From positions 9,533 through 73,532 of IMG/VR virus record IMGVR_UViG_3300031787_000075: a stretch of 64,000 nt of DNA; one strand, given 5' to 3'. The translations under genes were made by a program, and so were the position numbers. This document shows, piece by piece, positions 1-64,000 of this stretch (its first letter is position 1; every line of letters starts with the position of its first letter). Source of the stretch: a virus. The notes under the pieces were generated by a model. That model had not been told where the DNA came from. It ran no database searches and worked only from the letters and a program-made list of their open reading frames with translations.

Positions 1-374
1 AATCCACCCCTAACTATATCGTCAACAGGGCTTCCGCACCTAGTTGCTCTATTTAGTATTATATCCTCGTTTACGGATAGTATGTATAGGAACCCTCCAA
101 TGTTAATGCCTATTTTTATGTACTTAAGGCAGTCTTTTGGCATTTCGATTATGCCGGAATCTCCTACCTTGGTGTAAAACACTTCCACATTTGCGGCATG
201 GTAAAGTCTAATTTCTTCACTAACGCACTCTATGGCTATTTGCATTAACCTTTTGTACTCATTCGTGCTGTAATTGCCAACCCTATTTAGGGTGCTCATT
301 ACAACCTGCCTTAATGTTTTTCCTGCAGCTACATTAGCCGGTCTTATTACCTGATTGTTTTGTTCCCAATTCAT
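1..374 (-). CDS. Virion ring/tail-tubular-like protein (runs off the window edge)
   Basis: Not in the ORF track. ATG at 372-374 opens MNWEQNNQVIRPANVAAGKTLRQVVMSTLNRVGNYST...IIEMPKDCLKYIKIG, open to position 1. The 'MPxD' motif and position after other ring-like genes suggest a structural role. Confidence 0.5.
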   Translation of the reverse strand, partial: MNWEQNNQVIRPANVAAGKTLRQVVMSTLNRVGNYSTNEYKRLMQIAIECVSEEIRLYHAANVEVFYTKVGDSGIIEMPKDCLKYIKIGINIGGFLYILSVNEDIILNRATRCGSPVDDIVRGG

Positions 375-982
375 TATGGCATCTCCTTATTTTCGTTTAA
401 ATCATCGTTTGGCTTTTGATTTTGCCAGTATTGCATGGCAGATATGTAAAGCGCCTGTGTCGGAACCTTTATTTCGTCTTCCGGGCTTAATTGAGAAAAG
501 TTAGGTATAATCTTGGCCAAAACTTTTGTTGGATGAAGATTGGATGGAAATTTTTGGTCAAAATATATTCTGTCTATTTCCACCATAACTCCTATCGTAT
601 TGTCAATAGTGTTAACATCTAACTCGTTCCATATAGGTTCACTTACGGCATCTATGATAGCAAATAAATAAGATTGGTTTTTAGGCAATGTAAATTGTCT
701 TGCAAACCTTTCATCATCAACATGAAGGTCTATGTAATATTGCGCCCTGTCTTCATCATATAAAACGTCTTTCACATACGTTTTTATCATCGAATCTGAA
801 CCAGGCAGAATGTACTCTCCAAACTTATCTGCACCCTGTACTATTTGCTGTAAAATAGCATCATAACCTAGTTCAATACTTTTTTCAACCACTCTTGGGT
901 GATATCTATTATTTGAAGCGATAGTTGAATTACCACCTGTTAACTTGTTCCTAATCAGCGATATTAATTCGTTCTTTTTCAT
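374..982 (-). CDS. Putative virion ring/connector protein
   Basis: 202 aa, tightly packed in the structural operon; N-terminal helices resemble crAss-like ring proteins (inference). Confidence 0.45.
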   Translation of the reverse strand: MKKNELISLIRNKLTGGNSTIASNNRYHPRVVEKSIELGYDAILQQIVQGADKFGEYILPGSDSMIKTYVKDVLYDEDRAQYYIDLHVDDERFARQFTLPKNQSYLFAIIDAVSEPIWNELDVNTIDNTIGVMVEIDRIYFDQKFPSNLHPTKVLAKIIPNFSQLSPEDEIKVPTQALYISAMQYWQNQKPNDDLNENKEMP

Positions 983-984
983 GA

Positions 985-1716
985 TTACCAGCCTTGTATT
1001 TTACGGTTTTGAGCGTCTTGAATATTTACCCCTGATTTAATGTTAACGGCCATCCAATTGTAAAGTATTACGGCAAATTCATTATACATCTGTTCCGGCC
1101 AATCGGGTTGAGTTGAACCAATTTCATTATAAACAATGTTATAGTTGTCGTCAATTGTGTAACCCAATACAGAAGGATTTGGCTTTCTTAAATATGTAAA
1201 ATCTACTGAACCTAGTTTTCTTGGCCTAAACTCTATGTACCCTGAATTGAATCTGCAGATAGGGTATTCCATGTCAGGCTTCATTAAAACATCTGCAATC
1301 CTAGTATCCCAATCGCCATCTTTTACAACCTCTACTGGAACCCTTATTTCGTCTTGCTCTTCATCGCCACAAACATAGCTGTAATCTACAAAGGCAATTG
1401 AGGAGTAGTGTAAATAATTTTCAGGAATATCGGCATATCCATCCTTGTCAATTGGTAATTGTGCTTCATTTCTGCCACCCATGTAAACTTTCAGGTGCGA
1501 CAAAGCATCTGTTATTTCTTGGGTTATTTCCCATCCTTGAGCTGGAATTGGCATGCCGGGCCTATACTGCTCCGGAAGGCCGTACTTAAGTTTCATCAAC
1601 TCATAATCGGCAAAACCACAAGCCAAGTTAAACTCTTCTGGAGTAAAAACTCTTCCTGATTGATCCTTATTCAATCTGAAATTGACAAACTGATATATAT
1701 CCCAAATAGTTTTCAT
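985..1716 (-). CDS. Tail tubular/ring protein (crAss-like, P22 gp4-like)
   Basis: Motifs 'LNKDQSG..FTPEEFN', 'IPENYLH' and 'TYLRKP' are typical of crAss-like ring proteins. Confidence 0.65.
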   Translation of the reverse strand: MKTIWDIYQFVNFRLNKDQSGRVFTPEEFNLACGFADYELMKLKYGLPEQYRPGMPIPAQGWEITQEITDALSHLKVYMGGRNEAQLPIDKDGYADIPENYLHYSSIAFVDYSYVCGDEEQDEIRVPVEVVKDGDWDTRIADVLMKPDMEYPICRFNSGYIEFRPRKLGSVDFTYLRKPNPSVLGYTIDDNYNIVYNEIGSTQPDWPEQMYNEFAVILYNWMAVNIKSGVNIQDAQNRKIQGW

Positions 1717-2897
1717 TATGCGCTATACAAAGGGGTTATTAATTCGGGCTCACCATCTGCTCCTGCTCCTGAACAACCGCAATCGCAATTGGCTCCGGAG
1801 GTATTCATAAATTCTTTTAATGCAGATAATATGTTACTTGCTGCGACTGTGTCTTGACATTCTACGGCAAGTTCATACCTCATTCTGTATATGCTAATAT
1901 TGAATAACTGATTAGCAAGAGAAGCCATGTCTTTTGAACCAACCCTTAATGCTTGAAGATATTTCTCATGAATACTATCAATACACTCCCTTAAACAGCA
2001 CCATGAGGTATCGCATTGAATGTTTGGATACTTAAACCCTTCTACTGCCCCTTCTACTACAAGACCATCTTCTTGGGTGTATAAAACATTTGCTGAAACA
2101 GATATAGTGTAGCCTCCTGTGTAAATATTTGGTCCAACAATTAATGAATATTGGTCTGTTTCAACTGGAGATGCTACGGCAGAACCGGCTTTATTTCTTG
2201 GATATTGCAGCTTTATTAGGTGGTCTGAAACATTGTACCCTGCAGGCCAAATAGTTTTGTCAGAAACGCTTATTTGTGCTCTTAGGCAATCTCCAAACAC
2301 TTCTATACAAACATCAGGCAATGTATTGCAAAAGTTGAAAGTATATTCTTTTGAATAGTATGTAACAATTCTAAAAGAATCTGCATCGGCATAAGTTGAT
2401 AATGCTTGAACCTGAACAGATATTGAACCAGCTCCAAAACTAAAATTTCCTGCAATGTTTCTAATTCCAAGCAAATTTGCTCCGGAATCATAAATGGCAA
2501 TTGCTACTTGGTTCGAATTAGTTATCAACGCATTTAATTGTGATGAAACATCTGAACTAGCAAAACTAACATTAACAGAACTTGTCATACTTCCGGATGC
2601 TCCTGCAGTAACTACTTCATCAAATACTCTTATACTGTACTTGAAATTATATATGCTTTCAGGCAGCTTGCTTCCCGGACCTGAAATCGTATCTACCAAA
2701 CTTGTTCCTGGGCTAATGTCTGGAGCATCATAGTTTGTTGTGGAATGAAAAACCGAATTGGCTCTTTTTGCGGTTATAATACCTGCTACTTTTGAAGGAG
2801 TAATGCTCTCTGCAGCATAGTCTGTATTGTCGGTAAACTGAACCTGTAAGGTATCTAATAAAAATTTTACCGCTAAATTTATGTCTTGGTTTTGCAT
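1716..2897 (-). CDS. Putative virion structural protein with Cys-rich C-terminus
   Basis: Beta-rich, Ser/Thr/Gly-rich body with CDTSWCCLREC and NCDCGC motifs. Start moved to ATG 2897, downstream of the promoter at 2919. Confidence 0.5.
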   Translation of the reverse strand: MQNQDINLAVKFLLDTLQVQFTDNTDYAAESITPSKVAGIITAKRANSVFHSTTNYDAPDISPGTSLVDTISGPGSKLPESIYNFKYSIRVFDEVVTAGASGSMTSSVNVSFASSDVSSQLNALITNSNQVAIAIYDSGANLLGIRNIAGNFSFGAGSISVQVQALSTYADADSFRIVTYYSKEYTFNFCNTLPDVCIEVFGDCLRAQISVSDKTIWPAGYNVSDHLIKLQYPRNKAGSAVASPVETDQYSLIVGPNIYTGGYTISVSANVLYTQEDGLVVEGAVEGFKYPNIQCDTSWCCLRECIDSIHEKYLQALRVGSKDMASLANQLFNISIYRMRYELAVECQDTVAASNILSALKEFMNTSGANCDCGCSGAGADGEPELITPLYSA

Positions 2898-2918
2898 TTT
2901 AATTTGCTTTTGTTTCAA

Positions 2919-2926
2919 CAAATTTA
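2919..2926 (-). promoter_or_regulatory. Bacteroidota -7 promoter element (TAAATTTG)
   Basis: Matches TAnnTTTG, about 20 nt upstream of ATG 2897. Confidence 0.65.
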
Positions 2927-2940
2927 ATGTTTTTTAAAAC

Positions 2941-2970
2941 AAAAAAGCACCCCCTATTGGAGATGCTTTA
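2941..2970 (-). terminator. Intrinsic terminator
   Basis: AAAGCA..TGCTTT hairpin with a U-tract on the minus strand, downstream of 3006..3920. Confidence 0.6.
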
Positions 2971-3005
2971 TTGTATAATCACATGGCAAATTAAAACACT
3001 AAGTT

Positions 3006-3920
3006 TTAAGGCTTTTTCTTGGTAGTAGTTTTAGGCTCTTCTGTTTCATCAGAAGAGTTGTAAGATTTAAACTGCTCCCACTTATTTTTATCTGTTTTTA
3101 ATACATAGATAAGCGAATCCATTGGGCTTTTTCCAACAATGACATCGCAAATCTTTGAAGATATTTCGTACTTGCTTTGGTCTTTATTAAAGCTTAAGAA
3201 ATACCAGGCATCGCTGAAATTAATTAAATTCAAATCAGTCAACTCTTGAATCTTGGCTCTAATGTCCATTTCCATTTCGGATTGAGTAATCTCCATAAAA
3301 GCATTTAATCCATGACTCTTTTTAACCAATGAAACTAATGTTGCTTGTACTTGCGAAATGCCAATCAAATTTTTGTCTAATGCGTTTGGAATAGACATTG
3401 CTGCGGCAACCTTTCTAACCTTGTTTTCGGTCCATTCACCTGTAATAAACCAAATAGCTGCTGCTTCTTTCTTTTCTCTATCTACAAATTCAGCGCTTTC
3501 AGCCTCAATGTTTTCTAACATAAACATTGTTCTTGTGTTTGGAGTGGCATGAATACTTCCTTTTAAAATAGGGCAGCAATTCAATAAGAAAAACAAAAAA
3601 TCCATTCTGTTTGAACCTACTGTCATTTCGACTTCAAAGCTAATCATGGAATCTGAACTTGTTAAAGTTCCGTTTTTATCCTTCTTAAATGTTCTTCCAT
3701 AAACCCATGTGACAAATTCGTCTTCATGAGTAACAACACTTTTTGTTACAATATTTACTCCTGGAGGCCTAATAATCCTACCCTTGTTTACTGGGTCTGG
3801 ACGAAATAGTTCTGGAACCATTTTGAATTTTACTGGAAATTTATTTCCAACTTTTTTCCTTATCGCGCTTTTGTCAGCATCAGTTAAGGTGTAAGGAACA
3901 CCGTTTTTTAATAGTGGCAT
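3006..3920 (-). CDS. Hypothetical protein downstream of the MCP
   Basis: About 304 aa from MPLLKNG; has its own promoter at 4001. Position matches the conserved gene after the MCP in crAss-like phages. Confidence 0.55.
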   Translation of the reverse strand: MPLLKNGVPYTLTDADKSAIRKKVGNKFPVKFKMVPELFRPDPVNKGRIIRPPGVNIVTKSVVTHEDEFVTWVYGRTFKKDKNGTLTSSDSMISFEVEMTVGSNRMDFLFFLLNCCPILKGSIHATPNTRTMFMLENIEAESAEFVDREKKEAAAIWFITGEWTENKVRKVAAAMSIPNALDKNLIGISQVQATLVSLVKKSHGLNAFMEITQSEMEMDIRAKIQELTDLNLINFSDAWYFLSFNKDQSKYEISSKICDVIVGKSPMDSLIYVLKTDKNKWEQFKSYNSSDETEEPKTTTKKKP

Positions 3921-4000
3921 ATTTTTATTTAAAGGTTTGATTCGAACAAACAAGCCGGACACTTTTTAGTGTGACTTATCCAACAACTTTGTTGCCGCAA

Positions 4001-4008
4001 CAAATGTA
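4001..4008 (-). promoter_or_regulatory. Bacteroidota -7 promoter element (TACATTTG)
   Basis: TAnnTTTG match just after the MCP terminator. Confidence 0.6.
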
Positions 4009-4021
4009 ATTATAATTTTAT

Positions 4022-4051
4022 AAAAACAAAATGGCCAGGTTTCCCCGGCCA
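4022..4051 (-). terminator. Intrinsic terminator after the MCP
   Basis: Minus strand reads TGGCCGGGGAAACCTGGCCA followed by TTTTGTTTTT. Confidence 0.75.
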
Positions 4052-4084
4052 AATTGAAAAATAAACGATATATGAAGATACAAC

Positions 4085-5671
4085 CTATTGAGGCCTTACA
4101 TTGATAAAACGGTTTGAACCGAAAAACTCTGCGAAAAACTCACACATCATGTTTACATTACGAACGTCATTTTCGTCTGTTGAGTAAGGTCTTGCATTTG
4201 CGCCGGTTTCCCAAACCTTCATTCTACGGCTATAACCACCAAGGCCGCGATAAACAATACCCATTGTAGGTATGCTATTTTTGGTTTTAGGGTCTTTACG
4301 TTTTGCTAATGGAATAACAAATCCTCTTTGATTATAGTCATAGGTATCTGCACCATATAGTTTTGGATGATAGAAAGCATCTACGTTTTTAATACAGAAA
4401 GTAAAGCCATCAACGGTAACGTATTTGAATCCAATGGCCATTTCTGTTTGTCTGCCATCATCATCCATGTTTCCAAATAAATGGGCTTGCGCTCTTTCGA
4501 TAAACACCGCTGCGGTATCTTTGTTGGTTTCGAACAAGCTTTGATCTAATTCTTGTCCTAAGTCAAGACCTACGAAAAATGCAGCATATCTATCTGTATA
4601 TTTCTTCTTCATTAATTTAGAGAAGTTATAGAAATCTTGCATTTCCCATGCTCCTGGTGTGTATGGATAAAACTCTGAATTAAGGTTCATTTCAGGAATT
4701 AAACCTCTAGTACCTTCTCCAACTAAGGATGCGTTAGCGTTGTTACCATCAACGGCTAATGTACTTGTAGCTACCTTACCTGATAAGAAAGCGCCTTGGA
4801 TTTTTAATTGTTGCTCATACTCTAGGTCTAAGAAACCTTTATTTGCCCAAGTTCCTACGTGCTCACCATCTACTGATTGAATCCATGACTCGGTGGCAAG
4901 TTCACGTCCAGAAGCTTTACGCTTTGATTTAATGGTTTGTGAAGAGTTTTGCCATTTGTAAACACCTTGTAAGATAGAACTTGGCTGTCCACTACCCTCC
5001 GAAGCATAAGAAGTAATAATCGCTAACTTAGTGTTTGCAGCTACGGCAGGAATTGTATCTGTCGCATCTACTGGGGCAACCGTTAAAATCGGAGCGCTAG
5101 GAGTAGTTACGTTGATAGCTGTGATAACACCTAAAATATCATTAGGGAATAATACCGCATGACCGATTTGAGGAAAATACTTGTTGTCAGAAGTTACAGA
5201 CTCCGGTGCTAATGTAAATCTACAAGCCGTATTCACAGTAGGAGTATATGCGCCTCCACCTGTTGCTGTTTGGCTTAAAGAAGTAAACGTGTTCCAGATC
5301 CATTCTTCTTCGTAATGTTCCAAAATATCAACCCCATCTGTCCTTACAAAACCTAATGCGTGAATGGTGTCGAAAAATTCTTTACCCTGCGTACCGAACC
5401 TACGATACAATTGAGGTAAAACTTTTCTAGCGTTAAGGTCTAACGTGGTTATGTAGTTGTTGAAATAGTCGGCAGTAATGGCCGGGGCAGTAGGGTTTGA
5501 ACCTAAAGCATTTACAGGTAAAGCACCTGAAATAGAGAAAAAGCCTAATACAACAAATGTGGTTAAGGCTGTGGCACCTAAATCGGTTTCATAACTAGCC
5601 GAAATTGGAGCGGCAAAGACAAAGCTTGCCATAATTAGCGCAATGAGCGCGAATAAGATATTTTTTTTCAT
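4085..5671 (-). CDS. Major capsid protein (crAss-like HK97 fold) with hydrophobic N-terminal leader
   Basis: Order TerL-portal-scaffold-MCP; motifs 'GEGTRGLIPEM', 'IGFKYVTVDGFTF' and C-terminal 'MMCEFFAEFFGSNRF'. Start moved to ATG 5671, directly after the upstream stop codon. Confidence 0.8.
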   Translation of the reverse strand: MKKNILFALIALIMASFVFAAPISASYETDLGATALTTFVVLGFFSISGALPVNALGSNPTAPAITADYFNNYITTLDLNARKVLPQLYRRFGTQGKEFFDTIHALGFVRTDGVDILEHYEEEWIWNTFTSLSQTATGGGAYTPTVNTACRFTLAPESVTSDNKYFPQIGHAVLFPNDILGVITAINVTTPSAPILTVAPVDATDTIPAVAANTKLAIITSYASEGSGQPSSILQGVYKWQNSSQTIKSKRKASGRELATESWIQSVDGEHVGTWANKGFLDLEYEQQLKIQGAFLSGKVATSTLAVDGNNANASLVGEGTRGLIPEMNLNSEFYPYTPGAWEMQDFYNFSKLMKKKYTDRYAAFFVGLDLGQELDQSLFETNKDTAAVFIERAQAHLFGNMDDDGRQTEMAIGFKYVTVDGFTFCIKNVDAFYHPKLYGADTYDYNQRGFVIPLAKRKDPKTKNSIPTMGIVYRGLGGYSRRMKVWETGANARPYSTDENDVRNVNMMCEFFAEFFGSNRFINVRPQ

Positions 5672-5672
5672 T

Positions 5673-6734
5673 TTAATCTTCGAATAATTGTGATTCAAAA
5701 CTCTTAGCGGATTTGCCTCGCGGCTGTTCTCCAGAATTTCTGCTTTTAAAAGCGCTTGGATTATCAAGTTCAATCTCAAATTGTTCAACTATCTCTTGCT
5801 CGCGTTGTTTAATTGCGGCATGGATAATTGTTTTGAAATTCTCGGTAATAGCGTTGTTAATTACAGCGGCTCTAATGTTAGGAAGAGTTTGTTCCGTAAC
5901 ATCTATACCTTGTTTTGCGATTATCCTTGACATATTTTCTGCCGACTTAGCAATAAACTCTTCCGGAATGGCAAAATCCATGACTTTAACCACTTTTCCA
6001 TCTTTGTCTGCTGCTTCAATCGGAATAGCTTTAATGTCGGCAATCGCCTTCATTATTTGAGGCTTTGTTGACTCGTATCTTTGGTTAACAGCGGTTTCAA
6101 TCGACTCTTTTGATACCGGAGAGAATTTAAGGTCTTGGTACTGCTTTAGCATCTCGCGAAGCGGTTTAACCCTTTCCTTCAACTCAATCATTTTGACATC
6201 AATTTCGTCTTGACTAAGCGTTCCATTGTCTTCTAGCCCATGCTGTCTTTCGATTTCTTTCCGTAAAATAGACTCCTTACCTATCAGTTCAGGATTTTTA
6301 AGAACTCTGTCGGCCACCATTATCTCAATTGGGTCGGCAGTTTCCGCTTGTAAACCCTTTACATAATTAAAGGTTTGGAAATCATTAATTCCGGTTTTTT
6401 TAACGAACTCGTTGAAACCTGCTATGGTTTCATTAGCGAATGGGTTAGAATTTAAAGATTTCAAGTCTTCAATTTCTTGTAGTTTGGTTTCGTATTCTCT
6501 GGCTTTTGATACAAAATCAGGGATTTTTGTTTTTAATTCATCCCAATTATCGGCAACATCAAAATTTTCACCAAAAAAATCTTTTGGAGAAGGCAATTGT
6601 GCTTGTTGGGTTTGCGCCTGTTGCGATTGTTGAGATTGCTGCTGCTGTTGTTGGCTAGAACCACCGGGCTCACCACCATCTGCAGGCTTAAATCCTCCTA
6701 ATTCTGAATAAAAATCATCGTTTTCTGTGTTCAT
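5673..6734 (-). CDS. Putative scaffolding protein
   Basis: Acidic, helical, with a poly-Q N-terminus; lies between the portal and the MCP. Confidence 0.6.
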   Translation of the reverse strand: MNTENDDFYSELGGFKPADGGEPGGSSQQQQQQSQQSQQAQTQQAQLPSPKDFFGENFDVADNWDELKTKIPDFVSKAREYETKLQEIEDLKSLNSNPFANETIAGFNEFVKKTGINDFQTFNYVKGLQAETADPIEIMVADRVLKNPELIGKESILRKEIERQHGLEDNGTLSQDEIDVKMIELKERVKPLREMLKQYQDLKFSPVSKESIETAVNQRYESTKPQIMKAIADIKAIPIEAADKDGKVVKVMDFAIPEEFIAKSAENMSRIIAKQGIDVTEQTLPNIRAAVINNAITENFKTIIHAAIKQREQEIVEQFEIELDNPSAFKSRNSGEQPRGKSAKSFESQLFED

Positions 6735-6741
6735 ATATATG

Positions 6742-6749
6742 CAAATTTA
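6742..6749 (-). promoter_or_regulatory. Bacteroidota -7 promoter element (TAAATTTG)
   Basis: TAnnTTTG 7 nt upstream of ATG 6734. Confidence 0.65.
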
Positions 6750-6775
6750 AAGTGTTAGTTTAGATTTATCCAAAT

Positions 6776-9106
6776 TTATTGTTGAGTTTGTGTGGTTTGA
6801 CTAAGTTGAGGTATCAAATAAGTCTTTAAAACCTCGTTTTGTAGTTTTGAGGTTTCGTTTAGATCGTTTGCTTGCATTTGGAACAATCCTTTAATTAGTT
6901 CCTTCATCAATTCATCCTTTCTCTTCTGTGCTTCAAATGCGGCTTTTTCGGCATTTGTTTTTCTAGCTTCTTCTCCAGTTAACCTAATGTTTTCTTCCTG
7001 AATTTTTCTTGCCTCTTCTTTTCTTAGGTTTAATCTGTAATTCAAAAGCATCCTAGCTTGTTTAAGCATGCCTCTAAATACCATTTCGCTAATCATTAGG
7101 TAGTCTGCTGCAGAAATGTTTTCACCATCCTTTCCAGGTTTTAATGCTTCTCCAAGAGTTTGTAGCATTGTTTGGGCATAAGCACCATTTGGAATAACCT
7201 CTATTTTTATTCCATAAGCCCTGTCAGCATACTCTCTGCTTATTTTGAAATTTTCTATTGTGGCAGAACCCAATATCGGGTAGTAAACATCATAACCCTC
7301 TCTGTATTTTACTTGCTGCCTTATTCTTTCAATAGCGTTTTTGGCGCCACTTTCTCTAACTTTTTCCCAGCTTTTAACTACACCCTGAATAACATCGGAT
7401 GCGGAGGCCATGGTTTGATTTATTTCTGTGGCAGTAACCTCTCCTCCTTTTGGAGCAACGGCAGAAAGCCTATCAATTCCAGAAAGTTCAGCTATGAAAT
7501 TAAAGTTTATTTCAAAGGTGGAAACTAATTCGTTAAATAATGGGCCTATACCTCCTTCCAATTTTTCAATTGGCTTGCCTTGATACATATTATACTTTCC
7601 ATTGTGAGTGGTAGCTTTATAGACCATTCTTCCGGATGCTTCGTATATATTGATAAGGTTAATAGGCTTTAAATCTCCATTTCCAAGGTTTATGTTATTT
7701 AGCGCATTAAACTCTATTGCCAAACCATTTGGAGCGGCAGTAGCCATCGCGTTTTGCATTTTCAAATATGCCAATTCTATTTGGTCTAATGGTCCAATAC
7801 ATCTTTCAACCATAGACTTTCCAGGCAATGCGTCAGCATGAATACTTAGCCTAGGAACTCTTTTAGGACCTACTCTTGGAATATCGTTTTGCAGGCCATA
7901 ATCATAGCAGATATCGGAACCAATTATCCATGTGCATTTATAAACATTTGGAATGTTTCTAACAACGGTCTTTTTGTTTGGAGTATCCCAAACCTTGCCC
8001 CAGTCTGATTTGCCATAAATAGTTGTTCCGTATTTTGTTGTTCTTTTGGTTCTGTAATTTATGTCATTGCTTAACATTTCGCATTGTACGGTAGGAACAA
8101 GGTAATTGTCGTAAACATAAGTATTTGTTACAGGGTCGTAAATGTTTGTCATGTCGGCTTGCATTTGGTCCCATATAAATGCAGGATTTCCAAAAAACTC
8201 CTGATATTTTTGGCAATACTTTACCAATTCTTTTTCAGGCAATCCTGTTTTTGCTCTAACATTTGCTATTGTTTCAAATCTTAAGTATCCCCAAAAGCGA
8301 CTCTTCTTAAATCCTACCTCTCTGTTTCCATCTATAATAACTCTAGCAAAGTCTAGGTATTCGTATTTTTCTACTCCATCTACATCGACAAAGTCTAGGT
8401 ATGCTCCACAACCAATGGCAAGCATGTCAAAATAATATCTCCTTCTAACGTCTTCGATATCGCTTATGTAATCAGTATATGACAATGCCTTTTCAAAATC
8501 TACCTCATGCTTTAGTTTAAATCCTCCTGCATTGTTAAATGCTTCTAATTCTTCCATGCTAGAAGGAACGTACTTTGTGCCTGAATCTTTGTTTGGTATT
8601 TTGGCAGCTTTTCTAATGGCCTCTTCTTGCTTTCCAAATTGCAGTTCAAAATACTTATCCCACATTTCATTTTCTCTTTCTACACCTGAAATTGGGTCTA
8701 TGGCAGAAACAGTTATTTTATGGTCTTGTTGCTCTAACCTTCCAATTACTTTTGATAAGTATGCAGGCATAGGCGAGAATATGGACCAATCCACATTGTA
8801 ATACCCTTTTCTATTGGCATTGTTAGATATATTATTTGACTTCAATAAAAAGTCTTTATACTTATCGGTAGGTTGGTTTCCTGTGGCATAAAGTCTTAGC
8901 AATTCAAATCGCATCATTCTATCCACGCTAACATAAGACTGGTTATTTAGCATTTTTGAATACAGGGCTTTTGCCCATGCCATACACCATTCAGGACCTT
9001 TTTTTACTTCCGGGTCAACATCATCAGAAGGAAACGTATATGCCTTTCCTATATACTCTTCATCTTTATAAAGGAAATCGGGTTTAACTGCTTTATTGTT
9101 TGCCAT
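6776..9106 (-). CDS. Portal protein (crAss-like)
   Basis: 776 aa downstream of TerL; motifs 'FPSDDV', 'LRLYATGNQP..KYK', 'NVDWSIFSPMP', 'ITVSAIDP' and 'PKSMVER'-like segment. Confidence 0.85.
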   Translation of the reverse strand: MANNKAVKPDFLYKDEEYIGKAYTFPSDDVDPEVKKGPEWCMAWAKALYSKMLNNQSYVSVDRMMRFELLRLYATGNQPTDKYKDFLLKSNNISNNANRKGYYNVDWSIFSPMPAYLSKVIGRLEQQDHKITVSAIDPISGVERENEMWDKYFELQFGKQEEAIRKAAKIPNKDSGTKYVPSSMEELEAFNNAGGFKLKHEVDFEKALSYTDYISDIEDVRRRYYFDMLAIGCGAYLDFVDVDGVEKYEYLDFARVIIDGNREVGFKKSRFWGYLRFETIANVRAKTGLPEKELVKYCQKYQEFFGNPAFIWDQMQADMTNIYDPVTNTYVYDNYLVPTVQCEMLSNDINYRTKRTTKYGTTIYGKSDWGKVWDTPNKKTVVRNIPNVYKCTWIIGSDICYDYGLQNDIPRVGPKRVPRLSIHADALPGKSMVERCIGPLDQIELAYLKMQNAMATAAPNGLAIEFNALNNINLGNGDLKPINLINIYEASGRMVYKATTHNGKYNMYQGKPIEKLEGGIGPLFNELVSTFEINFNFIAELSGIDRLSAVAPKGGEVTATEINQTMASASDVIQGVVKSWEKVRESGAKNAIERIRQQVKYREGYDVYYPILGSATIENFKISREYADRAYGIKIEVIPNGAYAQTMLQTLGEALKPGKDGENISAADYLMISEMVFRGMLKQARMLLNYRLNLRKEEARKIQEENIRLTGEEARKTNAEKAAFEAQKRKDELMKELIKGLFQMQANDLNETSKLQNEVLKTYLIPQLSQTTQTQQ

Positions 9107-9118
9107 AATGTTTCAAAA

Positions 9119-11461
9119 TTAATCATTATACTCTCTTTCTACAAAGATTTGTCTATCAGTTGTTTTTTCTCGTTCTGCACTTTTCTTCTGCTCTTCATTC
9201 AAATATACTATTTGGCTGCCCATAATAGCGCCACCATTGGCAACTAATAAGTCTAAATCTGTAAAATCTTCTATACTTCCTGCATCCTTACATTGCTGCA
9301 TAAATCTTATATGCTTTTCTCTGTGGCCATGCTTTTCTATGTAATCTCTTACAGAATTAAATAGCTTTTGTTGGCTACCCCTACTTGTAAATCCTGGAGT
9401 ATTTTTAAGTTTTTTAGTGGCAGGGTCAATATCATATTTCATATAGCCTCCGAAACCTTTTTCATCAAAATAATGCCATATAGCGGGAACGTCAATTTCA
9501 GGGTATGACATAGCATTGTAATACAAGGCAGCTTTCAATTGGTCTTCACAATATTCTGTTAAGGTACCTGGCCTATACAAATATGTTGCTACGGTGGTGT
9601 GACTGGACCATTGACTAACAGGAATGTTGTGATCTATTCTTTCATCGTAATTCCAAAATATGGAACCACCACCTAATGACATTCTTTTACCTTCTGTTTT
9701 GTTGGCCTTAAATGGGTCGCCTCCATGAGTAAATTCTTCTGAAAATCTTGGGTCTGGTTCAAAATGAAATCCGTTGAAAATTCTTTTGTTGTTGTGATGT
9801 ATAAGTTTTGTTACATGCCATCTGCCATCGCTTTTTTCTACAAACTCAACTTTGCCTCCAAATATGTTATCTACCCATTCAAAATCTCCAATTCTAAGTT
9901 CTGGAGGATTAAACTTAAGTTCATCAATCCTGTCTTCTATTATCTTGGAGTTAAATCCTATTTCACCATCCTTTGTTCTAAAACACTCTCTAAATTTAAC
10001 TGGATATAGTCTAACCTCTTCATTGTAACTATCAATATCTCCAACTTTTATGTAGGCATCTCTTTGGCTTTTTAAGGCAACTTTAGAACCAACGGTTATA
10101 AATTTTCCGTTTACGCCTTTTACAGGAACTTTAGGTGTTTCTACTACCGTATCACCATATTCATCAACATAACCTTCCAAACCATCCCATGCAGGAAAAA
10201 AGAAATTCATTAATCCGCTAGGTGTTTGCCCTAACGCATCTCTTGTCTGCCAATGCGAAAGTTTTGATAGTCTAAAATAAGAATCTCCACCCTTTTTGGT
10301 CATTTCGCCAACGGTTGAAGGATAGCCTATAAATCCGTTTACAACGGCCCTATTTCCTTGCGCAACACATGGCAGCAATACCTTGTGTCTTGCATCTACT
10401 TTTTCTGCAGTTGTTTTTCCTCCCTCGTCTGCCAATAACCAATACAGCTTTAAACCATCGTAAAATGAACCACTTGCCTTGTCTGAATAAGTTATCCTAG
10501 ACCTTAATGCTTTGTTTTTAACGCTGTCCTTGTCAGCTTTTGTTTGGTTCTTATTCTTTTGAGGTTTAAATTCTAATCCGGCAGAAGGGTCGTCATATCC
10601 ACCAGTCATTGGTTTGAAAAAGAATGGCATCCTTCTCCATCCAGGCAAAAGTATTGTGTCGTAAATCTCCCCGGCTTTATCTCCTGTATCGGCAATTATT
10701 CCACTTTCTATACCAGCTTTATAAATTGTTTCAAGGTATTGAGCGCACAAATGTTTGTTTGTTGCTCCATCCCTTCTGCCTTTTGGATATTGATATCCAA
10801 GCATGGTTCTTTTGCCAACGTCTTTTGTTTTTGGTTTTTTGCCATAAATGGTTTCTTCGTAAACCATTCTTCCGTATTCATCAAAAACAGGCGTTTCAGA
10901 CGTTGTGTAAGCGTATTTTACGGCATGATACCATCTTCTATCTTTATCCCTGTAATCAGGTGGTGTAAGGTCTGCAAACAACCAAAAATTTAGATAGGTA
11001 TAATGCCACCCATCTATGTATGTGGGCTTTCCTTTTATAAACTGCCATTCCCCAACAAACCTTTTTTTAATGGCTCTTTTTATCCAAACAATTTCATCAT
11101 ACCAATCAACTCCTGAATTTTGTTTTAAAATATCCCAAATCCTGTCTGAATTATTTTCTTCTTCAAAAATTAACCTTTTAAGTCGTTCCGGCATTTCATC
11201 CTTTACAAACTTTTGCTCTAATGCAGGTAAACCCCAGTTAACCATTTCATGGAGTTCGGGCATTTTTATTTTGACAAAATTGTGGTTTATTGTATGAACA
11301 TTCCACTCCTCTCTAGGTTGAGGCAACTCAATCCATATCTCATGCAAATCTTCATCTCCCCTGTTTAAAATAACATACTTGTCGGGTCTTTTATAGGTGA
11401 CAAGTGTTTTTGGGTCGATTTCATCTTTATATCTTGATATTAAATCAGACAGGTAACTCAC
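9119..11461 (-). CDS. terL: Terminase large subunit
   Basis: 'KPTYIDGWHYTYLNFW', Walker A variant 'PKGRRDGAT', Walker B 'LLADEGGK', 'YPST' coupling motif, nuclease 'HGGDPF' and C-terminal 'DLDLLVA'. Confidence 0.9.
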   Translation of the reverse strand: MSYLSDLISRYKDEIDPKTLVTYKRPDKYVILNRGDEDLHEIWIELPQPREEWNVHTINHNFVKIKMPELHEMVNWGLPALEQKFVKDEMPERLKRLIFEEENNSDRIWDILKQNSGVDWYDEIVWIKRAIKKRFVGEWQFIKGKPTYIDGWHYTYLNFWLFADLTPPDYRDKDRRWYHAVKYAYTTSETPVFDEYGRMVYEETIYGKKPKTKDVGKRTMLGYQYPKGRRDGATNKHLCAQYLETIYKAGIESGIIADTGDKAGEIYDTILLPGWRRMPFFFKPMTGGYDDPSAGLEFKPQKNKNQTKADKDSVKNKALRSRITYSDKASGSFYDGLKLYWLLADEGGKTTAEKVDARHKVLLPCVAQGNRAVVNGFIGYPSTVGEMTKKGGDSYFRLSKLSHWQTRDALGQTPSGLMNFFFPAWDGLEGYVDEYGDTVVETPKVPVKGVNGKFITVGSKVALKSQRDAYIKVGDIDSYNEEVRLYPVKFRECFRTKDGEIGFNSKIIEDRIDELKFNPPELRIGDFEWVDNIFGGKVEFVEKSDGRWHVTKLIHHNNKRIFNGFHFEPDPRFSEEFTHGGDPFKANKTEGKRMSLGGGSIFWNYDERIDHNIPVSQWSSHTTVATYLYRPGTLTEYCEDQLKAALYYNAMSYPEIDVPAIWHYFDEKGFGGYMKYDIDPATKKLKNTPGFTSRGSQQKLFNSVRDYIEKHGHREKHIRFMQQCKDAGSIEDFTDLDLLVANGGAIMGSQIVYLNEEQKKSAEREKTTDRQIFVEREYND

Positions 11462-12056
11462 TAGGATTTTCTCTTAATTTTATGGCAATTTCTTCCGGTG
11501 TTAATTCTACCTTTTCTTCCAAGTAGTATCGTTGTAGTCTTCTAATTAAAACATCTGAACTTTCAGATTTTATAATTTGATTTCTTGTAGCCAACAATTC
11601 TTTTTCTGCTTCGGTTAATGTTTTTATGGAATCTTTTTCTCCAGTCAACAATTCTTTTGAGGCTCTATAATAAACCTGCATTAATACATGATATTTCTGC
11701 CAACGAATATCATTTGTCATTATCAGGTACCTACAAATCATTTCATTGATTATTGGATCCTCGCAAACAATCATTTTTTCTACATTCTCCGAAAATTTTC
11801 CATTTTCTTTTTTAAACCCGGCAAGTTCGGCAGAAATTAGTTTGGCTCTTAAGGCATCTTTAACCTCTTCTAGTATAGGAGAATTTGGGTCATAGAAATA
11901 TATGATATATTTTAATACATTCTTTCTTGGCAATGAAGATACAGCATAAAACTCTTGGTGTTTATTAAAACCTTCAAAAACCAAAAAAGGGTCTTGATTA
12001 CCCTTTAATGTGTCAACTCTAAATGTTAGATTAGAAAAATCAAATTCCATCGGCAA
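11445..12056 (-). CDS. Hypothetical protein upstream of TerL (possible small terminase)
   Basis: Helical 203-aa protein overlapping the TerL start; called from position only. Confidence 0.45.
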   Translation of the reverse strand: MPMEFDFSNLTFRVDTLKGNQDPFLVFEGFNKHQEFYAVSSLPRKNVLKYIIYFYDPNSPILEEVKDALRAKLISAELAGFKKENGKFSENVEKMIVCEDPIINEMICRYLIMTNDIRWQKYHVLMQVYYRASKELLTGEKDSIKTLTEAEKELLATRNQIIKSESSDVLIRRLQRYYLEEKVELTPEEIAIKLRENPSELPV

Positions 12057-12582
12057 GTTTATTAATAGCCATTTTGCCTAAAAATAAAAATATGGAAACT
12101 CCTCCAATAAAAGCCAATGCCTTCATCCACCATGGGGTATGCGTTATGACTCTAACAATTGGAGGCAATGTTTTAACCTTTTCTTTGGTGCTTAACTTAT
12201 AAGTTAAATTTTTTATTGTGGTTTCCTGCTCTTTAATCTTAGAACTAAATCTGCTTACTGAACCCTGTAAGTTAACTTTTAAGTCTATCATTCCGTTTTT
12301 AACAGATACATCAAAAACATCTCCTCCTCTTACAATTCTTGTTTTGGCTCCATCTACGCATGGCAAACTTTGTTGAACAACTAAGCTATCTTTAATAACT
12401 ACTGAATCTTTAATGTTCAATACGGTCTTAACAGATATGGAATCCTTTATCCTAATAGAATCTTTAATGGCAATAGAATCGTGACTAGGACAAATCTTTT
12501 GCGCTCTTTGGCAGGGGGTCTTTCTAACCCCACAGCCAAAAAAGTAAACAGCAAATAACAATACTATTGTAATACGGCCCAT
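12040..12582 (-). CDS. Unimolecular spanin-like lipoprotein
   Basis: N-terminal lipobox-like FFGC, beta-rich middle, C-terminal transmembrane helix (WWMKALAFIGGVSIFLFLG); in the lysis cassette. Confidence 0.65.
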   Translation of the reverse strand: MGRITIVLLFAVYFFGCGVRKTPCQRAQKICPSHDSIAIKDSIRIKDSISVKTVLNIKDSVVIKDSLVVQQSLPCVDGAKTRIVRGGDVFDVSVKNGMIDLKVNLQGSVSRFSSKIKEQETTIKNLTYKLSTKEKVKTLPPIVRVITHTPWWMKALAFIGGVSIFLFLGKMAINKLADGI

Positions 12583-12833
12583 ACGTCTGCCTCCCTCATG
12601 ATTAAATAATCTTCCGAATTGTAGTTGATTGAAGAACCCGCGTGTTTTGCAAACAAAACTTTATCGCCTTCTTTAATCTGAATAGGCTCGTCTTTTGACT
12701 TACCTGGACCGCAACTTACAACAACTCCTGTTTGGGTTTTTTCTTTGGCAGTATCCGGAATAAAAATTCCTGATGCCGTTTTTGATTCTGCTTGATCTGG
12801 ACGTACCAGAACTCTGTCTGCTAGCATTTTCAT
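12564..12833 (-). CDS. groES: Co-chaperonin GroES (Cpn10)
   Basis: Canonical 'LADRVLV..ESKTASGIFIPDTAKEK..G.VV..GPG..GDKVLF.K..G...YLIMREADV'. Confidence 0.95.
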   Translation of the reverse strand: MKMLADRVLVRPDQAESKTASGIFIPDTAKEKTQTGVVVSCGPGKSKDEPIQIKEGDKVLFAKHAGSSINYNSEDYLIMREADVWAVLQ

Positions 12834-12849
12834 ATATCTGTGTAAAAAT

Positions 12850-13365
12850 TTAATTTGATAATTTTGGGTAATTAGTGCCTTGAATTACATTTTTTGTTCG
12901 AACCCTTTGGTCCAAAACAACAACCGATAATCCAAATGTTTTTTGGAAATGCGGTGCGTCCGGAAAAGAAGCCCAATCGCCTCCCCACTCCCAACCATAT
13001 TGCTTGGCAATGGTAACGATCTCTTGCCAGTCTATTTTTCCGTCTTTGTCGAAATCTAATCTAGTATCCCAACTAGCTTCTTCGAATACGCCATCTCCAT
13101 TTCTGTCAATTAATAGGCAAATATCAAAAGCTAATCCAAAATTGTGGTAGCTTCTGCCTCCTTTTGCTCTAGTAACTATTTTGCCAGGCTTTGTTCTGCC
13201 CTGCGCAAACAATTCATCTTGTTCTGCATAAGTAGAATAAACTCTAGTAAATCTAACCCTGATACGGCCAGATAATACTACGCACATTTCCTTATACATT
13301 TCTTCCAGCTCAAACCTAACTGCAGGGTGAGCGGTTTTAATACGGTCTAATGTTATCCTATCCAT
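12850..13365 (-). CDS. Endolysin, M15 L-alanyl-D-glutamate peptidase
   Basis: 'EQDELFAQGRTKPGKIVT', 'SYHNFGLAFD', 'WGGDW..FPDAPHFQ'; DxxxDG loops (DRNGDG, DFDKDGKID) suggest Ca binding. Confidence 0.9.
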   Translation of the reverse strand: MDRITLDRIKTAHPAVRFELEEMYKEMCVVLSGRIRVRFTRVYSTYAEQDELFAQGRTKPGKIVTRAKGGRSYHNFGLAFDICLLIDRNGDGVFEEASWDTRLDFDKDGKIDWQEIVTIAKQYGWEWGGDWASFPDAPHFQKTFGLSVVVLDQRVRTKNVIQGTNYPKLSN

Positions 13366-13949
13366 GCGTTTACTTTTTCAAACGAATATATAATTTGTTT
13401 TGGTGCTTTTTCATCTCCTCCAAAATATCCTGGGGCAGAAAAGCCTGCTAGACTTGGAATACTTTGTGAAAAAGAAAAGGTTTGGAAATCGTCTATTACA
13501 GGGTAAGTGTGTAAAAATGATGACCTTATACTTTTAGAATACCTAAAATTTACAATTTGCTTGTCTTGCTGTGGGTTAACTATTAAAAATATTTTTTCAT
13601 CAACCTTTAGGTTTATTATAGGAAAATTTCCTAGTTCAGCCCAAATAGTCATTCCGTTTTGGTGGACGTATGGGGCAACTTGAAAGCACTCCAACTCCGG
13701 TTTCCATCTCCATGACCAACGGCTGCTATTGATTTTCATTTGGAATTGCTTTGCCAATGGAAACAATCCCCAGCTTGCGCCAAACAATTTATTCCAATCG
13801 TCTTGGTTAACCACATCTTTGGTTTCGTAAATAGCATCTTTACCAAAACTAATCATTGCGGCCATGGTTCCGGTACCAAAAAGATTTAGCCTCAAACCAG
13901 TAAATTGATTTGAGGCCAAGTGACAATTTTTGTTTATTCTAACCTTCAT
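13353..13949 (-). CDS. Hypothetical beta-sandwich protein in the lysis cassette
   Basis: 'DWNKLFG' and 'YFGGDEKAP' motifs; function unknown. Confidence 0.5.
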   Translation of the reverse strand: MKVRINKNCHLASNQFTGLRLNLFGTGTMAAMISFGKDAIYETKDVVNQDDWNKLFGASWGLFPLAKQFQMKINSSRWSWRWKPELECFQVAPYVHQNGMTIWAELGNFPIINLKVDEKIFLIVNPQQDKQIVNFRYSKSIRSSFLHTYPVIDDFQTFSFSQSIPSLAGFSAPGYFGGDEKAPKQIIYSFEKVNAWIG

Positions 13950-14325
13950 TGCTTTTTCGTTGCAAGAAATTAAATAATCCTTTTAAAATATCTGTGCCAG
14001 TAATTGCTTCTATATTTTCTCTCATTGACTGCAATTCTGTTAGGGCAATTATGGCTACCAATGGCTTTACTAATGGAATATTGCTTTCGTCTGCAAAATA
14101 CAATTCACACGCTCGAACCATCATTAAAGCAACTAGGTAGGCAGAACCAGTATAAAATTTCTTTATCATGGATCTACTATTAAAATTTCCTTTTTTGGAG
14201 CCTTTTATCATTCCAGTCACCCAATCAAACATCACAAGGCTGCCAACAAATAAAAGTGAGGTATAAATAGGAGCCAAATAAGCTACTATTCCCGCAATAA
14301 CAAGTGGCAGATATTTTTCGTACAT
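13939..14325 (-). CDS. Holin
   Basis: Three hydrophobic segments; 'DWVTG' and 'ELQSMRENI' are typical of phage holin family 4. Confidence 0.8.
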   Translation of the reverse strand: MYEKYLPLVIAGIVAYLAPIYTSLLFVGSLVMFDWVTGMIKGSKKGNFNSRSMIKKFYTGSAYLVALMMVRACELYFADESNIPLVKPLVAIIALTELQSMRENIEAITGTDILKGLFNFLQRKSNEG

Positions 14326-14327
14326 GA

Positions 14328-14669
14328 TTATTTACCTTCTATTAAAGCATCTACTTGGGCCAAAACAATAGGATTAAATCCAGCTAATTTGCATTGCTGC
14401 TTAATTTCGGTTAAATCCTCAACTTTAAAATCAGGACATTCATTTTTAGTAATTGAAATAATCCAATGCCCTCTTTTTACCAATACGTCAACTTCTGGAC
14501 CGTTCTCTTTTGGAACAAAGTTTAATGCCGTTTTTAACACTAATGCTAGTGTTAATGGAACTTCGATAACTTCTTTTGGAGAGCCATCTTTGTTGTAACC
14601 TGTTACAGTTGTTTGTGTTGCGGGTTTACCTTCTAAGTCAAATAATTGTTTGGTTAAATCTAACTTCAT
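14328..14669 (-). CDS. Hypothetical protein (possible tail-fibre chaperone)
   Basis: 'LTKQLFDLEGKP' motif, downstream of the tail fibre; start moved to ATG 14669. Confidence 0.45.
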   Translation of the reverse strand: MKLDLTKQLFDLEGKPATQTTVTGYNKDGSPKEVIEVPLTLALVLKTALNFVPKENGPEVDVLVKRGHWIISITKNECPDFKVEDLTEIKQQCKLAGFNPIVLAQVDALIEGK

Positions 14670-14679
14670 ATTTTGTAAA

Positions 14680-15054
14680 TTAAACGATTTCAAATTGAAC
14701 TGTTGGATATGCTTCTTTTAGTTTAGTTAACATTTGATTTTGTAATGTTGTAAAACTTGGGTCTTCTTCTTTTGTTGTAAAAGAAGCAATAGTATCAGCT
14801 TTATCCCAATAATTGATAGTTTCTGTTTTAGGTACTTCTACCTTAACTGTTTCAAGTTCCTCTGTTTCAGGGTTAACAATTTCCTTTTCCTCAAATACTG
14901 AATAGTTTTGAGTTTTTTCTTTTACCTCCCCAATTTCTGCTGTTACTATTAACCCTATAAATTTATCTGGACTTGCGTAATCAACATTAATTAATGGATC
15001 TGTGTATTTAGCAATCCCATTGCTACCCACAATTATTCCTTTTGCTTGTATCAT
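14680..15054 (-). CDS. Hypothetical protein
   Basis: 124-aa ORF packed in the operon. Confidence 0.5.
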   Translation of the reverse strand: MIQAKGIIVGSNGIAKYTDPLINVDYASPDKFIGLIVTAEIGEVKEKTQNYSVFEEKEIVNPETEELETVKVEVPKTETINYWDKADTIASFTTKEEDPSFTTLQNQMLTKLKEAYPTVQFEIV

Positions 15055-15057
15055 TTA

Positions 15058-16866
15058 TTAAGATATTTTAATTGTTCCACCATCGTTCCATAATTCTCCA
15101 GGACTTCCTGCTGTTGTTCTTAAATTTTTCAAAAACACTCTACCTTGTTCTACATCTATTGCTCTAAAATCTGGGGCAGTACCTATTGTTACTGTTCCCG
15201 TTCCAGACCCAGCTCCAGTAGCTACAAATACAACGCCTACAGTATTTGATGAAGCCCCTATTAATGTAAAGTCTGTAGTTCCAATACTTGCAATTGTATA
15301 TCTTTGACCTACTGTTAGTCCACTAGAAACATTTACAGTAGCACCAATTAAAGGTGCAACCCATAATCCTCTTGTAATACCATTTGCACCGCCAGTTTGA
15401 TTAATAGTTCCACTATAAACAAAAGCTGAAAAGTTAGCATTTCCAGATGTAGGAGCAAAACTTATATTCATATTAAAACCTGCTCTGTCTGTACTTGTAT
15501 TTGTCCAAGCACTAATTGAAGTTAAAATAAAAGCATTTGGATTAAATGTTGTTGGTCCACCTACAGTTGCATTAAAAGCATTTCCTGCAAAACTTAATGT
15601 TACAACCCCCATTGTAATTAGTGGATTTAATCCCGGAACTTGTGGGTTGTATGTAATACCTGTCGTTCCACCTACGCTAAAAACTGTATTTCTAGCTAAT
15701 GCAGTTCCGTCATTAAATAATGTATCAAAGTTTAATTGAGGTACAGGATTTGAAGCCGCTTGAACAGGAGCTAAATAAATCTCATAAGTTATTTTTTGAC
15801 TTGCAGCAGTAGCATTTGTTTTCCAACCATTACCTTCTAGTATAATTGAAGGACTAAATTGTTGATTTCCTGATGTGGCTGCGGCAGGATTAGTTAATTG
15901 AATACCTATAGTTCTTGTATTTGAAGATACTCCATTTACATTATACATAAATCCTCTATTAACCATTCCATTTAGGTTAGTTAATGTAGCGTCTATTCTA
16001 ATACCAGATGCAAAACCTGTTGCAGCAACAGCTACTGTACCTGTACCACTTCCTGCGCCTGTAGCTGTAAATACTAAACCAACAGTATTAGAAGCTGCGC
16101 CTATTGCAGTATAGTTTGTTGTGCCTACAGTTAAAATTATGTATGTTTCTCCTACTGTCAATCCGCTAGACACGTTTATAGCAGGAAGAGTATTGTTAAT
16201 AGTATAAGCAAGGCTAAGACCTCTATAATTAATAGTTTTAGATGCAGCATTACTTATTCCAAAAATATGAGAAGGAATGTCAATAATTGATGCTACTGAA
16301 CCTGTCGGTGCTGTACTAAAAGTTCTGTCTGTGGCAAAAAATGTATAACTAGCGGTAGCAAAAGAACTATTGTGGCCGCTAAATAGTCTAACGTACTCTC
16401 CATTACTTGCAAAAGTTGTCCCTAGTAATGTTGCGCCAATAGCAGGTGGTGTTCCTGCCGTTCCAAAACCGATGCTATTGTTTGCTAATACTCTTGTAGC
16501 ATTGACTTGGAAATGATTTACTGAATTTATTGTTACAGTATGAGTTCCTCCAGTAGGCAATACAACTCCATTAGAGTCTAAGTATCTATCTGCCGCAAAA
16601 TGGTACCTGTTAGCTAAAACGGTTCCACTACTTGACTGAACCCATAAACCATAACTTGCAGAAGGATCGCCTCCAATACCTACATTTACATCAAACCTTA
16701 ACTTATCTGCAGCAACTTGGATAGGCAAATTTGCACCAGTACCATCGGTAATGTAAATCATTGCGCTTCCTGCTCCCGGCAATGGCGTTCCAATGCTTGA
16801 ACCAAGATTTAAAATGCCTTTATAATTGTTTGTGCCTCGAATATTTTGATTTAATAAATTTGCCAT
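15058..16866 (-). CDS. Tail fibre / receptor-binding protein
   Basis: Thr/Gly/Ala/Asn-rich; 'NVGIGG', 'TINQTGGANGITRGL' and C-terminal 'GELWNDGGTIKIS'; contains an internal duplicated module. Confidence 0.75.
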   Translation of the reverse strand: MANLLNQNIRGTNNYKGILNLGSSIGTPLPGAGSAMIYITDGTGANLPIQVAADKLRFDVNVGIGGDPSASYGLWVQSSSGTVLANRYHFAADRYLDSNGVVLPTGGTHTVTINSVNHFQVNATRVLANNSIGFGTAGTPPAIGATLLGTTFASNGEYVRLFSGHNSSFATASYTFFATDRTFSTAPTGSVASIIDIPSHIFGISNAASKTINYRGLSLAYTINNTLPAINVSSGLTVGETYIILTVGTTNYTAIGAASNTVGLVFTATGAGSGTGTVAVAATGFASGIRIDATLTNLNGMVNRGFMYNVNGVSSNTRTIGIQLTNPAAATSGNQQFSPSIILEGNGWKTNATAASQKITYEIYLAPVQAASNPVPQLNFDTLFNDGTALARNTVFSVGGTTGITYNPQVPGLNPLITMGVVTLSFAGNAFNATVGGPTTFNPNAFILTSISAWTNTSTDRAGFNMNISFAPTSGNANFSAFVYSGTINQTGGANGITRGLWVAPLIGATVNVSSGLTVGQRYTIASIGTTDFTLIGASSNTVGVVFVATGAGSGTGTVTIGTAPDFRAIDVEQGRVFLKNLRTTAGSPGELWNDGGTIKIS

Positions 16867-16877
16867 TTTATGTGTAA

Positions 16878-17024
16878 TTAAAGATTATCACCCCATTTTT
16901 CTGTTCCACCGTTGTCACCCCATTTTTCAGTTCCGGCATTGTCGCCCCACCTCCAAACAACAGAAACTATAGACGTAAAAGTCTGTCTTAAAAATTTTGA
17001 AATACCTATTCCTCTGCCTGGCAT
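16878..17024 (-). CDS. 48-aa peptide with triple WGDN repeat
   Basis: Not in the ORF track: MPGRGIGISKFLRQTFTSIVSVVWRWGDNAGTEKWGDNGGTEKWGDNL*. The ATG overlaps the upstream stop codon and the ORF fills the gap before the tail fibre. Confidence 0.7.
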   Translation of the reverse strand: MPGRGIGISKFLRQTFTSIVSVVWRWGDNAGTEKWGDNGGTEKWGDNL

Positions 17025-17410
17025 TATATGTTGTCGTTAATTTTTTTATTCAAATCCTTTGTGCTTAATAAAAGATAGGCAACAACGCTACCAGATGTTG
17101 GTCTTATTGTTGTAAAACAACCAAACCTTGGAACATAAATTTCTCCTGCATGCAAGGTTTCGCCATCAATGTTTTGTCCGGTACCTGTAAAAAGAGTTGT
17201 TGCTCCAACTACGGTTACGATATCGTCACCTATAACATTAACTTCTGTTTCTTCTTGGTTTAAAATAACCTTCTCCCTCAAAGTTTCAATGACAGTGTCT
17301 TCTCTAGGAATAAAGCTAGATACAGCGCCTTCAAAAGTTTCTCCTGTCTTTATAATTCTACTTTGCGATGCTCCGGCAATTCTGTTTATTGGTGTATTTC
17401 CTCCTGCCAT
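17024..17410 (-). CDS. Hypothetical protein (first gene of the late operon)
   Basis: 128 aa, beta-rich; promoter at 17430. Confidence 0.55.
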   Translation of the reverse strand: MAGGNTPINRIAGASQSRIIKTGETFEGAVSSFIPREDTVIETLREKVILNQEETEVNVIGDDIVTVVGATTLFTGTGQNIDGETLHAGEIYVPRFGCFTTIRPTSGSVVAYLLLSTKDLNKKINDNI

Positions 17411-17429
17411 GTCAATAATAATTTATCCT

Positions 17430-17437
17430 CAAAATTA
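17430..17437 (-). promoter_or_regulatory. Bacteroidota -7 promoter element (TAATTTTG)
   Basis: TAnnTTTG match heading the leftward operon. Confidence 0.6.
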
Positions 17438-17517
17438 ATATTTTTTTGCAAATAAAATACAAGAGGTTATTTTTGACCCGCTTCCCAAAGCAAAAACCAC
17501 GAATGAAAAGATATTTT

Positions 17518-17597
17518 AAATTAAGCCATTCCTTGAACACGTTGGGTTTTCTGTGGACCCTTTGGGAACGTGGGAGAGGGGTGGCTTAATTTTTTTT
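17518..17597 (+). other. Long structured hairpin / terminator-like RNA element
   Basis: AAATTAAGCCA...TGGCTTAATTT outer stem with inner CACGTT/AACGTG and GGGT/ACCC stems, followed by a T-run. Confidence 0.6.
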
Positions 17598-17628
17598 ACA
17601 AAAAAACAATAATATCGGAAAATAATCC

Positions 17629-17659
17629 TTGCAATATATCCGAATTAAGATTATTGTTG
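17629..17659 (+). promoter_or_regulatory. Bacteroidota promoter (TTG-N20-TATTGTTG)
   Basis: -33/-7 spacing fits, with one mismatch in the -7 element; 4 nt before ATG 17664. Confidence 0.5.
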
Positions 17660-17663
17660 CATC

Positions 17664-18155
17664 ATGGAAATACAAGTAGAAAAATCTTTGTCAAAGATTA
17701 AAGAACAAAAAATTTCAATTACAGAATTATTTTTTTTAGAATTAGTTAAAAAGCTTGGAGAGCCTATTGCTGTTAAAGATGTTATGCCTCACATTAAAGA
17801 AGCAAACATGAAGCAAGATACGGTTTACAGGATTTTAAAAAAGCTGGAAAAAAAGGGATTGATAAAATATAAATCTAATCTTACGCCTCCAGATTCTTTA
17901 TATCTAATTATAAGCGAGCCTAGTAAATTACTTAAAATAGGAATAAGCAGTAATCCATTAAAAAGGGCTAAAGATATTTCTTTGGCATCAACTCTTCCAA
18001 CAAAAGTTCTTTATTCTTTCAATGGGCTTTCTCACTTAGAAAAAGAACTTAAATTAAAGTACAAGAACCTAAATATTGGAGGAGAGTGGTTTAATTATTC
18101 AGAAGAAATAGTTAAAGAATTTCAAAACTTAAAAAATAGCACGACAAATGAATAA
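17664..18155 (+). CDS. Winged-HTH plus GIY-YIG (T5orf172-like) protein
   Basis: 'TVYRILKKLEKKGLI' wHTH, then 'LYLI...LKIGISSNPLKR...LEKELK...GEWF'. Confidence 0.75.
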   Translation: MEIQVEKSLSKIKEQKISITELFFLELVKKLGEPIAVKDVMPHIKEANMKQDTVYRILKKLEKKGLIKYKSNLTPPDSLYLIISEPSKLLKIGISSNPLKRAKDISLASTLPTKVLYSFNGLSHLEKELKLKYKNLNIGGEWFNYSEEIVKEFQNLKNSTTNE

Positions 18156-18999
18156 GCAAGAATTTCACATGTTTAACACAGAGGAGGCGAAAGAATTTAG
18201 TATTGAATCCGCAATTCTTCTAAACAACATTAGGTTTTGGTTAAGAAAAAATAAGGCTAACCAAAAAAATATTTTTGAAGGCAAGGTGTGGACTTACAAT
18301 TCTGCAGAAGCTTTTACAATTCTTTTTCCTTACATGAGCAGGACAACTATTTGGAGGAGGTTAGACGAATTGTTTAAAGCAGGAAAGATTTTAAAGGGTA
18401 ATTTCAATGATGATAAAAGGGATAAAACTCTTTGGTTTTGCATAAATGAACCGGAGTTCACTAATCTTTCCAAAATGGATAATAGCAAATCTCAAAATGA
18501 AATCTCCATAGTTCAGGATGAAATTAACATAGTTCAAAATGAACCACCATTACCATATATTAAACCAAATATAAACACAGATAATAATACCCCTATATCC
18601 CCAAAACAAAAAACCGCTTCTGACTACGTCCGCGGTTTTGTTTTGGAATCCAGAACAAGACCTGATGATGGTAAATTAACTCTCCTAAATGATGAAGCTG
18701 TTTCAACAATAAAAAGATTTGAGCACTACTACTACAAAGAAAAGAAAAGGAATATGTCTTTAACGGACCTAGTATTCACAGAAGCTTTTGAAGTAGAATT
18801 AGAATACTTTGGGCAGAAATACCATATCAAATCAATTATTGAGGACGTAAATCACGAAGACTTTAATCCAGTAGTATTTGAAAGAACACTAGCTGCCGCT
18901 AAAAAAATGAATGAATTAGGCTTTGAATGTTTTGAGTTTTACTTTAGCTACCTAAACATAAGAGCAACAAACGTATTCAGAAAGTATTTTAACAATTAA
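18148..18999 (+). CDS. Phage replication initiator / replisome organiser (lambda O-like)
   Basis: 'HMFNTEEAKEFSIESAILL..I.FW...N...EGKVWTYNS...LFPYMS..TI.R.L..L' wHTH and 'DKTLW', followed by a linker containing DNA repeats. Confidence 0.75.
   Translation: MNKQEFHMFNTEEAKEFSIESAILLNNIRFWLRKNKANQKNIFEGKVWTYNSAEAFTILFPYMSRTTIWRRLDELFKAGKILKGNFNDDKRDKTLWFCINEPEFTNLSKMDNSKSQNEISIVQDEINIVQNEPPLPYIKPNINTDNNTPISPKQKTASDYVRGFVLESRTRPDDGKLTLLNDEAVSTIKRFEHYYYKEKKRNMSLTDLVFTEAFEVELEYFGQKYHIKSIIEDVNHEDFNPVVFERTLAAAKKMNELGFECFEFYFSYLNIRATNVFRKYFNN
18467..18545 (+). repeat. Four iteron-like direct repeats (putative origin)
   Basis: CA(A/G)(A/G)ATG(A/G)A cores at 18471, 18493, 18514 and 18535 (spacing 22, 21, 21). 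Confidence 0.65.
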
Positions 19000-19011
19000 T
19001 CACCTAAAATC

Positions 19012-19719
19012 ATGATAAAATTAAATCAAAAGCAAATCAAAAGCCTTAAACCTGGGGTTGGAAAAGTATTGGTAGCACCAGATCGCAGAGTCGATGAAAT
19101 AAATGTTGGCGACAAAAAGTTATACTTTGACCCTACATTCAATTACAACGAACACGCCCCAGTAACAGGTTCCGTAATTTCATTTAACCCTACACCGCAT
19201 TGGAATCACAATCATTACCTTAGTGTTCCATACCTACAAGTAGGTGACAGAGTTATATTCAGTTATCATGAAGGTTCAAAGATTTTAGACCCAAAGTTTG
19301 ACGAAACCATTGTTTGTACCGACACCAATCAAATCTATTTGTTCATTCAATATTTCGAATGTTATGCAAAGGTTTGCCATGAAACAAATAAAATTTATGG
19401 ATTAAATCATTACCATATCTGCTCTCCTGTGCAACGAAATGTTGTTGCCGGCATAGAACTACCACAACACATGAAAAAACGCAACAGCCAAAGCGTTTGT
19501 AAGGTAGAATTTAGCCCAATAGAACCAGTAAGGTACAGAAAAGAGGTTAGTCCAGGACAAAGAGTAGAGCCAGGAAGCTATATCGTATTCGATAAATTTG
19601 GAGATGTGCCGCTAGAATACGATATGCACAGAAGCTTAATGGGTAAATCCGAACTTTTTGCCATAGCACAAAGAGATATTGTTGCCGTTATTGATAACCC
19701 CGAACAGGTAAACACATGA
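19012..19719 (+). CDS. Tandem two-domain GroES-like protein
   Basis: Domain 1: 'LKPGVGKVLV..VTGSVIS..LQVGDRVIF'. Domain 2: 'VAGIELP..VEPGSYIVF..LFAIAQRDIVAVI'. Confidence 0.65.
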   Translation: MIKLNQKQIKSLKPGVGKVLVAPDRRVDEINVGDKKLYFDPTFNYNEHAPVTGSVISFNPTPHWNHNHYLSVPYLQVGDRVIFSYHEGSKILDPKFDETIVCTDTNQIYLFIQYFECYAKVCHETNKIYGLNHYHICSPVQRNVVAGIELPQHMKKRNSQSVCKVEFSPIEPVRYRKEVSPGQRVEPGSYIVFDKFGDVPLEYDMHRSLMGKSELFAIAQRDIVAVIDNPEQVNT

Positions 19720-20207
19720 GAAGCGCTGACATAGAAAAAGCGATTTGGCTTCACTGGGCAAGAAAGCAAAACAGAGTAATCTGCCACAACGTGAGCTGGG
19801 GAATGTTTAACCATGAGTGTGATATCTTGGTCCTAGAACAGGATAACACCTTCACAGAAATAGAAATCAAGGTGTCAAAATCTGATGTCAAAAAAGACCT
19901 GCAGAAACCTCACAAACACGAAAGCAAAAAAATATCAAGACTATACTTTGCCATACCCGAAGACCTATACAGGCCCGATGTTATAGAACTAATACCAGAT
20001 CGCGCAGGAATACTTGTGGTAACAACCAAATTACAGGTACAAAACAAAAGAAAACCTGCCAAACCTAAAACACCATATACTGCCAAAGAAAACGAAATCC
20101 GACAACTTGCATACCTCCTTCAATTCCGATTCTGGAAAGAACGTATCAAAGCCAATAACCTCAACCAAAAACTAATAGACAATAATCAGGTGAAACTAAA
20201 TCTATAA
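19716..20207 (+). CDS. MmcB-like PD-(D/E)XK nuclease family protein
   Basis: 'HECDILVL...EIEIKVSKSD...LYFAIP...AGIL'. Confidence 0.7.
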   Translation: MRSADIEKAIWLHWARKQNRVICHNVSWGMFNHECDILVLEQDNTFTEIEIKVSKSDVKKDLQKPHKHESKKISRLYFAIPEDLYRPDVIELIPDRAGILVVTTKLQVQNKRKPAKPKTPYTAKENEIRQLAYLLQFRFWKERIKANNLNQKLIDNNQVKLNL

Positions 20208-20519
20208 CTAATATTTAGGCGTAGCCTCAAAATTGAAATCCACACACCTTACCTCCTCATACCTATCCCCAACCCTGTACTCGTAATACCAACACCCCTG
20301 CCTCACAAAACTCCCAACCAACTTTACCTCAACACCCTTAAACAAATACCACAGCTTCCGGTCCTGATCCGTATTACGTGGCAACAAAACCTTCCAGTTA
20401 TGCTTGTCCTTCTGCTCCAAACCCTTCCGCTTTACAACACCCATCCTAAAACTCCGAATCCAAATCCAATACATCACCGCCACCACCCAAAACACTACTA
20501 GGTATCCTCGGCAATCCAC
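20208..20519 (-). CDS. Hypothetical protein with N-terminal hydrophobic segment
   Basis: 103-aa ORF converging on 19716..20207. Confidence 0.4.
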   Translation of the reverse strand: MDCRGYLVVFWVVAVMYWIWIRSFRMGVVKRKGLEQKDKHNWKVLLPRNTDQDRKLWYLFKGVEVKLVGSFVRQGCWYYEYRVGDRYEEVRCVDFNFEATPKY

Positions 20520-20859
20520 TCAACTCCTGCATAACCTCAAATGAACTCTTTACCGAAGTCTTAACCTTCTTCTCCTCCTTTGCCTTCACCACCTCAACAA
20601 CCCCCTCCACACGCTCCGGTACCACTCCAAACTCTATCCCGCCAAAACTCTTTACCCTCGTCACCCTATAACCCCTGAACTCATTCTCACCCCTACTCAC
20701 CAAATTCCGCAACGTCCCCGGCCTTACCCCTGCATCCCTCGCGACATCACTCAAACTCCGGTAAACATAAATCCTACCATCACCCAAATGCTGCAAAACC
20801 ACAAACTGCTTGCCCTGGTTCCTATCACTCACCACAACCTCGCCCTTTTTAAACCCCAT
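20446..20859 (-). CDS. HTH (NUMOD1-like) DNA-binding protein
   Basis: 'YRSLSDVARDAGVRPGTLRNLVSRG...GY'. Confidence 0.55.
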   Translation of the reverse strand: MGFKKGEVVVSDRNQGKQFVVLQHLGDGRIYVYRSLSDVARDAGVRPGTLRNLVSRGENEFRGYRVTRVKSFGGIEFGVVPERVEGVVEVVKAKEEKKVKTSVKSSFEVMQELSGLPRIPSSVLGGGGDVLDLDSEF

Positions 20860-21163
20860 ATCTATTACTATTTATTACGCAATATTACCAAATTTTGTAA
20901 TAAATGACAAAAAAACAATGTTACAAAAACCATACCTTATGTAAACGTGTGGCGTGGACCTTGATGAAAATTGATCCGGTCCAAGCAAAATCGCCCGACT
21001 CGAAATCGCGGACCCCTACCCCCAGTTTCAAGGCCAAACGTGTGCAATATCGAACACGAACGCAATCAATAGCCATCGCCTTCAAAAGCACACAAAAGCA
21101 AGTAGGGGAGGGGAGAAGCATAACCCCATAGGATGAAATCCTTCACACCATCCAAAAATATCT

Positions 21164-21191
21164 ACTTAACATAATAATAGTTATGAGGACA
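21164..21191 (-). other. dif-like XerC/XerD recombination site
   Basis: Minus strand TGTCCTCATAA-CTATTA-TTATGTTAAGT: 11-6-11 layout. The XerD arm matches TTATGTTAAAT at 10/11; the XerC-like arm ends in CATAA. Confidence 0.8.
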
Positions 21192-21225
21192 ATCTAACAC
21201 CCATTAGACAGACATTGCACATTAG

Positions 21226-21262
21226 CGTGGAACATATTGCCAAGACAATAGCACGTTCCACG
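21226..21262. repeat. Inverted repeat made of parS-like half sites
   Basis: CGTGGAAC...GTTCCACG with an inner TATTG/CAATA pair. Confidence 0.45.
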
Positions 21263-21268
21263 AATGAA

Positions 21269-21281
21269 TATCAATAACTTA
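21269..21281 (+). promoter_or_regulatory. IHF-consensus site
   Basis: TATCAATAACTTA matches WATCAANNNNTTR exactly. Confidence 0.4.
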
Positions 21282-21361
21282 GGCAGTCAAAACCCGCATT
21301 TTTTGATACCCTGATTTGCCAAATTAGGATATTTCTAGACCATTGCCTATGTTTGTTTTTT

Positions 21362-21925
21362 ATGGACACACAGACAAATAAACCTAATGTAAAACTTCAA
21401 GTTTTGCCTCGTAAACCCTTGACAACAAATAGATTAAACCAAAAAATCCCAAAAAATTATTTCCATTTTGAGGACAACGTGCAAGAGCGTGGGGTTTTGG
21501 ATGGTTTGGTTTGCCCTATTTCTTTGCTTCTGTCGTCTTCTTCTTCTGTCTATCTTTCTCAATACATCTATTTGTGGCAGGACAGCATTAAACAATCAAA
21601 AAAAGCCTATTTTGACGCGTTACCAGTTGACAAGGCAGATAAACATCACGAACTTATAAAGTCATCATTTCAGTTTGTTTATTTCATGGCTTGTCAGCCC
21701 TTCCCTCCTACCACCTTACAACTTACTTCTTTGTATGGCAAAAAGAGTATAAATGTGGGCAGATTAGTATTACTCCGTAAGATAGGCATAGTTTATAAGC
21801 ACCAAGGCGGTGGATGGTCTTTAACCCCCAGTATTTATGCGGTTATCAAGCTAATCAATGACAATGCAATAACCATATTCAACAATAGAATAGAACTATT
21901 GATGCAAAACGACACTATTTTGTAA
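21362..21925 (+). CDS. Putative winged-helix DNA-binding protein
   Basis: 'LVLLRKIGIVYK..GGGWSLTP' resembles a wHTH wing; start taken at ATG 21362. Confidence 0.45.
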   Translation: MDTQTNKPNVKLQVLPRKPLTTNRLNQKIPKNYFHFEDNVQERGVLDGLVCPISLLLSSSSSVYLSQYIYLWQDSIKQSKKAYFDALPVDKADKHHELIKSSFQFVYFMACQPFPPTTLQLTSLYGKKSINVGRLVLLRKIGIVYKHQGGGWSLTPSIYAVIKLINDNAITIFNNRIELLMQNDTIL

Positions 21926-22005
21926 CATTTATTAAATTTATCGGCCTGATTATTAGTGTTTTGTGTTTTTATTACAAAAATATTTGTTTTTGTAATATTT
22001 AGCGC

Positions 22006-22035
22006 TTGCATAGTATAGACTATTGTCTATATTTG
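22006..22035 (+). promoter_or_regulatory. Early promoter (TTG-N19-TATATTTG) overlapped by a palindrome
   Basis: Consensus Bacteroidota promoter; TATAGAC-TATT-GTCTATA inverted repeat at 22014-22031. Confidence 0.7.
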
Positions 22036-22055
22036 TGATACCAAAACAAAACAAT

Positions 22056-22244
22056 ATGAACACACAGAACACAACACTTTACAAGGTTTTTAAGGTTTTC
22101 CGCAAGTCAGGCAGAAGACAAATTTTAAGAGTAAATTTAAGCCTTGAACAAGCCAAGATGCTTGTAAACTCTTACCCTGATAGCAGCCGTTCAATGGTTT
22201 GCTTTGCCTCTCAATCTTCACATATAACCATCGTAAAAAGATAA
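22056..22244 (+). CDS. Small early protein
   Basis: ATG 22056 follows the promoter and an A-rich leader. Confidence 0.55.
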   Translation: MNTQNTTLYKVFKVFRKSGRRQILRVNLSLEQAKMLVNSYPDSSRSMVCFASQSSHITIVKR

Positions 22245-22249
22245 TTATC

Positions 22250-22402
22250 ATGAAAATGAGAACTATATTTTCATCCGTTGCTGCCGCGTTGATGCTAGCA
22301 ATGGCAATGGTTAGCGGTGAATCATTTTTTTTATTTCCCGTTGTACTTAGCGTTGGCGTTGCTGCCTTATTTATTCACGAAGATACACATAAGGAGGCAT
22401 AA
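22250..22402 (+). CDS. Small membrane protein
   Basis: MKMRTIFSSVAAALMLAMAM..., two hydrophobic segments. Confidence 0.55.
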   Translation: MKMRTIFSSVAAALMLAMAMVSGESFFLFPVVLSVGVAALFIHEDTHKEA

Positions 22403-22404
22403 GC

Positions 22405-22983
22405 ATGAAAGCAACTAAAGAACTAAGAGAACGCGCTGAAAGCTACGGAACAGCGCATTTATCAGACATTGAACTTGCCGCGCTTATTGGTTACAAACCA
22501 AAGCCAAATGAAGCCCTTGTATCTTCTGAATTTATTAAACACGTTCATGAACTTTCTAACAGATTTAGAGCGGCAGATTTTGACCTTGCTATGAAGGTGC
22601 AATCTTCAAGGCAGCTATTTGATTACATTACCACGCGCCACACCCTTCAAAACTTATTTGTTGAGCATTTCTATGTTATTGCCTTAAATCGTCAAAATAA
22701 AGTCATTAAAAGCATTAAAATAAGTGAGGGCGGTTTGGATGCTTGCCTTGTTGACCCTAGAGTAATTTTCACGCAATTATTGAGCATTAAAGGATGCACC
22801 ACTTTTGCCCTATTTCACAATCACCCAAGCGGCAATTTAACACCAAGCCAACAAGACATCAACATTACTAAGAAGCTAAAGGAAGGCGGCAAATTGCTAG
22901 ACCTTCACTTATTAGACCACATCATTATTGGAGGCAATAATTTTAATACTTATTTATCACTAGGGGATGAAGGCCATTTGTAA
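22405..22983 (+). CDS. radC: RadC-like JAB-domain protein
   Basis: 'LSDIELAALI', 'EHFYVIALNRQN', 'HNHPSGNLTPSQQD', 'LLDHIIIG'. Confidence 0.9.
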   Translation: MKATKELRERAESYGTAHLSDIELAALIGYKPKPNEALVSSEFIKHVHELSNRFRAADFDLAMKVQSSRQLFDYITTRHTLQNLFVEHFYVIALNRQNKVIKSIKISEGGLDACLVDPRVIFTQLLSIKGCTTFALFHNHPSGNLTPSQQDINITKKLKEGGKLLDLHLLDHIIIGGNNFNTYLSLGDEGHL

Positions 22984-23008
22984 GCCTTCCCCCACAAATA
23001 AACCGATT

Positions 23009-23464
23009 ATGAACACATTTTTTGTAGTTGACATAGCAAATTATAGGGGTTGGATAGAAACCACTATAAACACAGACAAGGCAATAACCGACAACTTGAA
23101 TAATTGCCTTGTGTCGTGGATGGATGGTATGACCTTCGAGCAATACCAAGCCAAACATGGCGGCAAATTATCTATTATCACGCAGGAGGAATACGCTGCA
23201 ATGAGAGCAAAGTATGTTTTAGCCCTTCAGGAAGATTTTAATGAGATTAGCCTAGATAAGTATTATGAGGCATTAAATTGTTTGCCTCCGTTAAGATTTA
23301 CCTCACAATATGGCAAAGAAATGTTTTTTATTGGAGAGTGCTATACAGACAATTTATACCAATGCTATGTAAAAATAGCCGACAAATGTTATACCGCGCT
23401 TCGCGCCATCAACACACCTAGAACCGATATTTTTAACCTTAAATCAATCAATCATGGAAGTTAA
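23009..23464 (+). CDS. Hypothetical protein (DUF1419-like)
   Basis: 'YYEALNCLPPLRF...FFIGE'; the likely start MNTFF follows the radC stop. Confidence 0.45.
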   Translation: MNTFFVVDIANYRGWIETTINTDKAITDNLNNCLVSWMDGMTFEQYQAKHGGKLSIITQEEYAAMRAKYVLALQEDFNEISLDKYYEALNCLPPLRFTSQYGKEMFFIGECYTDNLYQCYVKIADKCYTALRAINTPRTDIFNLKSINHGS

Positions 23465-23777
23465 TCAATTAGTAAAGGACTTTGTAAGCACCTTAAAACA
23501 AGCTAGTGAACATCAAGGCATCGAATATGATTTTGATGAATCCAAGGCATTTTTTATGAGTACCTATAAGGAAGAAATTCCTAAGATTATGGAGGTAATG
23601 AGAACAGACATGGAGGCAGCTAATTTGTTTGGGCAGGACCTTCAAAAAATGATTAAACAAGGCAAGCAATTGCCTGCCTTGGTATCAGCAGCAGGCCAAA
23701 TATCCTATAAGGCCGCAGTTTGTGAATATGTAAATAGATTTTTAGCCACACAAAAGAAAGAGGAGGTAACAGCATGA
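23454..23777 (+). CDS. Hypothetical protein
   Basis: Overlaps both neighbours in the early operon. Confidence 0.55.
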   Translation: MEVNQLVKDFVSTLKQASEHQGIEYDFDESKAFFMSTYKEEIPKIMEVMRTDMEAANLFGQDLQKMIKQGKQLPALVSAAGQISYKAAVCEYVNRFLATQKKEEVTA

Positions 23778-24157
23778 GTACATTATTTAATCAGTTAGTA
23801 TGGCCAAGGGGTGGAAATGTTCCACCCTCCATTGTGTTTCATGAAGACGCGGGGCATGGATGGCTTCAAGTTCCTAGGCATTTATTAGAATCATTGGAAA
23901 TAGCGGAAAAAATATCGGGTTATTCTTATAGTGACCTTGATAATGGATATCTAGAGGAAGATTGTGACCTATTTTTATTTATTCAAGCCCTAGAGGCCAA
24001 ATATGGATTAACAAGAGAAGAATCCATAAGATTTTTCAACGATATACCGAAAGAGTATTCAGAAAGAAGCAAGGTAAGGAGATTAAACCACTACCAATAC
24101 AAGAAAACCACGACAAAAAATCAATTCAGTAATAACCAACAATTATCTTTTTTATGA
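23774..24157 (+). CDS. Conserved phage hypothetical protein
   Basis: 'FHEDAGHGWLQVP...YLEEDCD' motif common in phage early genes. Confidence 0.65.
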   Translation: MSTLFNQLVWPRGGNVPPSIVFHEDAGHGWLQVPRHLLESLEIAEKISGYSYSDLDNGYLEEDCDLFLFIQALEAKYGLTREESIRFFNDIPKEYSERSKVRRLNHYQYKKTTTKNQFSNNQQLSFL

Positions 24158-24483
24158 TTATAAGATTAACAGACAGCCGAGGCAGTTTATTTGCCCAAGT
24201 AGCAAGTTTTGAGGCCGCAAATTTAGCAGCCCGCGCAATTTGGAAGCGCGACAAATGGAGTGACATACACTATTTTATTGAATTTGATGATTTACAAGAA
24301 ACTCATGGCTCAATAGATATTGAACCGCATGATTTTTTTGCTCGTAATCAAAGGCAAATTATTACTTGGCATCTTAAGACCTTTTGGGGCAATATCGTGA
24401 AGCATGGGGCAAATTTGCCCTATTCTATAAGTTCAGAAGACATTTCTTTTTTCAAATTTTTACTTACCAAATTACCTAATTAA
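24154..24483 (+). CDS. Hypothetical protein
   Basis: ATGA overlap with the upstream gene. Confidence 0.55.
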   Translation: MIIRLTDSRGSLFAQVASFEAANLAARAIWKRDKWSDIHYFIEFDDLQETHGSIDIEPHDFFARNQRQIITWHLKTFWGNIVKHGANLPYSISSEDISFFKFLLTKLPN

Positions 24484-24484
24484 T

Positions 24485-25060
24485 ATGAAACCAAATTTCA
24501 CTAGCGCAGGCATTGATACTGCAACCAAAGTAATGGCACTAATGGCAATGAAACAAACCATTGCTGAAAAGTACACTAATTTACAATCACAAGTTTTAGA
24601 GCAGTTGAAACTTGAACCTAGCGAGGCAAGAGTTGAGAAGCTAAGAGGCAGGGGGGTAGAAATACCTCCATATTGCACAAAAGAGGAGCATCTTTATTTA
24701 CTAGAAATGGGCACAGATAAGGAAGGAAATTGTTTGCCTCACCTTCCAATAGCCAAATATTACAGCGAGATGGACAGAAGAGCGAAAGATATTGGTTTTA
24801 TTAATGGGGTCAACGCGGTGGCGCAAGTGGATCATGAATTGAGATTAGCAAAGGTTAGTTTATTTCAGCACACACAAAATTTAGAAGGTATGCCCAATTT
24901 AGAATGGGACAAACTAACCGCATCACCTAAGTTTTACGACTCTTATTTTGAACTCACCCTCAAACTATATGCACCATTGGTTAAAGTTAATCAAAACCTT
25001 AAGTTAATAGAAAAAGAGGTTTTTAAATCACATATTCAACCATCATTTGTAACTAACTAA
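24485..25060 (+). CDS. Hypothetical protein
   Basis: 191-aa ORF in the operon. Confidence 0.55.
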   Translation: MKPNFTSAGIDTATKVMALMAMKQTIAEKYTNLQSQVLEQLKLEPSEARVEKLRGRGVEIPPYCTKEEHLYLLEMGTDKEGNCLPHLPIAKYYSEMDRRAKDIGFINGVNAVAQVDHELRLAKVSLFQHTQNLEGMPNLEWDKLTASPKFYDSYFELTLKLYAPLVKVNQNLKLIEKEVFKSHIQPSFVTN

Positions 25061-25125
25061 AACATTGTTTTGTGTTGCCTAGCCCTTTGATGGGCGGGCA
25101 GCGCAGAACCTAATTAAGACACATC

Positions 25126-25344
25126 ATGAAGCACAAAACATTAGCAGCCAAAGAAAGGCATTTGAACCAACTATATGCAGACATTTTTAGTCAAGAGCAG
25201 GCAGTTGAACACTTTATTTATTTAACCAATAAAAGCCGCGGCAATTACACTACCGAGGCTAATATTCGCAAGCACCACACAAACCATACACTTGGTACTC
25301 TTTTACGCAAGTATGACCCAATAGCTTTTAATACAGCAGACTAA
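25126..25344 (+). CDS. Hypothetical protein
   Basis: C-terminal 'GTLLRKYDPIAFN' motif seen in small phage proteins. Confidence 0.55.
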   Translation: MKHKTLAAKERHLNQLYADIFSQEQAVEHFIYLTNKSRGNYTTEANIRKHHTNHTLGTLLRKYDPIAFNTAD

Positions 25345-25359
25345 ATAATATACAATCAC

Positions 25360-26049
25360 ATGGAAAGAATTAAATTAACCCAAGACTTCGCCTGGTTTTC
25401 GCTAACCGAAAAAGAGGCCATTAAACTATTTGCCCTAGACTTTGAAATCTATTCAATCACAGATGGGGTGGATTCGCTTATTAAGACATTCAATGACCTT
25501 GATAATGCAATACAGACAGCGGATTATATTGCCTTAGAATGTGGCCATATAGCAGCGTTTAAATTGTTTCAACAAGAAGATTTTGAGTCACACTATGAAT
25601 TTGTTGCAATGCTAGAAGGGCTTGAAAATTACCCTGAATCATTGGAAAGCACACCCGATAGATGGGAATTTAGCAAGAAATTAACATTTGAGTTTAATGA
25701 GCAGCATAAAGAAACAAATTGGGGCACAGAACTAGACTATTTTGATGAACTAGAAAAGTTTTTTGATGCCAAAATTAAAGAGTTAAGCAATCCCCCTGCC
25801 ACACCCGAAACCAATCAACCCACAGCTACTAAATTTTATTTGTTTGGGGGTGAGGCTTGCAGGCTTATTGAGGAAGATGGTATTGATAGTCTTAAAAATG
25901 CAGACTTTGAAACCTATATGTTTAATCCAATGATTGACAATCCAAATGATTTACTAGCTAAATTCGATGGATGGGAGGCATGGCGCGAAATAACAGAAGA
26001 GGAATTTTTGAAGCTAATGAACAAAGACTCTCAAAATGGAAGCAACTAA
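25360..26049 (+). CDS. Acidic multi-domain hypothetical protein
   Basis: 229 aa, D/E-rich, with a Pro/Thr linker before a C-terminal domain. Confidence 0.55.
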   Translation: MERIKLTQDFAWFSLTEKEAIKLFALDFEIYSITDGVDSLIKTFNDLDNAIQTADYIALECGHIAAFKLFQQEDFESHYEFVAMLEGLENYPESLESTPDRWEFSKKLTFEFNEQHKETNWGTELDYFDELEKFFDAKIKELSNPPATPETNQPTATKFYLFGGEACRLIEEDGIDSLKNADFETYMFNPMIDNPNDLLAKFDGWEAWREITEEEFLKLMNKDSQNGSN

Positions 26050-26233
26050 TCTAACCTGCCAATTATCGGTATTGGCAAAACAACCTAAAACCTATGCAGT
26101 AAAACAAATACTGCATAAGTCATTGATACCGAAATCAGCGCGATATATTGATACAATCTATATCAATAACTATGCGCAGGATATTTACAAGACCCCTAAC
26201 AACATTTTTTACGCAACCAACCCAAAATACTAA
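26036..26233 (+). CDS. Hypothetical protein
   Basis: Packed small ORF. Confidence 0.45.
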   Translation: MEATNLTCQLSVLAKQPKTYAVKQILHKSLIPKSARYIDTIYINNYAQDIYKTPNNIFYATNPKY

Positions 26234-26235
26234 TT

Positions 26236-26616
26236 ATGAACACAAACGAGTTTATTTTAATCAACTACAATCTAGGTATGAAAAATGCCTTTATTGTGCA
26301 GGATGAAGCCAAAAGTGGCAACCTTGTATTCGCAAATTATGTGGCAGCCACCAACAAGGCGGCAAAAATAAATGCCACAACTTACCCATCATTTGAGATT
26401 TTTGGCTTGGCAGATGTTAAGCAGTTTTTCAAGTGGCTACTGGAGGAAAAAATCAGTTTCCATCCCGATGATGATTTTAAAGAGTATGGTTTAGATTGGC
26501 AAGCGGGGGAATTGTTCAACGCGTTAATGGAATCCTGCTATATTATTTGCGAAGAACACGAAGTTGATATATACGAACTAGCTATGCAGTGCATAGAGGA
26601 GGTGGAAAATGCCTAA
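26236..26616 (+). CDS. Hypothetical protein
   Basis: 'SFHPDDDFKEY...DIYELAM' motif of Bacteroidota phage proteins. Confidence 0.55.
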   Translation: MNTNEFILINYNLGMKNAFIVQDEAKSGNLVFANYVAATNKAAKINATTYPSFEIFGLADVKQFFKWLLEEKISFHPDDDFKEYGLDWQAGELFNALMESCYIICEEHEVDIYELAMQCIEEVENA

Positions 26617-27121
26617 TTGGTGTATTAATTTTGTTTCTTTCAGGTTTGAGAACCAAGAGAAAGCAACCTCACTTTATGACAAATTTTATGCTTTACAATC
26701 GTCAGATAAAGGAGAAGTTCCCGAAAATTGTCAATGCGTGGATGGGTATCTGTTTGATGTTGTTGTAGCAGACCAAGGTATTTTTCAGGTCGCTAATGAA
26801 ACCAGCTTTGAGTTTGGTATTGTATTTTCAAGTCGATGGGCACCAATCAATGAAACCCTAATAAATATTGCCAAAACTTATGATGCCATTGGCTTCGAGT
26901 GCGAATATTCTGAAACTGGCAATATGGTTTATGGCAAGTTTTTTTATGATACTGCCACAGATAATACACTAGACCAACCATTGAGCGATGATGATTTTGA
27001 TAAGTATGTTTGGAATGAAGAAACCGAAAATTACACCTACAATGGTGTTATTTACGAATCAGACGAAGAAATCCTTGAACTAATTCACGCAGAAAAATAT
27101 CCTAATTTCTTTAAATCATGA
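26609..27121 (+). CDS. DUF1281/Api92-like ferredoxin-fold protein
   Basis: 'MPNWC.N' start, 'F.SRWAP', 'YSETGN..YG'. Confidence 0.7.
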   Translation: MPNWCINFVSFRFENQEKATSLYDKFYALQSSDKGEVPENCQCVDGYLFDVVVADQGIFQVANETSFEFGIVFSSRWAPINETLINIAKTYDAIGFECEYSETGNMVYGKFFYDTATDNTLDQPLSDDDFDKYVWNEETENYTYNGVIYESDEEILELIHAEKYPNFFKS

Positions 27122-27243
27122 GAGTACAACCATTTCAACCTCTTGGGGTAAGAGTTAAGCCTAGGAAGGCTAAAATCAACAAGAAACAAAAATTAGAGGC
27201 AGTATTCGCCAAAATCGTTAAACCAATTAAACCCAATGACTAA
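27118..27243 (+). CDS. 41-aa basic peptide
   Basis: Not in the ORF track: MRVQPFQPLGVRVKPRKAKINKKQKLEAVFAKIVKPIKPND*; ATGA overlap with the upstream stop codon. Confidence 0.5.
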   Translation: MRVQPFQPLGVRVKPRKAKINKKQKLEAVFAKIVKPIKPND

Positions 27244-27430
27244 CAGAATTTATTACATTGCCATTGCCTGCATGATTGTAGGCTTTGGCTTTACCCCTAA
27301 CCAGCTCGCGATTAAAACCGCTTTTTTTGGCATGGTTTCATTCGCTTTAACAGCGCTTTATGAAATCATAGTCATAATCATTCAAAACTTTAACAAACCA
27401 CCTAAAAACAATGGAAATTACAAATTTTAA
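27236..27430 (+). CDS. Small membrane protein (2 TM)
   Basis: Two hydrophobic segments. Confidence 0.55.
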   Translation: MTNRIYYIAIACMIVGFGFTPNQLAIKTAFFGMVSFALTALYEIIVIIIQNFNKPPKNNGNYKF

Positions 27431-27578
27431 AATCGAACACCCATTTGCTTATTGGGTGGCACTCATTTTTTGTTCCATAGCTATTATTGGCATAGTATTG
27501 CTAGTATTAGCTGTGGCAGCATCATTTATTTATGAAGATATTGAAAATGAAGAGGAGGATCAATGGCCAAAGAGTTGA
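27411..27578 (+). CDS. Small single-TM protein
   Basis: Not in the ORF track: MEITNFKIEHPFAYWVALIFCSIAIIGIVLLVLAVAASFIYEDIENEEEDQWPKS*. Confidence 0.55.
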   Translation: MEITNFKIEHPFAYWVALIFCSIAIIGIVLLVLAVAASFIYEDIENEEEDQWPKS

Positions 27579-27700
27579 TTATCCCGCTCACCCTTTTGTT
27601 TTTCTATATCTTATTTACTTGGGCGCAACCTCCAAAAGCAACCAAGCCCAAAGAATCAAAACCAAGTTCAAAACCAAAAAAATCAAAACACAAATGTTGA
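27563..27700 (+). CDS. Small single-TM protein with Lys-rich tail
   Basis: Not in the ORF track: MAKELIIPLTLLFFYILFTWAQPPKATKPKESKPSSKPKKSKHKC*. Confidence 0.5.
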   Translation: MAKELIIPLTLLFFYILFTWAQPPKATKPKESKPSSKPKKSKHKC

Positions 27701-28152
27701 AATACACAGATTTACAGCCTAACAAATTCTATACGATGATAGGCACAAACATGATGGCCGTAACGGTGGCTCAAACCATTCAGTTCATTAAAATTAGTGA
27801 GGCAGGCAGCATAATTTTCAAAAGGATTGAAAAGACCGGCTTAAGCAAGCAGTTATACACGCTACCACCCAACAAGTATGAGTATTTGGATGGCAGCAAG
27901 ACCAGTATTGGTATATGGACAGATGCAGAAATACCTTGCCACAGCGGATACATAACATTTCGAGGCGACAACAACATTAATATTTGCGCCAAAGCAAGTG
28001 ATGTCGATAAAGTTAAAGCTATCCTAGAGCAGGGGTTGAGCGAAGACTACAAGTCTAGGGTGTGCTTGTTTGTCATAGATGAAAAAACCAATACCAGATC
28101 AGATGAAGGAGAAATGATTTTTGATACCGAAAACCAATTAATTTACAAGTAA
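27694..28152 (+). CDS. Hypothetical protein
   Basis: Start moved to MLKYTDLQ because the upstream part of the track ORF overlaps two small TM ORFs. Confidence 0.55.
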   Translation: MLKYTDLQPNKFYTMIGTNMMAVTVAQTIQFIKISEAGSIIFKRIEKTGLSKQLYTLPPNKYEYLDGSKTSIGIWTDAEIPCHSGYITFRGDNNINICAKASDVDKVKAILEQGLSEDYKSRVCLFVIDEKTNTRSDEGEMIFDTENQLIYK

Positions 28153-28379
28153 TGGCAACATACATTCAAGACTTAAACATTAAATTAGCTTTTCATCCCG
28201 ATGGGAAAAAAGCACAGCTATTCGTTCCAGAATCTTTGACCAAAGAGTTTCCAGCTCTCACCCCTCATGTGTTTGTTTTGTCAGACAAAGAGTTTAATGG
28301 CCCATATTGTCGCGACATAATTGAACACAGATTGTCTAACTTTTACAAAACCGAAGAAGAGGAGGTTAGTAATGGCTAA
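28152..28379 (+). CDS. Hypothetical protein
   Basis: TAATG overlap with the upstream gene. Confidence 0.5.
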   Translation: MATYIQDLNIKLAFHPDGKKAQLFVPESLTKEFPALTPHVFVLSDKEFNGPYCRDIIEHRLSNFYKTEEEEVSNG

Positions 28380-28593
28380 GACTTTCACTAAATGGTACAA
28401 CAATCTGCCTGCCTCCAAACAAAAGGAGGCAAGGCAGTTCATGACCACCATCATGGGCAGAAGCACCATGTATAAAGTTATAGGCGAAGAGTTCAGCCCT
28501 TCGCCTGATAGATGCCAAAAAATAGCAGATTACGCTAGAGTACAAATTAGTTTTAACGACATAATTTATTCGCCAAATGATACAATTCAGTAG
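28372..28593 (+). CDS. Small Cro/HTH-like regulator
   Basis: 'MGRSTMYKVIGEEFSPSPDRCQKIADY' resembles an HTH. Confidence 0.45.
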   Translation: MAKTFTKWYNNLPASKQKEARQFMTTIMGRSTMYKVIGEEFSPSPDRCQKIADYARVQISFNDIIYSPNDTIQ

Positions 28594-28765
28594 GACCAGT
28601 CTTGCAGATGCCATGCTGCATTTAATTTATTTGAAAAAAAGTTTTGCCACCTATAAAATAATAGGAGGCAATTATGTTTTTAGGGCATTTTGCAGCAAGG
28701 AAGACAGAGATAAATCTATTTCTAACACCCAAGATGTATTAGTATTAATCGACATTAAGTATTAG
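28577..28765 (+). CDS. Hypothetical protein
   Basis: Packed small ORF. Confidence 0.4.
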   Translation: MIQFSRTSLADAMLHLIYLKKSFATYKIIGGNYVFRAFCSKEDRDKSISNTQDVLVLIDIKY

Positions 28766-28767
28766 GT

Positions 28768-29100
28768 ATGGCAAAATTCACCAAAAAAAAGAAGGTAGAG
28801 GCAGCTAATTTGCAGATAGTGTATATTCATGCCTTATGCAAGGCCATCCACCACTCAATTAAGCTTCCAAAAGAAAATATTGGCTTAATCGGTACTGCCG
28901 AGGAGAAGGAGGCCATAAATCAACTATCTGCCAAAGTAAATTATTTTATCAAGACCTATGATAAGATATTTGAGCAAGACCTTATGGCAAAGAAATATGT
29001 CATGGGCAATTTTAATAGCATAGACGAATTTTCGATGCAAATACTAGAACAAGTAGAATTAATTTTATCCAAACCACATCATGAACAAAACAAACACTAG
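28768..29100 (+). CDS. Hypothetical protein
   Basis: 110-aa helical ORF. Confidence 0.5.
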   Translation: MAKFTKKKKVEAANLQIVYIHALCKAIHHSIKLPKENIGLIGTAEEKEAINQLSAKVNYFIKTYDKIFEQDLMAKKYVMGNFNSIDEFSMQILEQVELILSKPHHEQNKH

Positions 29101-29455
29101 AACCTTGGAGCAGGTGTTCCAAGACCTCACAGAATGGCAGATGGCCAAATTTCCAAATCCAAACCTCAATGGATTAGTAAATCACATTAGAGAAGAATTG
29201 GTAGAGTTTGAGGCAGAAATTCAAGCCCTAACTGCCGAAACCCGAACCAAAGCCGCCACAGAGATTGTGGATGTAATTATCCTATCGTTTCAAGCACTTA
29301 GGGTAGTGTTACAGCCCATTAGTGATGAAACCAACACAGAAATGCTAAAATCGGTACTGGAGGAAAAACTATCTGTACTTAAGGATAGGCAATATCCTAC
29401 CGAGCCCGACCAGGATGGCAAGTTCAAGCATTTAAAAGGAGGTCAAGATGTATAA
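29081..29455 (+). CDS. MazG-like dATP/dGTP pyrophosphohydrolase (DUF550-like)
   Basis: 'W....F......HIREEL.E...E..DVIIL....KL.VLK.R.YP....G.FKH'. Confidence 0.75.
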   Translation: MNKTNTRTLEQVFQDLTEWQMAKFPNPNLNGLVNHIREELVEFEAEIQALTAETRTKAATEIVDVIILSFQALRVVLQPISDETNTEMLKSVLEEKLSVLKDRQYPTEPDQDGKFKHLKGGQDV

Positions 29456-29942
29456 CGCAGTACAAGTAGTTGACGCCATGGACCAGTTCTGTCGACAATG
29501 GCTGCCTGATTATTCATTTTCCAGCTCCAACACCTCTTATTTAAAAGCAAAATATAGTGATGGCAAAGACTATAGTAATTATGAATATGGCTTTTTTATT
29601 AATTTTAACAAGCCAGTAATCGGGGTTGACAAGCAATACCTTCACTTGTCATTTAGCGTATCTCATATAGAGGCAGATTTTCGGAATTTCAAAGAGTTTT
29701 GGCAAAGGTTTATTGACACCATAGAGCCTTTGATTTACTTGTCACCACTTAGCCCCAAATACGTTGAGTACAAGATTATGGGCGCAGTTCATGAGGCTGT
29801 TAGTACAATAGAATTGTTTGAGAGTATTCGTGACGTTCAAAGGCAGCGTGAAAGATTATATGGTACAGAACCCTGCCCTATCTGCCACTACCCTAGCAAT
29901 GGCAAAGGCCATAGATGTATTCTAACCAATGAACAGCTTTAA
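29448..29942 (+). CDS. Hypothetical protein with C-terminal Zn-knuckle-like motif
   Basis: CPICH...HRC at the C-terminus. Confidence 0.5.
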   Translation: MYNAVQVVDAMDQFCRQWLPDYSFSSSNTSYLKAKYSDGKDYSNYEYGFFINFNKPVIGVDKQYLHLSFSVSHIEADFRNFKEFWQRFIDTIEPLIYLSPLSPKYVEYKIMGAVHEAVSTIELFESIRDVQRQRERLYGTEPCPICHYPSNGKGHRCILTNEQL

Positions 29943-29954
29943 TCCATACCGACC

Positions 29955-30209
29955 ATGAGTAAAGTAACAATGGAATTATCAGCCACAACAGCTTTGAATA
30001 TACTAGGCTTTTTAAAAGAATTTGAACAAGAACTTAATTTGCATCCTCTATGTAGATTCATGTTAGAAAGCTATCAAGAATTTGAGGCAGAGATAAACTC
30101 TAAAATGACACAAGAGCAGTTTGAAGATGCCGTAAAGGAAATTAAAATAGCTGTATTAATGGGAAAGGCTCCAGACAATGCCAAAAGCGGTTCAATATTC
30201 AACAAATAA
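29955..30209 (+). CDS. Hypothetical protein
   Basis: 84-aa ORF. Confidence 0.5.
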   Translation: MSKVTMELSATTALNILGFLKEFEQELNLHPLCRFMLESYQEFEAEINSKMTQEQFEDAVKEIKIAVLMGKAPDNAKSGSIFNK

Positions 30210-30214
30210 AAGTT

Positions 30215-30418
30215 ATGAGCATCGAAGTAACACCAGAGAAGATATTGGCTAGAGCCAAGATTCTTCATATAGATATGCTTGCCGACCAAATAAGAATACG
30301 CCAGCATTTGTGCATGAGATTTTTTAAAGAAGAAAAAGATGACGAATTAAAAAGGCAGAGCCAAATTAAACACCAATTGGTTTGCATATTCTTGGACCGA
30401 ATCAACAAACTAAATTAA
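30215..30418 (+). CDS. Hypothetical protein
   Basis: Last gene before the terminator. Confidence 0.45.
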   Translation: MSIEVTPEKILARAKILHIDMLADQIRIRQHLCMRFFKEEKDDELKRQSQIKHQLVCIFLDRINKLN

Positions 30419-30422
30419 CTTT

Positions 30423-30465
30423 AAAACAAAAGCCCGACTCTTAAATGAATCGGGCTTTTTTATTT
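30423..30465. terminator. Bidirectional intrinsic terminator
   Basis: AAAAGCCCGA..TCGGGCTTTTTT between convergent operons. Confidence 0.85.
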
Positions 30466-30474
30466 GCCTATATC

Positions 30475-31302
30475 CTAGTTTGAGTCACTACTCAACAACA
30501 ACCTTATAATAGACTTGGTATCATCGGGAAAGTCTTTGCCCAAACACCAGTTCATTAATCCTCTTTGGTCATAATCTTGGGCATCTACTGGCTTACCCAT
30601 AAACTTGCCAAACCCCCATGTGGTTACTCCATCTTTGGATCTGAAATTGCCACTAACATCAAGCATATCGCCTCCGTATCTTGAAGCCTTGCCATACACC
30701 TCCCAAAAGTCCTTAAAAATGTCAGGCTCCGGGAAATCTTTTAGAAATGGGTAATAATTGTATTTCTCGAAATCAAGGTAAAGCATATCATTAATAGTGG
30801 CAGTTAAACTAGCGGTTGCCTCCACATCTACCATGGCATTATGGGCATCTCCATATTTATCCTTGATTGTTTCCCCAGTAAAGAAAAAGAATGAGGCTTC
30901 CAAGGTTCTAGGTGCTAATAGCTTTACTAAGTTACCTGTATCGAATACGTTTCTACCCTTAATCTCGAAATTTAGTCCGCAACGCTCAAATTCTTTATAC
31001 AGAAGCTTTAAGTCAAAGCCAATGATATTGAACCCTGCCAATACGGTTTCGGCCTCCATAAAGTCATTAAAAACGACTTGCGCAAATTCAGAAAATTTAG
31101 GCTTGTCTTTAACCATATCGTCTGTGATTTTATGGACCTCGCTTGCCTCTGCACTTATCGGCTTTTCAGGATTGAAAAACAAATCGTGTCTAAAAATCTC
31201 ATTAAATCCAGTATCAACTACTAAATAAGATAGCTGTACTATCCTATCGGTTTGGGTGTCTAACCCTGTTGACTCTATGTCAAAAAATAGAATTTTTCTC
31301 AT
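30475..31302 (-). CDS. DEDDh 3'-5' exonuclease (DnaQ-like)
   Basis: 'FDIESTGL', 'GFNIIGFD', 'HNAMVDV' and a C-terminal 'FGKFMG' domain. Confidence 0.9.
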   Translation of the reverse strand: MRKILFFDIESTGLDTQTDRIVQLSYLVVDTGFNEIFRHDLFFNPEKPISAEASEVHKITDDMVKDKPKFSEFAQVVFNDFMEAETVLAGFNIIGFDLKLLYKEFERCGLNFEIKGRNVFDTGNLVKLLAPRTLEASFFFFTGETIKDKYGDAHNAMVDVEATASLTATINDMLYLDFEKYNYYPFLKDFPEPDIFKDFWEVYGKASRYGGDMLDVSGNFRSKDGVTTWGFGKFMGKPVDAQDYDQRGLMNWCLGKDFPDDTKSIIRLLLSSDSN

Positions 31303-31756
31303 GTTCGTATTGTTGTTTTAAAAATTGTTGATACTCTAGTAAATACTTGGCTCCTGGTCCAAGCTTTAAAAAATCCATCTTAGTGCCATGGTCGAAACAG
31401 CCATGAACATTTGTGTCATAATCGTAGCTTAACAAAACCACGTTAAAATCCTTCTCTCTATATCGGGTGTGGTTTCTTGTCAATACATGGGCAAAACTGC
31501 CGGGAACCATGTTTTTAATCGGCTTATAGGTCACGCAGCACACCCTATATTGCTTTGTGTGTTCATACCATTCCTCCATACTCATGTACTCTCTCTTGAC
31601 AAATTGACTTCCTGGCTTTCTTTCGGTCCAGATCCTTACGAATAAATCCATGAGATTCCTCTCCTTCTCCACCCTCTTTTTCTTTATAGGGGTCCTTTTT
31701 ATGGCCTGCTTTAGTTTTTTCGCAGGCATACCTTTCTTTGGATACGGTTTTGCCAT
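31280..31756 (-). CDS. HNH/NinG-like nuclease
   Basis: 'CCVT...FAHVL.....R...NVVLL.....H..FD'. Confidence 0.55.
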   Translation of the reverse strand: MAKPYPKKGMPAKKLKQAIKRTPIKKKRVEKERNLMDLFVRIWTERKPGSQFVKREYMSMEEWYEHTKQYRVCCVTYKPIKNMVPGSFAHVLTRNHTRYREKDFNVVLLSYDYDTNVHGCFDHGTKMDFLKLGPGAKYLLEYQQFLKQQYEHEKNSIF

Positions 31757-32415
31757 TACTTTATATCGTTTAGTTTGTTAAATACATAATCTCCAAACTG
31801 CTTTGCCATTGCATTGGCGATACCCTCAAAAAACCTGCTCCTTTTGTGGCCGCCACCATTAATACCCTTTATTGAATCCGTTAAATACCTTTTCTTGCCC
31901 GACTTATCTATATAAACAGGTTCAGGATATTCTGTATGAGTGCCTTGCTCAAACAAATTGGTGTTGGCGCTATGAACTAATTTAGGCAAATCCTTTAGCC
32001 ACAAACAAGTTCTTTTTAACTCTCTGTCACCAAAATAATAGGGGTGAATTACTTGGTCATGCTTTCTTATGGCAGCATCAGCACACCCCATAGGGTTCTC
32101 AATACAAATGTGTGGAATATTTGCCTCCAGTAGTGTTGCGAAAAATGTTAATGCCTCCAACCTCTTAAAAACCCTGCCTGGTTCATTCCAATACTTCTTG
32201 CCCGAAAAAGTTAAATATGTGCATGGTGGATGCCCTATCATAATATCCCAACCATCATTGATAATGTCTAACACACTACCTTTATAATGATTTCCCGGAA
32301 CCTCTGTGTCTAAGATATCACAACTCCATGCCTCAAATCCTTGCCTAGCAAAAGCATCTCTAACGATTCCTGAATACTCACAAGCTACCAAAACCTTTAT
32401 TTTACCTCTTTCCAT
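31756..32415 (-). CDS. DNA cytosine-5 methyltransferase
   Basis: 'VLVACEYSG', catalytic 'HPPC', 'IENP', 'KRTCLWL', 'RSRFFEGIANAMA.Q'. Confidence 0.85.
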   Translation of the reverse strand: MERGKIKVLVACEYSGIVRDAFARQGFEAWSCDILDTEVPGNHYKGSVLDIINDGWDIMIGHPPCTYLTFSGKKYWNEPGRVFKRLEALTFFATLLEANIPHICIENPMGCADAAIRKHDQVIHPYYFGDRELKRTCLWLKDLPKLVHSANTNLFEQGTHTEYPEPVYIDKSGKKRYLTDSIKGINGGGHKRSRFFEGIANAMAKQFGDYVFNKLNDIK

Positions 32416-32420
32416 TCCAA

Positions 32421-32672
32421 TTAAATAATATAGCCTTTTTTATTTCTTTGAAACATCGGACCTTTTTTATCATGTCCTTTGGGAAACATAAGTTTTACAT
32501 TGCCTAAATCGTAATCGCTTTCTAACAATCCTCTATCGTTTCTTGGTTTAATACTTCTTTCTTGTCTGATTATACATCTTTCTCCCAAATAGTCCGTTAA
32601 CAAGAAAGGACTGGTTTCAACGCAATGAATGCGCTCTGGCAGGTTTAAGTGGCTGTTGTTGTCTGTGTTCAT
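32421..32672 (-). CDS. Hypothetical protein
   Basis: 83-aa ORF. Confidence 0.45.
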   Translation of the reverse strand: MNTDNNSHLNLPERIHCVETSPFLLTDYLGERCIIRQERSIKPRNDRGLLESDYDLGNVKLMFPKGHDKKGPMFQRNKKGYII

Positions 32673-32688
32673 AAATTTGGTTAATTAA

Positions 32689-32710
32689 AGGGCAGAGAAA
32701 CTCCCTGCCC
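32689..32710 (-). terminator. Putative terminator hairpin
   Basis: GGGCAG..CTGCCC stem right after the DUF2829 gene. Confidence 0.45.
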
Positions 32711-32719
32711 AGTGAAAAA

Positions 32720-33223
32720 TTAGTCTAGGATAATCCAATCTTCTGCTAGGGTGTCGCTTCCTGATGGTGTCCAAGTGGCAATATCTTCTTGGGCTGTTTT
32801 TAATGCCCAATAAGCACGATAGGGAACCATTGCGTTTTCTCCAAAGTGTGCTTTCGCTGCACCTGTTTGAGCGGGGTAACTTGCGGCAGGTACAATGTAG
32901 GCGAACATTCCACTTCCGTTCCAACCCAACCTTGCTACTCTCTTACCAGCTTTTGCGGCTTCGGTAGCGTGTCCAAAGGTTAAATGACCATTGGTTCTGT
33001 AACTTTCATCAAATGCTTTGGCAGGACTCCAAGAAATGTAATCATCGCTGTAAGCAACGACATAGCCAATTTCGGTAGGGTCTTCATCGTCTGGCACTGA
33101 CCAACCCTTAAGGTTGCAGTAATCTACTTTCGACATTGGCGCGGCATGGATAGTCTTTGTACCCATGTGCATTTGTAAGCTGATTTTAGAGCCTTCTTGT
33201 GGCCCATCTATAATTTTTGTCAT
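32720..33223 (-). CDS. DUF2829 / Tad2-like anti-defence sponge with N-terminal fused domain
   Basis: C-terminal half 'LTFGHATEAAKAGKRVARLGWNGSGMF...WTPSGSDTLAEDW'; N-terminal half 'GTKTIHAAPM...GYVVAY.D.YISWSP...F..SY'. Confidence 0.8.
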   Translation of the reverse strand: MTKIIDGPQEGSKISLQMHMGTKTIHAAPMSKVDYCNLKGWSVPDDEDPTEIGYVVAYSDDYISWSPAKAFDESYRTNGHLTFGHATEAAKAGKRVARLGWNGSGMFAYIVPAASYPAQTGAAKAHFGENAMVPYRAYWALKTAQEDIATWTPSGSDTLAEDWIILD

Positions 33224-33254
33224 AATTTATTGTGTTCAGATTCCTGTTCCCGAT

Positions 33255-33995
33255 TTATAGTTTTTGCAAGAATTTATGTAGAGCCATGTTCCAACGTGCA
33301 TCTTCTAAGGCATTATGCTCTTTAGTTATTTTTGGGTAGTTGGGCAAATCTTTAATTGATTTTATAGTCTTTCCTGCTTCCGACAAAATTCTAAGTTGGT
33401 AATCTGTTCTTCTCAATGAACTATAATAGTTTTCAATTTCGTCAAATTTTTGCTTCAAGTCAATACAATACTTTGGAAACCCTTTTGGCAGGTCCAGCAT
33501 CTTGCCAAACAGCCAACAAAAAACCACCCAATCATAGTCTGCATAGTAGCCGTAAAACTTAGGTTCGCTCTTGTAAGTATCATTGTACTTATCTTCTGTA
33601 GATTGATTATAAACAAATTCTTTAATTTCAATTGCTATTTCAGCATTGGTTTTGCCAAAGCTATTTAGCAGCATTTTCATACTTCCGTAGTTAAACTCTA
33701 CTCTATTTCTTGCATCTCCATGAACCAACTCTGTGTAAATTTTGACAAGGACATTCTCTCTTATCCAATACACTTTCTTCATGCCTCCGTTGTCAATGTC
33801 TGGTTTAAGGTCATACCTATTCCAAGCCTCACGCAAGTTAAAATCTTTTGATATAGCATAATACGCTCTGCCATCTTCTGCCACAATACCTATACTAATT
33901 AGGTCAATGGTAGGTTTGGTTTTTCCAAATGGTATTCCCAGAATACGTTTGGTTTGTGTTCCTTCTAGGAACTCTGTGTCTATATAGTAATTCAT
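33255..33995 (-). CDS. DEDDh 3'-5' exoribonuclease (Rv2179c-like)
   Basis: 'YYIDTEF', 'LISIGIVAEDGRAYYA', 'YDWVVFCWLFG.M..LP.GFP', 'HNALEDARW'. Confidence 0.85.
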   Translation of the reverse strand: MNYYIDTEFLEGTQTKRILGIPFGKTKPTIDLISIGIVAEDGRAYYAISKDFNLREAWNRYDLKPDIDNGGMKKVYWIRENVLVKIYTELVHGDARNRVEFNYGSMKMLLNSFGKTNAEIAIEIKEFVYNQSTEDKYNDTYKSEPKFYGYYADYDWVVFCWLFGKMLDLPKGFPKYCIDLKQKFDEIENYYSSLRRTDYQLRILSEAGKTIKSIKDLPNYPKITKEHNALEDARWNMALHKFLQKL

Positions 33996-34001
33996 GCTTG
34001 T

Positions 34002-34250
34002 TTACATATTTTGGTCCAACAGCCTATTGATAGCTAACCAGGTTTCCTTGTCTTTAAAGTAAATCTCCATGGTTGTAGCACCTCCTTTTTCGTTCATGAG
34101 GTAAATGTCCATGCCGTACAGATTGGTATCGTCTTTATAGAAATAATACCCCTTAAAATCTATTTGGTTGAAGGTAAACATCACATATCCGTTGACATAA
34201 ACCTTGATACGACCATTGTAGGTCTTGAATACATATTTTTTCTTGTTCAT
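34002..34250 (-). CDS. Hypothetical protein
   Basis: Packed ORF. Confidence 0.5.
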   Translation of the reverse strand: MNKKKYVFKTYNGRIKVYVNGYVMFTFNQIDFKGYYFYKDDTNLYGMDIYLMNEKGGATTMEIYFKDKETWLAINRLLDQNM

Positions 34251-34253
34251 GAT

Positions 34254-34505
34254 TTAGAATTTTAAATGGTTTTCTTTGGGTACGCCTCTTCTGTCGTATG
34301 CAGGAATAAGTCTAACACCGCCATCGTTATGGATAATGAACATATATTGGGAGTTGTTATACATCAACTCTTGAATATGCCTAATAATATGATTGCCTCG
34401 GTCTATCCTTTGTTTTAACTCCGAAATTTCCTTTTCTTTCTGATTGGCTAAGCTACTTGTGTATTTTAGCTTAAACATCAAGTTATTGTGCTTTCTTATG
34501 CTCAT
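34254..34505 (-). CDS. Hypothetical protein
   Basis: Packed ORF. Confidence 0.5.
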   Translation of the reverse strand: MSIRKHNNLMFKLKYTSSLANQKEKEISELKQRIDRGNHIIRHIQELMYNNSQYMFIIHNDGGVRLIPAYDRRGVPKENHLKF

Positions 34506-34506
34506 T

Positions 34507-34812
34507 TTACACCTCCTCTATTTGTAGCCCCCAAAATCTATGCGTTTCACTTTGTGTCATAAACGATTGAAACGATTTGAAGGCAAAGTTGTATTTTAAA
34601 TTTTCAAAGTTTTTAGGGTCTGTTTCTGCAAAAAACATCATGTAGTATATAAATGCTGCCATGTCTTTAGTTTTTGCCTCGATAATCTTTTCAGGGAAAA
34701 TGTCTGGATGCCCATCCATACCGCTTGCCAAATAAAAATAAGATATTTTAAACCGCTTAAGCTTAGCCTGATGTTTTTCAAGAGTGTCTTTGTATTTTTC
34801 TGTTCTATCCAT
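34507..34812 (-). CDS. Hypothetical protein
   Basis: Packed ORF. Confidence 0.5.
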   Translation of the reverse strand: MDRTEKYKDTLEKHQAKLKRFKISYFYLASGMDGHPDIFPEKIIEAKTKDMAAFIYYMMFFAETDPKNFENLKYNFAFKSFQSFMTQSETHRFWGLQIEEV

Positions 34813-34823
34813 TTTATTTCCTA

Positions 34824-35015
34824 CTATTCTGTTTGTCCGTTAAGCATTTTTAAGTGATTGCCTGACAATACACCCTTGTTTTCAATCTCAATCTTCCTAT
34901 CCCTGGCATAGATTACCATTTCTCCAATATCCTTGAATGTTTTTCTAAAGCTGTTGTTATCGCTGTCCTCCAATACACAGGTGGCGCCCACGATTTTGAT
35001 TTTTGCCTTTTTCAT
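34824..35015 (-). CDS. Hypothetical protein
   Basis: TAATG overlap with the helicase stop codon. Confidence 0.5.
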   Translation of the reverse strand: MKKAKIKIVGATCVLEDSDNNSFRKTFKDIGEMVIYARDRKIEIENKGVLSGNHLKMLNGQTE

Positions 35016-36445
35016 TATTTATTAACTATTAGTTTACAGAATTTACTCGCTCTTGTGATTGAGGTGTATAAAATACGATTTCTTTCCTCTAGGTTAGGAT
35101 TTCTTACTATATCCGCAACATCCACATATACTCTTTCGTATGTGCTGCCTTGGCTTTTATGTGCTGTAATAGCATAGGCGTAGCTGTAATCGATGAAAAA
35201 GTCTTTGGCTTTATAAAATTGCATCCAAAACCATTTTCTCTTTATTGGAGGCGCAAACTTGGCTGAATTAACCAATGAGTTTAATATCTTCTTGTAGGCA
35301 TCCTTTTGGTCTTCCCTCAAAATATGTATATCCATCTCCACGTCTTTATTGGCATCAAAATCAAAGTATTTAACCTTGGTTTCATAGCCCCAAACCTCTG
35401 TTTCGATATGCTCATTAGTAGAAAATGCCTTTTCCTTGAAACTTAAAACCATCATTTCTGTGTTAGAGTTCAACAATATTTTCTCTCCCTCCATTACTGG
35501 CTTATTGTTGATAATCAACTCGCCTTCAATTAGCTGTTTTAAGTCTATGCTAGGCAGCTTATGGTAAAATCCCCTTATAATCCTGTTCCAAGAATCTACC
35601 TGAACATTTCTGTAAGCTATTACCTTGGCGTATTCAGAATTTGATTTTATTTCTTCGCCACCAAAAACTCGTTTAACCTCATTCTTTAAAGTTTCCTTAC
35701 TCTCAATAAAGGCAGTGTTTATTACCTCTAAGTCGTTTTCGGAATTGAACTGGTTAAAATCTATGTAGCTGCTATTAATATTCTCTCTGACATATATAGA
35801 GCTGGAAAGTATTTTACTTTCATCTGCCTGCCTCATAATCTTAGTTAACTCCAATACCTCAATGCCGTAAAAATCGGGCCTTATAAATGGCTCACAATCC
35901 ACCTTACCAACTGGAGGAATCTGTTTAGGATCTCCCATGAAAATTATTTTAATGATGTGGCTGCCCCCAAACCTATGGTTAGAACTATTCTTCTTTGGGT
36001 CAATAGCCTCCAATAAGTCGTAAAACAATTCATCATTAAGCATTGAAACCTCGTCAATAACTACAATGTCGTAATTGCCAATCTCAACATTTTTTCCCGG
36101 CAGAAACAATTCGTTGCCATCATCGTCATAGCTAACCTTTACCCCTAATAATTTGTGAATGGTGGAAAAGTCTAATATGTCTTTAGCTTCCTCTGGAGTC
36201 GATTTCTTTAAAACCGTAACAGCTTTATTGGTTGGTGCTGTCAAACATATCTTTTTCCTCTTATTCTTATTTTTAAAGTATTGAAGGCATCTAACAATGG
36301 TATATGTCTTACCTGTGCCTGCAAACCCCTTTAAGCATATCAACTGCCTGTTAGGGTCTTCCAAAAATTCAACTAGGCCATTGAAAGCCTTATTTTGGTC
36401 CTCATTTAAACCACCGCTATAATCCTCTTTATTCACCTCTTTCAT
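35015..36445 (-). CDS. SF1 DNA helicase (Dda/RecD-like)
   Basis: 'GFAGTGKT', 'APTNKAV', 'TIHKLLG', 'IDEVSM', 'GDPKQIPPV', 'YAITAHKSQGSTY', 'YTSITRA'. Confidence 0.92.
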   Translation of the reverse strand: MKEVNKEDYSGGLNEDQNKAFNGLVEFLEDPNRQLICLKGFAGTGKTYTIVRCLQYFKNKNKRKKICLTAPTNKAVTVLKKSTPEEAKDILDFSTIHKLLGVKVSYDDDGNELFLPGKNVEIGNYDIVVIDEVSMLNDELFYDLLEAIDPKKNSSNHRFGGSHIIKIIFMGDPKQIPPVGKVDCEPFIRPDFYGIEVLELTKIMRQADESKILSSSIYVRENINSSYIDFNQFNSENDLEVINTAFIESKETLKNEVKRVFGGEEIKSNSEYAKVIAYRNVQVDSWNRIIRGFYHKLPSIDLKQLIEGELIINNKPVMEGEKILLNSNTEMMVLSFKEKAFSTNEHIETEVWGYETKVKYFDFDANKDVEMDIHILREDQKDAYKKILNSLVNSAKFAPPIKRKWFWMQFYKAKDFFIDYSYAYAITAHKSQGSTYERVYVDVADIVRNPNLEERNRILYTSITRASKFCKLIVNK

Positions 36446-36461
36446 TTCTGTACTAAATTAG

Positions 36462-36485
36462 ATAGGGGAGCATGAACTCCCCTAT
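36462..36485. terminator. Hairpin terminator
   Basis: ATAGGGGAG-CATGAA-CTCCCCTAT between recT and the helicase gene. Confidence 0.55.
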
Positions 36486-36487
36486 TT

Positions 36488-37795
36488 TTATGAATTAATA
36501 AACCTTTCTACAATTACAGATGGAGCGTTGTCCAAAAAGTCTTGGAAATCTTTGTAGCCATTAGTTATGGCAAAGGTTTCCCCAACAACGCTGTCCTTGC
36601 CTGCCTTAGAAATTAACTCCAATACATAGCCGCTACCATCAAAATCCCTTGGCGCTTCCGGAATGGCCATTTCAGATGTTTGAGGAATTTCACTTGCTTC
36701 TGCAGGCACTTTTTGTTCTAATTCAGGAAACACAACCTGCCCAAAATGGTCTAAGCATAAAGCCTTGTATCCGCTGCCATTTGGCTTCATATACATTAGA
36801 ATGATGCCCGCAATCCTTAACGTGGATTTTGTTTTGGTAAACTCCAAAAAATTTGTAAGGCTGTCAAAACCTTGTTTCTTAAACTCTTGGTTTAGGTAGT
36901 CTAAAACAGCATCCTTGTTTTTTGAAATAAATTCTACAACGCTTTCATCAGTCAATGCCTCTAGCTTGTTTTCAAATGATGGCTCCTGAATTTTGGTTTC
37001 AACAACCTTTGGTTCCTGGACCGGAGGCGCTACCTCTTCTTTTTTAGGTTCAGTCTTTTTTTCTGCGGCAGTAGCGGTCCTGCTTCTAGAAGCACTTTTT
37101 AAAGCTGCATCCTCCATTTTCTCTTGAACACTTAAATCGGCATTGGTGGATACTTGAACGCCTGTATTAGTAACAGCTTCCACTTTCAGGCTTTCTTTGC
37201 CATAATCTTCTGCCTCCTCTAGCGTAACCATACCTTGTAAAACATCAGGAAAAAGGTCACGACATAGGAAGCCTAGCGCCCTGTACTTTAACATTCTCTT
37301 AGGGTACTTGTACCATGCAGAATACTTTAGATTTCCGTTTCTGCTTGCGGCTTCATCAGTAATCCAAAGCCCTGCTCTTTTAGCCTCTAAAATAGTGAAA
37401 GTGGCAGTCTTAGTTTCCTTGGTGTCTTTTCTTGAAGCTGTAATTTTAAAGCCAAAATTATCTCCTTGGCCAACCTCTTCTTCCACCCACTTGTCACATA
37501 GGCCCGAAGACATAATTAACGCCTTGGCTCCATCTCCTTTAATTGACAAGGTATTGTTTACTGGAACAATTTGTTGAATGGCTTGAAGGTCTGACATACC
37601 AACTTCTTTTCCCATTTGAATAACCAATAAACAGGCTTGTGCAGAACCATCTTTTGGTTTTCCATTTTCGTAATAATGCTTTGGAAGCATACCCGACTTT
37701 ACTAATCCTTCTGCATACACTAATGCAGATTTTAGGCTCTCTAAAGCCTTCTCTACAAACCCTAATTGGGGCTTACTTGATTTTGCTAACTCCAT
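36488..37795 (-). CDS. RecT-like single-strand annealing protein
   Basis: 'SGMLPKHY', 'G.EVGM...QAIQQI..VN', 'FTILEAKRAGLW', 'W.KYPKRMLKYRALGFLCRDLFPDVLQGM..LEE', plus a long C-terminal extension. Confidence 0.85.
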   Translation of the reverse strand: MELAKSSKPQLGFVEKALESLKSALVYAEGLVKSGMLPKHYYENGKPKDGSAQACLLVIQMGKEVGMSDLQAIQQIVPVNNTLSIKGDGAKALIMSSGLCDKWVEEEVGQGDNFGFKITASRKDTKETKTATFTILEAKRAGLWITDEAASRNGNLKYSAWYKYPKRMLKYRALGFLCRDLFPDVLQGMVTLEEAEDYGKESLKVEAVTNTGVQVSTNADLSVQEKMEDAALKSASRSRTATAAEKKTEPKKEEVAPPVQEPKVVETKIQEPSFENKLEALTDESVVEFISKNKDAVLDYLNQEFKKQGFDSLTNFLEFTKTKSTLRIAGIILMYMKPNGSGYKALCLDHFGQVVFPELEQKVPAEASEIPQTSEMAIPEAPRDFDGSGYVLELISKAGKDSVVGETFAITNGYKDFQDFLDNAPSVIVERFINS

Positions 37796-38093
37796 GTTTT
37801 TTATTTAAAATTTTCTTGTTTTTCTTGCTTGCAATGACAATTCCTTTTCTTACCACATACTGATTTAGTAGTCCTTGGCTCAAATACGCCTTAATTCTTT
37901 CTCCAGTATCCATTTTGGTTGACTTGTCTTTGTCAACCATTATGTACTTACCAGATCCAATATACATTAAATCGTTTTTGCCTGACACCACTAAATCACC
38001 TAACTGTCGGTCTTTATGGAAAGGCATATCAATTTTGATAATAGGCTTCCTGCTGAAAGTTCTAATACCCCAAAACCAAATCCTTTTTATCAT
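37773..38093 (-). CDS. Hypothetical protein
   Basis: Overlaps both neighbours. Confidence 0.45.
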   Translation of the reverse strand: MIKRIWFWGIRTFSRKPIIKIDMPFHKDRQLGDLVVSGKNDLMYIGSGKYIMVDKDKSTKMDTGERIKAYLSQGLLNQYVVRKGIVIASKKNKKILNKKHGVSKIK

Positions 38094-38389
38094 AGCTGTG
38101 TTAATGATTGGCCTTGGAAACTCATATACACTTTACCCTCCTTTGAACTGCCTCTATAAGTAACCGTAACCATGTAGTTCTTACCAGCTTTTACCATGGC
38201 AGGAATGTGAGAGTTTTGGCCAACGAAATCTACGGCCACAAATTGAAATCGGTCTTTTTCAGGAACCCTAAAAATAACCTTTCTTAAAGGAATACTTGTT
38301 TGTCTTCCAATATCCTTTAAATCATCTACTGATACGGCTTCTGCCACAAAACTAAAACTATCGTTTGCTAAATTTACTTGTTGATTCAT
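38090..38389 (-). CDS. OB-fold SSB-like protein (DUF3127-like)
   Basis: 'QFVAVDF.G....V..G..Y.VTV.YRG...GKVY.SFQG'; start moved to MNQQV, downstream of the promoter. Confidence 0.55.
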   Translation of the reverse strand: MNQQVNLANDSFSFVAEAVSVDDLKDIGRQTSIPLRKVIFRVPEKDRFQFVAVDFVGQNSHIPAMVKAGKNYMVTVTYRGSSKEGKVYMSFQGQSLTQL

Positions 38390-38393
38390 ATTA

Positions 38394-38423
38394 CAAAAAT
38401 ATAGGTTTTTACAATATTTCAAA
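38394..38423 (-). promoter_or_regulatory. Bacteroidota promoter (TTTG-N18-TATTTTTG)
   Basis: Both elements match consensus; 4 nt from ATG 38389. Confidence 0.65.
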
Positions 38424-38424
38424 A

Positions 38425-38877
38425 TTAAAATGGCAAATCATCTTCCGGTTCTGAATTTGGAACCAATGATGGCTGTGTTGTTGGATTATCAACCACATAT
38501 TCAGAAGCCTTATTTTCTTGCTGTGGCTTTTGAGAATCGTCTTTCTTGCTGTCTAGCAATAAGATTTCTGAAACCCTTAACTCTAAAATAGCCTCTGCAA
38601 CATTGTTTTTATTCATGTACGCTCTGGCAGAAGCTTTGCCCTCAACCATTACATGAGTGCCTTTTTTTAGAAACTGCGTTATGGCTTGACTCTCATTTTG
38701 ACCAAAAAACTTAGAGCAACTAACCCAAGTGGTTTGCTGCTTTTTCTCTCCAGTCTTTGAATCCTTCCACACCTCTGTTGTGGCAACACTAAAGTTTAGG
38801 ACCACACTTCCGCTTGTTAGCGTTTTTAGGTCGGCATCACCTCCAAGGTGGCCAACAATTCTTAATACATTTCTCAT
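38425..38877 (-). CDS. ssb: Single-stranded DNA-binding protein
   Basis: 'IVGHLGGDA', 'NFSVATTE.WKD', 'LKKGT.V.VEG', C-terminal 'DDLPF'. Confidence 0.95.
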   Translation of the reverse strand: MRNVLRIVGHLGGDADLKTLTSGSVVLNFSVATTEVWKDSKTGEKKQQTTWVSCSKFFGQNESQAITQFLKKGTHVMVEGKASARAYMNKNNVAEAILELRVSEILLLDSKKDDSQKPQQENKASEYVVDNPTTQPSLVPNSEPEDDLPF

Positions 38878-39365
38878 TTTGTTTCCTTTATTTTTTTACA
38901 ATAATTTGCTATTAATAGGGCATCGGCCATGTCGTTGGTGATTTTGATTTTTGGCCATAACTGCTCTGCCCTTTGTTTTAGGTTTCTCTTATGGTCGGTT
39001 TGGCTTTCGGTTTTGGCATCTTTCTTTATTCCATAATACTTCTGCCATGTTTGAGGAACATAAAACTCGGATGGTATGTATGTGGCAGTTAAGAAAGCTT
39101 TTAACTTGCCATTATTCTCTCCAAAAACAAACATGGTTTGAGCGCCCATTTTCCTTGCCTCTCCATCTTCTCCTTTGGCAGGCATGGCCCAAACCTTTTC
39201 CATGACAGCAAAACAATCGTACTTGAATGACAATGCGCTCAAAAACTCATAGATTTCTTGGTCTGTTGCCTTGGCAAATCTTAGGTAAGTTATTTCACCG
39301 CTTTCTGTTATAGCCGCTATCGCTCCACTTGCTCCAGGGTCTATTCCTATATAGCACTTTTCCAT
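38874..39365 (-). CDS. RuvC-like Holliday junction resolvase
   Basis: 'IGIDPGASGAIA', 'MEKV', 'PQTWQK', 'ADALLIA'. Confidence 0.85.
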   Translation of the reverse strand: MEKCYIGIDPGASGAIAAITESGEITYLRFAKATDQEIYEFLSALSFKYDCFAVMEKVWAMPAKGEDGEARKMGAQTMFVFGENNGKLKAFLTATYIPSEFYVPQTWQKYYGIKKDAKTESQTDHKRNLKQRAEQLWPKIKITNDMADALLIANYCKKIKETK

Positions 39366-40249
39366 TAAAATTCTGCGTTTTCGTCAATGATTTTAGAAAT
39401 AGAAGCTGCGATTAGAGTTCTTACGTCTTCACTCAATTTGCCATCAAGGACAAATGAATACCCTGCATACGAAAATGTTTGATTTTGTTGGATCATTGGT
39501 GCGGTATGAGCGCTTGTTGAACCCGGTATTGGATTTCTAACTTGTTCTGCAGGAAGAGTATCTTTTGGCGTATGAGGATAAACCGAATGTCCGTTTTGAT
39601 AAACATCAGGTATGGTTTTAACACTTTCTTGTGTCAACTCCTCTTCTTCAAACTGCACCTCCTGAATTTGCTCTAATTCAGCTTTTTCAGCCTCCTCCTC
39701 TTTCTTCTTTTGGGCCAAGGCAGCCTCTAAAGCAATCTTATGACTAGAAATGGCAGATTTTAACGCGCTTACGTTTTGATTGATTTCATCCTTAAACTCT
39801 TCGCCATCATAGGTGAACTCCCAATTAATCAAATCCTGCTCCATTTGATTTAATTCATCGATTTCTGTTTTCTGAAACACAGATATTAACCTGTTTTTTA
39901 AACCTTCGATAACTTTCTTATGCTTATCCACCCTCTCTTTTTCAATATTCTCTATTGCCTGAACATTTTTCTGTATTTCATCTTCGACCGGCTTGATTAC
40001 GGCAACCAATTCTGTTTCTCGCTCGTCATTAATCTTTTTGGCCTTGTTTAAAGCATCTTTGTTGGCTTTAGCAATTCTCTGTATCTCCAATCTCTTTCGA
40101 TACAATACAAGGCGCTTTTCATTCATTTCCTTGCAATTGTCTGCAGTAACTACTAATCCCCTAAAATCCTTTACAAACTCTTGTAATTCGGATTTTTGTT
40201 GTTCGAACGGAGTTAATACAACTAACTCCTTTTTTTCTTCATTGTTCAT
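39365..40249 (-). CDS. Coiled-coil protein (DUF1351-like)
   Basis: Long heptad pattern; adjacent to the YqaJ exonuclease. Confidence 0.5.
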   Translation of the reverse strand: MNNEEKKELVVLTPFEQQKSELQEFVKDFRGLVVTADNCKEMNEKRLVLYRKRLEIQRIAKANKDALNKAKKINDERETELVAVIKPVEDEIQKNVQAIENIEKERVDKHKKVIEGLKNRLISVFQKTEIDELNQMEQDLINWEFTYDGEEFKDEINQNVSALKSAISSHKIALEAALAQKKKEEEAEKAELEQIQEVQFEEEELTQESVKTIPDVYQNGHSVYPHTPKDTLPAEQVRNPIPGSTSAHTAPMIQQNQTFSYAGYSFVLDGKLSEDVRTLIAASISKIIDENAEF

Positions 40250-40259
40250 ATATGTTTAA

Positions 40260-41399
40260 TTAAAGGTTGTTCAATATCTGTGATACCAATCTCTTGGCTT
40301 TGGCCTGAATTTCTTCCAACGACTCTCCTTTTGGTTTGGCTTTAAAACCAACAAAATCTAATGTGTGGGTCTTTCCGTTTCCTTTTATGTAATACCTTAA
40401 TTTACCATCGCTGCCTGCATCCATATACTCTATACCTCTTAGGGCAAATTCTCTTCTTATTTGGTTCTCAAAAGCATCTATTTCAGCCTGAATTTCTTTG
40501 ACAGCTGCGGTTAGCTTAACCCTAGATATGGCATTTTCATATACATCTTCCGGCATCTTTTCCAGCTCTTTTTGTTTCTGAAACTTCTCGCTGTAAAACT
40601 TTTTGTATAAAGGATTTTCATCAGGCAATGGCAAAATAGAGTCGATATGACTTTGTATCTTTTCCTTTTCTGAATAAGGTGCATTTTCTTTTGTAAACAC
40701 AAGTTTCTTTACGGTTTCAATTGTATTCCAAGCCTCTTCACTCTTCTCCAAAATTATATTTACTATAACCTGGCTTAACTCTAATGGTTGAACTATAAAT
40801 TCTGTTCCATTTTTTAGCATGGCAAATTCGCAATACTCCACGCCAAAAATCATCATTTCTTGATTGGCCTGAAAAATGTATTGAGGAGGAACACCACTAA
40901 CCCACTTGTCGTTATGGAACCCTGAAATAATCTTTGACTCTACCGGAAATCCTATTGGCATTTGTTCGGCAGTTATAAGGTTAATAGAACCAGGTAGCGC
41001 CCAACCATCTGTACTTGTAAATAGTCTTGGATACTTTTTATTGGTCATGTAGCCGCTGAATTGGCTCATTTCGCGTATAATCTTATTCGCTACATAATTT
41101 TCTACCCATGACCTGCCATTTCCATCCCAATGCTTCCAACGCCTCAAAATACCTGCCTCTGCTAATAAACCCGCTACCATGCTTTCGTTCATGACATTTT
41201 CCTGCCTTAAACCTACCTTTTCCTCAATTAACTGTGGCAATATCTTCCATTCCGAAGCCCCAGTCACAACACCTATCTCGGATGCGCCAAAACCTCTATT
41301 TCTGAACTCAAACCACTCCTTAGAATGGGTTTTAATGTTGTAATGTGTGCAATCAGGGTTTAATCTCCATGGCTTGCCCTCAAATTTTGTCTGTGTCAT
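40260..41399 (-). CDS. YqaJ-like (lambda-type) exonuclease
   Basis: 'EWFEFRNRGFGASEIG', 'TSTDG', 'VESK', 'VPPQYIFQ'. Confidence 0.85.
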   Translation of the reverse strand: MTQTKFEGKPWRLNPDCTHYNIKTHSKEWFEFRNRGFGASEIGVVTGASEWKILPQLIEEKVGLRQENVMNESMVAGLLAEAGILRRWKHWDGNGRSWVENYVANKIIREMSQFSGYMTNKKYPRLFTSTDGWALPGSINLITAEQMPIGFPVESKIISGFHNDKWVSGVPPQYIFQANQEMMIFGVEYCEFAMLKNGTEFIVQPLELSQVIVNIILEKSEEAWNTIETVKKLVFTKENAPYSEKEKIQSHIDSILPLPDENPLYKKFYSEKFQKQKELEKMPEDVYENAISRVKLTAAVKEIQAEIDAFENQIRREFALRGIEYMDAGSDGKLRYYIKGNGKTHTLDFVGFKAKPKGESLEEIQAKAKRLVSQILNNL

Positions 41400-41746
41400 A
41401 ATTTGTAATCCTCAATATCTTTAATTTTAATCATTTGTTCCTTGATCCATTCCAATTCCTTTTTTTGAATAGGCATTAAAACATCTCTTTGCCCAATCTT
41501 AAATTGGTCCATCTTATTAACTACCATTTCTGCCATCGCTAAAAAGTCCATATTTATAACTCTAGCCCTTTCCAATGCAGAAGCAACCTGCTCCAACAAC
41601 TCTTCTTGTGATGCTATTTTTTTGTATTGAGAATTGCCCGGTCTTTGGCTTATCGGAAAGTCTTGCTTCCTTTTTTTAGCCATGTCCACTATTTCAGTTC
41701 TAAATCTCTCAATCAAATCTAATGTTATGTCGGTTTTAGCTGCCAT
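41396..41746 (-). CDS. Hypothetical protein
   Basis: 116-aa helical ORF. Confidence 0.5.
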   Translation of the reverse strand: MAAKTDITLDLIERFRTEIVDMAKKRKQDFPISQRPGNSQYKKIASQEELLEQVASALERARVINMDFLAMAEMVVNKMDQFKIGQRDVLMPIQKKELEWIKEQMIKIKDIEDYKL

Positions 41747-41749
41747 ATC

Positions 41750-43804
41750 TTAAAAAGGTAAATTATCTGGGTCATCGTCAAAGTGAAATCCATCGTCTTT
41801 TTCATCTTGCTTTGGATTGTCAAGTAGTGGCGTATCTAGTTTTGCGCTCTTATGGGTTTTCTCTTCCACCGTTTTTGCAAAATCATCATTAGCCTCTAAC
41901 TTGTAGTAATCAGGAATGTCGTAAACAAATGTTTCAGCATGCTTCCAATCCATAAACATTTCAAAATCTCCCTCCTCTCCTATTTCTGCTTGCTTAATCT
42001 TGTTTACAATTACTTGGGTAGGAAAAGTATTATCTCTGACCTCTTTGTAAACTGGTCTGTTACCCATTTTGCCAATCTCTATTTTCTTGTATTTCTGCCT
42101 ATGGATGGTAAGTCCTAAATCTGCTTTTTCGTACCATGCAGAACTTCCTTTTACATTGTATAGATCTGGTGGTTCATAATTTCTACTGCCCTTTATTCTC
42201 TCTAATTTGGTTGGATGGGCAATAATGCCTCCAAAAAGGTCTAAATCTCTATTAAAATCCAAAACCCTATCTAATTGCTTTGAAACAAATTGTTCATCGC
42301 TTTGGCCATTAGGTTTTTGGTGGTCTATTTTATTCCAAGCATCCACGCAATACCCAAAAATATTGTATTGAAGCTTTAGGGTTTCTAGGTAATAAAATAA
42401 CGCATCCAAACTCTTTACTCCTTGTTGGCCTTGGCTTATTTTGGCAATTAACTCTTGGTTTCTATAATCAGGCTTAATAAGGTAAAAATGCTCCCTAACG
42501 AAATCTTTAGCACGTCTTCTCTGAACCTCTGACATAGACCATGGTTTATTTCTTTCCCATTTAGCACCACAAGTTATTTCGGCAATTTTAGCTATTTCCC
42601 GCTCTTCGGGCCTACTATCAGGAACAAACAAACCCCATTTAACACCATTCTTTATTGATTGTTGGGTCATGTACCACCTCCAAAAAGATGTTTTACCCAT
42701 ACCCGGTATTCCTGTAATAACTCCTAGATACGGCCTTTTTAAACTTATGTACTTATCTACTCCGTTTTCATGCTCTTTTTCTCCCAATATTAAACCTCTC
42801 TGAAATCCTTGCAAGGAAAGTTCTTCCAACTTAGATTCCATCATGTCAAAGGTTACAATTCCTCCTACCGGAAATGGTTTCGCGTTCTCAAAACATTGAA
42901 TTACGCCTTCTTTTCCAAGGCCCTGCAGTTCCTTTTTCTTTTCGCCTGCATGAACCTCGTTTATATCTTTTCTGCCGCTATAAGTAATGATGTAGCATTT
43001 TGATTTACCTATAATACTGGCCAACTCTTCGCGCATCCTTATCCCTGGACCATCATCATCTAGTGCTAAAAAAACTCTTTTAGCTTTGGCATAGACATTC
43101 TCTATAACCCATGGGTCTTTGGCAAAGTCAAGTTTATCATCAATGCTAACTACATTTTCATTTATGGCTCCATTGGGAACGCTCAATATGTTTTTAAATC
43201 CGGCTTCATCCCATGTCATTGCATCTATTTCGCCTTCTGAAATAATTAGGTCCTGACATTCTTGGAAATCTAGCAAATGCAATCCCCAGTAACAAACCTT
43301 GGCTCCATCCTCCTTTTTCATCTGCCAATTTTTGGAGCAATAGTTTTCCTCTCCTTTAGAATCAATTACTTTAATGTCGTATTCTAATCTCCTAAATTTG
43401 ACATTGACTAACGACCCTCTATAAAAGTATGGAAATCCAACCTGCCCATATTTTTCACCTTTAGATGTCCAAGCCGGTATCTCGTATAGCAACCATTTTT
43501 TAGCTGTGTTAACTGAAATCTTCTTGGGAGAAAGCAGCATATTAACCGTATCCACACCATAGATTTGAGGAGTTTCTGCAGGAAATCTTGACTTTATTCT
43601 TACGGTTTCATACTTCTCGTAGGATTCTAGGTTTCCAGAAAAATTACAATGCTGACATTTGAACCAATTATTGTTCGGCTCCGAATTAACGGTTAGGCAT
43701 GGAACCTTACTTTTCTTTCTGTCCTTGCTGCATTTTGGGCAAGTAGTATAAAACCTTCCGGTCTTGCCTTTGGTTTCTATGCCTAGGCTTTCAAAAGTGG
43801 TCAT
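41750..43804 (-). CDS. Bifunctional primase-helicase (T7 gp4/Twinkle-like)
   Basis: Zn finger CPKC..CQHC, TOPRIM 'SEGEIDA...SVPNGA...DDDGPG', Walker A 'GIPGMGKT', 'IAHPTK', 'GSSAWYEKAD', C-terminal acidic 'LPF'. Confidence 0.92.
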   Translation of the reverse strand: MTTFESLGIETKGKTGRFYTTCPKCSKDRKKSKVPCLTVNSEPNNNWFKCQHCNFSGNLESYEKYETVRIKSRFPAETPQIYGVDTVNMLLSPKKISVNTAKKWLLYEIPAWTSKGEKYGQVGFPYFYRGSLVNVKFRRLEYDIKVIDSKGEENYCSKNWQMKKEDGAKVCYWGLHLLDFQECQDLIISEGEIDAMTWDEAGFKNILSVPNGAINENVVSIDDKLDFAKDPWVIENVYAKAKRVFLALDDDGPGIRMREELASIIGKSKCYIITYSGRKDINEVHAGEKKKELQGLGKEGVIQCFENAKPFPVGGIVTFDMMESKLEELSLQGFQRGLILGEKEHENGVDKYISLKRPYLGVITGIPGMGKTSFWRWYMTQQSIKNGVKWGLFVPDSRPEEREIAKIAEITCGAKWERNKPWSMSEVQRRRAKDFVREHFYLIKPDYRNQELIAKISQGQQGVKSLDALFYYLETLKLQYNIFGYCVDAWNKIDHQKPNGQSDEQFVSKQLDRVLDFNRDLDLFGGIIAHPTKLERIKGSRNYEPPDLYNVKGSSAWYEKADLGLTIHRQKYKKIEIGKMGNRPVYKEVRDNTFPTQVIVNKIKQAEIGEEGDFEMFMDWKHAETFVYDIPDYYKLEANDDFAKTVEEKTHKSAKLDTPLLDNPKQDEKDDGFHFDDDPDNLPF

Positions 43805-44055
43805 AACAATACCTCCTTTTCGTTTTTATGCTCTACTTTGTATTCTGTCACCAGCTTTGCAATAGAAACTCTTACTCCATTGTATAAAACCTTTCTAATG
43901 CCATTTTTATTTGTAACACTAGCTTTTTTTAATCCCATGAACTTCTTACCAACTTGTCTTGGCAACAAATAAAAGTCTTCACCATCGTAAGCTAAATGGC
44001 TGTATGGCGGCTTAAAACCAACCCTGTAAGTGAATTTTTTATCTGATATAGGCAT
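43801..44055 (-). CDS. Hypothetical basic protein
   Basis: Overlaps both neighbours. Confidence 0.5.
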   Translation of the reverse strand: MPISDKKFTYRVGFKPPYSHLAYDGEDFYLLPRQVGKKFMGLKKASVTNKNGIRKVLYNGVRVSIAKLVTEYKVEHKNEKEVLL

Positions 44056-44825
44056 TACAATAAATTATCTATTAAAACTTTAAATCCGTTGTTAGAAACA
44101 AAATCATAATGGTTCTTGCCTTGACTAACTACATTAGGAGCATAGGTGCAAACCTCTAGCATCCTAGGAACCTGATTAAACTCTGCTATTGCATAAAACA
44201 AGCTTTGGTTTCCTATGTATAATTGGCAGCTTTTAATTAACTCCTCTGCTTCTTTAAGGCTTTTGACATCGTTTTTTATAGCGGCAGGAACATCTTGTTT
44301 AAAAATATTAAACTCTTCGTCTGTGCCAATAAAAACTATGTTGCTGTCAATTTTATTCAGATACGAATAATCAATGTATGGGTTTTGCCATCTCGTGGTT
44401 CTGTTAACCAAAACAAAATTTTCTTTTATTAGTGAGTAATCTGTGTTAAAAAAGAGTTTTCCTGTATTTAGTTCCGGATAAGCAAAAACATACCACTTTC
44501 TGATATCTGAATATGGTATTGCTATTGACTGGCCCAATTCTTTTACATAATCTAAATCCAAACATACTTGTCCATTATATTTTGAAACTTTGATATCCAA
44601 ACCTTCCAACCAATCCTTTATAAATGATATGGCATCATCGTTAATTCCTCCAGGATACAAATGCCCTTCGTCTTTCAGGTTTTTTAGAGCTGAATTATCC
44701 CATAAACAATACTCTAAATCAAAGTCGTGAACCTCTGAATATGCTTTTAGCACCATTACGCTGTAAACCACATCTCCTAGCCTACCGCAATGCTTAACTC
44801 TTAATAATTTCTTAGGTGTGCCCAT
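44055..44825 (-). CDS. GT9-like (heptosyltransferase-fold) glycosyltransferase
   Basis: 'HCGRLGDVVY', 'FIGT..E', 'I..C.LYIGNQS..YAIAE'. Confidence 0.75.
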   Translation of the reverse strand: MGTPKKLLRVKHCGRLGDVVYSVMVLKAYSEVHDFDLEYCLWDNSALKNLKDEGHLYPGGINDDAISFIKDWLEGLDIKVSKYNGQVCLDLDYVKELGQSIAIPYSDIRKWYVFAYPELNTGKLFFNTDYSLIKENFVLVNRTTRWQNPYIDYSYLNKIDSNIVFIGTDEEFNIFKQDVPAAIKNDVKSLKEAEELIKSCQLYIGNQSLFYAIAEFNQVPRMLEVCTYAPNVVSQGKNHYDFVSNNGFKVLIDNLL

Positions 44826-45583
44826 TTCTGTATTAATTTAGGTAAATCTTCGTGAATAGGTGTAGTATCAAATACGTCATGCCATGCCCAAGGATTAAAC
44901 TTATCCATGCCCTTTAGCTTTTTATCGCTATCCATGACGAACACGTCTTCCTGCATGGTTTTGATTTTAGTTGGGTGAATGTATGGGTCACGAACAAATC
45001 CCATGTGGTATATTCTAAGGTGAGGAATACTGGCAGTATTTGTTATTGGCTTTAATGAACCTATGCTTTCGGCATCTCCATGCGCACCATAAATTTTATC
45101 TGATTTAACCAACCTAGTTACTATTGTACTACAAGGCTGTCCATTTTTTGGATGATCTAAATATTGGTATGGCGAACCCCATAAATTAAACCTAGTGAAC
45201 TGGTATTCGTTATACTTGGAATCAGAATCAACTATTCCCCTTAAAACATCGTAGCTGTCTTCATGCAAAATTTCATCTGCTTGCAAGCTAAAAACCCAAT
45301 CGCAATTTCTCATTTTTACTAAATGGTCTATGCCTAAATTGGTGTAATAGCTAAGTCTTAGTTTGCCAATTCTTTTAAAACTATTCCATTCGTAATCGGT
45401 GCAAAATATTCTATCTATGTTTTGAATAGAATTAATAATATCAAATGTTTGGTCCTCGGTTTTGATACAAACCACGCAAACATGGTCGCAAACCTGTTTC
45501 AAGCACTCAATGGCTTGCTGAAATGGGTAATCTAGTTTAACACCATCTCTTATGAACAATACTCCTCCTAATTTATTTTTCAT
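44801..45583 (-). CDS. GT2-like (GT-A fold) glycosyltransferase
   Basis: 'LGG..FIRDG..LDYPF', 'DWVFSLQADEI.HE', 'IYHMGFVR'. Confidence 0.8.
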   Translation of the reverse strand: MKNKLGGVLFIRDGVKLDYPFQQAIECLKQVCDHVCVVCIKTEDQTFDIINSIQNIDRIFCTDYEWNSFKRIGKLRLSYYTNLGIDHLVKMRNCDWVFSLQADEILHEDSYDVLRGIVDSDSKYNEYQFTRFNLWGSPYQYLDHPKNGQPCSTIVTRLVKSDKIYGAHGDAESIGSLKPITNTASIPHLRIYHMGFVRDPYIHPTKIKTMQEDVFVMDSDKKLKGMDKFNPWAWHDVFDTTPIHEDLPKLIQKWAHLRNY

Positions 45584-46943
45584 CGTGCCAACAACATAAA
45601 GGTATTTGTAATCCTAAAATACATGGTTGGCCTTGGGTTCCTCCTTCTATATGCCAACACCCATGATACTCGCATTTGCCTTGCCTAATATCAATATCTG
45701 ATAGGTCTAAATGAATCAATTCAGGCTTAACGCTTCCAAAATAAATTACAGACTTCTTTTTCATAGCCACAGCTAAATGAGAAGGACCGGAATCTATTCC
45801 TATGAAAAATTCGCTATGCCATATAATTGACATAATAGTTGTAATCGAAAGATTAATGACAGGAATAACGCCTTCAACATTATAAACATCCTTATCCAAC
45901 TTTTCGCCATTGCCAATCAATATAACATTGGTTCCTGAATCAACTATCTCCTTGCATATTTTAGCAAAATTATCTACTGGGTTTCTGTAATTCTGCTCTC
46001 TTCTATCAATGTGCATTACGGCATAAGGAAAATCAAATATTCTATTAGTGTCATTCAACTCTATTCTTGGTGGGTTAGCTTTTGGCCTTTCTCCAAATGC
46101 TGCAAAATAAGCCTCGATATGATTTAGGGTTGGCATCATTTCGTATGACATATCCAAATCCACAACTAAATCATAATCTATTTGACTTGTATGTAATCTA
46201 ACCGTATAGGGTTGAAAAGTAAAAACTTGTTCTAGCCCTGGTGTGGTTTCTAAATAAACGGTATAACCTTTTTCGCTAAAATACCTTAATACTGGCTCCA
46301 CTTGAATTACATCTCCAAGCGCTCCCATTCTCTTAACCAAAACATTCTTGCTTGCTATTTTGTGAAATGTGCCATGAAAGCCAAATGTTTTACCTTTAGG
46401 AGGATTAAGTTCATAGGAAAATTTACTGGCAATATGCTCTGGGGCAAATTTACACCCGCTAATTTCTAAGCTGCCTCTCCATAACCTGCCAATACATTCA
46501 TCCTCCGGACCTAAAACAGGCTTATCCTCTGTTAATTCAAGTAGCTTTTTACTCCTTAAACTAAAACCTCCATTACCTACGTTTCTACCATCAATGTAAA
46601 GCCATGGCGCTCCAATGTAATCGTATTCTAAAAATTCGTTGGACCATTCGCTGCCATTAATTACAAATCCATCATGCTGAATCACCAATACATGACTATA
46701 ATCCAAGTTCAAGCTGTTTAACAGGTGCGGCATCTTGTTAATAATAAACCTGCTGTAATCATTAGCATCTACAATTTTGTCTATTTTGTAGGTAATTGTG
46801 TTGGTAACACTAATACTAAGGTCCGTAAACCAAACCACCTTTTGAGGTCGAATGTGTTTTAGGGTTTGATTGATTGCATATACGCAATCGCTATAATTCT
46901 TTGTGTCAGCAATGACGACAACTATTTGTTTTAAATCAATCAT
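45573..46943 (-). CDS. DUF5672 plus GT9 glycosyltransferase fusion
   Basis: N-terminal 'IQHDG...YDYIGAPW...VGNGGFSLRSK...ED...FGFH'; C-terminal 'RMGALGDV...FIGIDSGPSHLA'. True start MIDLKQ at 46943. Confidence 0.85.
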   Translation of the reverse strand: MIDLKQIVVVIADTKNYSDCVYAINQTLKHIRPQKVVWFTDLSISVTNTITYKIDKIVDANDYSRFIINKMPHLLNSLNLDYSHVLVIQHDGFVINGSEWSNEFLEYDYIGAPWLYIDGRNVGNGGFSLRSKKLLELTEDKPVLGPEDECIGRLWRGSLEISGCKFAPEHIASKFSYELNPPKGKTFGFHGTFHKIASKNVLVKRMGALGDVIQVEPVLRYFSEKGYTVYLETTPGLEQVFTFQPYTVRLHTSQIDYDLVVDLDMSYEMMPTLNHIEAYFAAFGERPKANPPRIELNDTNRIFDFPYAVMHIDRREQNYRNPVDNFAKICKEIVDSGTNVILIGNGEKLDKDVYNVEGVIPVINLSITTIMSIIWHSEFFIGIDSGPSHLAVAMKKKSVIYFGSVKPELIHLDLSDIDIRQGKCEYHGCWHIEGGTQGQPCILGLQIPLCCWHDEK

Positions 46944-46947
46944 ATTG

Positions 46948-47029
46948 TGGGGAGGACAGGATTCGAACCTGCACGATGTTTTAGTTGTCGTTACCAACCT
47001 TACTACCACCATTCCACATCTACCTCCCC
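46948..47029 (-). ncRNA. Degenerate tRNA-like element
   Basis: Acceptor GGGGAGG/CCTCCCC+A and T-arm GCAGG-TTCGAAT-CCTGT; no normal D-arm; hairpin GGTTG-GTAACGA-CAACT; no encoded CCA. Confidence 0.65.
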
Positions 47030-47162
47030 CTACGTCCGATATATGCCTCGGACAACGGCCGTACGTCTAATAGTTTTTGAGGCTATCGTTTCCGTTCTTG
47101 TCAACCACCCTTTGTTCAGTCAGCTATGTTTTTACAAGCTTCGCTGTTAAGGCAGGATTTTG

Positions 47163-47233
47163 TCACCTCACTTGGACTTGAACCAAGAATACTACCCCAG
47201 CGCTAGGGCTGCCTCACATTTGGCTTTGAGGTG
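47163..47233 (-). ncRNA. Degenerate tRNA-like element
   Basis: Acceptor CACCTCA/TGAGGTG+A, short D-stem GCC/GGC and T-arm CTTGG-TTCAAGT-CCAAG; the anticodon arm GCCCTAGCGCTGGGGT lacks a normal 7-nt loop. Confidence 0.65.
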
Positions 47234-47243
47234 ATTTGGAATA

Positions 47244-47273
47244 CAACAATACAAAAAATCAATTATAAGTCAA
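47244..47273 (-). promoter_or_regulatory. Promoter of the leftward middle operon (TTG-N19-TATTGTTG)
   Basis: Same -7 variant as at 17652; about 10 nt upstream of the first tRNA-like element. Confidence 0.5.
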
Positions 47274-47302
47274 TCATAGGTCAATTATAAGTCAATTATA
47301 AT
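47259..47302. repeat. Four tandem 11-bp repeats TCAATTATAAG
   Basis: tcaattataag-tcaatcatagg-tcaattataag-tcaattataat. Confidence 0.85.
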
Positions 47303-47327
47303 TTATTTAAAACCCTGATTTTTAAGC

Positions 47328-47364
47328 AAAAAAAAATCCAACTCTTTTTTGGAGCTGGATTTTT
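47328..47364 (-). terminator. Intrinsic terminator
   Basis: AAAATCCA..TGGATTTT stem with a long T tract on the minus strand. Confidence 0.7.
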
Positions 47365-47381
47365 AAATTAGCTAAAAACTA

Positions 47382-47657
47382 CTAGGCGTTAATGTCGGCA
47401 ATGATATCGGCAACGCTTTTGTTGGTGTAATAGGTCTTGTAACCTCTACGACCGTTTTTAACTTGAATACCCGCGCTAATGAAGCGATAAATACTTTCAT
47501 CAACGGTGTCCTCTACTCTTGCCCAGGTGCTACCTTGACGTGTTGGGAATACACCTCTGCGAGTAATTTCCTCCACAGGCAAACCTTGGGTTTGAGGGGT
47601 AACTAACTTGCTACCATCAATTTGATAGACAAGGATTGAAACTACTGATTTTGGCAT
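47382..47657 (-). CDS. Small hypothetical protein (possibly virion)
   Basis: 91 aa, last gene after the giant ORF. Confidence 0.55.
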   Translation of the reverse strand: MPKSVVSILVYQIDGSKLVTPQTQGLPVEEITRRGVFPTRQGSTWARVEDTVDESIYRFISAGIQVKNGRRGYKTYYTNKSVADIIADINA

Positions 47658-47694
47658 CTTTTTAAAATATTAATTGGTTAAACAGAAATCAAAA

Positions 47695-50600
47695 CTACAT
47701 TTTTTTAGGTAATTTTCCATAAATAGATTTGATTTTATCTTTTTGGGCAGGAATTAAAGCTTTATTGGTCATTAACTTATCTAAGAAATCTTTGGCCTGA
47801 ACGTACTGCATAGGAAGGTTTCTGTTAAATGCGTACAACAATTCAAACCATTGTAATTTCTGCTCTGGTGTTATTGACTCTTTTTCGCTTAAATCATCAA
47901 CTATGTAAGATAATTCCTTAAGGTTTTCGCCAAACCTGAATTGCTTATAAGAATCCTCGAATTGCTTTGCCTCTACTGGAAACTCTTTCTTAAACTTTTT
48001 CATGTTTTCAGGCTTTACATAATCTGCAGGAGTTATGTGGTCGTCATTGAACATCTTTTCTATTTCTAGCATGTTAACGCCTTTTGACTCTAGCATAGGA
48101 TTAAAGCTGTTTTTGTGTTTTGTAACGGCTTCTAATTGCTTCCAAAACAAAGCGTATTCTCTACCTCTTTGCCATGTATTTTTAGTGGCAAAACGATATG
48201 GATTTTCAAGTAGCTTTCTTTCGCTATCGCTATTTAGTTCTAATGCAAATCTAGCGTTTGCACCAAACTGCGCTTTTAAGAAATAGTCTGTCTTCATAGG
48301 GCTTACACCAAACTTTTCTCCCATCCACTTAGCAAACTCGCTTGTGTTCTTGTTTTGTTGGTATTGACTCTCCATATTAGCGTACTCTCCTGTTACAATA
48401 GGCATTAATGTAGGGTAAGATTTAACACTTAATAAAGTATTAATTGTTGGAGAAACAGCTGTTGGAATCATTTGCAAAGCATTTGCTCCTGCCATATCGC
48501 TATCTCCAGTCAAAATACCTTCCAAAATACCTTCCGCTTGTTTAACTCCTCCTGGCAAACCCTCTCTTATTGGTGAAAAATATTGGCTTGGAGTGTATTT
48601 GAATGGTGCTTTTTTGTTTTTCTCATAAGCATAAGAAAAGGCAGCCATTTGAGAAATACCTGTGATCGCTGTAATAGATTCAGGAACCCTTACCCTAATC
48701 CATTTCAATTCAGGTCCACCCCATATAAATACATACTTGGCAAACTCTTCTGATGGTTTATTGGCCATTGCAGCAATATCATCATCATCTCCTCCTCCAT
48801 TAAACACCTGCATAATACTATACGCACTTATAAATGCTAATGTGGCAGCTAATCCTCCTCCTCGTTTTGGATTTTTCTTTATCGACTCTATGTTTTTTAG
48901 TAGCGCCTGCAATGATGCGTTCCAATAAACGTGTGACCTATAAGCTACCCTTCCAGCTCTACCAAACATTAAACCTCTTCTGTAAAAAGGGGCAGAAACA
49001 TTGGCTGCCATAAATAATGCTGTACTATCGTCATAACCTAAGTCTATTGCTCTTTTAAATTCAGCAAACCTAGTCATAATCTCTGTGGCATTAACAGGAG
49101 CGGCCAAAACATCAATGGCGGTATCAAAAACTTGTTTAGCCTTGGTTCCAATTGTTTTCTTAGGAGAAACTCTGTTAATTATTTCACCTACGGTTTCTGT
49201 TCTGTCAAAATTAAACGCCTTAGAAGCATTGAATCTATCCCCTGCTAGTGCTAAATACTTTTTAAGCAACTCTTCACCTTGCGGGGTGTCTATCTTCATT
49301 CCCAACTCGTTTAAAACAGTTCTCCATTGCGTGAATACTTGTATAGCATCTCCGGCACCAATGAAATCTCTTTTTCCTGTAGTTGAGTTTATAAAGGCAG
49401 ATATTTGGTCAATGGTAAAGTTTCTTAACGCAAATGTCGGGTTGGCGGCTGTGGTCATTAATCCAAACACATTAGCACCTGCAAACAATATCTTTTCCCA
49501 TGCACCATTCATGTCTTCCGGGCTTAATGTTGTGGCTAAAGCCTTAATCCAATCCGCTGCCTCGTAATACTGCTTGCTTCCATTTATGTAAAAACTAACA
49601 TACCCTCTGTTCTCTAAGTGGCCAAATGTAGGAACGCCACCAATCATAACAGCGGTCTTAGGTACTCTAATAAAATCTTGGTTTAGCTGTCTTTTACTTA
49701 TGCCCATGTCCTCACCATGCTCGTTAACGAATTGGGCAAATTTCATCCAAAACATATTGTTGTAACCCTTCATGATGGTTTTAGGAATATGTAAAATCAT
49801 TGCCTCTAACGGACCAATGAAAGACTTTCCTGAACTACCAGTTCTCTTTTTAAACTGTGTTAGGTTTCCTCCTTGTGAGTTTCCTCCCCCTGTCATTAAA
49901 TCGTCATGGATATATCTTTGGAAGGAAGCATAGTCTTTATTTTTAGACCATTCCTTATAAGACTCTTCACTTATTAAGCCGGTATTCCTAGCGACCTCTA
50001 ACAAATGCTCATTTATCTTATCAAAAATGGCAGTAGCATCTTTAAACTCTTTCTCAAAGGCAGCTATGCCTGCATTTACCTGCCTAATATCAAAATTATC
50101 GTTGTTTACTATGGTTCTGTACTCAACAAATTTATCAAGAAGCCTTTTAGCTATTTGGGCTTGAACAGGAGTCATTGCATCAGGGTCCGGAAAGTTTGCC
50201 ATATACATATCGTAATCGTTCTTAGCATCAACCATTCTATTATAATCCCCTTTTGCCCTCCTGTTGATTAGGTATTGATTAAATACATCTCTAACAAACT
50301 CTATATCCCTATCATTCTTTTTTGCGATCCTACCTAATTCATCCAAAATACTATTAACACTAAGTTTTTCATATTTGTAGGTTCCATTTTTTTGAATAAT
50401 GGCCATCATTTGCTTTCCATTTAACCATGCCTGGGCAATAGGTCCGCTCTGCATATTGGTAAAATAAGCAATCTCTAGGCTTTCATCACTCAATGCGGTA
50501 TCAGCTAATTCATCCAATGTCCTAAATGCGCTGCCGGTGTCGAATTGCAATGCCATATACATTTTAAATCCTACATCAGACACGTTTACGTTTTTCCATG

Positions 50601-53600
50601 AACTTTCAGCGCCAAAACCTTTTTTAACCTCTTGTTGCGCATCTGCCATCCTTAATCCTGTACTGAATATTGGTGACAACTGTTTTACACCATCCATTAT
50701 GTTAGCCATGGCATCATACAGCTTGTTCACCAATGGATGATTGTATGTTGAACCACTAACAAATACTTTATTGAATATCTCTGAATAGTCTTGCGAAATC
50801 TTAATAGGGTCCGCTAAATACTCATTCATAAACACCGCTAGACCTTCTATTACTTGTAAGCTTGTTGGGTGTGTTGGCTTGGCATTAGGATAAAATTCTT
50901 GGTAAATCTGTTTTAGTTCATTTATTAAATCCTTATCCCCTGAATCAATAATGTTTTTGGCCATACCATTTGTTTGGTCGATAAAGTGCATGCCCTCATG
51001 TATGGCAGTAAATATCTCCATCAACGATCTGGTGCCAATATATTTCTGCCTAATAAAATACGCTCCCAATGCTCTAGGAACCTTTTTCTCTCTTACAGGA
51101 ACTCCAATATCATTTAAAGCCTTTTTAACTCTGCCAGACAAACTAAAATAATCAGCTGTCAAAGGACCCATTCCTCTATCATTGTAAATGTATTGAGGAA
51201 CACCATTTCTATTTACGGCGATTTGAACATTTGGTTTAGCATTTCCTACCTCCGATATGAATTGTTGGGCAGTTTTTAGGTCTTGGTAAGCCATTGACTT
51301 TAACGAGGCAAATATTTGTTTCTGCTCTTCATTGTCGGTTGCCGCTGCCAACGCATCCATATTCTGTAAAAACTCTCTTAGCGTTTTTGCAGGCATTAAC
51401 TTGGCAGCGCTAACGGCATCAACAAAACCTTTACTTGCGCCTTGTCCAAAAACAGCTAATGCCAGGCTATCTGTCGTAACGGCTTTGTACTTTGTCTTAA
51501 CCCTTTCGTAGGCGTATCTAATCCATTCCTCTGAACCCTGTCCTAACCTTACCGCTAAATCTTTGAAATTAGTAATGCCTTGTTTTACATATAAGGCAAC
51601 TACTTTTATGAACTTACCTGCCATAACTAAGCCGGTAGGGTCGTTTTGATTTGGCCTAATGCCTAAACTCTTGTTTTTATCCCATTCCGATTTTAAATCG
51701 TCTATGGCGGCTTCTAGTTTTGTTTTTGAAACTTCATATTGTGGGCTCTCAACTTCATTAAAGATTCTTTGGCGTTCTGCCTCAAAGAATTTATCTCTGA
51801 TTGAGTTAAGCGACTTGAATTTATAAATTCTTGCTGCTTGTCCTTTAGTAAGTTCTTCTGTGTTTCTTGCGATTCCATAATCTTGGACAAATGTATTTAA
51901 TTTTTCTTTACCAAACTTATCATTCAACTTATTTAATAAATCTTTTGAAATAATTTGGTTTGGACCAAACCTGCCTTGCGCCAAATTTGTTGACAAAACA
52001 ACCTTTCCTCCGTTTTCCTCTACAAAAATTTCTAAAGCCTTCAAAGTTGCTCCGCTAGTGCTTACATCATCAATAAGAATGTATTCTTGACCTGGATTTA
52101 TTTTACCATCGAAATATACAGGTCTTAAAAGTCTTGCAGCTGGGGAAGCGCCTGTATGATAAGACCTATTTGATTGAACAATATCTGTTTCTATCTCATT
52201 TCCGTATATTTCATGTATTTTTTGAGCATAAGCCAAAGGCAGCATATTTCTACCTGTCCTTTCATTTGATATTACAGGAATTAACTTAGCGTTAGGGTAA
52301 TTAGATATGCTAGACAATCTTTCACTCTTTACTATCTTATTTACAATCTCGTAAGCTGAAATAATATCACCTGATTTAGCTTTTTCGTAATCTTTTGTTT
52401 TGACTAAATTAGAAATTGAGGTATGATTAATGTTTTCAACCTGCATTAAAGGCAATCCCCTATCAGAAAGTGCATTGTAAAGATTATCGGTTATTGGAAT
52501 AGACATTCCGGAGGTGTATCCTTTTGCGTAATCCATGTCAACATCTATTGGAGAAACCCTTACGTTTTTGTCGTACTTTCTAGCAACCTTCTCAAACGCC
52601 TTGCCTACATCGCCTATTTCACCTTCTTTTACTGAACCGTAATACTTTTTCATAGGTTCAGAACCAATAGTATGCTCGTCAACCTTTATTTCTTTTAAAC
52701 CTGTGCTATACTCTCTGCCTTCTCCATTTTTTATTTTATTGGCTATTTCAGAACCTAATAAATCTTTAACCCTATCAAAAGAAACATTTGTTTCAAAAAA
52801 AACTTCTTTGTTATTGTAAGTACCTGTTATAAAATAATTGTCGTAGGTCTTAAAGTAGTTATACTGAATAGTATCAACAACATTGGATATTCTAAATCTT
52901 TGAGAAACCTGCTCCCCAGTATTCCATGCCACAGCATCATATCCGTTTTCAACCGCGTATTTTAATGCTCTCTTAGCGGCAAGGTCTGTATAAGTTTTTT
53001 TGAATGGGGCAATTGGAGTTTTGCCTTCTTTAATTCTGTATGATTGGTCTGTAAATTCAGGGTTGTTAATCGCCCAATCCTCGGCCTCTTCTGATGAATA
53101 GAAAATAGGAGCTCCTTTTATCTTATCTCCATTCATTTTAGTGACAAAGAATTGACCTTTATAGCCATAATCTCTTCCAGCTTCATGCCTTTGGCTTTGT
53201 ATTTCGTCAATAACCATTACTTTTCTGCCATCCTCTGTAACGGAATCTCCAAACCTTAGCCACACCAAGGCTCTGCCAGTTGTTACTGTTCCAAAATGTA
53301 TATCATCATTTAGATTATATAATTCAACCTCTTTAGAATATTTTGCATTACTTGAAAATTCTCTTCCGCTTGCGTATATAACAATTTCTTTTTTATTAGA
53401 TAAATCAGGTGAGGTGTATTGTAATCTAGTTGAGTTTATTTGGTTTTCGTACTCTTCAAAATATGATTCCCTTATTTCGTCTTGAACAGCTTCTTTAATT
53501 GTATCTACTGAATTAAGAAACTTATTGGCATAATCAAGCATATCCATAGCGGTTGCAAACGCATCTGGATTTTGAATTAAATTTGAGGTTATAAGTTCTT

Positions 53601-56600
53601 GTTCTAAAACCTTTAAGGAGTCTTCGTTAGGGTTTTGATTATATTTTGTTACAGCATCTCTAACATCTTCAATATAAACCACGTCTTCTTCTGTAGCATC
53701 CCATCCTGAACCAAAAACATAATAAGAAGAGTCTTCACCTCTGCTTAAGTTATTTTCACTTAAAAACAGTCTAGCTTCGGCTATTGTGGCTCCATCTAAA
53801 CTGCTTTTCTTTTCTGTTGACAGTATCTTTTCAGCAATCTCAACCTTGTTTTCTTTCAAAAACTTTAATGCAGCATCCTTAGTGATTTTATTGTACTTGT
53901 TCTCTTCAATGTAATCCTCGAAGCCGGTCCAATAAACCTCTTCTCTGTCCAATAACCCTTCGTTTGCTCTTGCCTCAATCCAATCCTTCCATTGCGCTCC
54001 GGTCATGGTGTTGCCTTTTTGTTCAATAGCTGAATTTAGTCTGCTGTACCAGTCAACAACAATTGTTTTGGCAGTTTTATCCTTGGCAATGTCTTGAATA
54101 GCGGCTTTGTCAAACATGGTTTTAACAGCGGCTTGTGTAAAGGCATCTAAATCCATTTCAGACAATTGTTTGGCAGTAACCTTGTCTAGGCCAACTATAT
54201 CTTTAATTGCTTGCCAAAACTCTTTTAGCCACTCCGTAAAGCCTTTCTTTTCATTGGCAGCCATTACCACTCCTTTGTCTGCAATGGCTCTTACTAGGGC
54301 TTCTTCTTGCTTCTGTTTGTACGTTAATTTAGCATAGGCAGGATTGTTCTCCACCTCTTCTAAATACTTGCTACCCACAACCAATTCCAAACCTCTTCTT
54401 AAAACATCGGGTCTGTGTTCTGAAAGCAATTTAGTAAAGGCATGGCCAAACTCATGTATTGGCGTTTCAGGTCTTGCTAGTCTTGGGTCGATATAAACCC
54501 TGTCCTTATAAAAAGCACCTAAGACTTCGCCTGTGCTAACTTTTTCAAACGAAATTATATCCTCTATGCTTATAGCGTTTTCGTTAAATACTACATAATT
54601 GAATCCTCTTGCGTTGCCACTTGTTGCTCCTCTTGCTATGCTTTCAGCAGGGTATTTAATGCCATCAATGCCGTTTTCTAAAAGAAATAATGATGCTTGC
54701 TTTCCCCACTCTACTTTATATTCGTCTCCGAAAATCTTCACCAACTCACTATACAGCTCTTTGCCTTTTATTGCAGTTGAAACTCTACCATCAAACCCTT
54801 TTTCTTCAATAGCTTTATTTATTTTAATTACATCAGTAAGGCTCACTTCTTTATCCCATTCCAACCAAGTGTATTCGCTTGGGGTTTTGCCTTTGTGTAA
54901 TGATACCTTGTATAGATTTCTATTTTTATTACCAACTAAAAGCTTGTTAAGGTCACTTTGAGTTGACGCAACTAAAAAATCAATAGCTTTTTGCACAGTA
55001 ACTGAATTGTGGATGCCATCATTAATTTTACTTGTTAAATTTTTTATTAACACATCTTTGTCAAGGCTCATTTCTTCTTTTATGGCCACATCAGCAAATA
55101 CTGGTATATTCTTATTTAGAACTCCTTGAATTTGTATTTTTCTAGCATAATCTTTAGCTATGCTTTCTAAATCAGTAAAATATAATCCCCATCCAAACGC
55201 TTGTGCGCCTTCGCCTGTACCTATCTTAGATAATTCAAATTTGTTAAATTTAAAAGGTGAACCATGATAAACTTCTACTTGGGCCAAGTAATCGCCTGCA
55301 ATCATCCACCTAAAACTAGGCTCAACAACCACTTCGTCAACTACACCCTCAAAACTATCTGTTAAAGCCTTGGTTAAATTATCTCTGAACTCAACCTCTG
55401 ACTCTGTTAATGGAAAGTCAACTGTTTCTTTCTGCAGCTTTGGGCCTCCACTAATCCATTCCAAAAATTCTTTTGCTGATGCCTCTGTCTTGAATTGGAA
55501 ACCAGGTATTGCGCCTTGCGCTTTGTATGAAGAGTAATTTCCTCCCAATTCTTTGGCTTTAGCATTGGCAGGGGCAAAATCATCTATTCTAACATTCATT
55601 TTAACCACCCAGTTATCTCTCTTCTCCTTGGCATGGTAGTTTTTAATAAGTTCAAACTGATTTTTGTTTTGGCCCTGACTAGGTGATGAACCCTGTTTTG
55701 GCTCCATATCAATTGTTGGTGGAACACCCATGTCCTCTATTTCATCGAACAATTCTTTTATAGTAACCAAATCTTTTAGCATAGTGTTGGGAGCGCCTAG
55801 CGTGCTTCCTCCCATTGCTGCCACCTTATTTCTTAAATCTTCATCGCTTATCTTGTCTATGATAACTATTTGAGTGTTTACATTGGTTCCTGCCTTTTCA
55901 AATGTTACAGGAGGCAATTTTATTACAGCCCTTAAAACAGCGTTTTCAGGTGCGTTTTCTCCATACAAAAAGTTGTTTAACCTTTCATCCATCTTGCCTT
56001 GTGGAACCAAAGCCACAACCCTTCCACCATCTCTTAGGTGCTGAAATGCTTTTGCCAAGTGATCCATTGCTGTTTTTCCGGCATGGCCAAATGGTGGGTT
56101 CATTACAATCCTATCGTACTTATTAACTAATGCTAGGTCTTCAAACCTATCGCCAAAGTGATTTGAGTTTTTATGAGAAAGCATGGCAGCTTGTGAACGT
56201 AAATCTGCACTTGGCTCTATGATATCTAAACCAGTTAATTCAGGCACATATCTAGCTATACTTCCTGAACCAGCACTTGGCTCTAAAACCTCTTGTCCTG
56301 GCTTAATATCTGCCCACTCAACAATTTTAAAACCTAATGGCTCTGGAGTAGGATAGTAGTCAACCCCTTCCGGTTCTCTGTTTCTTGACCTTTTTTGTCT
56401 TAAATGATAGTGTTGAATAGCTTTTTGGTAGGCACTTAGCTGATTTAATTGCTTGTCATAGGTTTTGCCTCCTACACCATAATCTCCCGAATCTAGTTTT
56501 GAATAAAACTCTTCTACTGGAATAGCTTCTAGGTATCCTGTTCTAAGAGTTTCCTCCATTCCTCTAGCATCATTTCCTAGTGCGAAATTTTCTGTGGTTC

Positions 56601-59600
56601 CAGATCTAGGCGCTGACTTGTCTGACCAAATAAACCTTTCAAAATTAGTGTGTATTGCAGGATACAAAAATACAGCATTACTCCTGTTTCCAACCCTGAA
56701 AATTCTACCCTCCGGCTGAATAGCATCGTTACTCATAATAGGAATACCTAGGTTTATCTCAACCCTTTGAGCGTTTCCTAATTGGTCATGTAAGTCAATA
56801 CCGGCTTTACCCGCTTCCTTTTGAACTATAATGATGTTTTTATTAGCGCTTTCGTTAAACTCATTTATAATTGATAACCTTTTCGACTTGCTTACGCTTC
56901 CGTTAAATACCAATGATTGAGAAGGGAAATTGCTAGTGATGGTGGCAATAGGGTTTACCAATCCTGTCATATCCAAATTATAAAACTCTGGATACTTTTG
57001 ATTAAACTCCTTTATCTTGGTTTGAATCTGTTGAATCCTTGCCATTGCGCCTTCATGTGAACCAGCTGCTTTGGCAATTTCTTCTGCAGTAAAATGAAAT
57101 GGATGGCTTGGTGCACCTTCATTGTAGTTATGGAATATTACAATTTTCTTGTTTTGGCTTAATAGCTTTTCAATTAAAGGTATTGACATTTTTGCCTTGT
57201 AGGCTTCAAGCAATCTCATGGTGTATAAGAAATTGAACTTTTTAAGCACTAAATCCCTTAGCTTAAATTCATCGCTTTCCAATACTTGAATACCCTTATC
57301 AATCATTCTGCCTATCCCTTGCTCTCCTTCCGGGTCCAAAAACAATATAAAGGTTCTGCTATAATCATATTCAGAATCTAACATTCTAGTGAATAGAACG
57401 CCTTCTGCTTTCAGTTTCTCATGAAACTCTCTTTCCAAGAAGCCTTGGTCAACTCCTCTGCCTCCCGACTTATCCTTTACTTTTCCGTAATCATTTACTC
57501 TCCAGGCAAAGTTTTGGGCCATGAATTGGGTTTGACTTCTCTGCCCATTCTTGTCTTTAGGATAATCAAATAAAAACCCTTCTGCATAATCTAAGGCAGG
57601 GCTAGAAGCAAATGGAGTAGCTGACATGAAAACAACCTTTGTCATGCCCTGCATCCTTTCAGATTCGGCTTCTATTAACTTTTCATAAGCCTTTCTTTCA
57701 GCATTTCTTAGTTCAACCAACTCGTTTAGTCTTGCTCTTTTTTGTGCGACAGTTCTAAGGAAAGAAACAATATCTTCATTTCTGCCAGTTTCCATTTCCT
57801 GTTCCAAAGACTGTATTTCTTCATTTAGTCTTTGTAATTCAGGGCTACCTATTCTTGATTCCGCGATTTTTCTTGTTGTGCTATAATGTTTGGCAGCTAT
57901 CCTTAATGCGTTTACGGCATTGGTACTTTTGCCTTCTTGGCTACTCATGATTTGGTCTGATTCATCGACAACAATCATATCCCAATCCTGATTCTGAACA
58001 TTTTCATTATCCCTGAAATTGGCATGAGTAGTAACCACTAAATTATAACCATCCCCTACATCTTTTGTGTCTTGTAGGTTATAGGCATCCATATTAAACC
58101 ATGATGCCTCATTTACAAACTTATTATTAATAGATTGCTTTGGAGTTAAAACTAAAACCCTTCTTTCTTTTCCGAAATCCTCTCTAACCTCTACCTTTTT
58201 ATCTTCCGATTTTAAGGTGTCGGCAAAATCATTGGCTTCTTTTTCGGATTGAAACCTTCTTACCGGCTTGTTATTTACATAAACCTGAAACCCATCCTGC
58301 CTGCCTTCTTTGATAAACCTTTTTACAATAGCCAAGGCAGTTGAGGTTTTTCCTGTACCAGTTCCATTGGTAAATAAAATACCTTTTTTGCCTTGTGTAA
58401 ACAATGCGTTTTCTGCCCTAAAAACATCTTCCTTTTGAGAGTCTAAGGCAAATGGAACCGTAAAGTTTATGTTCTCTTTATCGGAAACAATAACAGGCAC
58501 AGGTTCGGCAGCTAATTGAAGCGCCTTTTTCTCGTCAAATGTTAGTTTTGGCGAAGGCGTGTTTCCATCGCTTTCCTTGCCTTTTCCTGCTCCTCTTCCG
58601 TCATTCCCGGATTGTCCAGTAGGAGTATTTCCATTGCCTGTTCCACTGTTTCCACCACCGGAATTATTTCCCTGTCCTCCGGATTTACCGCTAGGTGTTC
58701 CTGAACCGCCTCCTGCTCCAGAAGAAGCGCCAGTACCTCCTGAACCGCTTCCTGGAGTACCGGATCCTGAATTGTTGTTAGGCTGATTGCCTTGTTGGTT
58801 TCCACTAGGTCCTGAACCTCCTTGGTCTTTAGTGGGGTCGTCTGTGCCACCCTCTTCATTATCTGCTGTATCATCTTGTTCGGTATTTAATTCTGTGATA
58901 AAATTCTCTACATAAGACCTTACCTGCGCTCTATTGCTCATTTTGTCGGCAATATCATCATCGACACTAATCATTTCAGCGCTGTAAACTTTAACCAAGG
59001 CAGGCAATTTATCGTACAAAACTGTGTCACCAGCTTTGGCTCTTACAACCTCTGCTATCCTTGGAAAATCATAAATGCCTTTTTCAAAAAACTGATTTAT
59101 AAATCTTTTTCCGGCAGCCATTTGCTCCGGAGTTAATTCTTTCTTTAAGAAATCGCTAACGCTGCCTTCAAATAGCTTTTGTTGCGACTCCTCTCCAATT
59201 CTTACATTCTTTTCTTGGTTCCTTATAATATCCAATTGCTTTAAAGCCATTTCGTATCTAGCACGTTTTGGCCTTAATATTTGGTCTAAGGTATTTCCTT
59301 CTACTCCCTCTTTTCTAGCCCTAGATTTTGTATCGTCTAAATCTTTTGAGGCTTCCTTTAATTCCTTTTTAGCAGCAGCAAGAGTTTTTTCATAATCCTT
59401 TCTTATGTCCGACTTTCCGGATTCAGGTCCAGATCCAAATAAATCTGCCTCTCCTAACATATCCAAATCATCCATATTGAAATCATCTAGGTTTAAGTTG
59501 TCGATACTTGGACCTGATTTTTTCTTTGGTTTTGGAGTTGATTTCTTAGCGGAAGGCGCTGTTTTTTCTACAAAAAACTTGTCTTCTATGTTTTTGAAAA

Positions 59601-62600
59601 ATTCTTTTGCTGACAATGTTATGGTTTCAGTATGCTCTGAACCATCTTTAGGTTCTGACATTTCTACGCTAACGAAATTGGTGTTGCCCTCTCTTGGAGT
59701 TGCTATAATCCTATTGTAATATTCGCTTTCAAAAACCTTTCCTTTTGTAGCTTCTAGTATTTCTGTTTCAGGTGCTAATTCAAATGACTGCCATTTTTCT
59801 GCAGGAAGCTTTTCGCTGTAAACCACATATCCGAACCTAGAACCATCGGTTTGTTCAAATCTTAAAAAAGTATCTTCTTTAGGGTATGAACCAATTGTGA
59901 ATGGCCTGTTTCTTAATTCGTATCTATACTCTTTTGATTCTGGAGTTGTTTTTGACTTGTATTCTGATGGCATTATAAAATCAGAATCTTTTAACTTAAC
60001 TGTATTCTCGTATAAGTCTTTGCCTTCTTGGATAGCTTTTTTAATTAATAAATCATCAATATTGTTTGGAAGATTTCCATCATCAATAATACCTGCATAA
60101 CTCATTCCAGACCTATCAGGCTGACCATTTATAATTGTTTGAGGATTACTCATTCTTAATCCAACAACTCTATATTTTTTACCATTTCTTTCTATGATTT
60201 TAATGAAAGACTTGGTATTGTTTTGCCCATCTGTAGTTCTTGGGTCAAACACTTCTTTATATTGAGCAGAATCTTTGTTTGTCCTTTCTTTTGTTCTATT
60301 ACTTACCGCAAAACCATCAAATAAACCAAATACAAATATTTTACTATTAATAGCTTCGTTTACTTCTTGCTTTTCTTCTTCGCCTTTTCCATCACCATCT
60401 TTTTCAACTTTATCGCCAGTTTCTCCCTTGGAGTCAACTCCTTGCTGTTTTTTTCTGTTTTCATCTATTAATTGTTTGATTTTTTTAGCTAATGCAGGTT
60501 CTTTTATTGAGGTTCCTTCTTTTGAAGGATTGAATTTATCTGTGAAATAATGAACAAAACCTCCGAATTGACTTAGGTATTCTCCTTTAAGCCATTCATC
60601 AACCATTTTTTCAACCTCTTCTAAATTGCCTTCTTGTTCCATCCATAACAACATCTCCTCCACCTCTTCGTCACTAAACTCTGAAACAAATTCGTCTATT
60701 TGATTTAGTAAATCAGGGTTTTCAAGACTCTGTCTGTCAATATTGTTTTGTAATTCAATTTGCTTTATCCTTTCATTGATATATGAAGTTGCACCTCCAG
60801 GATTTTCAATAATGAAATCGGTAATTTTCTTAATAACATCTTTTTCGTCTTTTCCGTAAAATACTGATTGTTCATCATCTATCATGAAGCTTACAAATTC
60901 GTCTAAGGATTGGGCACCTGGCCTGCTAGTAAACCAATTTAAAGCATAAGGATTTCCTCTTTTTTTGCCTGTTTCAAAAAGATTTCTATCGGAAAGGCTT
61001 TTAATGCTTTCCATTTTAAATCTTGAACCCTCTAGTTCTTGTGCTAAAAAGTCTGTTTCGTTTTGGGCTTCAAATCTAGGTTTCTTTTTTGGTTTACCCT
61101 GTTTGGCCTTTCTTTCTTCATCCCATGCCTCTTCCTCTGCTTCTTGGACCTCTTGTAGGTAAATCTCGTAAGCATCTTCAACCATCTTCTTTTCATCAGG
61201 TGGCAATGCGTTAAATTCGTCTAGGGTTAATCCTCTTTCCTCTAAAAACTTATCCCTAAAACCTGACATTGCTTTTTGATAAGCTTCATCATTTTCTTGG
61301 CCCAAACCTGTTAGTTCTTGTTTTTGGGCTTCGGGTTCAGGAATTTCAACCTCCATATCCTTAAGCTTGTCCTCAAACCAAACAGAATTTGACTTTACTA
61401 TTTCTAGTTCATTTGGTTCTAATGGCAAACCCATTATGATTTTGTCGGCAATGTCGTTTAACTCTTGTTCAGGATCACCCTCAACCCCTTCGCTGCCTTC
61501 TTCATCTGCTGTCAAAGGCATTGCACCGGCTCCATCACTTGGGCTAGGTGGTGTGCTAGGTGGTGTAACAGGTGGTTCACCTCCCTCTGAAACAGGTGTT
61601 TCAGTTTCTTGTGTTGGCTCGGCAGGAACGCTATCTTTATTTGATTCATCCCTTTTTAATTTATCCAAAAGCATTTGGTCCCTTGTCTTAACAAATGGGG
61701 CAATTGCTTTATATGCGGCATCTCTAACAGCTGTTTGGTTCTCATCGTTCAACGCATCGTAACTTGCTCCAAACATTGACTTGGATTTTGCTCTAACCTC
61801 ATCCCAATACATTTTTGAGTTCATGTTTTGAAGCACAGCAAGTCTTTGCTCTGGAGTCAAATTGGTTTTACCTAATTCTGTGTTCAGCCAATTAGAAGCC
61901 TCTACTTTACCTTTAGGGGAAAATACTTTTGAAGCTATATCTAATGGAATCTCAATTTCAGCTATCTCTCCATCGCCTTTTCTGTAATTAACCTTGTAAG
62001 TCCTGTTTTCTCCCATGTATTTGGCAGATAAACCAACTAATTGCATAGGAACCTGAATAAGCCCTGTTACAGCGGCAGTTTCTTTAAAAAACTCCGGAGT
62101 AAACGAGGTTCCAAATTGCCTATTATACATAAAATCTTCTGCGGCTGCTGCTGCATACTCTTCTATGTTCTCACCTATAATACCATTTAAACCTGTGGCA
62201 TCCTTTAGTTCTTTCAATGTCTTTTGGAAAGAATTAGGATTTAAACCTCCATTCTTTCTTAACATCGTGGCAATTATCATTCTCTTGGCCCACTCGTTAT
62301 TTCTAGCCAATGTCTTTACAAGCTGTTCCGAAACCTCTCCACCTAATGCTCCTCCAATTCTTTCACTTAAGTTCTCTTTAAGGTTGTCTAGGAAAGCATA
62401 AGCAAAAGCTTCAACTGGGTCCATTCCTTTGCCTGTTTTTTGGCCCAACAAGTCGTATTGAGAGCGGTCCAATATAGCCACCATCTCGTCTATTCCTACG
62501 ACATCATTTCCTGCTGTTTTCTGTTTATCGGCATCGACATCCATCCCAAAGGCAAATTTGACCTCCGGGTTCATGTGTTCTACAAATGACTTACCCCACT

Positions 62601-64000
62601 TTACTGGGTCTGCGGCTGTTCTTGCCATTTCTCCCACAATTACAGATATGGGTTGAGCAACTCCGTATTTGAAAGCTGCTTTTTCAGCATACTTTTTACC
62701 AGCTTTTAAAATAAGCTCTTTTACGGCTGTTCTTGCAGGTGCGGCAGCAAAGTTTCCTGCTGCCATATCTACCATGTAAGGAACACTAATGGTTGTAATC
62801 TCTCCTGCAGTAAATCCAAAAGTAGGTTTTGCGTCTTGCTGATAGGCTTGGTCCATACCTAAACTATGTAACAGCAATTTTTCTCCATCTGTTAATGGAA
62901 CACCGTTTTTAACCTTTTTATTTATATCGTAAAGCTTTAGGTTGTTAGATAGTTCTAATGCAGTTTTAACATAAGGTATTGGCAAATTTTTGCCGTATTT
63001 AAAGCCGTAACCTATACCTTCTGACAGGGTTCCACCACCAAGTTCAGGTCTAGCTAGTGTGGCTCTGATTTGGTCTTCTGCCTGCTTTAAAGTTCCTAAA
63101 TCTTCATTATACTTTTCATTGGTAACGACAGGAACAGCACCAAAACCGCCTATATTCATAGACAATCCAGGTGTTTCAGGACCTTTATTCTTTTCTAATT
63201 CGGCTTTTTCTGCCTCTATTTCTTTTAATGCGTCTTGGGCCCAATCTCTTACTCCGTAACTTGTAACATCACCTTTTGGTGTTCTACTTGCAGCCATTAC
63301 AAACTCGGAGAAATATTGCTCTCTGTATTTTTCTATGAAATCTTTGTTGTAACCCTTTTTCTCTAACATGGCTCTTGTCGAATCCCATGTAGCGGCAATA
63401 ATCCTTTTCTTATCGTCAAAGTTCATTTGTTTGAACCTATCTGAATTGGCTATGCTATTAATAGTGTATATGGCACGATTGGACAATACCCTGTCTTTTA
63501 AAACAGCTTGTTGATACCTTCTTTCGGCTTCTGAATTAAAGTAGGTTTGTAATTTAGGTTTAACAACCGACTCAAATTCTTGCTCCCATAAACCGCTAAC
63601 AGCATCGTTCAACTCTTTGTTTAAAGATTCATTCAAACCTTTTAATGCTGCTTCTGCGTCTTGTTTTGATAACTGGCCTTGTTGATACGCGGCAGCTAGT
63701 TCTTTGTTTTTTTGCTCGTACTTAGATACTAATTCGGATTTAACCTTGTTTATAGTGGCAGAAGCCTTATCGGATTTAACCCAATTTTCATACTCTTCTT
63801 TGGCTTTTTGCTGTTGCTCTTCCTCTGTTATTTTAGCTGCCTCTACATAATCTAGCTGCCTGTCTGCTTTGTTCTTTATAACCTCTTTCAGCTTTGGAAC
63901 AGCATTGGCCATGGCAACATTGTCTGCTACTGCAGATAGTATTAATTGCGCCTTTTGATCTGGATTAGGTTCCTTGCCTTGAAATTCAGGTTCAGTATAT
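47695..64000 (-). CDS. Giant DarB-like polyvalent (putative ejected virion) protein, >5400 aa, 5' end outside the window
   Basis: Frame stays open from 63912 to the window edge. Domains: DarA_C-like (~59770-59930), SF2 helicase (GTGTGKT ~58350, DESD, MSATP, GIDLHD, QPEGRIFR), N6-MTase (LEPSAGSG, NPPF ~56100), ART-like (YHGSP..GWGLYFT), HEFGH and HEGMH zincin motifs, PRTase (IDDVSTSGATL ~52060), LPD38-like C-terminus. Confidence 0.9.
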   Translation of the reverse strand, partial: YTEPEFQGKEPNPDQKAQLILSAVADNVAMANAVPKLKEVIKNKADRQLDYVEAAKITEEEQQQKAKEEYENWVKSDKASATINKVKSELVSKYEQKNKELAAAYQQGQLSKQDAEAALKGLNESLNKELNDAVSGLWEQEFESVVKPKLQTYFNSEAERRYQQAVLKDRVLSNRAIYTINSIANSDRFKQMNFDDKKRIIAATWDSTRAMLEKKGYNKDFIEKYREQYFSEFVMAASRTPKGDVTSYGVRDWAQDALKEIEAEKAELEKNKGPETPGLSMNIGGFGAVPVVTNEKYNEDLGTLKQAEDQIRATLARPELGGGTLSEGIGYGFKYGKNLPIPYVKTALELSNNLKLYDINKKVKNGVPLTDGEKLLLHSLGMDQAYQQDAKPTFGFTAGEITTISVPYMVDMAAGNFAAAPARTAVKELILKAGKKYAEKAAFKYGVAQPISVIVGEMARTAADPVKWGKSFVEHMNPEVKFAFGMDVDADKQKTAGNDVVGIDEMVAILDRSQYDLLGQKTGKGMDPVEAFAYAFLDNLKENLSERIGGALGGEVSEQLVKTLARNNEWAKRMIIATMLRKNGGLNPNSFQKTLKELKDATGLNGIIGENIEEYAAAAAEDFMYNRQFGTSFTPEFFKETAAVTGLIQVPMQLVGLSAKYMGENRTYKVNYRKGDGEIAEIEIPLDIASKVFSPKGKVEASNWLNTELGKTNLTPEQRLAVLQNMNSKMYWDEVRAKSKSMFGASYDALNDENQTAVRDAAYKAIAPFVKTRDQMLLDKLKRDESNKDSVPAEPTQETETPVSEGGEPPVTPPSTPPSPSDGAGAMPLTADEEGSEGVEGDPEQELNDIADKIIMGLPLEPNELEIVKSNSVWFEDKLKDMEVEIPEPEAQKQELTGLGQENDEAYQKAMSGFRDKFLEERGLTLDEFNALPPDEKKMVEDAYEIYLQEVQEAEEEAWDEERKAKQGKPKKKPRFEAQNETDFLAQELEGSRFKMESIKSLSDRNLFETGKKRGNPYALNWFTSRPGAQSLDEFVSFMIDDEQSVFYGKDEKDVIKKITDFIIENPGGATSYINERIKQIELQNNIDRQSLENPDLLNQIDEFVSEFSDEEVEEMLLWMEQEGNLEEVEKMVDEWLKGEYLSQFGGFVHYFTDKFNPSKEGTSIKEPALAKKIKQLIDENRKKQQGVDSKGETGDKVEKDGDGKGEEEKQEVNEAINSKIFVFGLFDGFAVSNRTKERTNKDSAQYKEVFDPRTTDGQNNTKSFIKIIERNGKKYRVVGLRMSNPQTIINGQPDRSGMSYAGIIDDGNLPNNIDDLLIKKAIQEGKDLYENTVKLKDSDFIMPSEYKSKTTPESKEYRYELRNRPFTIGSYPKEDTFLRFEQTDGSRFGYVVYSEKLPAEKWQSFELAPETEILEATKGKVFESEYYNRIIATPREGNTNFVSVEMSEPKDGSEHTETITLSAKEFFKNIEDKFFVEKTAPSAKKSTPKPKKKSGPSIDNLNLDDFNMDDLDMLGEADLFGSGPESGKSDIRKDYEKTLAAAKKELKEASKDLDDTKSRARKEGVEGNTLDQILRPKRARYEMALKQLDIIRNQEKNVRIGEESQQKLFEGSVSDFLKKELTPEQMAAGKRFINQFFEKGIYDFPRIAEVVRAKAGDTVLYDKLPALVKVYSAEMISVDDDIADKMSNRAQVRSYVENFITELNTEQDDTADNEEGGTDDPTKDQGGSGPSGNQQGNQPNNNSGSGTPGSGSGGTGASSGAGGGSGTPSGKSGGQGNNSGGGNSGTGNGNTPTGQSGNDGRGAGKGKESDGNTPSPKLTFDEKKALQLAAEPVPVIVSDKENINFTVPFALDSQKEDVFRAENALFTQGKKGILFTNGTGTGKTSTALAIVKRFIKEGRQDGFQVYVNNKPVRRFQSEKEANDFADTLKSEDKKVEVREDFGKERRVLVLTPKQSINNKFVNEASWFNMDAYNLQDTKDVGDGYNLVVTTHANFRDNENVQNQDWDMIVVDESDQIMSSQEGKSTNAVNALRIAAKHYSTTRKIAESRIGSPELQRLNEEIQSLEQEMETGRNEDIVSFLRTVAQKRARLNELVELRNAERKAYEKLIEAESERMQGMTKVVFMSATPFASSPALDYAEGFLFDYPKDKNGQRSQTQFMAQNFAWRVNDYGKVKDKSGGRGVDQGFLEREFHEKLKAEGVLFTRMLDSEYDYSRTFILFLDPEGEQGIGRMIDKGIQVLESDEFKLRDLVLKKFNFLYTMRLLEAYKAKMSIPLIEKLLSQNKKIVIFHNYNEGAPSHPFHFTAEEIAKAAGSHEGAMARIQQIQTKIKEFNQKYPEFYNLDMTGLVNPIATITSNFPSQSLVFNGSVSKSKRLSIINEFNESANKNIIIVQKEAGKAGIDLHDQLGNAQRVEINLGIPIMSNDAIQPEGRIFRVGNRSNAVFLYPAIHTNFERFIWSDKSAPRSGTTENFALGNDARGMEETLRTGYLEAIPVEEFYSKLDSGDYGVGGKTYDKQLNQLSAYQKAIQHYHLRQKRSRNREPEGVDYYPTPEPLGFKIVEWADIKPGQEVLEPSAGSGSIARYVPELTGLDIIEPSADLRSQAAMLSHKNSNHFGDRFEDLALVNKYDRIVMNPPFGHAGKTAMDHLAKAFQHLRDGGRVVALVPQGKMDERLNNFLYGENAPENAVLRAVIKLPPVTFEKAGTNVNTQIVIIDKISDEDLRNKVAAMGGSTLGAPNTMLKDLVTIKELFDEIEDMGVPPTIDMEPKQGSSPSQGQNKNQFELIKNYHAKEKRDNWVVKMNVRIDDFAPANAKAKELGGNYSSYKAQGAIPGFQFKTEASAKEFLEWISGGPKLQKETVDFPLTESEVEFRDNLTKALTDSFEGVVDEVVVEPSFRWMIAGDYLAQVEVYHGSPFKFNKFELSKIGTGEGAQAFGWGLYFTDLESIAKDYARKIQIQGVLNKNIPVFADVAIKEEMSLDKDVLIKNLTSKINDGIHNSVTVQKAIDFLVASTQSDLNKLLVGNKNRNLYKVSLHKGKTPSEYTWLEWDKEVSLTDVIKINKAIEEKGFDGRVSTAIKGKELYSELVKIFGDEYKVEWGKQASLFLLENGIDGIKYPAESIARGATSGNARGFNYVVFNENAISIEDIISFEKVSTGEVLGAFYKDRVYIDPRLARPETPIHEFGHAFTKLLSEHRPDVLRRGLELVVGSKYLEEVENNPAYAKLTYKQKQEEALVRAIADKGVVMAANEKKGFTEWLKEFWQAIKDIVGLDKVTAKQLSEMDLDAFTQAAVKTMFDKAAIQDIAKDKTAKTIVVDWYSRLNSAIEQKGNTMTGAQWKDWIEARANEGLLDREEVYWTGFEDYIEENKYNKITKDAALKFLKENKVEIAEKILSTEKKSSLDGATIAEARLFLSENNLSRGEDSSYYVFGSGWDATEEDVVYIEDVRDAVTKYNQNPNEDSLKVLEQELITSNLIQNPDAFATAMDMLDYANKFLNSVDTIKEAVQDEIRESYFEEYENQINSTRLQYTSPDLSNKKEIVIYASGREFSSNAKYSKEVELYNLNDDIHFGTVTTGRALVWLRFGDSVTEDGRKVMVIDEIQSQRHEAGRDYGYKGQFFVTKMNGDKIKGAPIFYSSEEAEDWAINNPEFTDQSYRIKEGKTPIAPFKKTYTDLAAKRALKYAVENGYDAVAWNTGEQVSQRFRISNVVDTIQYNYFKTYDNYFITGTYNNKEVFFETNVSFDRVKDLLGSEIANKIKNGEGREYSTGLKEIKVDEHTIGSEPMKKYYGSVKEGEIGDVGKAFEKVARKYDKNVRVSPIDVDMDYAKGYTSGMSIPITDNLYNALSDRGLPLMQVENINHTSISNLVKTKDYEKAKSGDIISAYEIVNKIVKSERLSSISNYPNAKLIPVISNERTGRNMLPLAYAQKIHEIYGNEIETDIVQSNRSYHTGASPAARLLRPVYFDGKINPGQEYILIDDVSTSGATLKALEIFVEENGGKVVLSTNLAQGRFGPNQIISKDLLNKLNDKFGKEKLNTFVQDYGIARNTEELTKGQAARIYKFKSLNSIRDKFFEAERQRIFNEVESPQYEVSKTKLEAAIDDLKSEWDKNKSLGIRPNQNDPTGLVMAGKFIKVVALYVKQGITNFKDLAVRLGQGSEEWIRYAYERVKTKYKAVTTDSLALAVFGQGASKGFVDAVSAAKLMPAKTLREFLQNMDALAAATDNEEQKQIFASLKSMAYQDLKTAQQFISEVGNAKPNVQIAVNRNGVPQYIYNDRGMGPLTADYFSLSGRVKKALNDIGVPVREKKVPRALGAYFIRQKYIGTRSLMEIFTAIHEGMHFIDQTNGMAKNIIDSGDKDLINELKQIYQEFYPNAKPTHPTSLQVIEGLAVFMNEYLADPIKISQDYSEIFNKVFVSGSTYNHPLVNKLYDAMANIMDGVKQLSPIFSTGLRMADAQQEVKKGFGAESSWKNVNVSDVGFKMYMALQFDTGSAFRTLDELADTALSDESLEIAYFTNMQSGPIAQAWLNGKQMMAIIQKNGTYKYEKLSVNSILDELGRIAKKNDRDIEFVRDVFNQYLINRRAKGDYNRMVDAKNDYDMYMANFPDPDAMTPVQAQIAKRLLDKFVEYRTIVNNDNFDIRQVNAGIAAFEKEFKDATAIFDKINEHLLEVARNTGLISEESYKEWSKNKDYASFQRYIHDDLMTGGGNSQGGNLTQFKKRTGSSGKSFIGPLEAMILHIPKTIMKGYNNMFWMKFAQFVNEHGEDMGISKRQLNQDFIRVPKTAVMIGGVPTFGHLENRGYVSFYINGSKQYYEAADWIKALATTLSPEDMNGAWEKILFAGANVFGLMTTAANPTFALRNFTIDQISAFINSTTGKRDFIGAGDAIQVFTQWRTVLNELGMKIDTPQGEELLKKYLALAGDRFNASKAFNFDRTETVGEIINRVSPKKTIGTKAKQVFDTAIDVLAAPVNATEIMTRFAEFKRAIDLGYDDSTALFMAANVSAPFYRRGLMFGRAGRVAYRSHVYWNASLQALLKNIESIKKNPKRGGGLAATLAFISAYSIMQVFNGGGDDDDIAAMANKPSEEFAKYVFIWGGPELKWIRVRVPESITAITGISQMAAFSYAYEKNKKAPFKYTPSQYFSPIREGLPGGVKQAEGILEGILTGDSDMAGANALQMIPTAVSPTINTLLSVKSYPTLMPIVTGEYANMESQYQQNKNTSEFAKWMGEKFGVSPMKTDYFLKAQFGANARFALELNSDSERKLLENPYRFATKNTWQRGREYALFWKQLEAVTKHKNSFNPMLESKGVNMLEIEKMFNDDHITPADYVKPENMKKFKKEFPVEAKQFEDSYKQFRFGENLKELSYIVDDLSEKESITPEQKLQWFELLYAFNRNLPMQYVQAKDFLDKLMTNKALIPAQKDKIKSIYGKLPKKM
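51714..51878 (-). CDS. Candidate overprinted 54-aa ORF nested in the giant gene (+1 frame)
   Basis: MESQETQKNLLKDKQQEFINSSRLTQSEINSLRQNAKESLMKLRAHNMKFQKQN*; TACATTTG -7 element at 51888-51895, 9 nt upstream of the ATG. Confidence 0.55.
   Translation of the reverse strand: MESQETQKNLLKDKQQEFINSSRLTQSEINSLRQNAKESLMKLRAHNMKFQKQN
58542..58874 (-). CDS. Candidate overprinted 110-aa ORF nested in the giant gene (+1 frame)
   Basis: Present in the ORF track; amphipathic, acidic, helical sequence exactly spanning the Gly/Ser/Asn linker before the helicase. Confidence 0.5.
   Translation of the reverse strand: MIQQIMKRVAQTTPLKTKEVQDLVETNKAISLTTIQDPVLQEAVQEVLALLLEQEAVQEHLAVNPEDREIIPVVETVEQAMEILLLDNPGMTEEEQEKARKAMETRLRQN
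60360..60464 (-). CDS. Candidate overprinted 34-aa ORF nested in the giant gene (+1 frame)
   Basis: MKTEKNSKELTPREKLAIKLKKMVMEKAKKKSKK*, preceded by an A-rich leader. Confidence 0.35.
   Translation of the reverse strand: MKTEKNSKELTPREKLAIKLKKMVMEKAKKKSKK

What the first reader, a model, noticed from the sequence alone, without database searches (positions are those of the whole stretch)
21164..21191. dif-like site in a crAss-like phage with no visible integrase
Seen: a 28-bp 11-6-11 site with a near-perfect XerD arm in the main strand-switch intergenic region. Known: XerCD/dif is exploited by IMEX elements for integration and by plasmids for dimer resolution. Inference: with the iteron-bearing initiator and no integrase in the window, this phage may integrate at host dif or persist as a circular phage-plasmid resolved by host XerCD. 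That would be an unexpected lifestyle for this virion type.
Basis: partly seen in the sequence, partly recalled or inferred. Interest (0 to 1): 0.75.

Follow-up and report, generated by a model that had tools for sequence, protein, structure and literature searches.

The report
Host-type dif site in phage clade
A group of large tailed phages of Bacteroidota that have no integrase all carry, at one fixed place, a copy of the bacterial chromosome-untangling site dif, which suggests that they borrow the host's Xer recombinases.

Summary
The 28-bp site is real. On the minus strand it reads TGTCCTCATAA-CTATTA-TTATGTTAAGT (XerC arm, 6-bp centre, XerD arm). Its 14-base core is found once, against 0.01 expected. 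The XerD arm is identical to that of many Bacteroidota chromosomal dif sites, and the best whole-site match is 24 of 28.

Of 18 fully fetched relatives (TerL 31-40% identical), 15 carry one such site. It always lies upstream of TerL, on the TerL strand, at a divergent gene switch. Positions that were not used to find these sites also score like host dif.

The whole 73.5-kb genome has no integrase or serine recombinase, and only 1 of 26 relatives has one (Xer-like). No integrated or plasmid copy of the clade turned up in 1,335 Bacteroidota genomes, PLSDB or 160 contigs. More distant kin are integrase-bearing prophages in tRNA genes.

Best reading: a functional XerC/XerD target. It most likely keeps a circular phage replicon monomeric, and reversible integration at host dif is the main rival. 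The phage is not demonstrably crAss-like. Binding and recombination are untested.

The parts
21164..21191 (-). dif-like core site. XerD-type arm at 21164-21174 (minus strand TTATGTTAAGT), 6-bp central region at 21175-21180 (CTATTA), XerC-type arm at 21181-21191 (TGTCCTCATAA).
   Evidence: sequence, uniqueness, chance. (identity to Bacteroidota dif). (conserved, syntenic, same orientation in relatives). (unconstrained positions score like host dif across 19 phage sites).
20914..21163 (-). Conserved non-coding block on the XerD-arm side. Read on the minus strand it runs AG, then a CCCCTCCCC/CCCCTACCC box (plus strand 21105-21113), GCTTTT/CGCTTTATTT repeats (21084-21099), then a GGGGGTAGGGG/GGGGGGCGGGT box (21013-21023). 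Function unknown; it could be a leader, promoter or operator region of the minus-strand gene.
   Evidence: alignment A5 of 12 phages, with invariant columns in each box. (no covarying RNA pairs). (no Rfam match). (positions in the window, and a TAnnTTTG-like motif at 21160 on the minus strand).
21362..21925 (+). 187-aa ORF that starts 171 nt from the XerC arm and is transcribed away from it. Probably a winged-helix (MarR/PadR-like) DNA-binding protein. It is the positional counterpart of the ~170-240-aa 'adjC' ORF of relatives.
   Evidence: an ORF at 140-212 nt in 12 of 16 genomes; the family is alignable, but G000's member is only 12-18% identical. (PadR E=2.4e-4 in 1 of 13 members). (model mean pLDDT 60, C-terminal half 68-91; best Foldseek hits are MarR-family, all weak, E 0.018 upward). 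(no PHROG or NCBIfam family).
20446..20859 (-). 137-aa ORF on the XerD-arm side, transcribed away from the site, with an HTH-like stretch. It is the positional counterpart of the ~82-130-aa 'adjD' ORF of relatives.
   Evidence: translation. (family A4; G000's member 11-19% identical). (only HTH_Tnp_1 at E=0.047, not significant). (no PHROG).
18148..18999 (+). Replication initiation protein (DnaD-like). It contains a 21-nt x2.5 repeat at 18492-18543, which is a candidate origin.
   Evidence: phrog_11233 E=1.2e-32; phrog_6493 E=1.6e-15. (tandem repeat).
38874..39365 (-). RuvC-like Holliday-junction resolvase. Context only: it could resolve junctions left by a one-strand Xer exchange. This is inference.
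   Evidence: phrog_1770 E=2.8e-22.

Best explanation
The 28-bp element is a genuine XerC/XerD-type recombination site carried by the phage. I put this at about 0.7. Host XerC would bind TGTCCTCATAA and host XerD TTATGTTAAGT, and they would exchange strands across the 6-bp centre between two copies of the site.

The role I think most likely, at about 0.4, is the one loxP-Cre plays for phage P1 and that cer, psi or dif play for plasmids and secondary chromosomes. Recombination between copies on one molecule would turn dimers of the circular phage replicon back into monomers. Such dimers should be frequent, because the phage encodes RecT/RecE-like recombinases. This would matter during a non-lytic, repressor-controlled episomal or carrier state, with no phage-encoded recombinase needed.

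Shown: the sequence, its likeness to host dif, its conservation, and the absence of a phage recombinase. Inferred: Xer binding, recombination, the episomal state, and the role of the flanking DNA-binding genes as its switch.
For: 1. Chance is excluded. The exact core gives 1 found against 0.01 expected.

2. The site matches the host type.
- CATAA-N6-TTATGTTAAGT marks dif in at least 120 genomes, many of them Bacteroidota. The best whole-site identity is 24 of 28, in two Mucilaginibacter and one Paludibacteraceae genome.
- 308 of 401 Bacteroidota genomes hold BATAA-N6-TTATGTNAANT, mostly once.
- All 5 genomes tested have a XerD equivalog, 4 of them over the curated cut-off, plus a paralog.

3. 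The site is conserved.
- Hits at <=2 mismatches occur in 11 of 18 relatives against about 2.5 expected from shuffles. Hits at <=1 mismatch occur in 4 of 18 against about 0.15 expected.
- 15 of 18 fetched relatives have one full site. Three further distinct sites lie in metagenome contigs.
- All 16 sites, G000's included, lie upstream of TerL on the TerL strand at a divergent switch.

4. Positions not used for finding the sites look like host dif. Over 19 phage sites the outer XerC arm averages 3.16 bits against a null of -2.86, and the largest of 5000 resampled means is -0.15. The centre averages 2.11 bits against -5.67, with a largest resampled mean of -2.28.

5. The two arms are conserved but unlike each other (GnCCYATAA against TTATGTTAAAT). 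That fits a XerC+XerD pair and not a homodimeric regulator.

6. The XerD-arm variants seen in the phages (..TTAAGT..TTAAAT..TCAAAT..TAAAAT) all occur among host dif sites.

7. The phages lack their own recombinase. G000 has none. Only 1 of 26 relatives has one, and it is Xer-like: XerA 2e-39, XerC 5e-27, XerD 6e-25, all below the cut-offs.

8. Evidence for resolution rather than integration.
- The centre is the most variable part among the phages, with 13 different hexamers in 19 sites. YTATTA recurs beside three different XerD arms. Host centres are few by comparison: TTTATA, TTAATA, TTAACA, TATAAA.
- No integrated copy was found.
- The assembly closes on itself with a 142-nt overlap, 141 of 142 identical.
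- RecT, RecE and RuvC-like genes are present.

9. A strain variant changes the site only at its naturally variable position, CATAA to TATAA.
Against: - No experiment or read shows Xer binding or recombination.
- No plasmid form was found: PLSDB gave no TerL match, and there is no ParA (PF13614) or ParB (PF02195) in the genome.
- No clade member was found in 1,335 Bacteroidota genomes, whether as a chromosome insert or as a separate contig.
- A phage that packages from concatemers has no obvious need for dimer resolution.
- G000's own outer XerC arm and centre are not individually host-like (p=0.27 and 0.064).
- The site is one block of a roughly 280-nt conserved non-coding region between two putative DNA-binding genes. 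Conservation alone therefore does not single out Xer.
- The conserved flank lies on the XerD side. From recall, cer and psi accessory sequences lie on the XerC side.
- One complete clade member (G016) and one 86% complete (G015) lack both the site and the block.
- Five cultured, more distant kin lack it.
Confidence: 0.4

Rival explanations
1. The phage is an IMEX-type temperate phage. Host XerCD recombine the phage site with the chromosomal dif, so the 73-kb genome integrates as double-stranded DNA (VGJphi type) and can excise again. In this clade the dif-like site would replace the integrase/attP module of related prophages.
For: - All the evidence that the site is a Xer target applies here too.
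- There is no integrase.
- More distant kin are true prophages with their own integrase. G919 holds a 71-kb prophage in tRNA-Lys, with the repeat TCCCAGCTGGATCACAA at both ends and an integrase at 2746157-2747464. G900 holds another with an integrase.
- In G919 the integrase and attP lie beside a divergent 98-aa/205-aa gene pair. In our clade the matching position holds the dif-like site (positional only, hmmsearch found no homology).
- Most phage centres keep TT at the XerC side, as host centres do.
- Precedent: int-type and dif-type members occur within one group of double jelly-roll phages (PMC12715192, passages). Microviruses of Bacteroidetes and PhiCjT23 of Flavobacterium are proposed to use dif (PMC3091885 and PMC9719478, passages). 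VGJphi has a single dif-like attP whose centre differs on the XerD side (PMC5357621, passages).
- Extra lone XerD-arm copies lie near the site in 6 of 16 genomes, 8 copies against 0.79 expected. They could be scars of past exchanges.
Against: - No integrated clade member was found. TerL profile hits were 0 of 401 (phylum sample), 0 of 132, 3 of 401 and 5 of 401. All 8 hits are distant: integrase-bearing prophages or phage-only contigs. The positive control was 5 of 5.
- All 80 IMG/VR and all 80 metagenome contigs are at most 78,468 bp.
- Contigs in 3 runs bridge the site in the free form, and no loose end at the site is listed, though 25 loose ends were not shown.
- No genome among 185,579 species has both arms identical to the phage's.
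- Both arms are near consensus. From recall of dif-flanked cassette excision, an insert flanked by two working dif sites should be excised at cell division.
- The phage centres are diverse and mostly unlike host centres.
Confidence: 0.25
2. The element is not a Xer target. It would be part of a conserved regulatory or replication region, bound by the flanking phage winged-helix or HTH proteins or read by a phage RNA polymerase. Its likeness to dif would then be convergent or mimicry without recombination.
For: - The site is the first block of a roughly 280-nt conserved non-coding region with further invariant boxes.
- It sits between two divergently transcribed putative DNA-binding genes.
- 'AG' follows the XerD arm in 18 of 19 phage sites but in only 12 of 32 host sites.
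- Extra lone copies of the XerD-arm sequence occur nearby in 6 of 16 genomes, as operators often do.
- A TAnnTTTG-like motif abuts the arm in G000.
- The clade is seen only as free phage contigs.
Against: - The likeness to host dif extends over all three parts, including positions not used for the search.
- The arms are conserved yet asymmetric, which is unlike operators of dimeric winged-helix proteins.
- Arm variants track those of host dif.
- The spacer is exactly 6 bp in all 19 sites.
- The one relative with a recombinase has a Xer-like one.
- The TAnnTTTG motif is not conserved in relatives.
Confidence: 0.2
3. The site is a Xer target used for another end. It could drive site-specific exchange between co-infecting genomes at the border of two gene modules, as with pdif modules. 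It could also recruit or titrate host XerCD/FtsK during infection.
For: - There is a single site per genome, exactly at a module border.
- Gene content on the two sides differs widely between relatives while the site stays.
- YTATTA centres are shared by phages with different arms.
Against: No direct evidence. No relative has two sites flanking a module. Titration would need many copies and has no precedent known to me.
Confidence: 0.1

Closest known systems
Chromosomal dif of Bacteroidota (XerC/XerD target)
   Same: 11-6-11 layout, ATAA/TTAT inner dyad and an identical XerD arm. The XerC arm has the same type (T-rich start, C at positions 5-6, YATAA). The centre is AT-rich.
   Different: It sits on a 73.5-kb phage genome rather than at a chromosome terminus. 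The centre CTATTA was not seen among the host sites listed. It is followed by a phage-specific conserved block.
Plasmid multimer-resolution sites cer/psi and plasmid-borne dif-like sites; loxP-Cre of phage P1 (functional analogue, recalled)
   Same: A single core site on a circular extrachromosomal replicon, with recombination supplied in trans. For cer and psi the supplier is host XerCD (PMC5357621, passages).
   Different: No accessory-sequence signature was found on the XerC side, and the spacer is 6 bp, not 8 as in cer. No plasmid state has been shown. P1 brings its own recombinase.
IMEX phages: VGJphi, CTXphi and TLCphi; microviruses of Bacteroidetes; PhiCjT23-like and dif-type double jelly-roll phages
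   Same: No integrase and a dif-like site in a non-coding region beside regulatory genes. Int-type and dif-type members occur within one wider phage lineage.
   Different: Those are small elements, mostly ssDNA or tailless. The review calls the 57-kb gonococcal island 'unusually long'. Here the element is a 70-78-kb tailed dsDNA phage, and no integrated copy has been found.
Integrase-bearing prophages of Sphingobacteriales related to this phage (G919, G900)
   Same: Shared gene order of TerL, portal, capsid-region and giant-protein genes, plus replication genes, at 23-40% identity.
   Different: They carry a ~440-aa tyrosine integrase. G919's sits in tRNA-Lys; G900's attachment site was not determined, but its dif lies about 0.74 Mb from the prophage. 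They have no good dif-like site: one 1-mismatch match in G919 and none in G900.

Membership tests
XerC/XerD-type dif core site | Two 11-bp arms with partial dyad symmetry around a 6-bp (6-8) central region | tested here: met
   11-6-11 with an ATAA/TTAT inner dyad in G000 and in all 19 phage sites. Anatomy as in PMC5357621.
XerC/XerD-type dif core site | XerD arm matches that of chromosomal dif of the presumed host phylum | tested here: met
   11 of 11 to the arm in at least 120 genomes, including 32 labelled Bacteroidota. 308 of 401 Bacteroidota genomes carry the degenerate form.
XerC/XerD-type dif core site | XerC arm and centre resemble host dif | tested here: inconclusive
   Over the clade, yes: means of 3.16 and 2.11 bits, both above all 5000 resampled nulls. 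For G000 alone: outer arm p=0.27, centre p=0.064. Best arm identity is 9 of 11.
XerC/XerD-type dif core site | Bound and recombined by XerC and XerD | not testable with these tools
   The host is unknown and no assay is possible. XerD equivalogs are present in 5 of 5 Bacteroidota genomes with this arm.
IMEX (integrative mobile element exploiting Xer) | No recombinase of its own | tested here: met
   PF00589 and PF00239: 0 matches at E<=1 in the whole genome. 25 of 26 relatives have no PF00589.
IMEX (integrative mobile element exploiting Xer) | Found integrated at host dif, flanked by dif-like repeats | tested here: not met
   No clade member was found in 1,335 Bacteroidota genomes sampled. No contig exceeds phage size among 160, and no junction appeared in 4 runs' contigs. 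These are samples only: a full scan of all genomes was not possible.
Plasmid multimer-resolution site (cer/psi type) | Accessory sequences of about 160-190 bp beside the XerC arm (recalled) | tested here: inconclusive
   140-212 nt of non-coding DNA lie on the XerC side in 12 of 16 genomes, but with little conservation. The conserved block is on the XerD side.
Phage-plasmid | Replication initiator plus partition system; seen as a plasmid in isolates | tested here: not met
   An initiator is present. ParA (PF13614) and ParB (PF02195) are absent at E<=0.1. There is no TerL match in 72,556 PLSDB records. Other partition types were not searched.
Crassvirales (crAss-like phages) | Hallmark proteins (TerL and others) similar to those of Crassvirales | tested here: not met
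   TerL tblastn against 50,697 phage records gave 87 hits, none Crassvirales. Nearest are Elemovirus (26%), Pachyviridae and Pervagoviridae. Portal and capsid were not tested against Crassvirales.

The most novel reading that the evidence does not exclude
This would be the first clade of tailed dsDNA phages (66-78 kb) that exploit host XerCD. Within one phage lineage an integrase/attP module (the tRNA-targeting prophages of Sphingobacteriales) would have been swapped for a host-type dif site. These phages would then integrate reversibly at the chromosome terminus, or ride as Xer-resolved episomes, with the divergent winged-helix/HTH gene pair around the site acting as the lysogeny switch.
Probability: 0.3. 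Interest if true: 0.85.

Novelty: new variant of a known kind. Interest (0 to 1): 0.75.

Why it matters
Xer exploitation is known for small ssDNA or tailless phages, genomic islands and plasmids. Four full-text searches found no paper describing a dif-like site in a tailed phage or a crAss-like phage. The passages I read place the known cases among filamentous, micro- and double jelly-roll viruses.

A conserved host-type dif site in many uncultured 66-78-kb Bacteroidota phages without integrases would point to a hidden non-lytic lifestyle. That could be an episomal carrier state or reversible lysogeny, in a phage group that looks lytic by gene content. This bears on the long-standing puzzle of how Bacteroidota phages persist with their hosts.

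It also offers a host-prediction handle, because arm variants track host dif. And it gives a simple testable system: a 28-mer plus two host proteins.

Tried and rejected
Searches that found nothing:
- Close relatives. Megablast of 19000-24000 against phages gave no match. Single-protein locus searches with the initiator and the RadC-like gene found none.
- Same arms in IMG/VR: none.
- Both arms in 185,579 species genomes: none.
- The XerD-side flank plus arm of G000 in metagenome contigs: none. The window's own record may be left out of these collections.
- Rfam on 19500-23000: nothing at E<=1.

Readings rejected or left weak:
- A structured RNA in the conserved block: RNAalifold gave 13 pairs and no covariation, so rejected.
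- Repeats around the site: no iterons in G000's intergenic region.
- The tally at <=3 mismatches in relatives (20 of 25 records) is not evidence by itself, because the reversed control pattern matched about as often. Two of the 11 hits at <=2 mismatches (G003 at 57341, G012 at 251) are not the syntenic site.
- Five cultured distant kin (elemoC, MW202828, phi13:2, Panino, phi38:1) had no exact match. The 1-mismatch matches in 2 of the 5 do not look like dif.
- Phage-size contigs in genomes of the order of G031 (G988:C21, 71,370 bp with a 39-nt end overlap; G1279:C8; G1072:C20; G971:C354) are distant kin without a dif-like site.
- G919's chromosomal dif lies 34 kb from its prophage. I take this as coincidence, because the prophage ends are tRNA-Lys repeats.
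- Flanking proteins: no PHROG or NCBIfam family. Pfam hits are weak only, and the fold matches to MarR proteins are weak (E>=0.018).

Not done or not available:
The supplements of Kono et al. 2011 (PMC3025954) and of the PhiCjT23 paper (PMC9719478) may list Bacteroidota or Flavobacterium dif sequences that I could not see. Figures with dif alignments in PMC3091885 and PMC5357621 are not held.
Full report
WHAT IS THERE.
Window 21164-21191 reads ACTTAACATAA TAATAG TTATGAGGACA on the plus strand. On the minus strand this is TGTCCTCATAA CTATTA TTATGTTAAGT, an 11-6-11 site in XerC-arm, centre, XerD-arm order. It is unique in the window at up to 3 mismatches, with 0 of 100 shuffles matching. Its 14-base core CATAA-N6-TTATGTTAA occurs exactly once against 0.01 expected, reached by 1 of 100 shuffles. 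With one mismatch allowed the figure is unremarkable: 0.20 expected, 19 of 100 shuffles.

The site lies in a 494-bp non-coding stretch (20860-21352). On one side are two minus-strand ORFs (20208-20859) and on the other are plus-strand genes from 21353 or 21362. The largest strand switch of the genome is elsewhere, at 17411-17663.

THE GENOME.
The window is bases 9533-73532 of a 73,532-bp IMG/VR virus record rated 100% complete. Its ends overlap by 142 nt, 141 of 142 identical, so the assembly closes on itself.

It encodes:
- a portal, TerL and a virion protein;
- a DnaD-like replication initiator at 18148-18999;
- a primase/helicase, a Dda-like helicase, and RecT- and RecE-like proteins;
- SSB, a RuvC-like resolvase, RNase H, an exonuclease and a methyltransferase;
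- a 5405-aa ORF.

No tyrosine or serine recombinase domain is found in any frame at E<=1. No ParA (PF13614) or ParB (PF02195) is found.

TerL finds 87 phage records, all below 60% identity, and none is a Crassvirales record. The best hits are Flavobacterium elemo phages at 26%, then Cellulophaga, Maribacter and Tenacibaculum phages. So this is a podophage-like virus of Bacteroidota, but the label 'crAss-like' is not supported by TerL.

IS IT DIF-LIKE BY THE HOSTS' STANDARD?
No genome of 185,579 species has both arms identical. Many of these are Mucilaginibacter, Saprospiraceae, Flavobacteriales, Prevotellaceae, Algoriphagus and other Bacteroidota. The best matches to the phage site are 24 of 28: TTTTCTCATAA TTAATA TTATGTTAAGT in two Mucilaginibacter and one Paludibacteraceae genome. 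Sixteen of those 28 positions were fixed by the search pattern.

In an even sample of the phylum, 308 of 401 genomes hold BATAA-N6-TTATGTNAANT, mostly once. The usual forms are TATAA TTTATA / TTAATA / TTAACA / TATAAA followed by TTATGT[T/A/C]AA[A/G]T. Five such genomes all have a XerD equivalog, 4 of 5 above the curated cut-off, and a second Xer paralog. Krupovic and Forterre reported xerC and xerD in Bacteroidetes and dif-like ends of microvirus proviruses (PMC3091885, passages). Kono et al. predicted dif in 19 of 19 Bacteroidetes (PMC3025954, passages).

CONSERVATION IN RELATIVES.
A TerL search gave two relatives at 40% identity. A two-sequence profile then gave 200 relatives, of which the best 80 were kept. 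G001 is collinear with the window's genome. It carries TTGTCCGATAA TTAACA TTATGTTAAAT in the matching divergent region.

I scanned 25 further records. At <=3 mismatches the reversed control pattern matched about as often, so that tally means nothing on its own. Tighter thresholds tell a different story:
- At <=2 mismatches, 11 of 18 fetched relatives have a hit against about 2.5 expected from shuffles. Two of these 11 are not the syntenic site.
- At <=1 mismatch, 4 of 18 have a hit against about 0.15 expected.

A loose expression, NATAA-N6-TT[AG]TGTNAANN, finds one good site in 15 of 18 fetched relatives. The three without are G002, a fragment that starts just past the place; G015, 86% complete; and G016, complete. 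G015 and G016 also lack the neighbouring conserved block. Two more sites were seen in G021 and G023, and three more distinct ones in metagenome contigs.

All 16 sites, G000's included, lie upstream of TerL, on the TerL strand, at a divergent gene switch. G004 fits this only by wrapping around its contig ends, which are flagged as terminal repeats.

At positions the search did not constrain, 19 phage sites score like host dif under a matrix built from 32 labelled Bacteroidota sites:
- Outer XerC arm: mean 3.16 bits against a null mean of -2.86. The largest of 5000 resampled means is -0.15.
- Centre: mean 2.11 bits against -5.67. The largest resampled mean is -2.28.
- G000's own values are modest: p=0.27 for the outer arm and 0.064 for the centre.

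The phage XerD-arm variants all occur among host dif sites. Five cultured, more distant kin have no such site.

A strain variant in run X5 has 7 differences within 21097-21214. The one inside the site (21185 G>A) turns CATAA into TATAA, which is the commonest host form and the one variable inner position.

SURROUNDINGS.
The site is the first block of a roughly 280-nt conserved non-coding region on its XerD side. The order is AG, a CCCCTACCC box 32-55 nt on, one or two CGCTTTATTT repeats, a GGGGGGCGGGTnCGCGATTTCGATTT box, and a further conserved stretch. There is no covariation for an RNA fold and no Rfam family.

On the XerC side, 140-212 nt away in 12 of 16 genomes, a 170-240-aa ORF is transcribed outwards. 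Its family aligns as a winged-helix protein. One of 13 members hits PadR at 2.4e-4. G000's member folds with a confident C-terminal winged helix, and its best but weak structural matches are MarR-family repressors (E 0.018 upward).

On the XerD side an 82-130-aa ORF with an HTH-like motif is transcribed outwards. Its Pfam hits are not significant.

Extra lone copies of the XerD-arm sequence lie within 400 nt in 6 of 16 genomes, 8 copies against 0.79 expected. G000 has none.

LIFESTYLE TESTS.
Integration and plasmid carriage both predict copies in bacterial assemblies. The TerL profile recovers 5 of 5 phage records at E<=1e-129. In bacterial genomes it found:
- 0 of 401 in an even sample of the phylum;
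- 0 of 132 in the order of G030;
- 3 of 401 in the order of the Mucilaginibacter genome;
- 5 of 401 in the order of the Saprospiraceae genome.

All 8 hits are distant, with E between 1e-14 and 1e-80. I examined six of them.

Two are prophages inside chromosomes, syntenic with the clade. G919's is 71 kb. It is bounded by the repeat TCCCAGCTGGATCACAA at the 3' end of tRNA-Lys and at 2817318, with a ~440-aa integrase beside it. G900's also has an integrase. Their chromosomal dif sites lie elsewhere.

Four are phage-only contigs without a dif-like site. One is 71,370 bp with a 39-nt end overlap.

Further negative results:
- None of the 80 IMG/VR contigs or the 80 metagenome contigs kept (of 115 relatives) is longer than 78,468 bp.
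- PLSDB has no match.
- Contigs of runs X2, X3 and X5 bridge the site in the free arrangement, and no loose end at the site is among the 23 listed. Another 25 were not shown.
- Only 1 of 26 relatives has a tyrosine recombinase. It is a 277-aa Xer-like protein 15 kb from that phage's rather degenerate site.

READING.
Chance is excluded. Conservation at 31-40% TerL identity shows that the site functions.

I put the odds that it is a Xer target at about 0.7, for five reasons:
- The likeness to host dif covers both arms, the exact 6-bp spacing and the AT-rich centre.
- The arms are conserved but unlike each other, as for a XerC plus XerD pair.
- The arm variants are those of host dif.
- The phages lack a recombinase.
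- The single exception carries a Xer-like recombinase.

The main doubt is that the site belongs to a larger conserved regulatory region between two DNA-binding genes, so a phage protein could be what reads it (about 0.2).

Among Xer-dependent roles I favour multimer resolution of a circular phage replicon (0.4) over integration at host dif (0.25). The centre, which must match between partners, varies freely among the phages and is mostly unlike host centres. No integrated copy was found. Two near-consensus flanking sites should be excised readily (recalled). And the phage's own recombination genes should generate dimers.

Four things keep the integration rival alive. The lineage has integrase-type prophages whose int/attP lies at the matching position. 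Double jelly-roll phages show int-type and dif-type members within one group (PMC12715192, passages). VGJphi has a single-site, divergent-centre attP (PMC5357621, passages). And my genome samples cover only a small part of the phylum. No plasmid evidence exists either, so the preference is weak.

NOVELTY.
Searches for dif or Xer together with crAss-like, Caudovirales/Caudoviricetes, tailed phage or phage-plasmid listed no paper that describes a dif-like site in a tailed phage. I read passages of PMC3091885, PMC3025954, PMC9719478, PMC5357621 and PMC12715192, and for the rest saw only search listings. Known Xer-exploiting viruses there are filamentous, micro- or double jelly-roll viruses. I file this as a new variant of a known kind.

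Noticed in passing
window 20914-21163 (minus strand); alignment A5: A roughly 250-nt conserved non-coding block adjoins the XerD arm in 12 aligned phages. It has a CCCCTACCC box, CGCTTTATTT repeats and a GGGGGGCGGGTnCGCGATTTCGATTT box. The CCC and GGG boxes form an invariant long-range inverted repeat. There is no covariation, no Rfam family, and the function is unknown.
   Followed up: partly
window 47695-63912 (minus strand): A 5405-aa ORF. Its middle third matches phrog_10691 (E=4.9e-250, unknown function, profile of 3925 positions) and methyltransferase-like PHROGs. Relatives and related prophages have giant ORFs of 1400-5580 aa.
   Followed up: partly
window 18492-18543: A 21-nt unit repeated 2.5 times lies inside the replication-initiator gene. 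It is a candidate origin of the kind that sits within an initiator gene.
   Followed up: no
G005:C1:9632-10465 (L309:1177-2010): This is the only relative of 26 with a tyrosine recombinase. It is 277 aa and scores best against XerA, XerC and XerD models, below their cut-offs. The same phage has the most degenerate dif-like site (GTGACTGATAA TTATAA TTGTGTTAAAT).
   Followed up: partly
G919:C1:2745900-2817334; G900:C1:~6288000-6359000: Prophages of about 70 kb in two Sphingobacteriales-order chromosomes are syntenic with this phage clade. Each has a ~440-aa integrase. G919's is inserted in tRNA-Lys with a 17-nt repeat at both ends. They show that the wider lineage is temperate.
   Followed up: partly
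G988:C21 (71,370 bp), G1279:C8 (69,950 bp): These are phage-only, genome-sized contigs of distant kin inside bacterial genome assemblies of the order of G031. G988:C21 has a 39-nt exact end overlap. They may be binned free phage or episomes.
   Followed up: partly
L123:1391-1406 (G001); also G003, G004, G006, G012, G018: Extra lone copies of the XerD-arm sequence lie 75-202 nt from the main site on its XerC side, in either orientation. In total there are 8 copies in 6 of 16 genomes against 0.79 expected. None occurs in the window's phage.
   Followed up: partly
Bacteroidota genomes G031, G121, G223, G247: Some genomes hold 3-6 exact matches to the dif pattern. In G247 two lie 63 nt apart, and in G190 and G198 pairs lie 180-550 nt apart. 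These may be arrays left by small Xer-exploiting elements.
   Followed up: no
window 46947-47029 (minus strand): A tRNA-Val (anticodon AAC) overlaps the start of the 479-aa ORF at 45573-47012, so that ORF's true start is probably further downstream.
   Followed up: no
window 20001-22000: This stretch has the strongest GC skew in the window (-0.349) and the highest G+C (0.404). It coincides with the minus-strand islet and the C-rich conserved block.
   Followed up: no

Follow-up and report, generated by a model that had tools for sequence, protein, structure and literature searches.

In phage lambda, Rz1 is a small +1-frame gene that is nested within the larger gene Rz and has its own start, and the two products of a nested pair of the Rz/Rz1 type are believed to act together. 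Annotation pipelines discard same-strand overlapping genes, and to our knowledge tailed phages and prophages offer few documented examples of deep conservation. On the side of the enzyme, the PRTase domain of polyvalent proteins was proposed by Iyer et al. to produce or sense a nucleotide during DNA entry, and its role in these proteins was called enigmatic where they treat it (PMC5512222). For a PRTase-fold toxin paired with an antitoxin there is a precedent in ShosT/ShosA (PMC11961720). Within the literature searched, we found no account of a PRTase module with an overlapping gene.

The locus analysed here lies in a window of 64,000 nucleotides (the whole stretch of viral DNA that was analysed), where the original prediction had placed a small gene with its own host-type promoter at the end of the PRTase domain of a giant protein. 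The features concerned are as follows.

47695..63999, minus strand: giant polyvalent protein gene, its 5' end cut by the window edge
51757..52401, minus strand: PRTase module in the main frame, 215 aa, with the catalytic DD motif ILIDDVSTSG and C-terminal helices
51714..51878, minus strand: candidate overprinted small gene, ATG, 54 codons, TAG; product MESQETQKNLLKDKQQEFINSSRLTQSEINSLRQNAKESLMKLRAHNMKFQKQN
51847..51852, minus strand: invariant main-frame Leu-Thr (CTT ACT), L184 and T185 being invariant in alignments A1 and A3
51765..51818, minus strand: most constrained part of the overlap, +1 residues 21-38, SSRLTQSEINSLRQNAKE
51888..51895, minus strand: proximal box TACATTTG, of the Bacteroidota -7 type, 9 nt upstream of the ATG
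51912..51919, minus strand: distal box TAAGTTTG, with a G at the fourth position, which the consensus TAHHTTTG excludes

The complete giant protein has 5,655 aa, from a 73,459-bp contig, and carries the Pfam domains DarA_C, ResIII/DEAD helicase, ART-PolyVal, LPD38 and LPD14. The phage is assigned as Flavobacteriia-type because the relatives of its terminase infect Flavobacteriia. Profile matches to the PRTase module are weak, both for PF00156 (16 bits versus a curated cut-off of 26.3) and for the NCBIfam profiles, which also score under their curated cut-offs. The AF2 model of the module (mean pLDDT 92, pTM 0.87) gave 42 Foldseek matches in the PDB at E<=0.001, the PRTase fold being found among all the matches listed; ComF (7p0h) came fourth and ShosT came first (8zvc, E 5.8e-5, TMq 0.38). 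ShosT was also the top PADLOC match to the module (E 4.3e-6), a similarity that is weak and confined to the PRPP-binding core. A PRPP-binding loop with an acidic DD motif and the predicted PRTase fold place the module in the PRTase superfamily, and D111, D112, V113, T115 and G117 are invariant in its alignment.

The sequence bears out the predicted 54-codon ORF in both coordinates and frame. Its ATG occupies 51878-51876 and its TAG 51716-51714 on the minus strand, with 54 sense codons between them, and it is read in the +1 frame relative to the giant ORF (47695..>63999). It overlaps the C-terminal helices of the PRTase module of this polyvalent protein (>5,400 aa in the window), namely helices 186-193 and 198-214 of the model, in keeping with the earlier statement that the overlapped main frame is not of low complexity. 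Six same-strand +1 ORFs with an ATG and at least 40 codons occur in the giant gene, and the small ORF ranks third in length. For the suggestion that each swapped-in toxic domain carries its own inhibitor in an overlapping frame, the other long +1 ORFs would be the candidates. The one at 58542-58874 lies over a G/S/N-rich low-complexity linker; for the one at 55407-55583, homologous DNA for comparison was not found. The box motif TAnnTTTG occurs 92 times in the window versus 91.5 times expected from shuffles. Because motif count and ORF length are both at chance level, neither is significant alone.

What carries the argument is the comparison with homologous modules. Close relatives were not found, either by blastn against phages or by single-protein scans, so the conservation check was carried out on distant homologues gathered via an alignment. 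This gave 86 distinct modules with the Leu-Thr anchor, at 26-42% identity and a GC content of 0.30-0.71. The +1 ORF is present in 80 of the 86, and it is kept in 6 of 13 further loci outside this set; interruption of the frame by stops, which was to be looked for in close homologues, is thus not the rule even among distant ones. The start codon is ATG in 76 of the 78 complete copies and GTG in the other 2, the product has 52-69 aa in 77 of the 78, and the copies have the peptide core S-x-x-L-T-x-S-E-I-E-x-L-R-Q in common, with L24, E28 and L32 conserved to at least 90% in 66 peptides. In 15 of the 78 copies the ORF ends 1-32 codons beyond the PRTase stop codon.

The open frame does not follow from the host-frame protein. 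When the window locus was recoded at the codon usage of its own gene, without changing the amino-acid sequence, the +1 frame stayed open in just 4 of 2000 recodings, as expected from the claim that it is not automatic, and the window peptide scored 35.6 bits against a profile built from the +1 peptides of the homologues, while the best of the 2000 recodings reached 23.7. At the anchor (51847..51852), the +1 frame stays open only with CTT or CTC as the Leu codon, and this codon is CTC or CTT in 27/27 loci displayed. Synonymous recoding of 67 representatives, each by its own codon usage, gave an expectation of 6.6 open +1 frames versus 67/67 observed, and of 30.3 +1 ATGs versus 65 observed. The amino-acid identity in the +1 frame is 0.313 versus an expected 0.171 (the highest of 200 simulations gave 0.18). 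Synonymous variation of the host frame is suppressed only under the ORF, which answers the check proposed for it: the same-codon fraction is 0.573 there (10787/18833) versus 0.346 in the PRTase core (21485/62123), where the highest value in 27 blocks was 0.365. The pooled statistics overstate the independence of the loci, since these are phylogenetically related, though 44 representatives share <60% identity.

From these comparisons we consider it very probable that the +1 ORF is a true gene with a protein product, overprinted where a PRTase module of mobile elements has its final helices. It is found with giant polyvalent, C-terminal PRTase and solo PRTase architectures, as the claim that it travels with the enzymatic module had implied. 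One copy belongs to a Burkholderia pseudomallei phage. The solo copies adjoin prophage integrases and their neighbouring genes vary, so that nothing but the ORF accompanies the module constantly; a common partner gene near the solo copies was not found when 10 neighbour proteins were scanned, four of which matched Pfam (SPASM, RmlD_sub_bind, Y1_Tnp and Phage_integrase) and six of which had no match. These loci indicate that the overprinted gene is inherited with the PRTase module whatever protein carries that module.

A clade of eight PRTases is without the +1 ORF and keeps the DD motif and most of the invariant residues. As these ORF-less modules have the same host-frame motif, an open +1 frame is not dictated by the sequence of the host frame, and as their DD motif is intact, an antidote is not obligatory for the fold. 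No relocated small gene was found within about 1 kb of the ORF-less or variant loci in six frames (best E-value 0.16). The occurrence of the small gene on both sides of the PRTase tree indicates that it is old, and that it was lost or is absent in one clade.

The peptide had been described as helical with a helix cap, and the AF2 model of the 54-aa window product agrees, predicting a helix at residues 26-53 (pLDDT 89-98) behind a capping box, T25-x-x-E28. The most constrained stretch, 51765..51818, encodes this capping box and the beginning of the long helix. The C-terminal part thus has the form of a capping box L-T-x-S-E followed by an amphipathic helix of about 28 residues. The N-terminal half is rich in Ser, Pro, Thr and Lys and is probably disordered. 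In length and in the composition of its N-terminal part, the peptide is typical of what a frame yields when it merely follows the host frame.

Database searches did not assign the peptide to a family. Pfam searched with 66 peptides returned five families, each matched by only one or two members and none consistently; PHROGs gave two single-member matches and nothing consistent, and PADLOC and NCBIfam gave zero matches. The lowest E-value in a PDB profile search was 0.17, the ESM Atlas returned unnamed clusters alone (scores <=0.88), and the peptide was not found in a plasmid collection. A profile search of database proteins gave 11 matches of 55-79 aa, all 'hypothetical' or nameless. Longer in-frame fusions of the peptide were not found among 8,000 candidates, which is weak evidence. 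In the sole complete phage record found with the module, the PRTase gene is a 'hypothetical protein' and the small ORF is omitted.

As to function, the small protein would act on or with the PRTase domain as its cognate binding partner. By analogy with ShosT the PRTase may be toxic, and the most likely single role of the small protein is that of an antidote or immunity protein, or of a labile regulator, an assignment that we make tentatively. A chance somewhat short of even goes to the explanation that the small protein is real and not a PRTase inhibitor, and that it occupies this conserved stretch only as a secure place in the genome; candidates are then an anti-defence or regulatory factor that works on its own, a basic helix that binds nucleic acid, or a subunit for activation or assembly. 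A median net charge of +4 and an amphipathic helix suit many kinds of partner, searches gave the peptide no match among known families of immunity proteins or antitoxins, DD-intact PRTases occur without the ORF, and the enigmatic role given to the PRTase itself (PMC5512222) also speaks for this explanation. However, a non-inhibitor would have to account for strict co-inheritance with one module across unrelated architectures and neighbourhoods, and for a position where the effector domain has its 3' end or immediately beyond it, which is like that of polymorphic-toxin immunity genes (PMC5576092).

The start signals bear on how the small gene would be expressed. The two predicted TAnnTTTG elements are present, TACATTTG at 51895-51888, 9 nt before the ATG, and TAAGTTTG at 51919-51912. 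The refined -7 consensus of Flavobacterium is TAHHTTTG (PMC6847099), and TACATTTG matches it with a G at -5. If this box is used, the putative transcription start would lie near 51883, with a leader of about 5 nt. The distal box is probably there only because the main-frame residues K-F-G are conserved; in the homologous loci L001 and L056 the equivalent codons read TAAATTTG. The same arrangement as that of TACATTTG is seen at three ordinary gene starts in the window, with ATGs at 9106, 6734 and 38389. The likeness in spacing that had been noted for the last two holds, as TAAATTTG ends 7 nt before the ATG at 6734 and TATTTTTG ends 4 nt before that at 38389. A TAnnTTTG at a gap of 4-9 nt precedes 19 of the 2365 ATGs in the window.

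As a host-type promoter belonging to the small gene, TACATTTG is a candidate by its fit to TAHHTTTG and is not a conserved one: the TAnnTTTG whose conservation was to be checked lies within 80 nt upstream of the ORF in only 4 of the 78 homologues. Most homologues instead have an internal Shine-Dalgarno motif upstream of the +1 ATG, and a separate transcript is therefore not a feature of the family, while a separate promoter for the small gene is possible in the Flavobacteriia-type phage. In the loci that bear the motif, a GGAGG made of the host frame's rare AGG Arg codons lies 7-8 nt before the ATG, and among loci with GC>=0.5 such motifs were observed in 41 of 51 versus 16.0 expected under recoding. 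The window ORF has no Shine-Dalgarno motif, which fits a Bacteroidota host, and has an A at -3 and -6 of its ATG. In hosts that use Shine-Dalgarno motifs, the small gene would be translated by internal initiation on the PRTase mRNA. In the Flavobacteriia-type phage, whose hosts ignore such motifs, the absence of one and the presence of a TAHHTTTG box 9 nt before the start codon suggest that the gene is expressed either on an internal transcript with almost no leader or on the long mRNA.

These signals also weigh against entry into the +1 frame by frameshifting from the PRTase frame, which would give a truncated PRTase with an alternative C-terminal helix. A database protein of 79 aa (P0022) does fuse host-frame to +1-frame sequence, and in GC-rich loci the +1 frame extends 20-170 codons beyond the ATG on the upstream side without a stop. 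However, P0022, whose only source is one contig of 1,096 bp, may result from misassembly, many loci have a stop just a few codons upstream of the ATG, the 76 conserved ATGs stand at a fixed distance from the Leu-Thr anchor, and the Shine-Dalgarno motif of the 41 GC-rich representatives lies 7-8 nt upstream. We regard frameshifting as quite improbable.

Constraint on the nucleic acid itself, in the form of an RNA structure or a DNA site in the coding region with the open +1 frame as a side effect, would account for the strong conservation of host-frame third positions over about 25 codons, several of those in 51765..51818 being 100% identical across 24 representatives. An RNA structure was considered and rejected, as RNAalifold predicted 0 consensus pairs on 30 sequences. 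Against constraint of either form, +1 residues are kept while their codons change: all six Leu codons are in use at one conserved +1 Leu column (64 of 66 sequences), CTG, TTG and TTA at a second, and both AGR and CGN codons at a conserved Arg column. These columns indicate that it is the amino acids encoded in the second frame, and not the nucleotides, that are under selection. The conserved ATG, Shine-Dalgarno motif, stop position and open frame would also be left unexplained, and this alternative seems to us very improbable. That the ORF is a functionless chance by-product of host-frame conservation and codon bias is hardly credible, for while the window ORF is just the third longest of its kind and TAnnTTTG occurs at chance frequency, every recoding control contradicts it and the ORF-free clade has the same host-frame motif.

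Returning to the antidote or labile regulator, this role can be extended to a self-contained two-protein cassette for the PRTase effector domain that polyvalent proteins of phages and conjugative elements carry, in which the domain would carry an ancient, overprinted and cognate labile antidote or regulator, with start signals re-tuned for each host. With all of its parts taken together we hold this to be possible and rather doubtful. In such a cassette the controller gene would lie inside the domain's own codons, so that no shuffling of domains could part the enzyme from its controller. For its start the controller gene would rely on the internal Shine-Dalgarno motif in elements of the Proteobacteria type and, in the Flavobacteriia-type phage, on an A-rich context with almost no leader, preceded by a TAHHTTTG box.

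The breadth of the family, with at least 44 module lineages sharing <60% identity and host GC contents from 0.30 to 0.71, makes it an unusually clean data set for dual coding. A partner of 55-65 aa kept with the PRTase is a concrete handle on an enigmatic domain of polyvalent proteins, and single mutations that are silent in one frame can separate the functions of the PRTase and the small gene. If the partner is an antidote, the two would form a recombination-proof effector-immunity pair, and other shuffling effector domains would be worth searching for overlapping partners.

Among known systems, the PRTase domain of Iyer et al. (2017) corresponds to the present host frame, with the DD motif, solo and polyvalent forms and likeness to ComF (PMC5512222). 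They describe the domain mainly from Proteobacteria and Verrucomicrobia, whereas the present copy is in a Flavobacteriia-type phage, and the words 'overlapping' and 'frameshift' occur 0 times each in the main text of that paper (PMC5512222). Like ShosTA, the present system has a PRTase-fold protein from the conflict between phage and bacterium, but ShosA is a separate DNA-binding protein and the product here is an overlapping peptide of about 60 aa (PMC11961720). MuF and polymorphic toxin-immunity cassettes likewise have a small ORF without a family, tied to a phage-borne effector domain at its 3' end (PMC5576092), a likeness of gene arrangement. The immunity genes described by Jamet et al. 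(2017) are downstream and non-overlapping, while the present gene is mostly or wholly inside the effector codons (PMC5576092). With Rz/Rz1 the locus shares a small +1-frame gene that has its own start inside a larger phage gene. It differs from Rz/Rz1 in that the peptide is without lipoprotein or membrane features, in that its host frame encodes an enzymatic effector domain found shuffled among giant polyvalent proteins and solo genes, and in that the present pair is conserved across phyla-level host differences.

The module under study lies in a giant gene whose protein has the Pfam domains DarA_C, ResIII/DEAD helicase, ART-PolyVal, LPD38 and LPD14 together with a weak Pribosyltran match, and is therefore a polyvalent protein. 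The source record is that of a virus, and the window also encodes a large terminase and a portal protein. The features needed here are:

Beyond the window edge to 47695, minus strand: giant ORF, encoding the full protein of 5,655 aa on the 73,459-bp contig
9119-11461, minus strand: large terminase
6776-9106, minus strand: portal protein
51878 (ATG) to 51714 (end of the TAG), minus strand: small ORF of 54 codons in the +1 frame of the giant gene
51895-51888, minus strand: proximal box TACATTTG, 9 nt before the ATG of the small ORF
51919-51912, minus strand: distal box TAAGTTTG, farther upstream of that ATG
58542-58874, minus strand: at 110 codons the longest +1-frame ORF of the giant gene, lying over a low-complexity linker of the host frame that is rich in Gly, Ser and Asn
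55407-55583, minus strand: +1 ORF of 58 codons immediately upstream of the domain ART-PolyVal (ADP-ribosyltransferase)

Among the 85 phage records that the terminase matched, 84 are Flavobacterium, Cellulophaga or Maribacter phages at about 26% identity, and SD-like motifs precede only 10 of the window's 56 gene starts; the phage therefore probably infects a member of the Flavobacteriia. The passages of PMC5512222 on the PRTase domain of polyvalent proteins place it mainly in Proteobacteria and Verrucomicrobia, so that a PRTase-bearing polyvalent protein in a Flavobacteriia-type phage gives it a wider range than those passages do.

The original prediction was of an overprinted gene with its own TAnnTTTG promoter, and its coordinates for the ORF and both boxes were exact on inspection of the window sequence. 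The window holds 92 copies of the motif, 91.5 being expected, and the small ORF ranks third in length among the six +1-frame ORFs of the giant gene that start with ATG and reach 40 codons; taken singly, motif count and ORF length are unremarkable. The openness of the longest such ORF is probably automatic because the host-frame linker beneath it is of low complexity, and no region homologous to it was found in proteins P0004-P0011. For the 58-codon ORF at 55407-55583 the comparison gave no homologous DNA.

No close relatives of the module were found among phage records, viral contigs or genome contigs. In the region search, homologous modules at 30-37% identity turned up in eight giant proteins, the homology extending through the ORF-overlapped stretch and including an invariant host-frame Leu-Thr. 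From viral, genome and metagenome contigs we gathered 120 loci with a host-frame alignment, selected on the host frame alone; with the window these make 121 copies, 108 of which have the Leu-Thr anchor, reducing to 86 distinct sequences. An equivalent +1 ORF is present in 80 of the 86 (two ending at a contig edge), and the +1 frame is riddled with stops in six. The expectation that the +1 ATG, the stop position and the peptide would be conserved was borne out. The 78 complete ORFs start with ATG (76) or GTG (2), mostly 14-16 codons before the anchor (range 6-28; window 10), and 77 of them encode 52-69 aa, the remaining one 91 aa. An alignment of 66 peptides gave the consensus ...S-P-x-x-K-P-x-T-S-S-x-S-E-x-L-T-x-S-E-x-E-x-L-R-Q-..., with L24, E28 and L32 each at least 90% conserved.

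Outside the anchored set are 13 loci, of which six are intact, two lack the ORF, four are variant, with a different C-terminus and an open but unrelated +1 frame, and one is frameshifted. The PRTase variant of loci L013, L016, L078 and L085 (relatives of P0010 and P0011) has an inserted and different C-terminal region, and over 100 codons of its +1 frame are open, with unrelated sequence; these copies are very similar to one another. At L031 the C-terminal part of the module carries on in another frame, through a frameshifted gene or a sequencing error. A 79-aa database protein from a 1,096-bp contig (P0022) joins an N-terminal part in the PRTase host frame to a C-terminal part from the +1 peptide, either by a natural frameshift or by an assembly error fusing the two frames.

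Host-frame codons were redrawn from each locus's own usage, based on about 2.6 kb per locus with the overlap left out of the table. Under this recoding 6.6 of 67 representatives are predicted to have an open +1 frame and every one of them does, the representatives having been picked among ORF carriers (the unbiased count is 80/86) and the loci being related, so that pooled counts are not independent events. ATG starts number 65 against 30.3 predicted, and SD motifs, in representatives with GC of at least 0.5, 41 of 51 against 16.0; the SD is usually GGAGG, 7-8 nt before the ATG, and is made of host-frame AGG Arg codons. Synonymous variation is suppressed, as had been anticipated: across 44 representatives at below 60% identity, the same-codon fraction at aligned identical residues is 0.573 under the ORF versus 0.346 in the PRTase core, where the highest of 27 equal-width blocks reaches 0.365. 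Several host-frame third positions are invariant across an earlier set of 24 representatives. Amino-acid identity in the +1 frame is 0.313 under the ORF versus 0.171 expected (maximum 0.18 in 200 simulations) and 0.193 in the core, despite the core being better conserved than the overlap in the host frame. All six Leu codons appear in one conserved +1 Leu column, CTG, TTG and TTA in a second, and the Arg of L-R-Q is written with both AGR and CGN codons; RNAalifold on 30 sequences predicted 0 pairs. The ORF-free modules provide a natural control, keeping the host-frame motif LTNSQAKYLLRF with many stops in the +1 frame. For the window itself the frame stays open in 4 of 2000 recodings, and a profile from which its peptide was left out gives that peptide 35.6 bits (recodings: mean 1.8, maximum 23.7). 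These results, comparative like all the support for the gene and its linkage, make the +1 ORF very probably a real gene.

INDEPENDENCE from the host gene: the small ORF outlasts the PRTase ORF in 15 of the 78 copies, with an overhang of 1-32 codons into otherwise intergenic DNA. Some copies of the module are embedded in giant proteins, others form the C-terminus of mid-sized proteins, and still others are solo genes some 230-430 codons long; gene neighbours vary from locus to locus. One solo copy adjoins an integrase, and so does a second, in the complete genome of Burkholderia phage vB_HM795 (OR990505.1, 27728-33919; locus L121), whose annotation calls the PRTase a hypothetical protein and omits the overlapping ORF of 64 codons. 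In a PRTase tree from residues 1-172 only, upstream of the overlap (80 of 97 rows, 17 incomplete rows being dropped), all eight ORF-less rows form a single clade (support 100/99), three variant rows form a separate one (100/100), and the midpoint root has intact copies on either side. Because of this distribution the ORF is, on the tree, as old as most of the PRTase family, and a single event is enough to explain its absence. The ORF-less members (L077, L084, L098, L104, L111, L118, L062 and L064) are short solo PRTases that retain the DD motif and most invariant residues, with no relocated peptide copy within about 1 kb in their flanks; they constitute a natural 'minus' set. Across the compared loci, conservation of the ORF and its linkage to the PRTase module are thus both shown.

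For the SD-using majority, the PRTase mRNA would need no more than its internal SD and ATG for the small ORF to be translated. The window has no SD before this ATG, and the host of its phage probably does not read one. Baez et al. 2019 (PMC6847099) state that SD sequences are ignored by the ribosomes of Flavobacterium, where initiation is helped by adenines at -3, -6, -12 and -13, that TAHHTTTG is the better form of the -7 promoter element (T-12 to G-5), and that 87% of predicted transcripts have leaders above 10 nt. The small-ORF ATG has A at -3 and -6. The proximal box conforms to TAHHTTTG, implying a start site near 51883 and a leader of 5 nt; the distal box has a G that this consensus disallows and arises from conserved K-F-G codons. 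A box lies 4-9 nt before 19 of the 2365 ATGs in the window, and those ending 4-7 nt before an ATG include:

9106-9121, minus strand: TAHHTTTG box and portal start
6734-6749, minus strand: TAHHTTTG box and start of the next structural gene
38389-38401, minus strand: TAHHTTTG box and in-frame start of ORF 38090-38422

These three boxes would yield leaderless or 3-nt-leader mRNAs, unusually short for Flavobacteriia given the leader lengths in PMC6847099. Because the box recurs at such ordinary gene starts, the arrangement may be a genuine near-leaderless promoter class in this phage. The host-type promoter originally proposed may thus exist at the proximal box, which fits in sequence and in spacing, but only 4 of the 78 homologues have any such box within 80 nt upstream.

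The host-frame module was modelled with mean pLDDT 92 and pTM 0.87, and its overlap-encoded helices (186-193 and 198-214) are part of the confident fold. Foldseek's PDB matches at E<=0.001 number 42, and every one listed is a PRTase-fold protein or domain; ShosT (8zvc) came first (E 5.8e-5, TMq 0.38) and H. pylori ComF (7p0h) fourth, and ShosT was also the best PADLOC match (E 4.3e-6). Likeness to ShosT and ComF is weak and confined to the core. In the peptide model the N-terminal half has low confidence (pLDDT about 60) and helix 26-53 is confident (pLDDT 89-98), beginning directly after T25, which agrees with the helix cap originally read in LTQSE. Hydrophobic positions are spaced by 3-4, Ser makes up 23% and Pro 12% of the N-terminal part, and net charge has a median of +4. 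No known family matched the peptide in Pfam, PHROG, PADLOC, NCBIfam, PDB profile or ESM Atlas searches; a few gene callers already predict members, as hypothetical proteins.

Nesting of one phage gene within another is a familiar arrangement, as in Rz/Rz1. The main text of the polyvalent-protein paper (PMC5512222) mentions neither overlap nor frameshift, the literature searched gave no description of an overlapping gene in a PRTase module, and the sole complete phage record with the module leaves the peptide ORF unannotated. Judged by these comparisons, the small ORF is a deeply conserved overprinted gene within a shuffling effector domain, itself not found described.

We infer that the small protein is a cognate partner of the PRTase. 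The suggested role of antidote or regulator is tentative, somewhat short of an even chance, and a real gene with some other role is about equally probable. Against an antidote or regulator, toxicity of this PRTase family is putative, Iyer et al. (PMC5512222) suggesting instead that the domain produces a nucleotide, or detects one, when DNA enters the cell, and eight PRTases with an intact DD motif manage without the ORF. For an antidote or regulator speak the N-terminal half of the peptide, which is probably disordered, and the precedent of ShosTA, where PMC11961720 describes a PRTase toxin whose partner is a labile antitoxin. The position of the gene argues in the same direction: small ORFs after MuF toxins are proposed as immunity genes in the corresponding passages of PMC5576092, and here the small ORF likewise lies at the 3' end of the effector domain or a little past it.

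Follow-up and report, generated by a model that had tools for sequence, protein, structure and literature searches.

The DNA analysed here (hereafter the window) is a stretch of 64,000 nucleotides from a virus, IMG/VR virus record IMGVR_UViG_3300031787_000075, positions 9,533 to 73,532 of that record. The features considered below all lie in or on a single giant gene on its minus strand (Table 1). The reading frame of this gene is open up to the end of the window, and a database copy of its product (P0003) is 5655 amino acids long. When the giant protein is compared with Pfam, the families above their cut-offs are ResIII (PF04851, 33.2 bits, cut-off 22.5), DEAD (PF00270, 27.9 bits, cut-off 26), AAA_19, DarA_C (PF18789, E = 7.7e-09, 36.4 bits, cut-off 27) and, downstream of the linker described below, ART-PolyVal. 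Helicase_C (PF00271) at 22.3 bits falls just under its cut-off of 23.5, and the methyltransferase family MTS (PF05175, E = 9.4e-04, 19.3 bits) is under its cut-off of 23; PF05175 is also present in the precomputed annotation of several homologues of the giant protein. We found 777 such homologues, 2972 to 9459 amino acids long, among which LPD-type domains occur. The helicase core can be aligned with 52 relatives, and the giant proteins of cultured relatives carry the annotation "DarB-like antirestriction protein". The host gene is DarB-like, or polyvalent, in that helicase and methyltransferase modules are combined with other conflict domains in one polypeptide.

Table 1. Features of the giant gene and of the frame nested within it (window coordinates).
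Feature	Coordinates	Strand	Details
Host gene, giant polyvalent DarB-like protein	47695..63912	minus	ORF, 5405 aa from first ATG
DarA_C-like domain of giant protein, upstream of linker	59767..59934	minus	aa 1327-1382
Main-frame low-complexity linker	58546..58887	minus	residues 1676-1789; G/S/N/T/D/P/Q; same DNA as nested gene, other reading
ATG start of nested gene	58872..58874	minus	aligned with the family's conserved N-terminal Met
Nested +1-frame gene, product P0001	58542..58874	minus	110 codons plus TAA stop, ATG start
Helicase core of giant protein	56689..58437	minus	ResIII/DEAD aa 1826-1989; Helicase_C aa 2332-2408
Putative methyltransferase segment	56011..56127	minus	aa 2596-2634; weak match

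Ahead of the helicase core the main frame runs through a linker of very simple composition (G 36, S 16, N 13, T 11, D 8, P 8, Q 6, among others), in which F, L, I, M and V are absent over 114 residues. The same DNA carries an ORF at an offset of 5038 nucleotides (1 modulo 3) relative to the giant gene, that is, in its +1 frame, whose stop lies about 35 residues before the start of the helicase core and whose predicted product, P0001, is acidic (net charge -10, pI 4.5). The first-pass annotation of this DNA had described a main frame consisting almost purely of G, S, N, T, Q and P with a coincident +1 ORF, and the composition, the ORF and its translation are as it quoted them. It had also pointed to nested ORFs near 51878 and 60464; these are indeed in the same relative frame, but a link between them and the linker ORF found no support. 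The one near 51878 is 60 codons long from stop to stop and belongs to the continuum of +1 ORFs in this gene (60, 58, 58, 51, 51 and so on), and the one near 60464 is outside the eight longest. In this arrangement the second codon position of the nested frame is the wobble position of the giant gene.

The +1 frame is open for 114 codons from stop to stop, exactly the length of the hydrophobic-free run in the main frame, because a +1 stop requires a T at the second position of a main-frame codon. When the linker was recoded synonymously, 5000 of 5000 recodings kept at least 114 +1 codons open, and an ATG-initiated ORF of at least 110 codons survived in 73% of them. The composition and helix propensity of the +1 product are largely within the range of this null; the acidity of P0001 is slightly high relative to the recodings (one-sided P = 0.026, with eight features tested). 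The caution attached to the original observation, that hydrophilic linkers are naturally without +1 stops, is therefore exactly right here. The openness, the boundaries and the helical-looking composition of the nested ORF are what chance would be expected to give in this window, and, since linker composition explains the open frame, an intact ORF at this place says nothing about function. Our initial conclusion, that the ORF was a pure by-product of linker composition, was abandoned after homologues of P0001 were found.

A phmmer search of 1.84 billion representative proteins with P0001 gave two matches only, both to small proteins and both near end-to-end: P0123 (116 amino acids, E = 7e-6) and P0124 (123 amino acids, E = 4e-4), which are related to each other (pairwise E = 9e-10). 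P0123 had been called as a free-standing protein on a contig of 69,787 bp, and P0124 is likewise a candidate for a copy outside any host gene. Six IMG/VR loci (GC 0.30) that were taken for helicase similarity only all contain a 125-codon +1 ORF that matches the family (E about 1e-19). Among 80 further phage loci, chosen solely by helicase patterns and tblastn, a nested homologue is present at E <= 1e-3 in 67, whose GC ranges from 0.29 to 0.69, and each of these 67 loci gave a single match among 480 frame translations. All 67 homologues are in the +1 frame, lie wholly within the main ORF and have an ATG at the aligned start, and most directly precede the helicase. When the model is broadened with members of the 80-locus group, it matches 75 of the 80 loci; the ORF is absent from five. 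Other searches returned nothing further: a nested-family alignment (A2) found no relative among IMG/VR and GTDB genome contigs and, in a word-indexed protein search, nothing beyond P0123 and P0124; P0123 had no usable match in the ESM Atlas; P0001 matched no Pfam family at E <= 0.01, its best PHROG being phrog_21082 (E = 0.0097), which is without functional annotation; and P0123 and P0124 had nothing above cut-off among the Pfam and PHROGs profiles.

In these relatives the overlapped main-frame segment has 2 to 22 hydrophobic residues, and relatives of this kind offer the sole comparison able to show that the nested gene is real. Given the main protein, an open +1 frame has a median probability of 0.08 in the relatives; for 25 of 56 loci the value is under 0.05, and at GC 0.30 it can be as small as about 1e-5. 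Openness of the +1 frame is not automatic there. The family consists of mostly acidic, probably all-helical proteins of about 110 to 160 amino acids, previously unannotated, in many phages. A comparison of the conservation of both frames across homologues, suggested when the ORF was first noticed, came out for the nested protein (67 of 80 loci, together with the third-position pattern and the fold prediction given below).

Membership of the window's own copy was assessed with a family HMM made from 55 unique helicase-selected relatives, the window being excluded. P0001 scores 43.7 bits against this model (E = 2e-15 at Z = 1), and 2000 synonymous recodings of the linker score 1.2 bits on average and 16.1 at most, so that none of them reaches the observed value. 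The specific sequence of P0001, unlike its openness, exceeds chance. It is a divergent member of the family: it is without the family's Trp residues, about 11 residues of the N-terminal part are missing, and several conserved columns hold a residue other than the consensus, such as Q in place of E at position 79 or A in place of P at position 49.

Codon choice indicates how the two readings share this DNA. Synonymous codon usage in the nested ORF is very atypical (z = -13) and that of the main frame is ordinary (z = -0.7), and 45% of +1 third positions in the nested ORF are G, versus 16% gene-wide. If the +1 protein is held fixed and its synonymous codons are chosen at random, the main frame is open in 0 of 5000 trials and averages 10% Gly, versus 33% observed. 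These results argue that the free positions of the nested gene are used to hold the main frame open; they have been shaped to make it open, Gly-rich and hydrophobic-free, and both frames are shaped. The description of the linker as the "shadow" of a real nested protein thus holds as regards the protein, and fails as regards a purely passive shadow, since passive choices never left the main frame open.

The closest relative, P0004, is available as protein only. Its linker has the same length, 56% identity and no indels, and its flanks are 21–22% diverged from the window at the protein level. Replacements between the two linkers that can be made in a single step number 22 at main-frame codon position 1 and 5 at position 2 (P about 0.002–0.004), and 16 of the 22 position-1 replacements are silent in the nested frame. 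In addition, the order of residues in the P0004 linker admits a family-like nested product far better than shuffles of it do (z = 5.2, 0 of 2000). The nested changes that P0004 forces show no avoidance of the family's conserved columns, falling on 7 of the 25 most conserved and on 24 of the 85 others, and the mean conservation of forced-change columns is equal to that of the rest (P = 0.48). Nucleotide relatives of the window itself were not found: blastn of the 4 kb surrounding the linker gave no match among GenBank phages, and searches of IMG/VR with the window's helicase and of JGI metagenomes with an alignment (A1) gave no relative locus. Linker-spanning contigs from sequencing runs X2, X3 and X5 match the window letter for letter and thus show no population variation; run X7 is without linker coverage.

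Selection on the two frames was measured in 10 independent close pairs from the family with gap-free alignments. In the overlap the differences at nested codon positions 1, 2 and 3 number 67, 53 and 148, and in the helicase just downstream those at main-frame positions 1, 2 and 3 number 108, 62 and 408. Of the overlap differences, 145 leave only the nested product unchanged and 41 only the main-frame product; 80 alter both products and 2 alter neither. This pattern shows that the nested frame of the family is under purifying selection, and it argues against the family matches being artefacts of main-frame homology. For four distant loci, a frame-agnostic nucleotide alignment gives identities of 0.47, 0.58 and 0.44 at nested positions 1, 2 and 3, and the same loci aligned by their main-frame protein give a main-frame-like pattern of 0.46, 0.50 and 0.40; the two disagree, so the periodicity of distant pairs depends on the alignment, whereas the close-pair result does not.

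Signals for initiation are more evident in the relatives than in the window. Met occupies the aligned start column in 42 of 62 family rows. No Shine-Dalgarno motif precedes the nested ATG in the window, an absence that is uninformative because this phage seldom uses such motifs (of its 42 long ORFs in the window, just 10 have an SD-like 4-mer). By a crude pattern, an SD-like motif is present in 42 of the 67 relatives. AGGAG, GAGG or GGGGG lies 5–9 nucleotides upstream of the nested ATG in relatives; motifs at proper spacing are also found in loci L008, L009, L011 and L002 and in phage Parlo, and GAGG precedes the nested ORF in the six IMG/VR loci. In many loci an in-frame stop lies a few codons upstream of the nested ATG. 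The nested protein would most likely be translated separately, from a conserved internal ATG on the mRNA of the giant gene.

AF2 folds P0001 alone with a pLDDT of 52.4, and with a 62-row family alignment (A5) it gives a pLDDT of 92.7, a pTM of 0.83 and seven helices. The fold was modelled for the window's member only, and by this model P0001 is predicted to be a compact, all-helical small protein. Structural comparison gave no convincing match with Foldseek in PDB (best E 0.39, TM 0.31) or BFVD (best E 0.81), and the best hit of a wide VIA-align search (Z 5.4) is to a designed protein and under the tool's stated background for helical proteins.

The simplest account of the ORF is arithmetic: a hydrophilic Gly/Ser linker unavoidably leaves its +1 frame open, and the frame encodes nothing. 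The recoding results agree with it (every recoding open, nearly three quarters with a long ATG ORF), as do a composition and helix propensity within the null, the poor fold of the single sequence and the atypical codon usage of the +1 frame. It does not explain why an independently made family model gives P0001 43.7 bits, a score that 0 of 2000 recodings reach, nor the homologues in the same frame and place at 67 of 80 loci in which openness is not automatic, nor the nested-frame periodicity of substitutions, nor the pLDDT of 92.7 with the alignment. At the level of the family it is already refuted, and we give it next to no credence for the window. The gene might instead be real elsewhere and have lost its function in this phage and P0004, its trace being kept by a stop-proof linker. 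P0001 is the most divergent member, and its missing Trp residues, its N-terminal deletion and its departures at conserved columns fit such a loss, as do the lack of depletion of forced changes at conserved columns, the lack of an SD motif and the fact that ORF integrity is uninformative in the window. Against this, the wobble positions of the main frame continue to encode a recognisable family member (43.7 bits, where recodings reach 16.1 at most); an unselected trace would have decayed, because the flanks are already 21–22% diverged from P0004. The residue order of the P0004 linker fits the family, position-1 replacements, which tend to be silent in the nested frame, are in excess (22 versus 5), the linker has the same length in both without indels, and AF2 is confident for this very sequence. 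We consider loss of function in this lineage improbable.

The nested frame could also serve as an extension of the giant protein, if ribosomes shifted by +1 within the linker and ended at the nested stop to give a truncated polyvalent protein with a helical end. The frame lies on the same mRNA in the same direction, all 67 loci have it in the +1 relative frame, and purifying selection on it would be compatible with such a product. An extension does not account for the ATG that all 67 loci have at the aligned N-terminus, for the in-frame stop that lies a few codons ahead of it in many of them, for properly spaced SD-like motifs in 42 of 67 loci and in the five further cases named above, or for P0123 as a free-standing 116-residue protein; we think it very improbable. 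On balance we assign a probability of roughly 85% to the reading that the nested ORF is a genuine +1-frame protein-coding gene, lying wholly inside the DarB-like giant gene and belonging to a new family. The real nested protein that the first-pass annotation had proposed has in this sense been borne out, by 67 of 80 loci, by the periodicity of close pairs and by the confident family fold.

The main frame over the same DNA supplies the giant protein with a fast-evolving, low-complexity connector, and in this phage lineage the third positions of the nested gene have been set so that this connector is pure Gly/Ser/Asn/Thr. The arrangement probably arose when the helicase ORF grew, or was joined to upstream modules, across a small gene lying ahead of the helicase, which came to be translated in a second frame as well; the small gene would then have been retained because it was needed.

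The nested gene adjoins the helicase whatever lies N-terminal to it. This fixed position, together with a weak pass in complex prediction, suggests that P0001 may bind the helicase-methylase module and either help in assembly or packaging or act as a regulator, an idea that we hold tentatively and at somewhat less than even odds. Predicted with a 660-residue segment of the helicase, P0001 gave a median score of 0.50 (0.48, 0.50 and 0.57; best control 0.01), with at least 70% of contacts agreeing between runs and a partner pLDDT of at least 78, for which the verdict of the tool is "weak support", a class in which, by the tool's own account, wrong calls outnumber right ones unless the pairing was already likely. 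Of 80 solved complexes 58 pass this mark, as do 2 of 110 mismatched pairs, and scores of 0.60 or less comprise just 7 of the 80 solved complexes, yet both of the passing mismatches. The first-pass annotation had suggested that the product could be a partner, chaperone or inhibitor of the adjacent helicase/methylase. A fuller proposal is that the nested protein is a dedicated helper of the injected giant protein, once a free-standing gene directly ahead of the helicase gene and overprinted when the polyvalent proteins of this clade were built by fusing modules across it; the helper would be a chaperone, a packaging adaptor or an activity brake for the helicase-methylase, and the cost of the overlap would be borne by the helper's silent sites. 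We regard this as possible but on the whole doubtful.

One known parallel is Rz1 of lambda-like phages, a small gene wholly embedded in Rz on the same strand in the +1 frame, and the products of the two genes act together. The two are probably translated from a single transcript, and Rz1 is a secreted lipoprotein of about 60 amino acids. The paper on phage JC1 also describes an embedded spanin class (PMC9144972). Like Rz1 in Rz, the nested gene is complete, on the same strand and in the +1 frame of a larger gene, and in the close pairs of its family the embedded frame is under purifying selection. It differs in that its family has no sequence relation to Rz1 and its product looks like a cytoplasmic helical protein; the host reading, unlike Rz, belongs to a protein of over 5000 residues, in which it forms a low-complexity connector.

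A second parallel is functional. Ulx, a small protein of phage P1, is reportedly required for the packaging of DarB. It is encoded next to darB and is annotated "Ulx-like anti-restriction" in NC_005856. Like Ulx, the nested protein is small and tied genetically to a DarB-type helicase/methylase, and the two could be functional analogues as helpers; unlike the nested gene, P1 ulx is a separate gene downstream of darB. Ulx has no similarity to the family HMM (-1.8 bits), and a search of the first 25 kb of P1, darB included, gave no nested homologue.

In some overprinted viral gene pairs one frame encodes a structured protein and the other a disordered one. The present pair is similar, with one frame conserved and predicted to fold and the other fast-evolving, of low complexity and probably disordered; it is unlike those pairs in that the disordered frame belongs to a much larger host gene and the arrangement is kept across GC contents of 0.29 to 0.69. 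Of the two frames the small one would, by the origin suggested above, be the older. Polyvalent proteins of phages and conjugative elements are the subject of Iyer et al. 2017 (PMC5512222), and the host gene resembles those of that article in having DarA_C, a helicase, a weak methylase match and ART-PolyVal, with LPD-type domains in its homologues. A second gene within a connector is absent from that main text, in which the words "overlapping", "frameshift", "linker" and "low-complexity" do not appear and "nested" refers to a hairpin fold only. More broadly, the literature that we searched, including the main texts of PMC5512222, PMC9144972 and PMC6606913, describes no gene nested in DarB-like or polyvalent genes. 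In GenBank, neither Serratia phage Parlo nor Ruegeria phage 45A6 has anything but the giant gene annotated at the nested locus. DarB-like or polyvalent giants are likewise given as one gene in Pseudomonas phage Skulduggery, Klebsiella phage vB_KpnP_ZX1 and two Vibrio phages, among many other phages, cultured and uncultured; the nested ORF of Skulduggery occupies 33577-33963 of record MF042361.

A reading frame whose openness has a trivial explanation in one genome can nevertheless be a gene, and what looks like a low-complexity "linker" can be one half of a dual-coding stretch. Carriers of the family have been cultured, and stops in the nested frame can be made silent in the giant gene, so that the proposal is testable. 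Should the nested protein be the dedicated helper envisaged above, the low-complexity connectors of other giant mobile-element proteins may hide further genes. A conserved second gene would alter the parts list of DarB-like systems, and its product would be a concrete candidate for a missing helper of the giant protein.

The giant ORF carries Pfam matches to DarA_C, a ResIII/DEAD/Helicase_C helicase, ART-PolyVal and, weakly, a methyltransferase, a domain set that makes its product a polyvalent, DarB-like protein with 777 homologues of 2972-9459 aa. Its frame is uninterrupted up to the end of the window, which is also the end of the record, and the database copy of the protein (P0003) is 250 residues longer at its N-terminus; the gene probably wraps round the end of the linear record by circular permutation. 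Residues 1676-1789 form a linker of pure G/S/N/T/D/P/Q composition, and the 110-aa ORF that the first-pass annotation described there is indeed present in the +1 frame. In P0007, a homologue further removed, the connector here is likewise G/S/N-rich, with indels and some hydrophobic residues. Two other homologues, P0005 (aa 1760-2085) and P0006 (aa 1658-2189), whose helicase identity is 40-48%, have 330-530 other residues between the pre-linker domain and the helicase, and the order of modules around the connector is therefore fluid. Two additional ORFs said to share the nested frame are indeed +1 to the giant gene; one falls within the continuum of +1 ORF lengths there (60, 58, 58, 51, 51 codons and so on) and the other outside the eight longest.

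Positions of the giant gene and its +1 ORFs in the window
Feature	Position	Strand and frame	Extent
Giant ORF	47695..63912	minus	5405 aa counted from first ATG
Open continuation of giant ORF to record end	63912..64000	minus	
Nested ORF	58542..58874	minus, +1 frame of exactly the linker stretch	110 aa, ATG start, TAA stop
Other +1 ORF	51716..51896	minus, +1	60 codons stop-to-stop
Other +1 ORF	near 60464	minus, +1	

A +1 stop can arise only where a main-frame codon has T in its middle position, and thus encodes a hydrophobic residue. The main protein has a run of 114 residues free of F/L/I/M/V, and the +1 frame is open for 114 codons stop to stop. Synonymous codons were re-drawn from the giant gene's own usage in 5000 trials. 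None of these shortened the open +1 frame below 114 codons, as had been cautioned for hydrophilic linkers, and 73% of them contained an ATG-initiated ORF of 110 codons or more. The window's ORF cannot gain stops, and its integrity therefore carries no weight. Its product lies within this null for hydrophobic fraction, helix propensity and Gly+Pro content, and only its acidity is slightly high (one-sided P 0.026, among eight features). Codon usage of the linker is ordinary in the main frame (all per-residue P > 0.1; z -0.7) and very odd in the +1 frame (z -13; third positions 45% G vs 16%). Taken alone, these features would suit an arithmetic by-product, a reading that the phmmer relatives and the comparisons below argue against.

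Only two matches, P0123 (116 aa, E 7e-6, 45% identity) and P0124 (123 aa, E 4e-4), came from an exhaustive phmmer search of 1.84 billion representative proteins with the nested product (P0001); both align nearly end to end with the query and are related to each other over their full length (pairwise E 9e-10). Since both contain Trp, Tyr and Phe, they are not readings of a purely hydrophilic linker. Source pipelines had called them as free-standing small proteins, P0123 on a 69,787-bp ENA contig; in these phages the small gene may lie outside any larger gene, a possible ancestral layout. Scanning JGI metagenomes with an alignment of these three sequences gave four loci. L010 (identical to L009 at the match) and L011, both of GC 0.55-0.56, carry the matching +1 ORF inside a giant ORF directly before the helicase, and L008 (GC 0.65), read from three frames around the match, has the same layout; in all of them an ATG stands at the aligned start, downstream of AGGAG or GGGGGA. 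Six IMG/VR loci (GC 0.30) picked by helicase similarity alone each contain a 125-codon +1 ORF that matches the family (E about 1e-19), with GAGG ahead of it.

A larger sample was selected only by helicase patterns and tblastn to the window's helicase, and comprised the best 80 of 101 confirmed matches. Among these best 80 of 101 loci, 67 have a family match at E<=1e-3, with exactly one match per locus among 480 frame translations, always on the helicase strand and in the +1 frame; these are 55 distinct proteins. In all 67 the nested ORF lies wholly within the main ORF and has an ATG at the expected start; it is 119-162 codons long, has an SD-like motif in 42 by a crude pattern, and usually ends no more than about 60 nt from the helicase match (380-540 nt upstream in 14). 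A broader model also matches 8 of the 13 misses, giving 75 of 80, a partly circular test, since some of the weakly scoring GC-0.38 loci contributed to the model. No family match was found in the remaining five (GC 0.30-0.35): the open +1 stretch upstream of the helicase is 22-28 codons in L032, L035 and L054 and 81 codons in L052; the +1 ORF of L047 reaches 125 codons and is unrelated. Some members of this helicase clade therefore lack the nested gene. Where present, it always precedes the helicase, whatever sequence is N-terminal. The helicase-bearing proteins of the L024-L049 group (GC 0.38) are shorter, with the nested gene near the N-terminus. In that group only about 180 codons separate the start of the helicase ORF, an ATG after GAGGG, from the nested gene.

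The overlapped main-frame segment of the relatives contains 2-22 hydrophobic residues, so +1 openness is not automatic in them. The exact probability of an open +1 frame given the main protein has a median of 0.08 over 56 loci; it is <0.05 in 25 and <0.01 in 17, about 1e-5 at GC 0.30, and >0.5 in 10, all GC-rich. The clearest evidence on which frame is selected comes from 10 independent close pairs (74-99.5% identical, aligned without gaps). Within the overlap, differences at nested-frame positions 1/2/3 number 67/53/148, and in the helicase downstream those at main-frame positions 1/2/3 number 108/62/408; substitution periodicity therefore switches to the nested frame within the overlap. Among the overlap differences, 145 leave only the nested protein unchanged and 41 only the main protein; 80 change both and 2 change neither. 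Comparison of four distant loci depends on the alignment, since identities at nested positions 1/2/3 are 0.47/0.58/0.44 when nucleotides are aligned without regard to frame, and a main-protein-guided alignment gives a main-like pattern (0.46/0.50/0.40 at main positions), although even there main wobble positions are more conserved in the overlap than in the flanks (0.29 and 0.26). Conservation across homologues, as same-frame matches and as nested-frame periodicity, thus favors a real nested protein, and we put the probability that this is a real, selected gene family at about 95%.

Both frames are shaped: the nested one bears the specific sequence information and the main one a compositional requirement. 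When the codons of an unchanged nested protein were re-drawn, 0 of 5000 trials left the main reading open, and that reading had on average 10% Gly vs 33% observed and 21% R/C/W/Y/H vs 1% observed. The silent third positions of the nested gene are therefore used for an open, Gly-rich main reading, which is thereby kept free of awkward residues.

The window's copy scores 43.7 bits (E 2e-15, one comparison) against a profile built from the 55 helicase-selected proteins only, vs a mean of 1.2 and a maximum of 16.1 bits for 2000 synonymous recodings of the linker; thus, the "silent" linker positions of the giant gene spell a family member. AlphaFold models P0001 poorly from the single sequence (pLDDT 52.4) and confidently with a 62-row family alignment (pLDDT 92.7, pTM 0.83, seven helices). 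The proposal of a real protein beneath the linker is supported by the family, by selection, by this profile score and by the confident fold.

That the nested gene is a relic in the window's lineage would suit several features of P0001, which is the most divergent family member: it lacks Trp, its N-terminal part is shorter, and it differs from the consensus at several positions. No SD precedes it, though just 10 of 42 long window ORFs have one, and an ORF unable to acquire stops would look intact in any case. The only close relative is P0004 (helicase identity 78%, compared at the protein level). Its linker is exactly as long as the window's at 56% identity, and single-step replacements fall at main position 1 in 22 cases and position 2 in 5, where about half would be expected at each (P 0.002-0.004); 16 of the 22 leave the nested protein unchanged. 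Its residue order also admits a family-like nested product far better than shuffled order does (z 5.2, 0 of 2000; z 4.6 for the window's linker), although the nested changes it forces are not depleted at conserved family columns (7 in the top 25 vs 24 in the other 85). We regard a relic as improbable and the window's copy as very probably a functional family member.

Contigs from three sequencing runs labeled fungus metagenome and freshwater metagenome (X2, X3, X5) are identical to window 57800..59600 wherever they cover it, and this phage sequence therefore occurs in more than one study; no linker variation was seen in them. A freshwater contig of a slightly different strain (X7) matches the window to 58344, about 200 nt short of the nested stop, and then continues with 108 letters unlike it, which may reflect strain-level rearrangement or replacement near the helicase N-terminus.

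Family members have a median length of 125 aa and form 17 clusters at 40% identity. Their conserved positions (Glu in "PLL.E..AI", Pro in "LPEV" and an "EA" pair) include none that looks catalytic, Pfam and PHROG gave no family match, and fold searches gave no convincing one. The median pI is 4.95 (<6 in 49 of 62, range up to 9.9); a fifth of members are not acidic, which makes a DNA-mimic role less likely. The first-pass annotation had suggested a partner of the helicase-methylase. Joint prediction with a 660-aa helicase segment, both as alignments, leans the same way, with runs of 0.48, 0.50 and 0.57 (median 0.50; best control 0.01) that share at least 70% of contacts with partner pLDDT of at least 78, but the tool's verdict is "weak support": 58 of 80 solved complexes and 2 of 110 mismatched pairs reach this mark, and passing scores <=0.60 came from 7 of the 80 and from both mismatches. 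A helper or regulator that binds the helicase-methylase module is thus a tentative prediction, to which these scores lend modest weight. P1 Ulx, which is not a relative, is a possible functional analogue; P1 darB has no nested ORF of this family.

Out-of-frame embedded phage genes are known, Rz1 within Rz being the classic case. Cultured carriers of the present family are Serratia phage Parlo, Pseudomonas phage Skulduggery, Klebsiella phage vB_KpnP_ZX1, Ruegeria phage 45A6, Vibrio phage 1.232.O and Vibrio phage D274. The Parlo ORF has 129 codons, is +1 to the annotated CDS and follows GAGG; in the Parlo and 45A6 GenBank records the giant CDS alone covers the match and the nested gene is unannotated. 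Literature searches, and term searches in the main texts of Iyer et al. 2017 (PMC5512222), the Parlo announcement (PMC6606913) and the JC1 paper (PMC9144972), turned up no account of a gene nested in DarB-like or polyvalent genes. We rate these proteins as a new, widespread family concealed in the connectors of giant proteins of phages.
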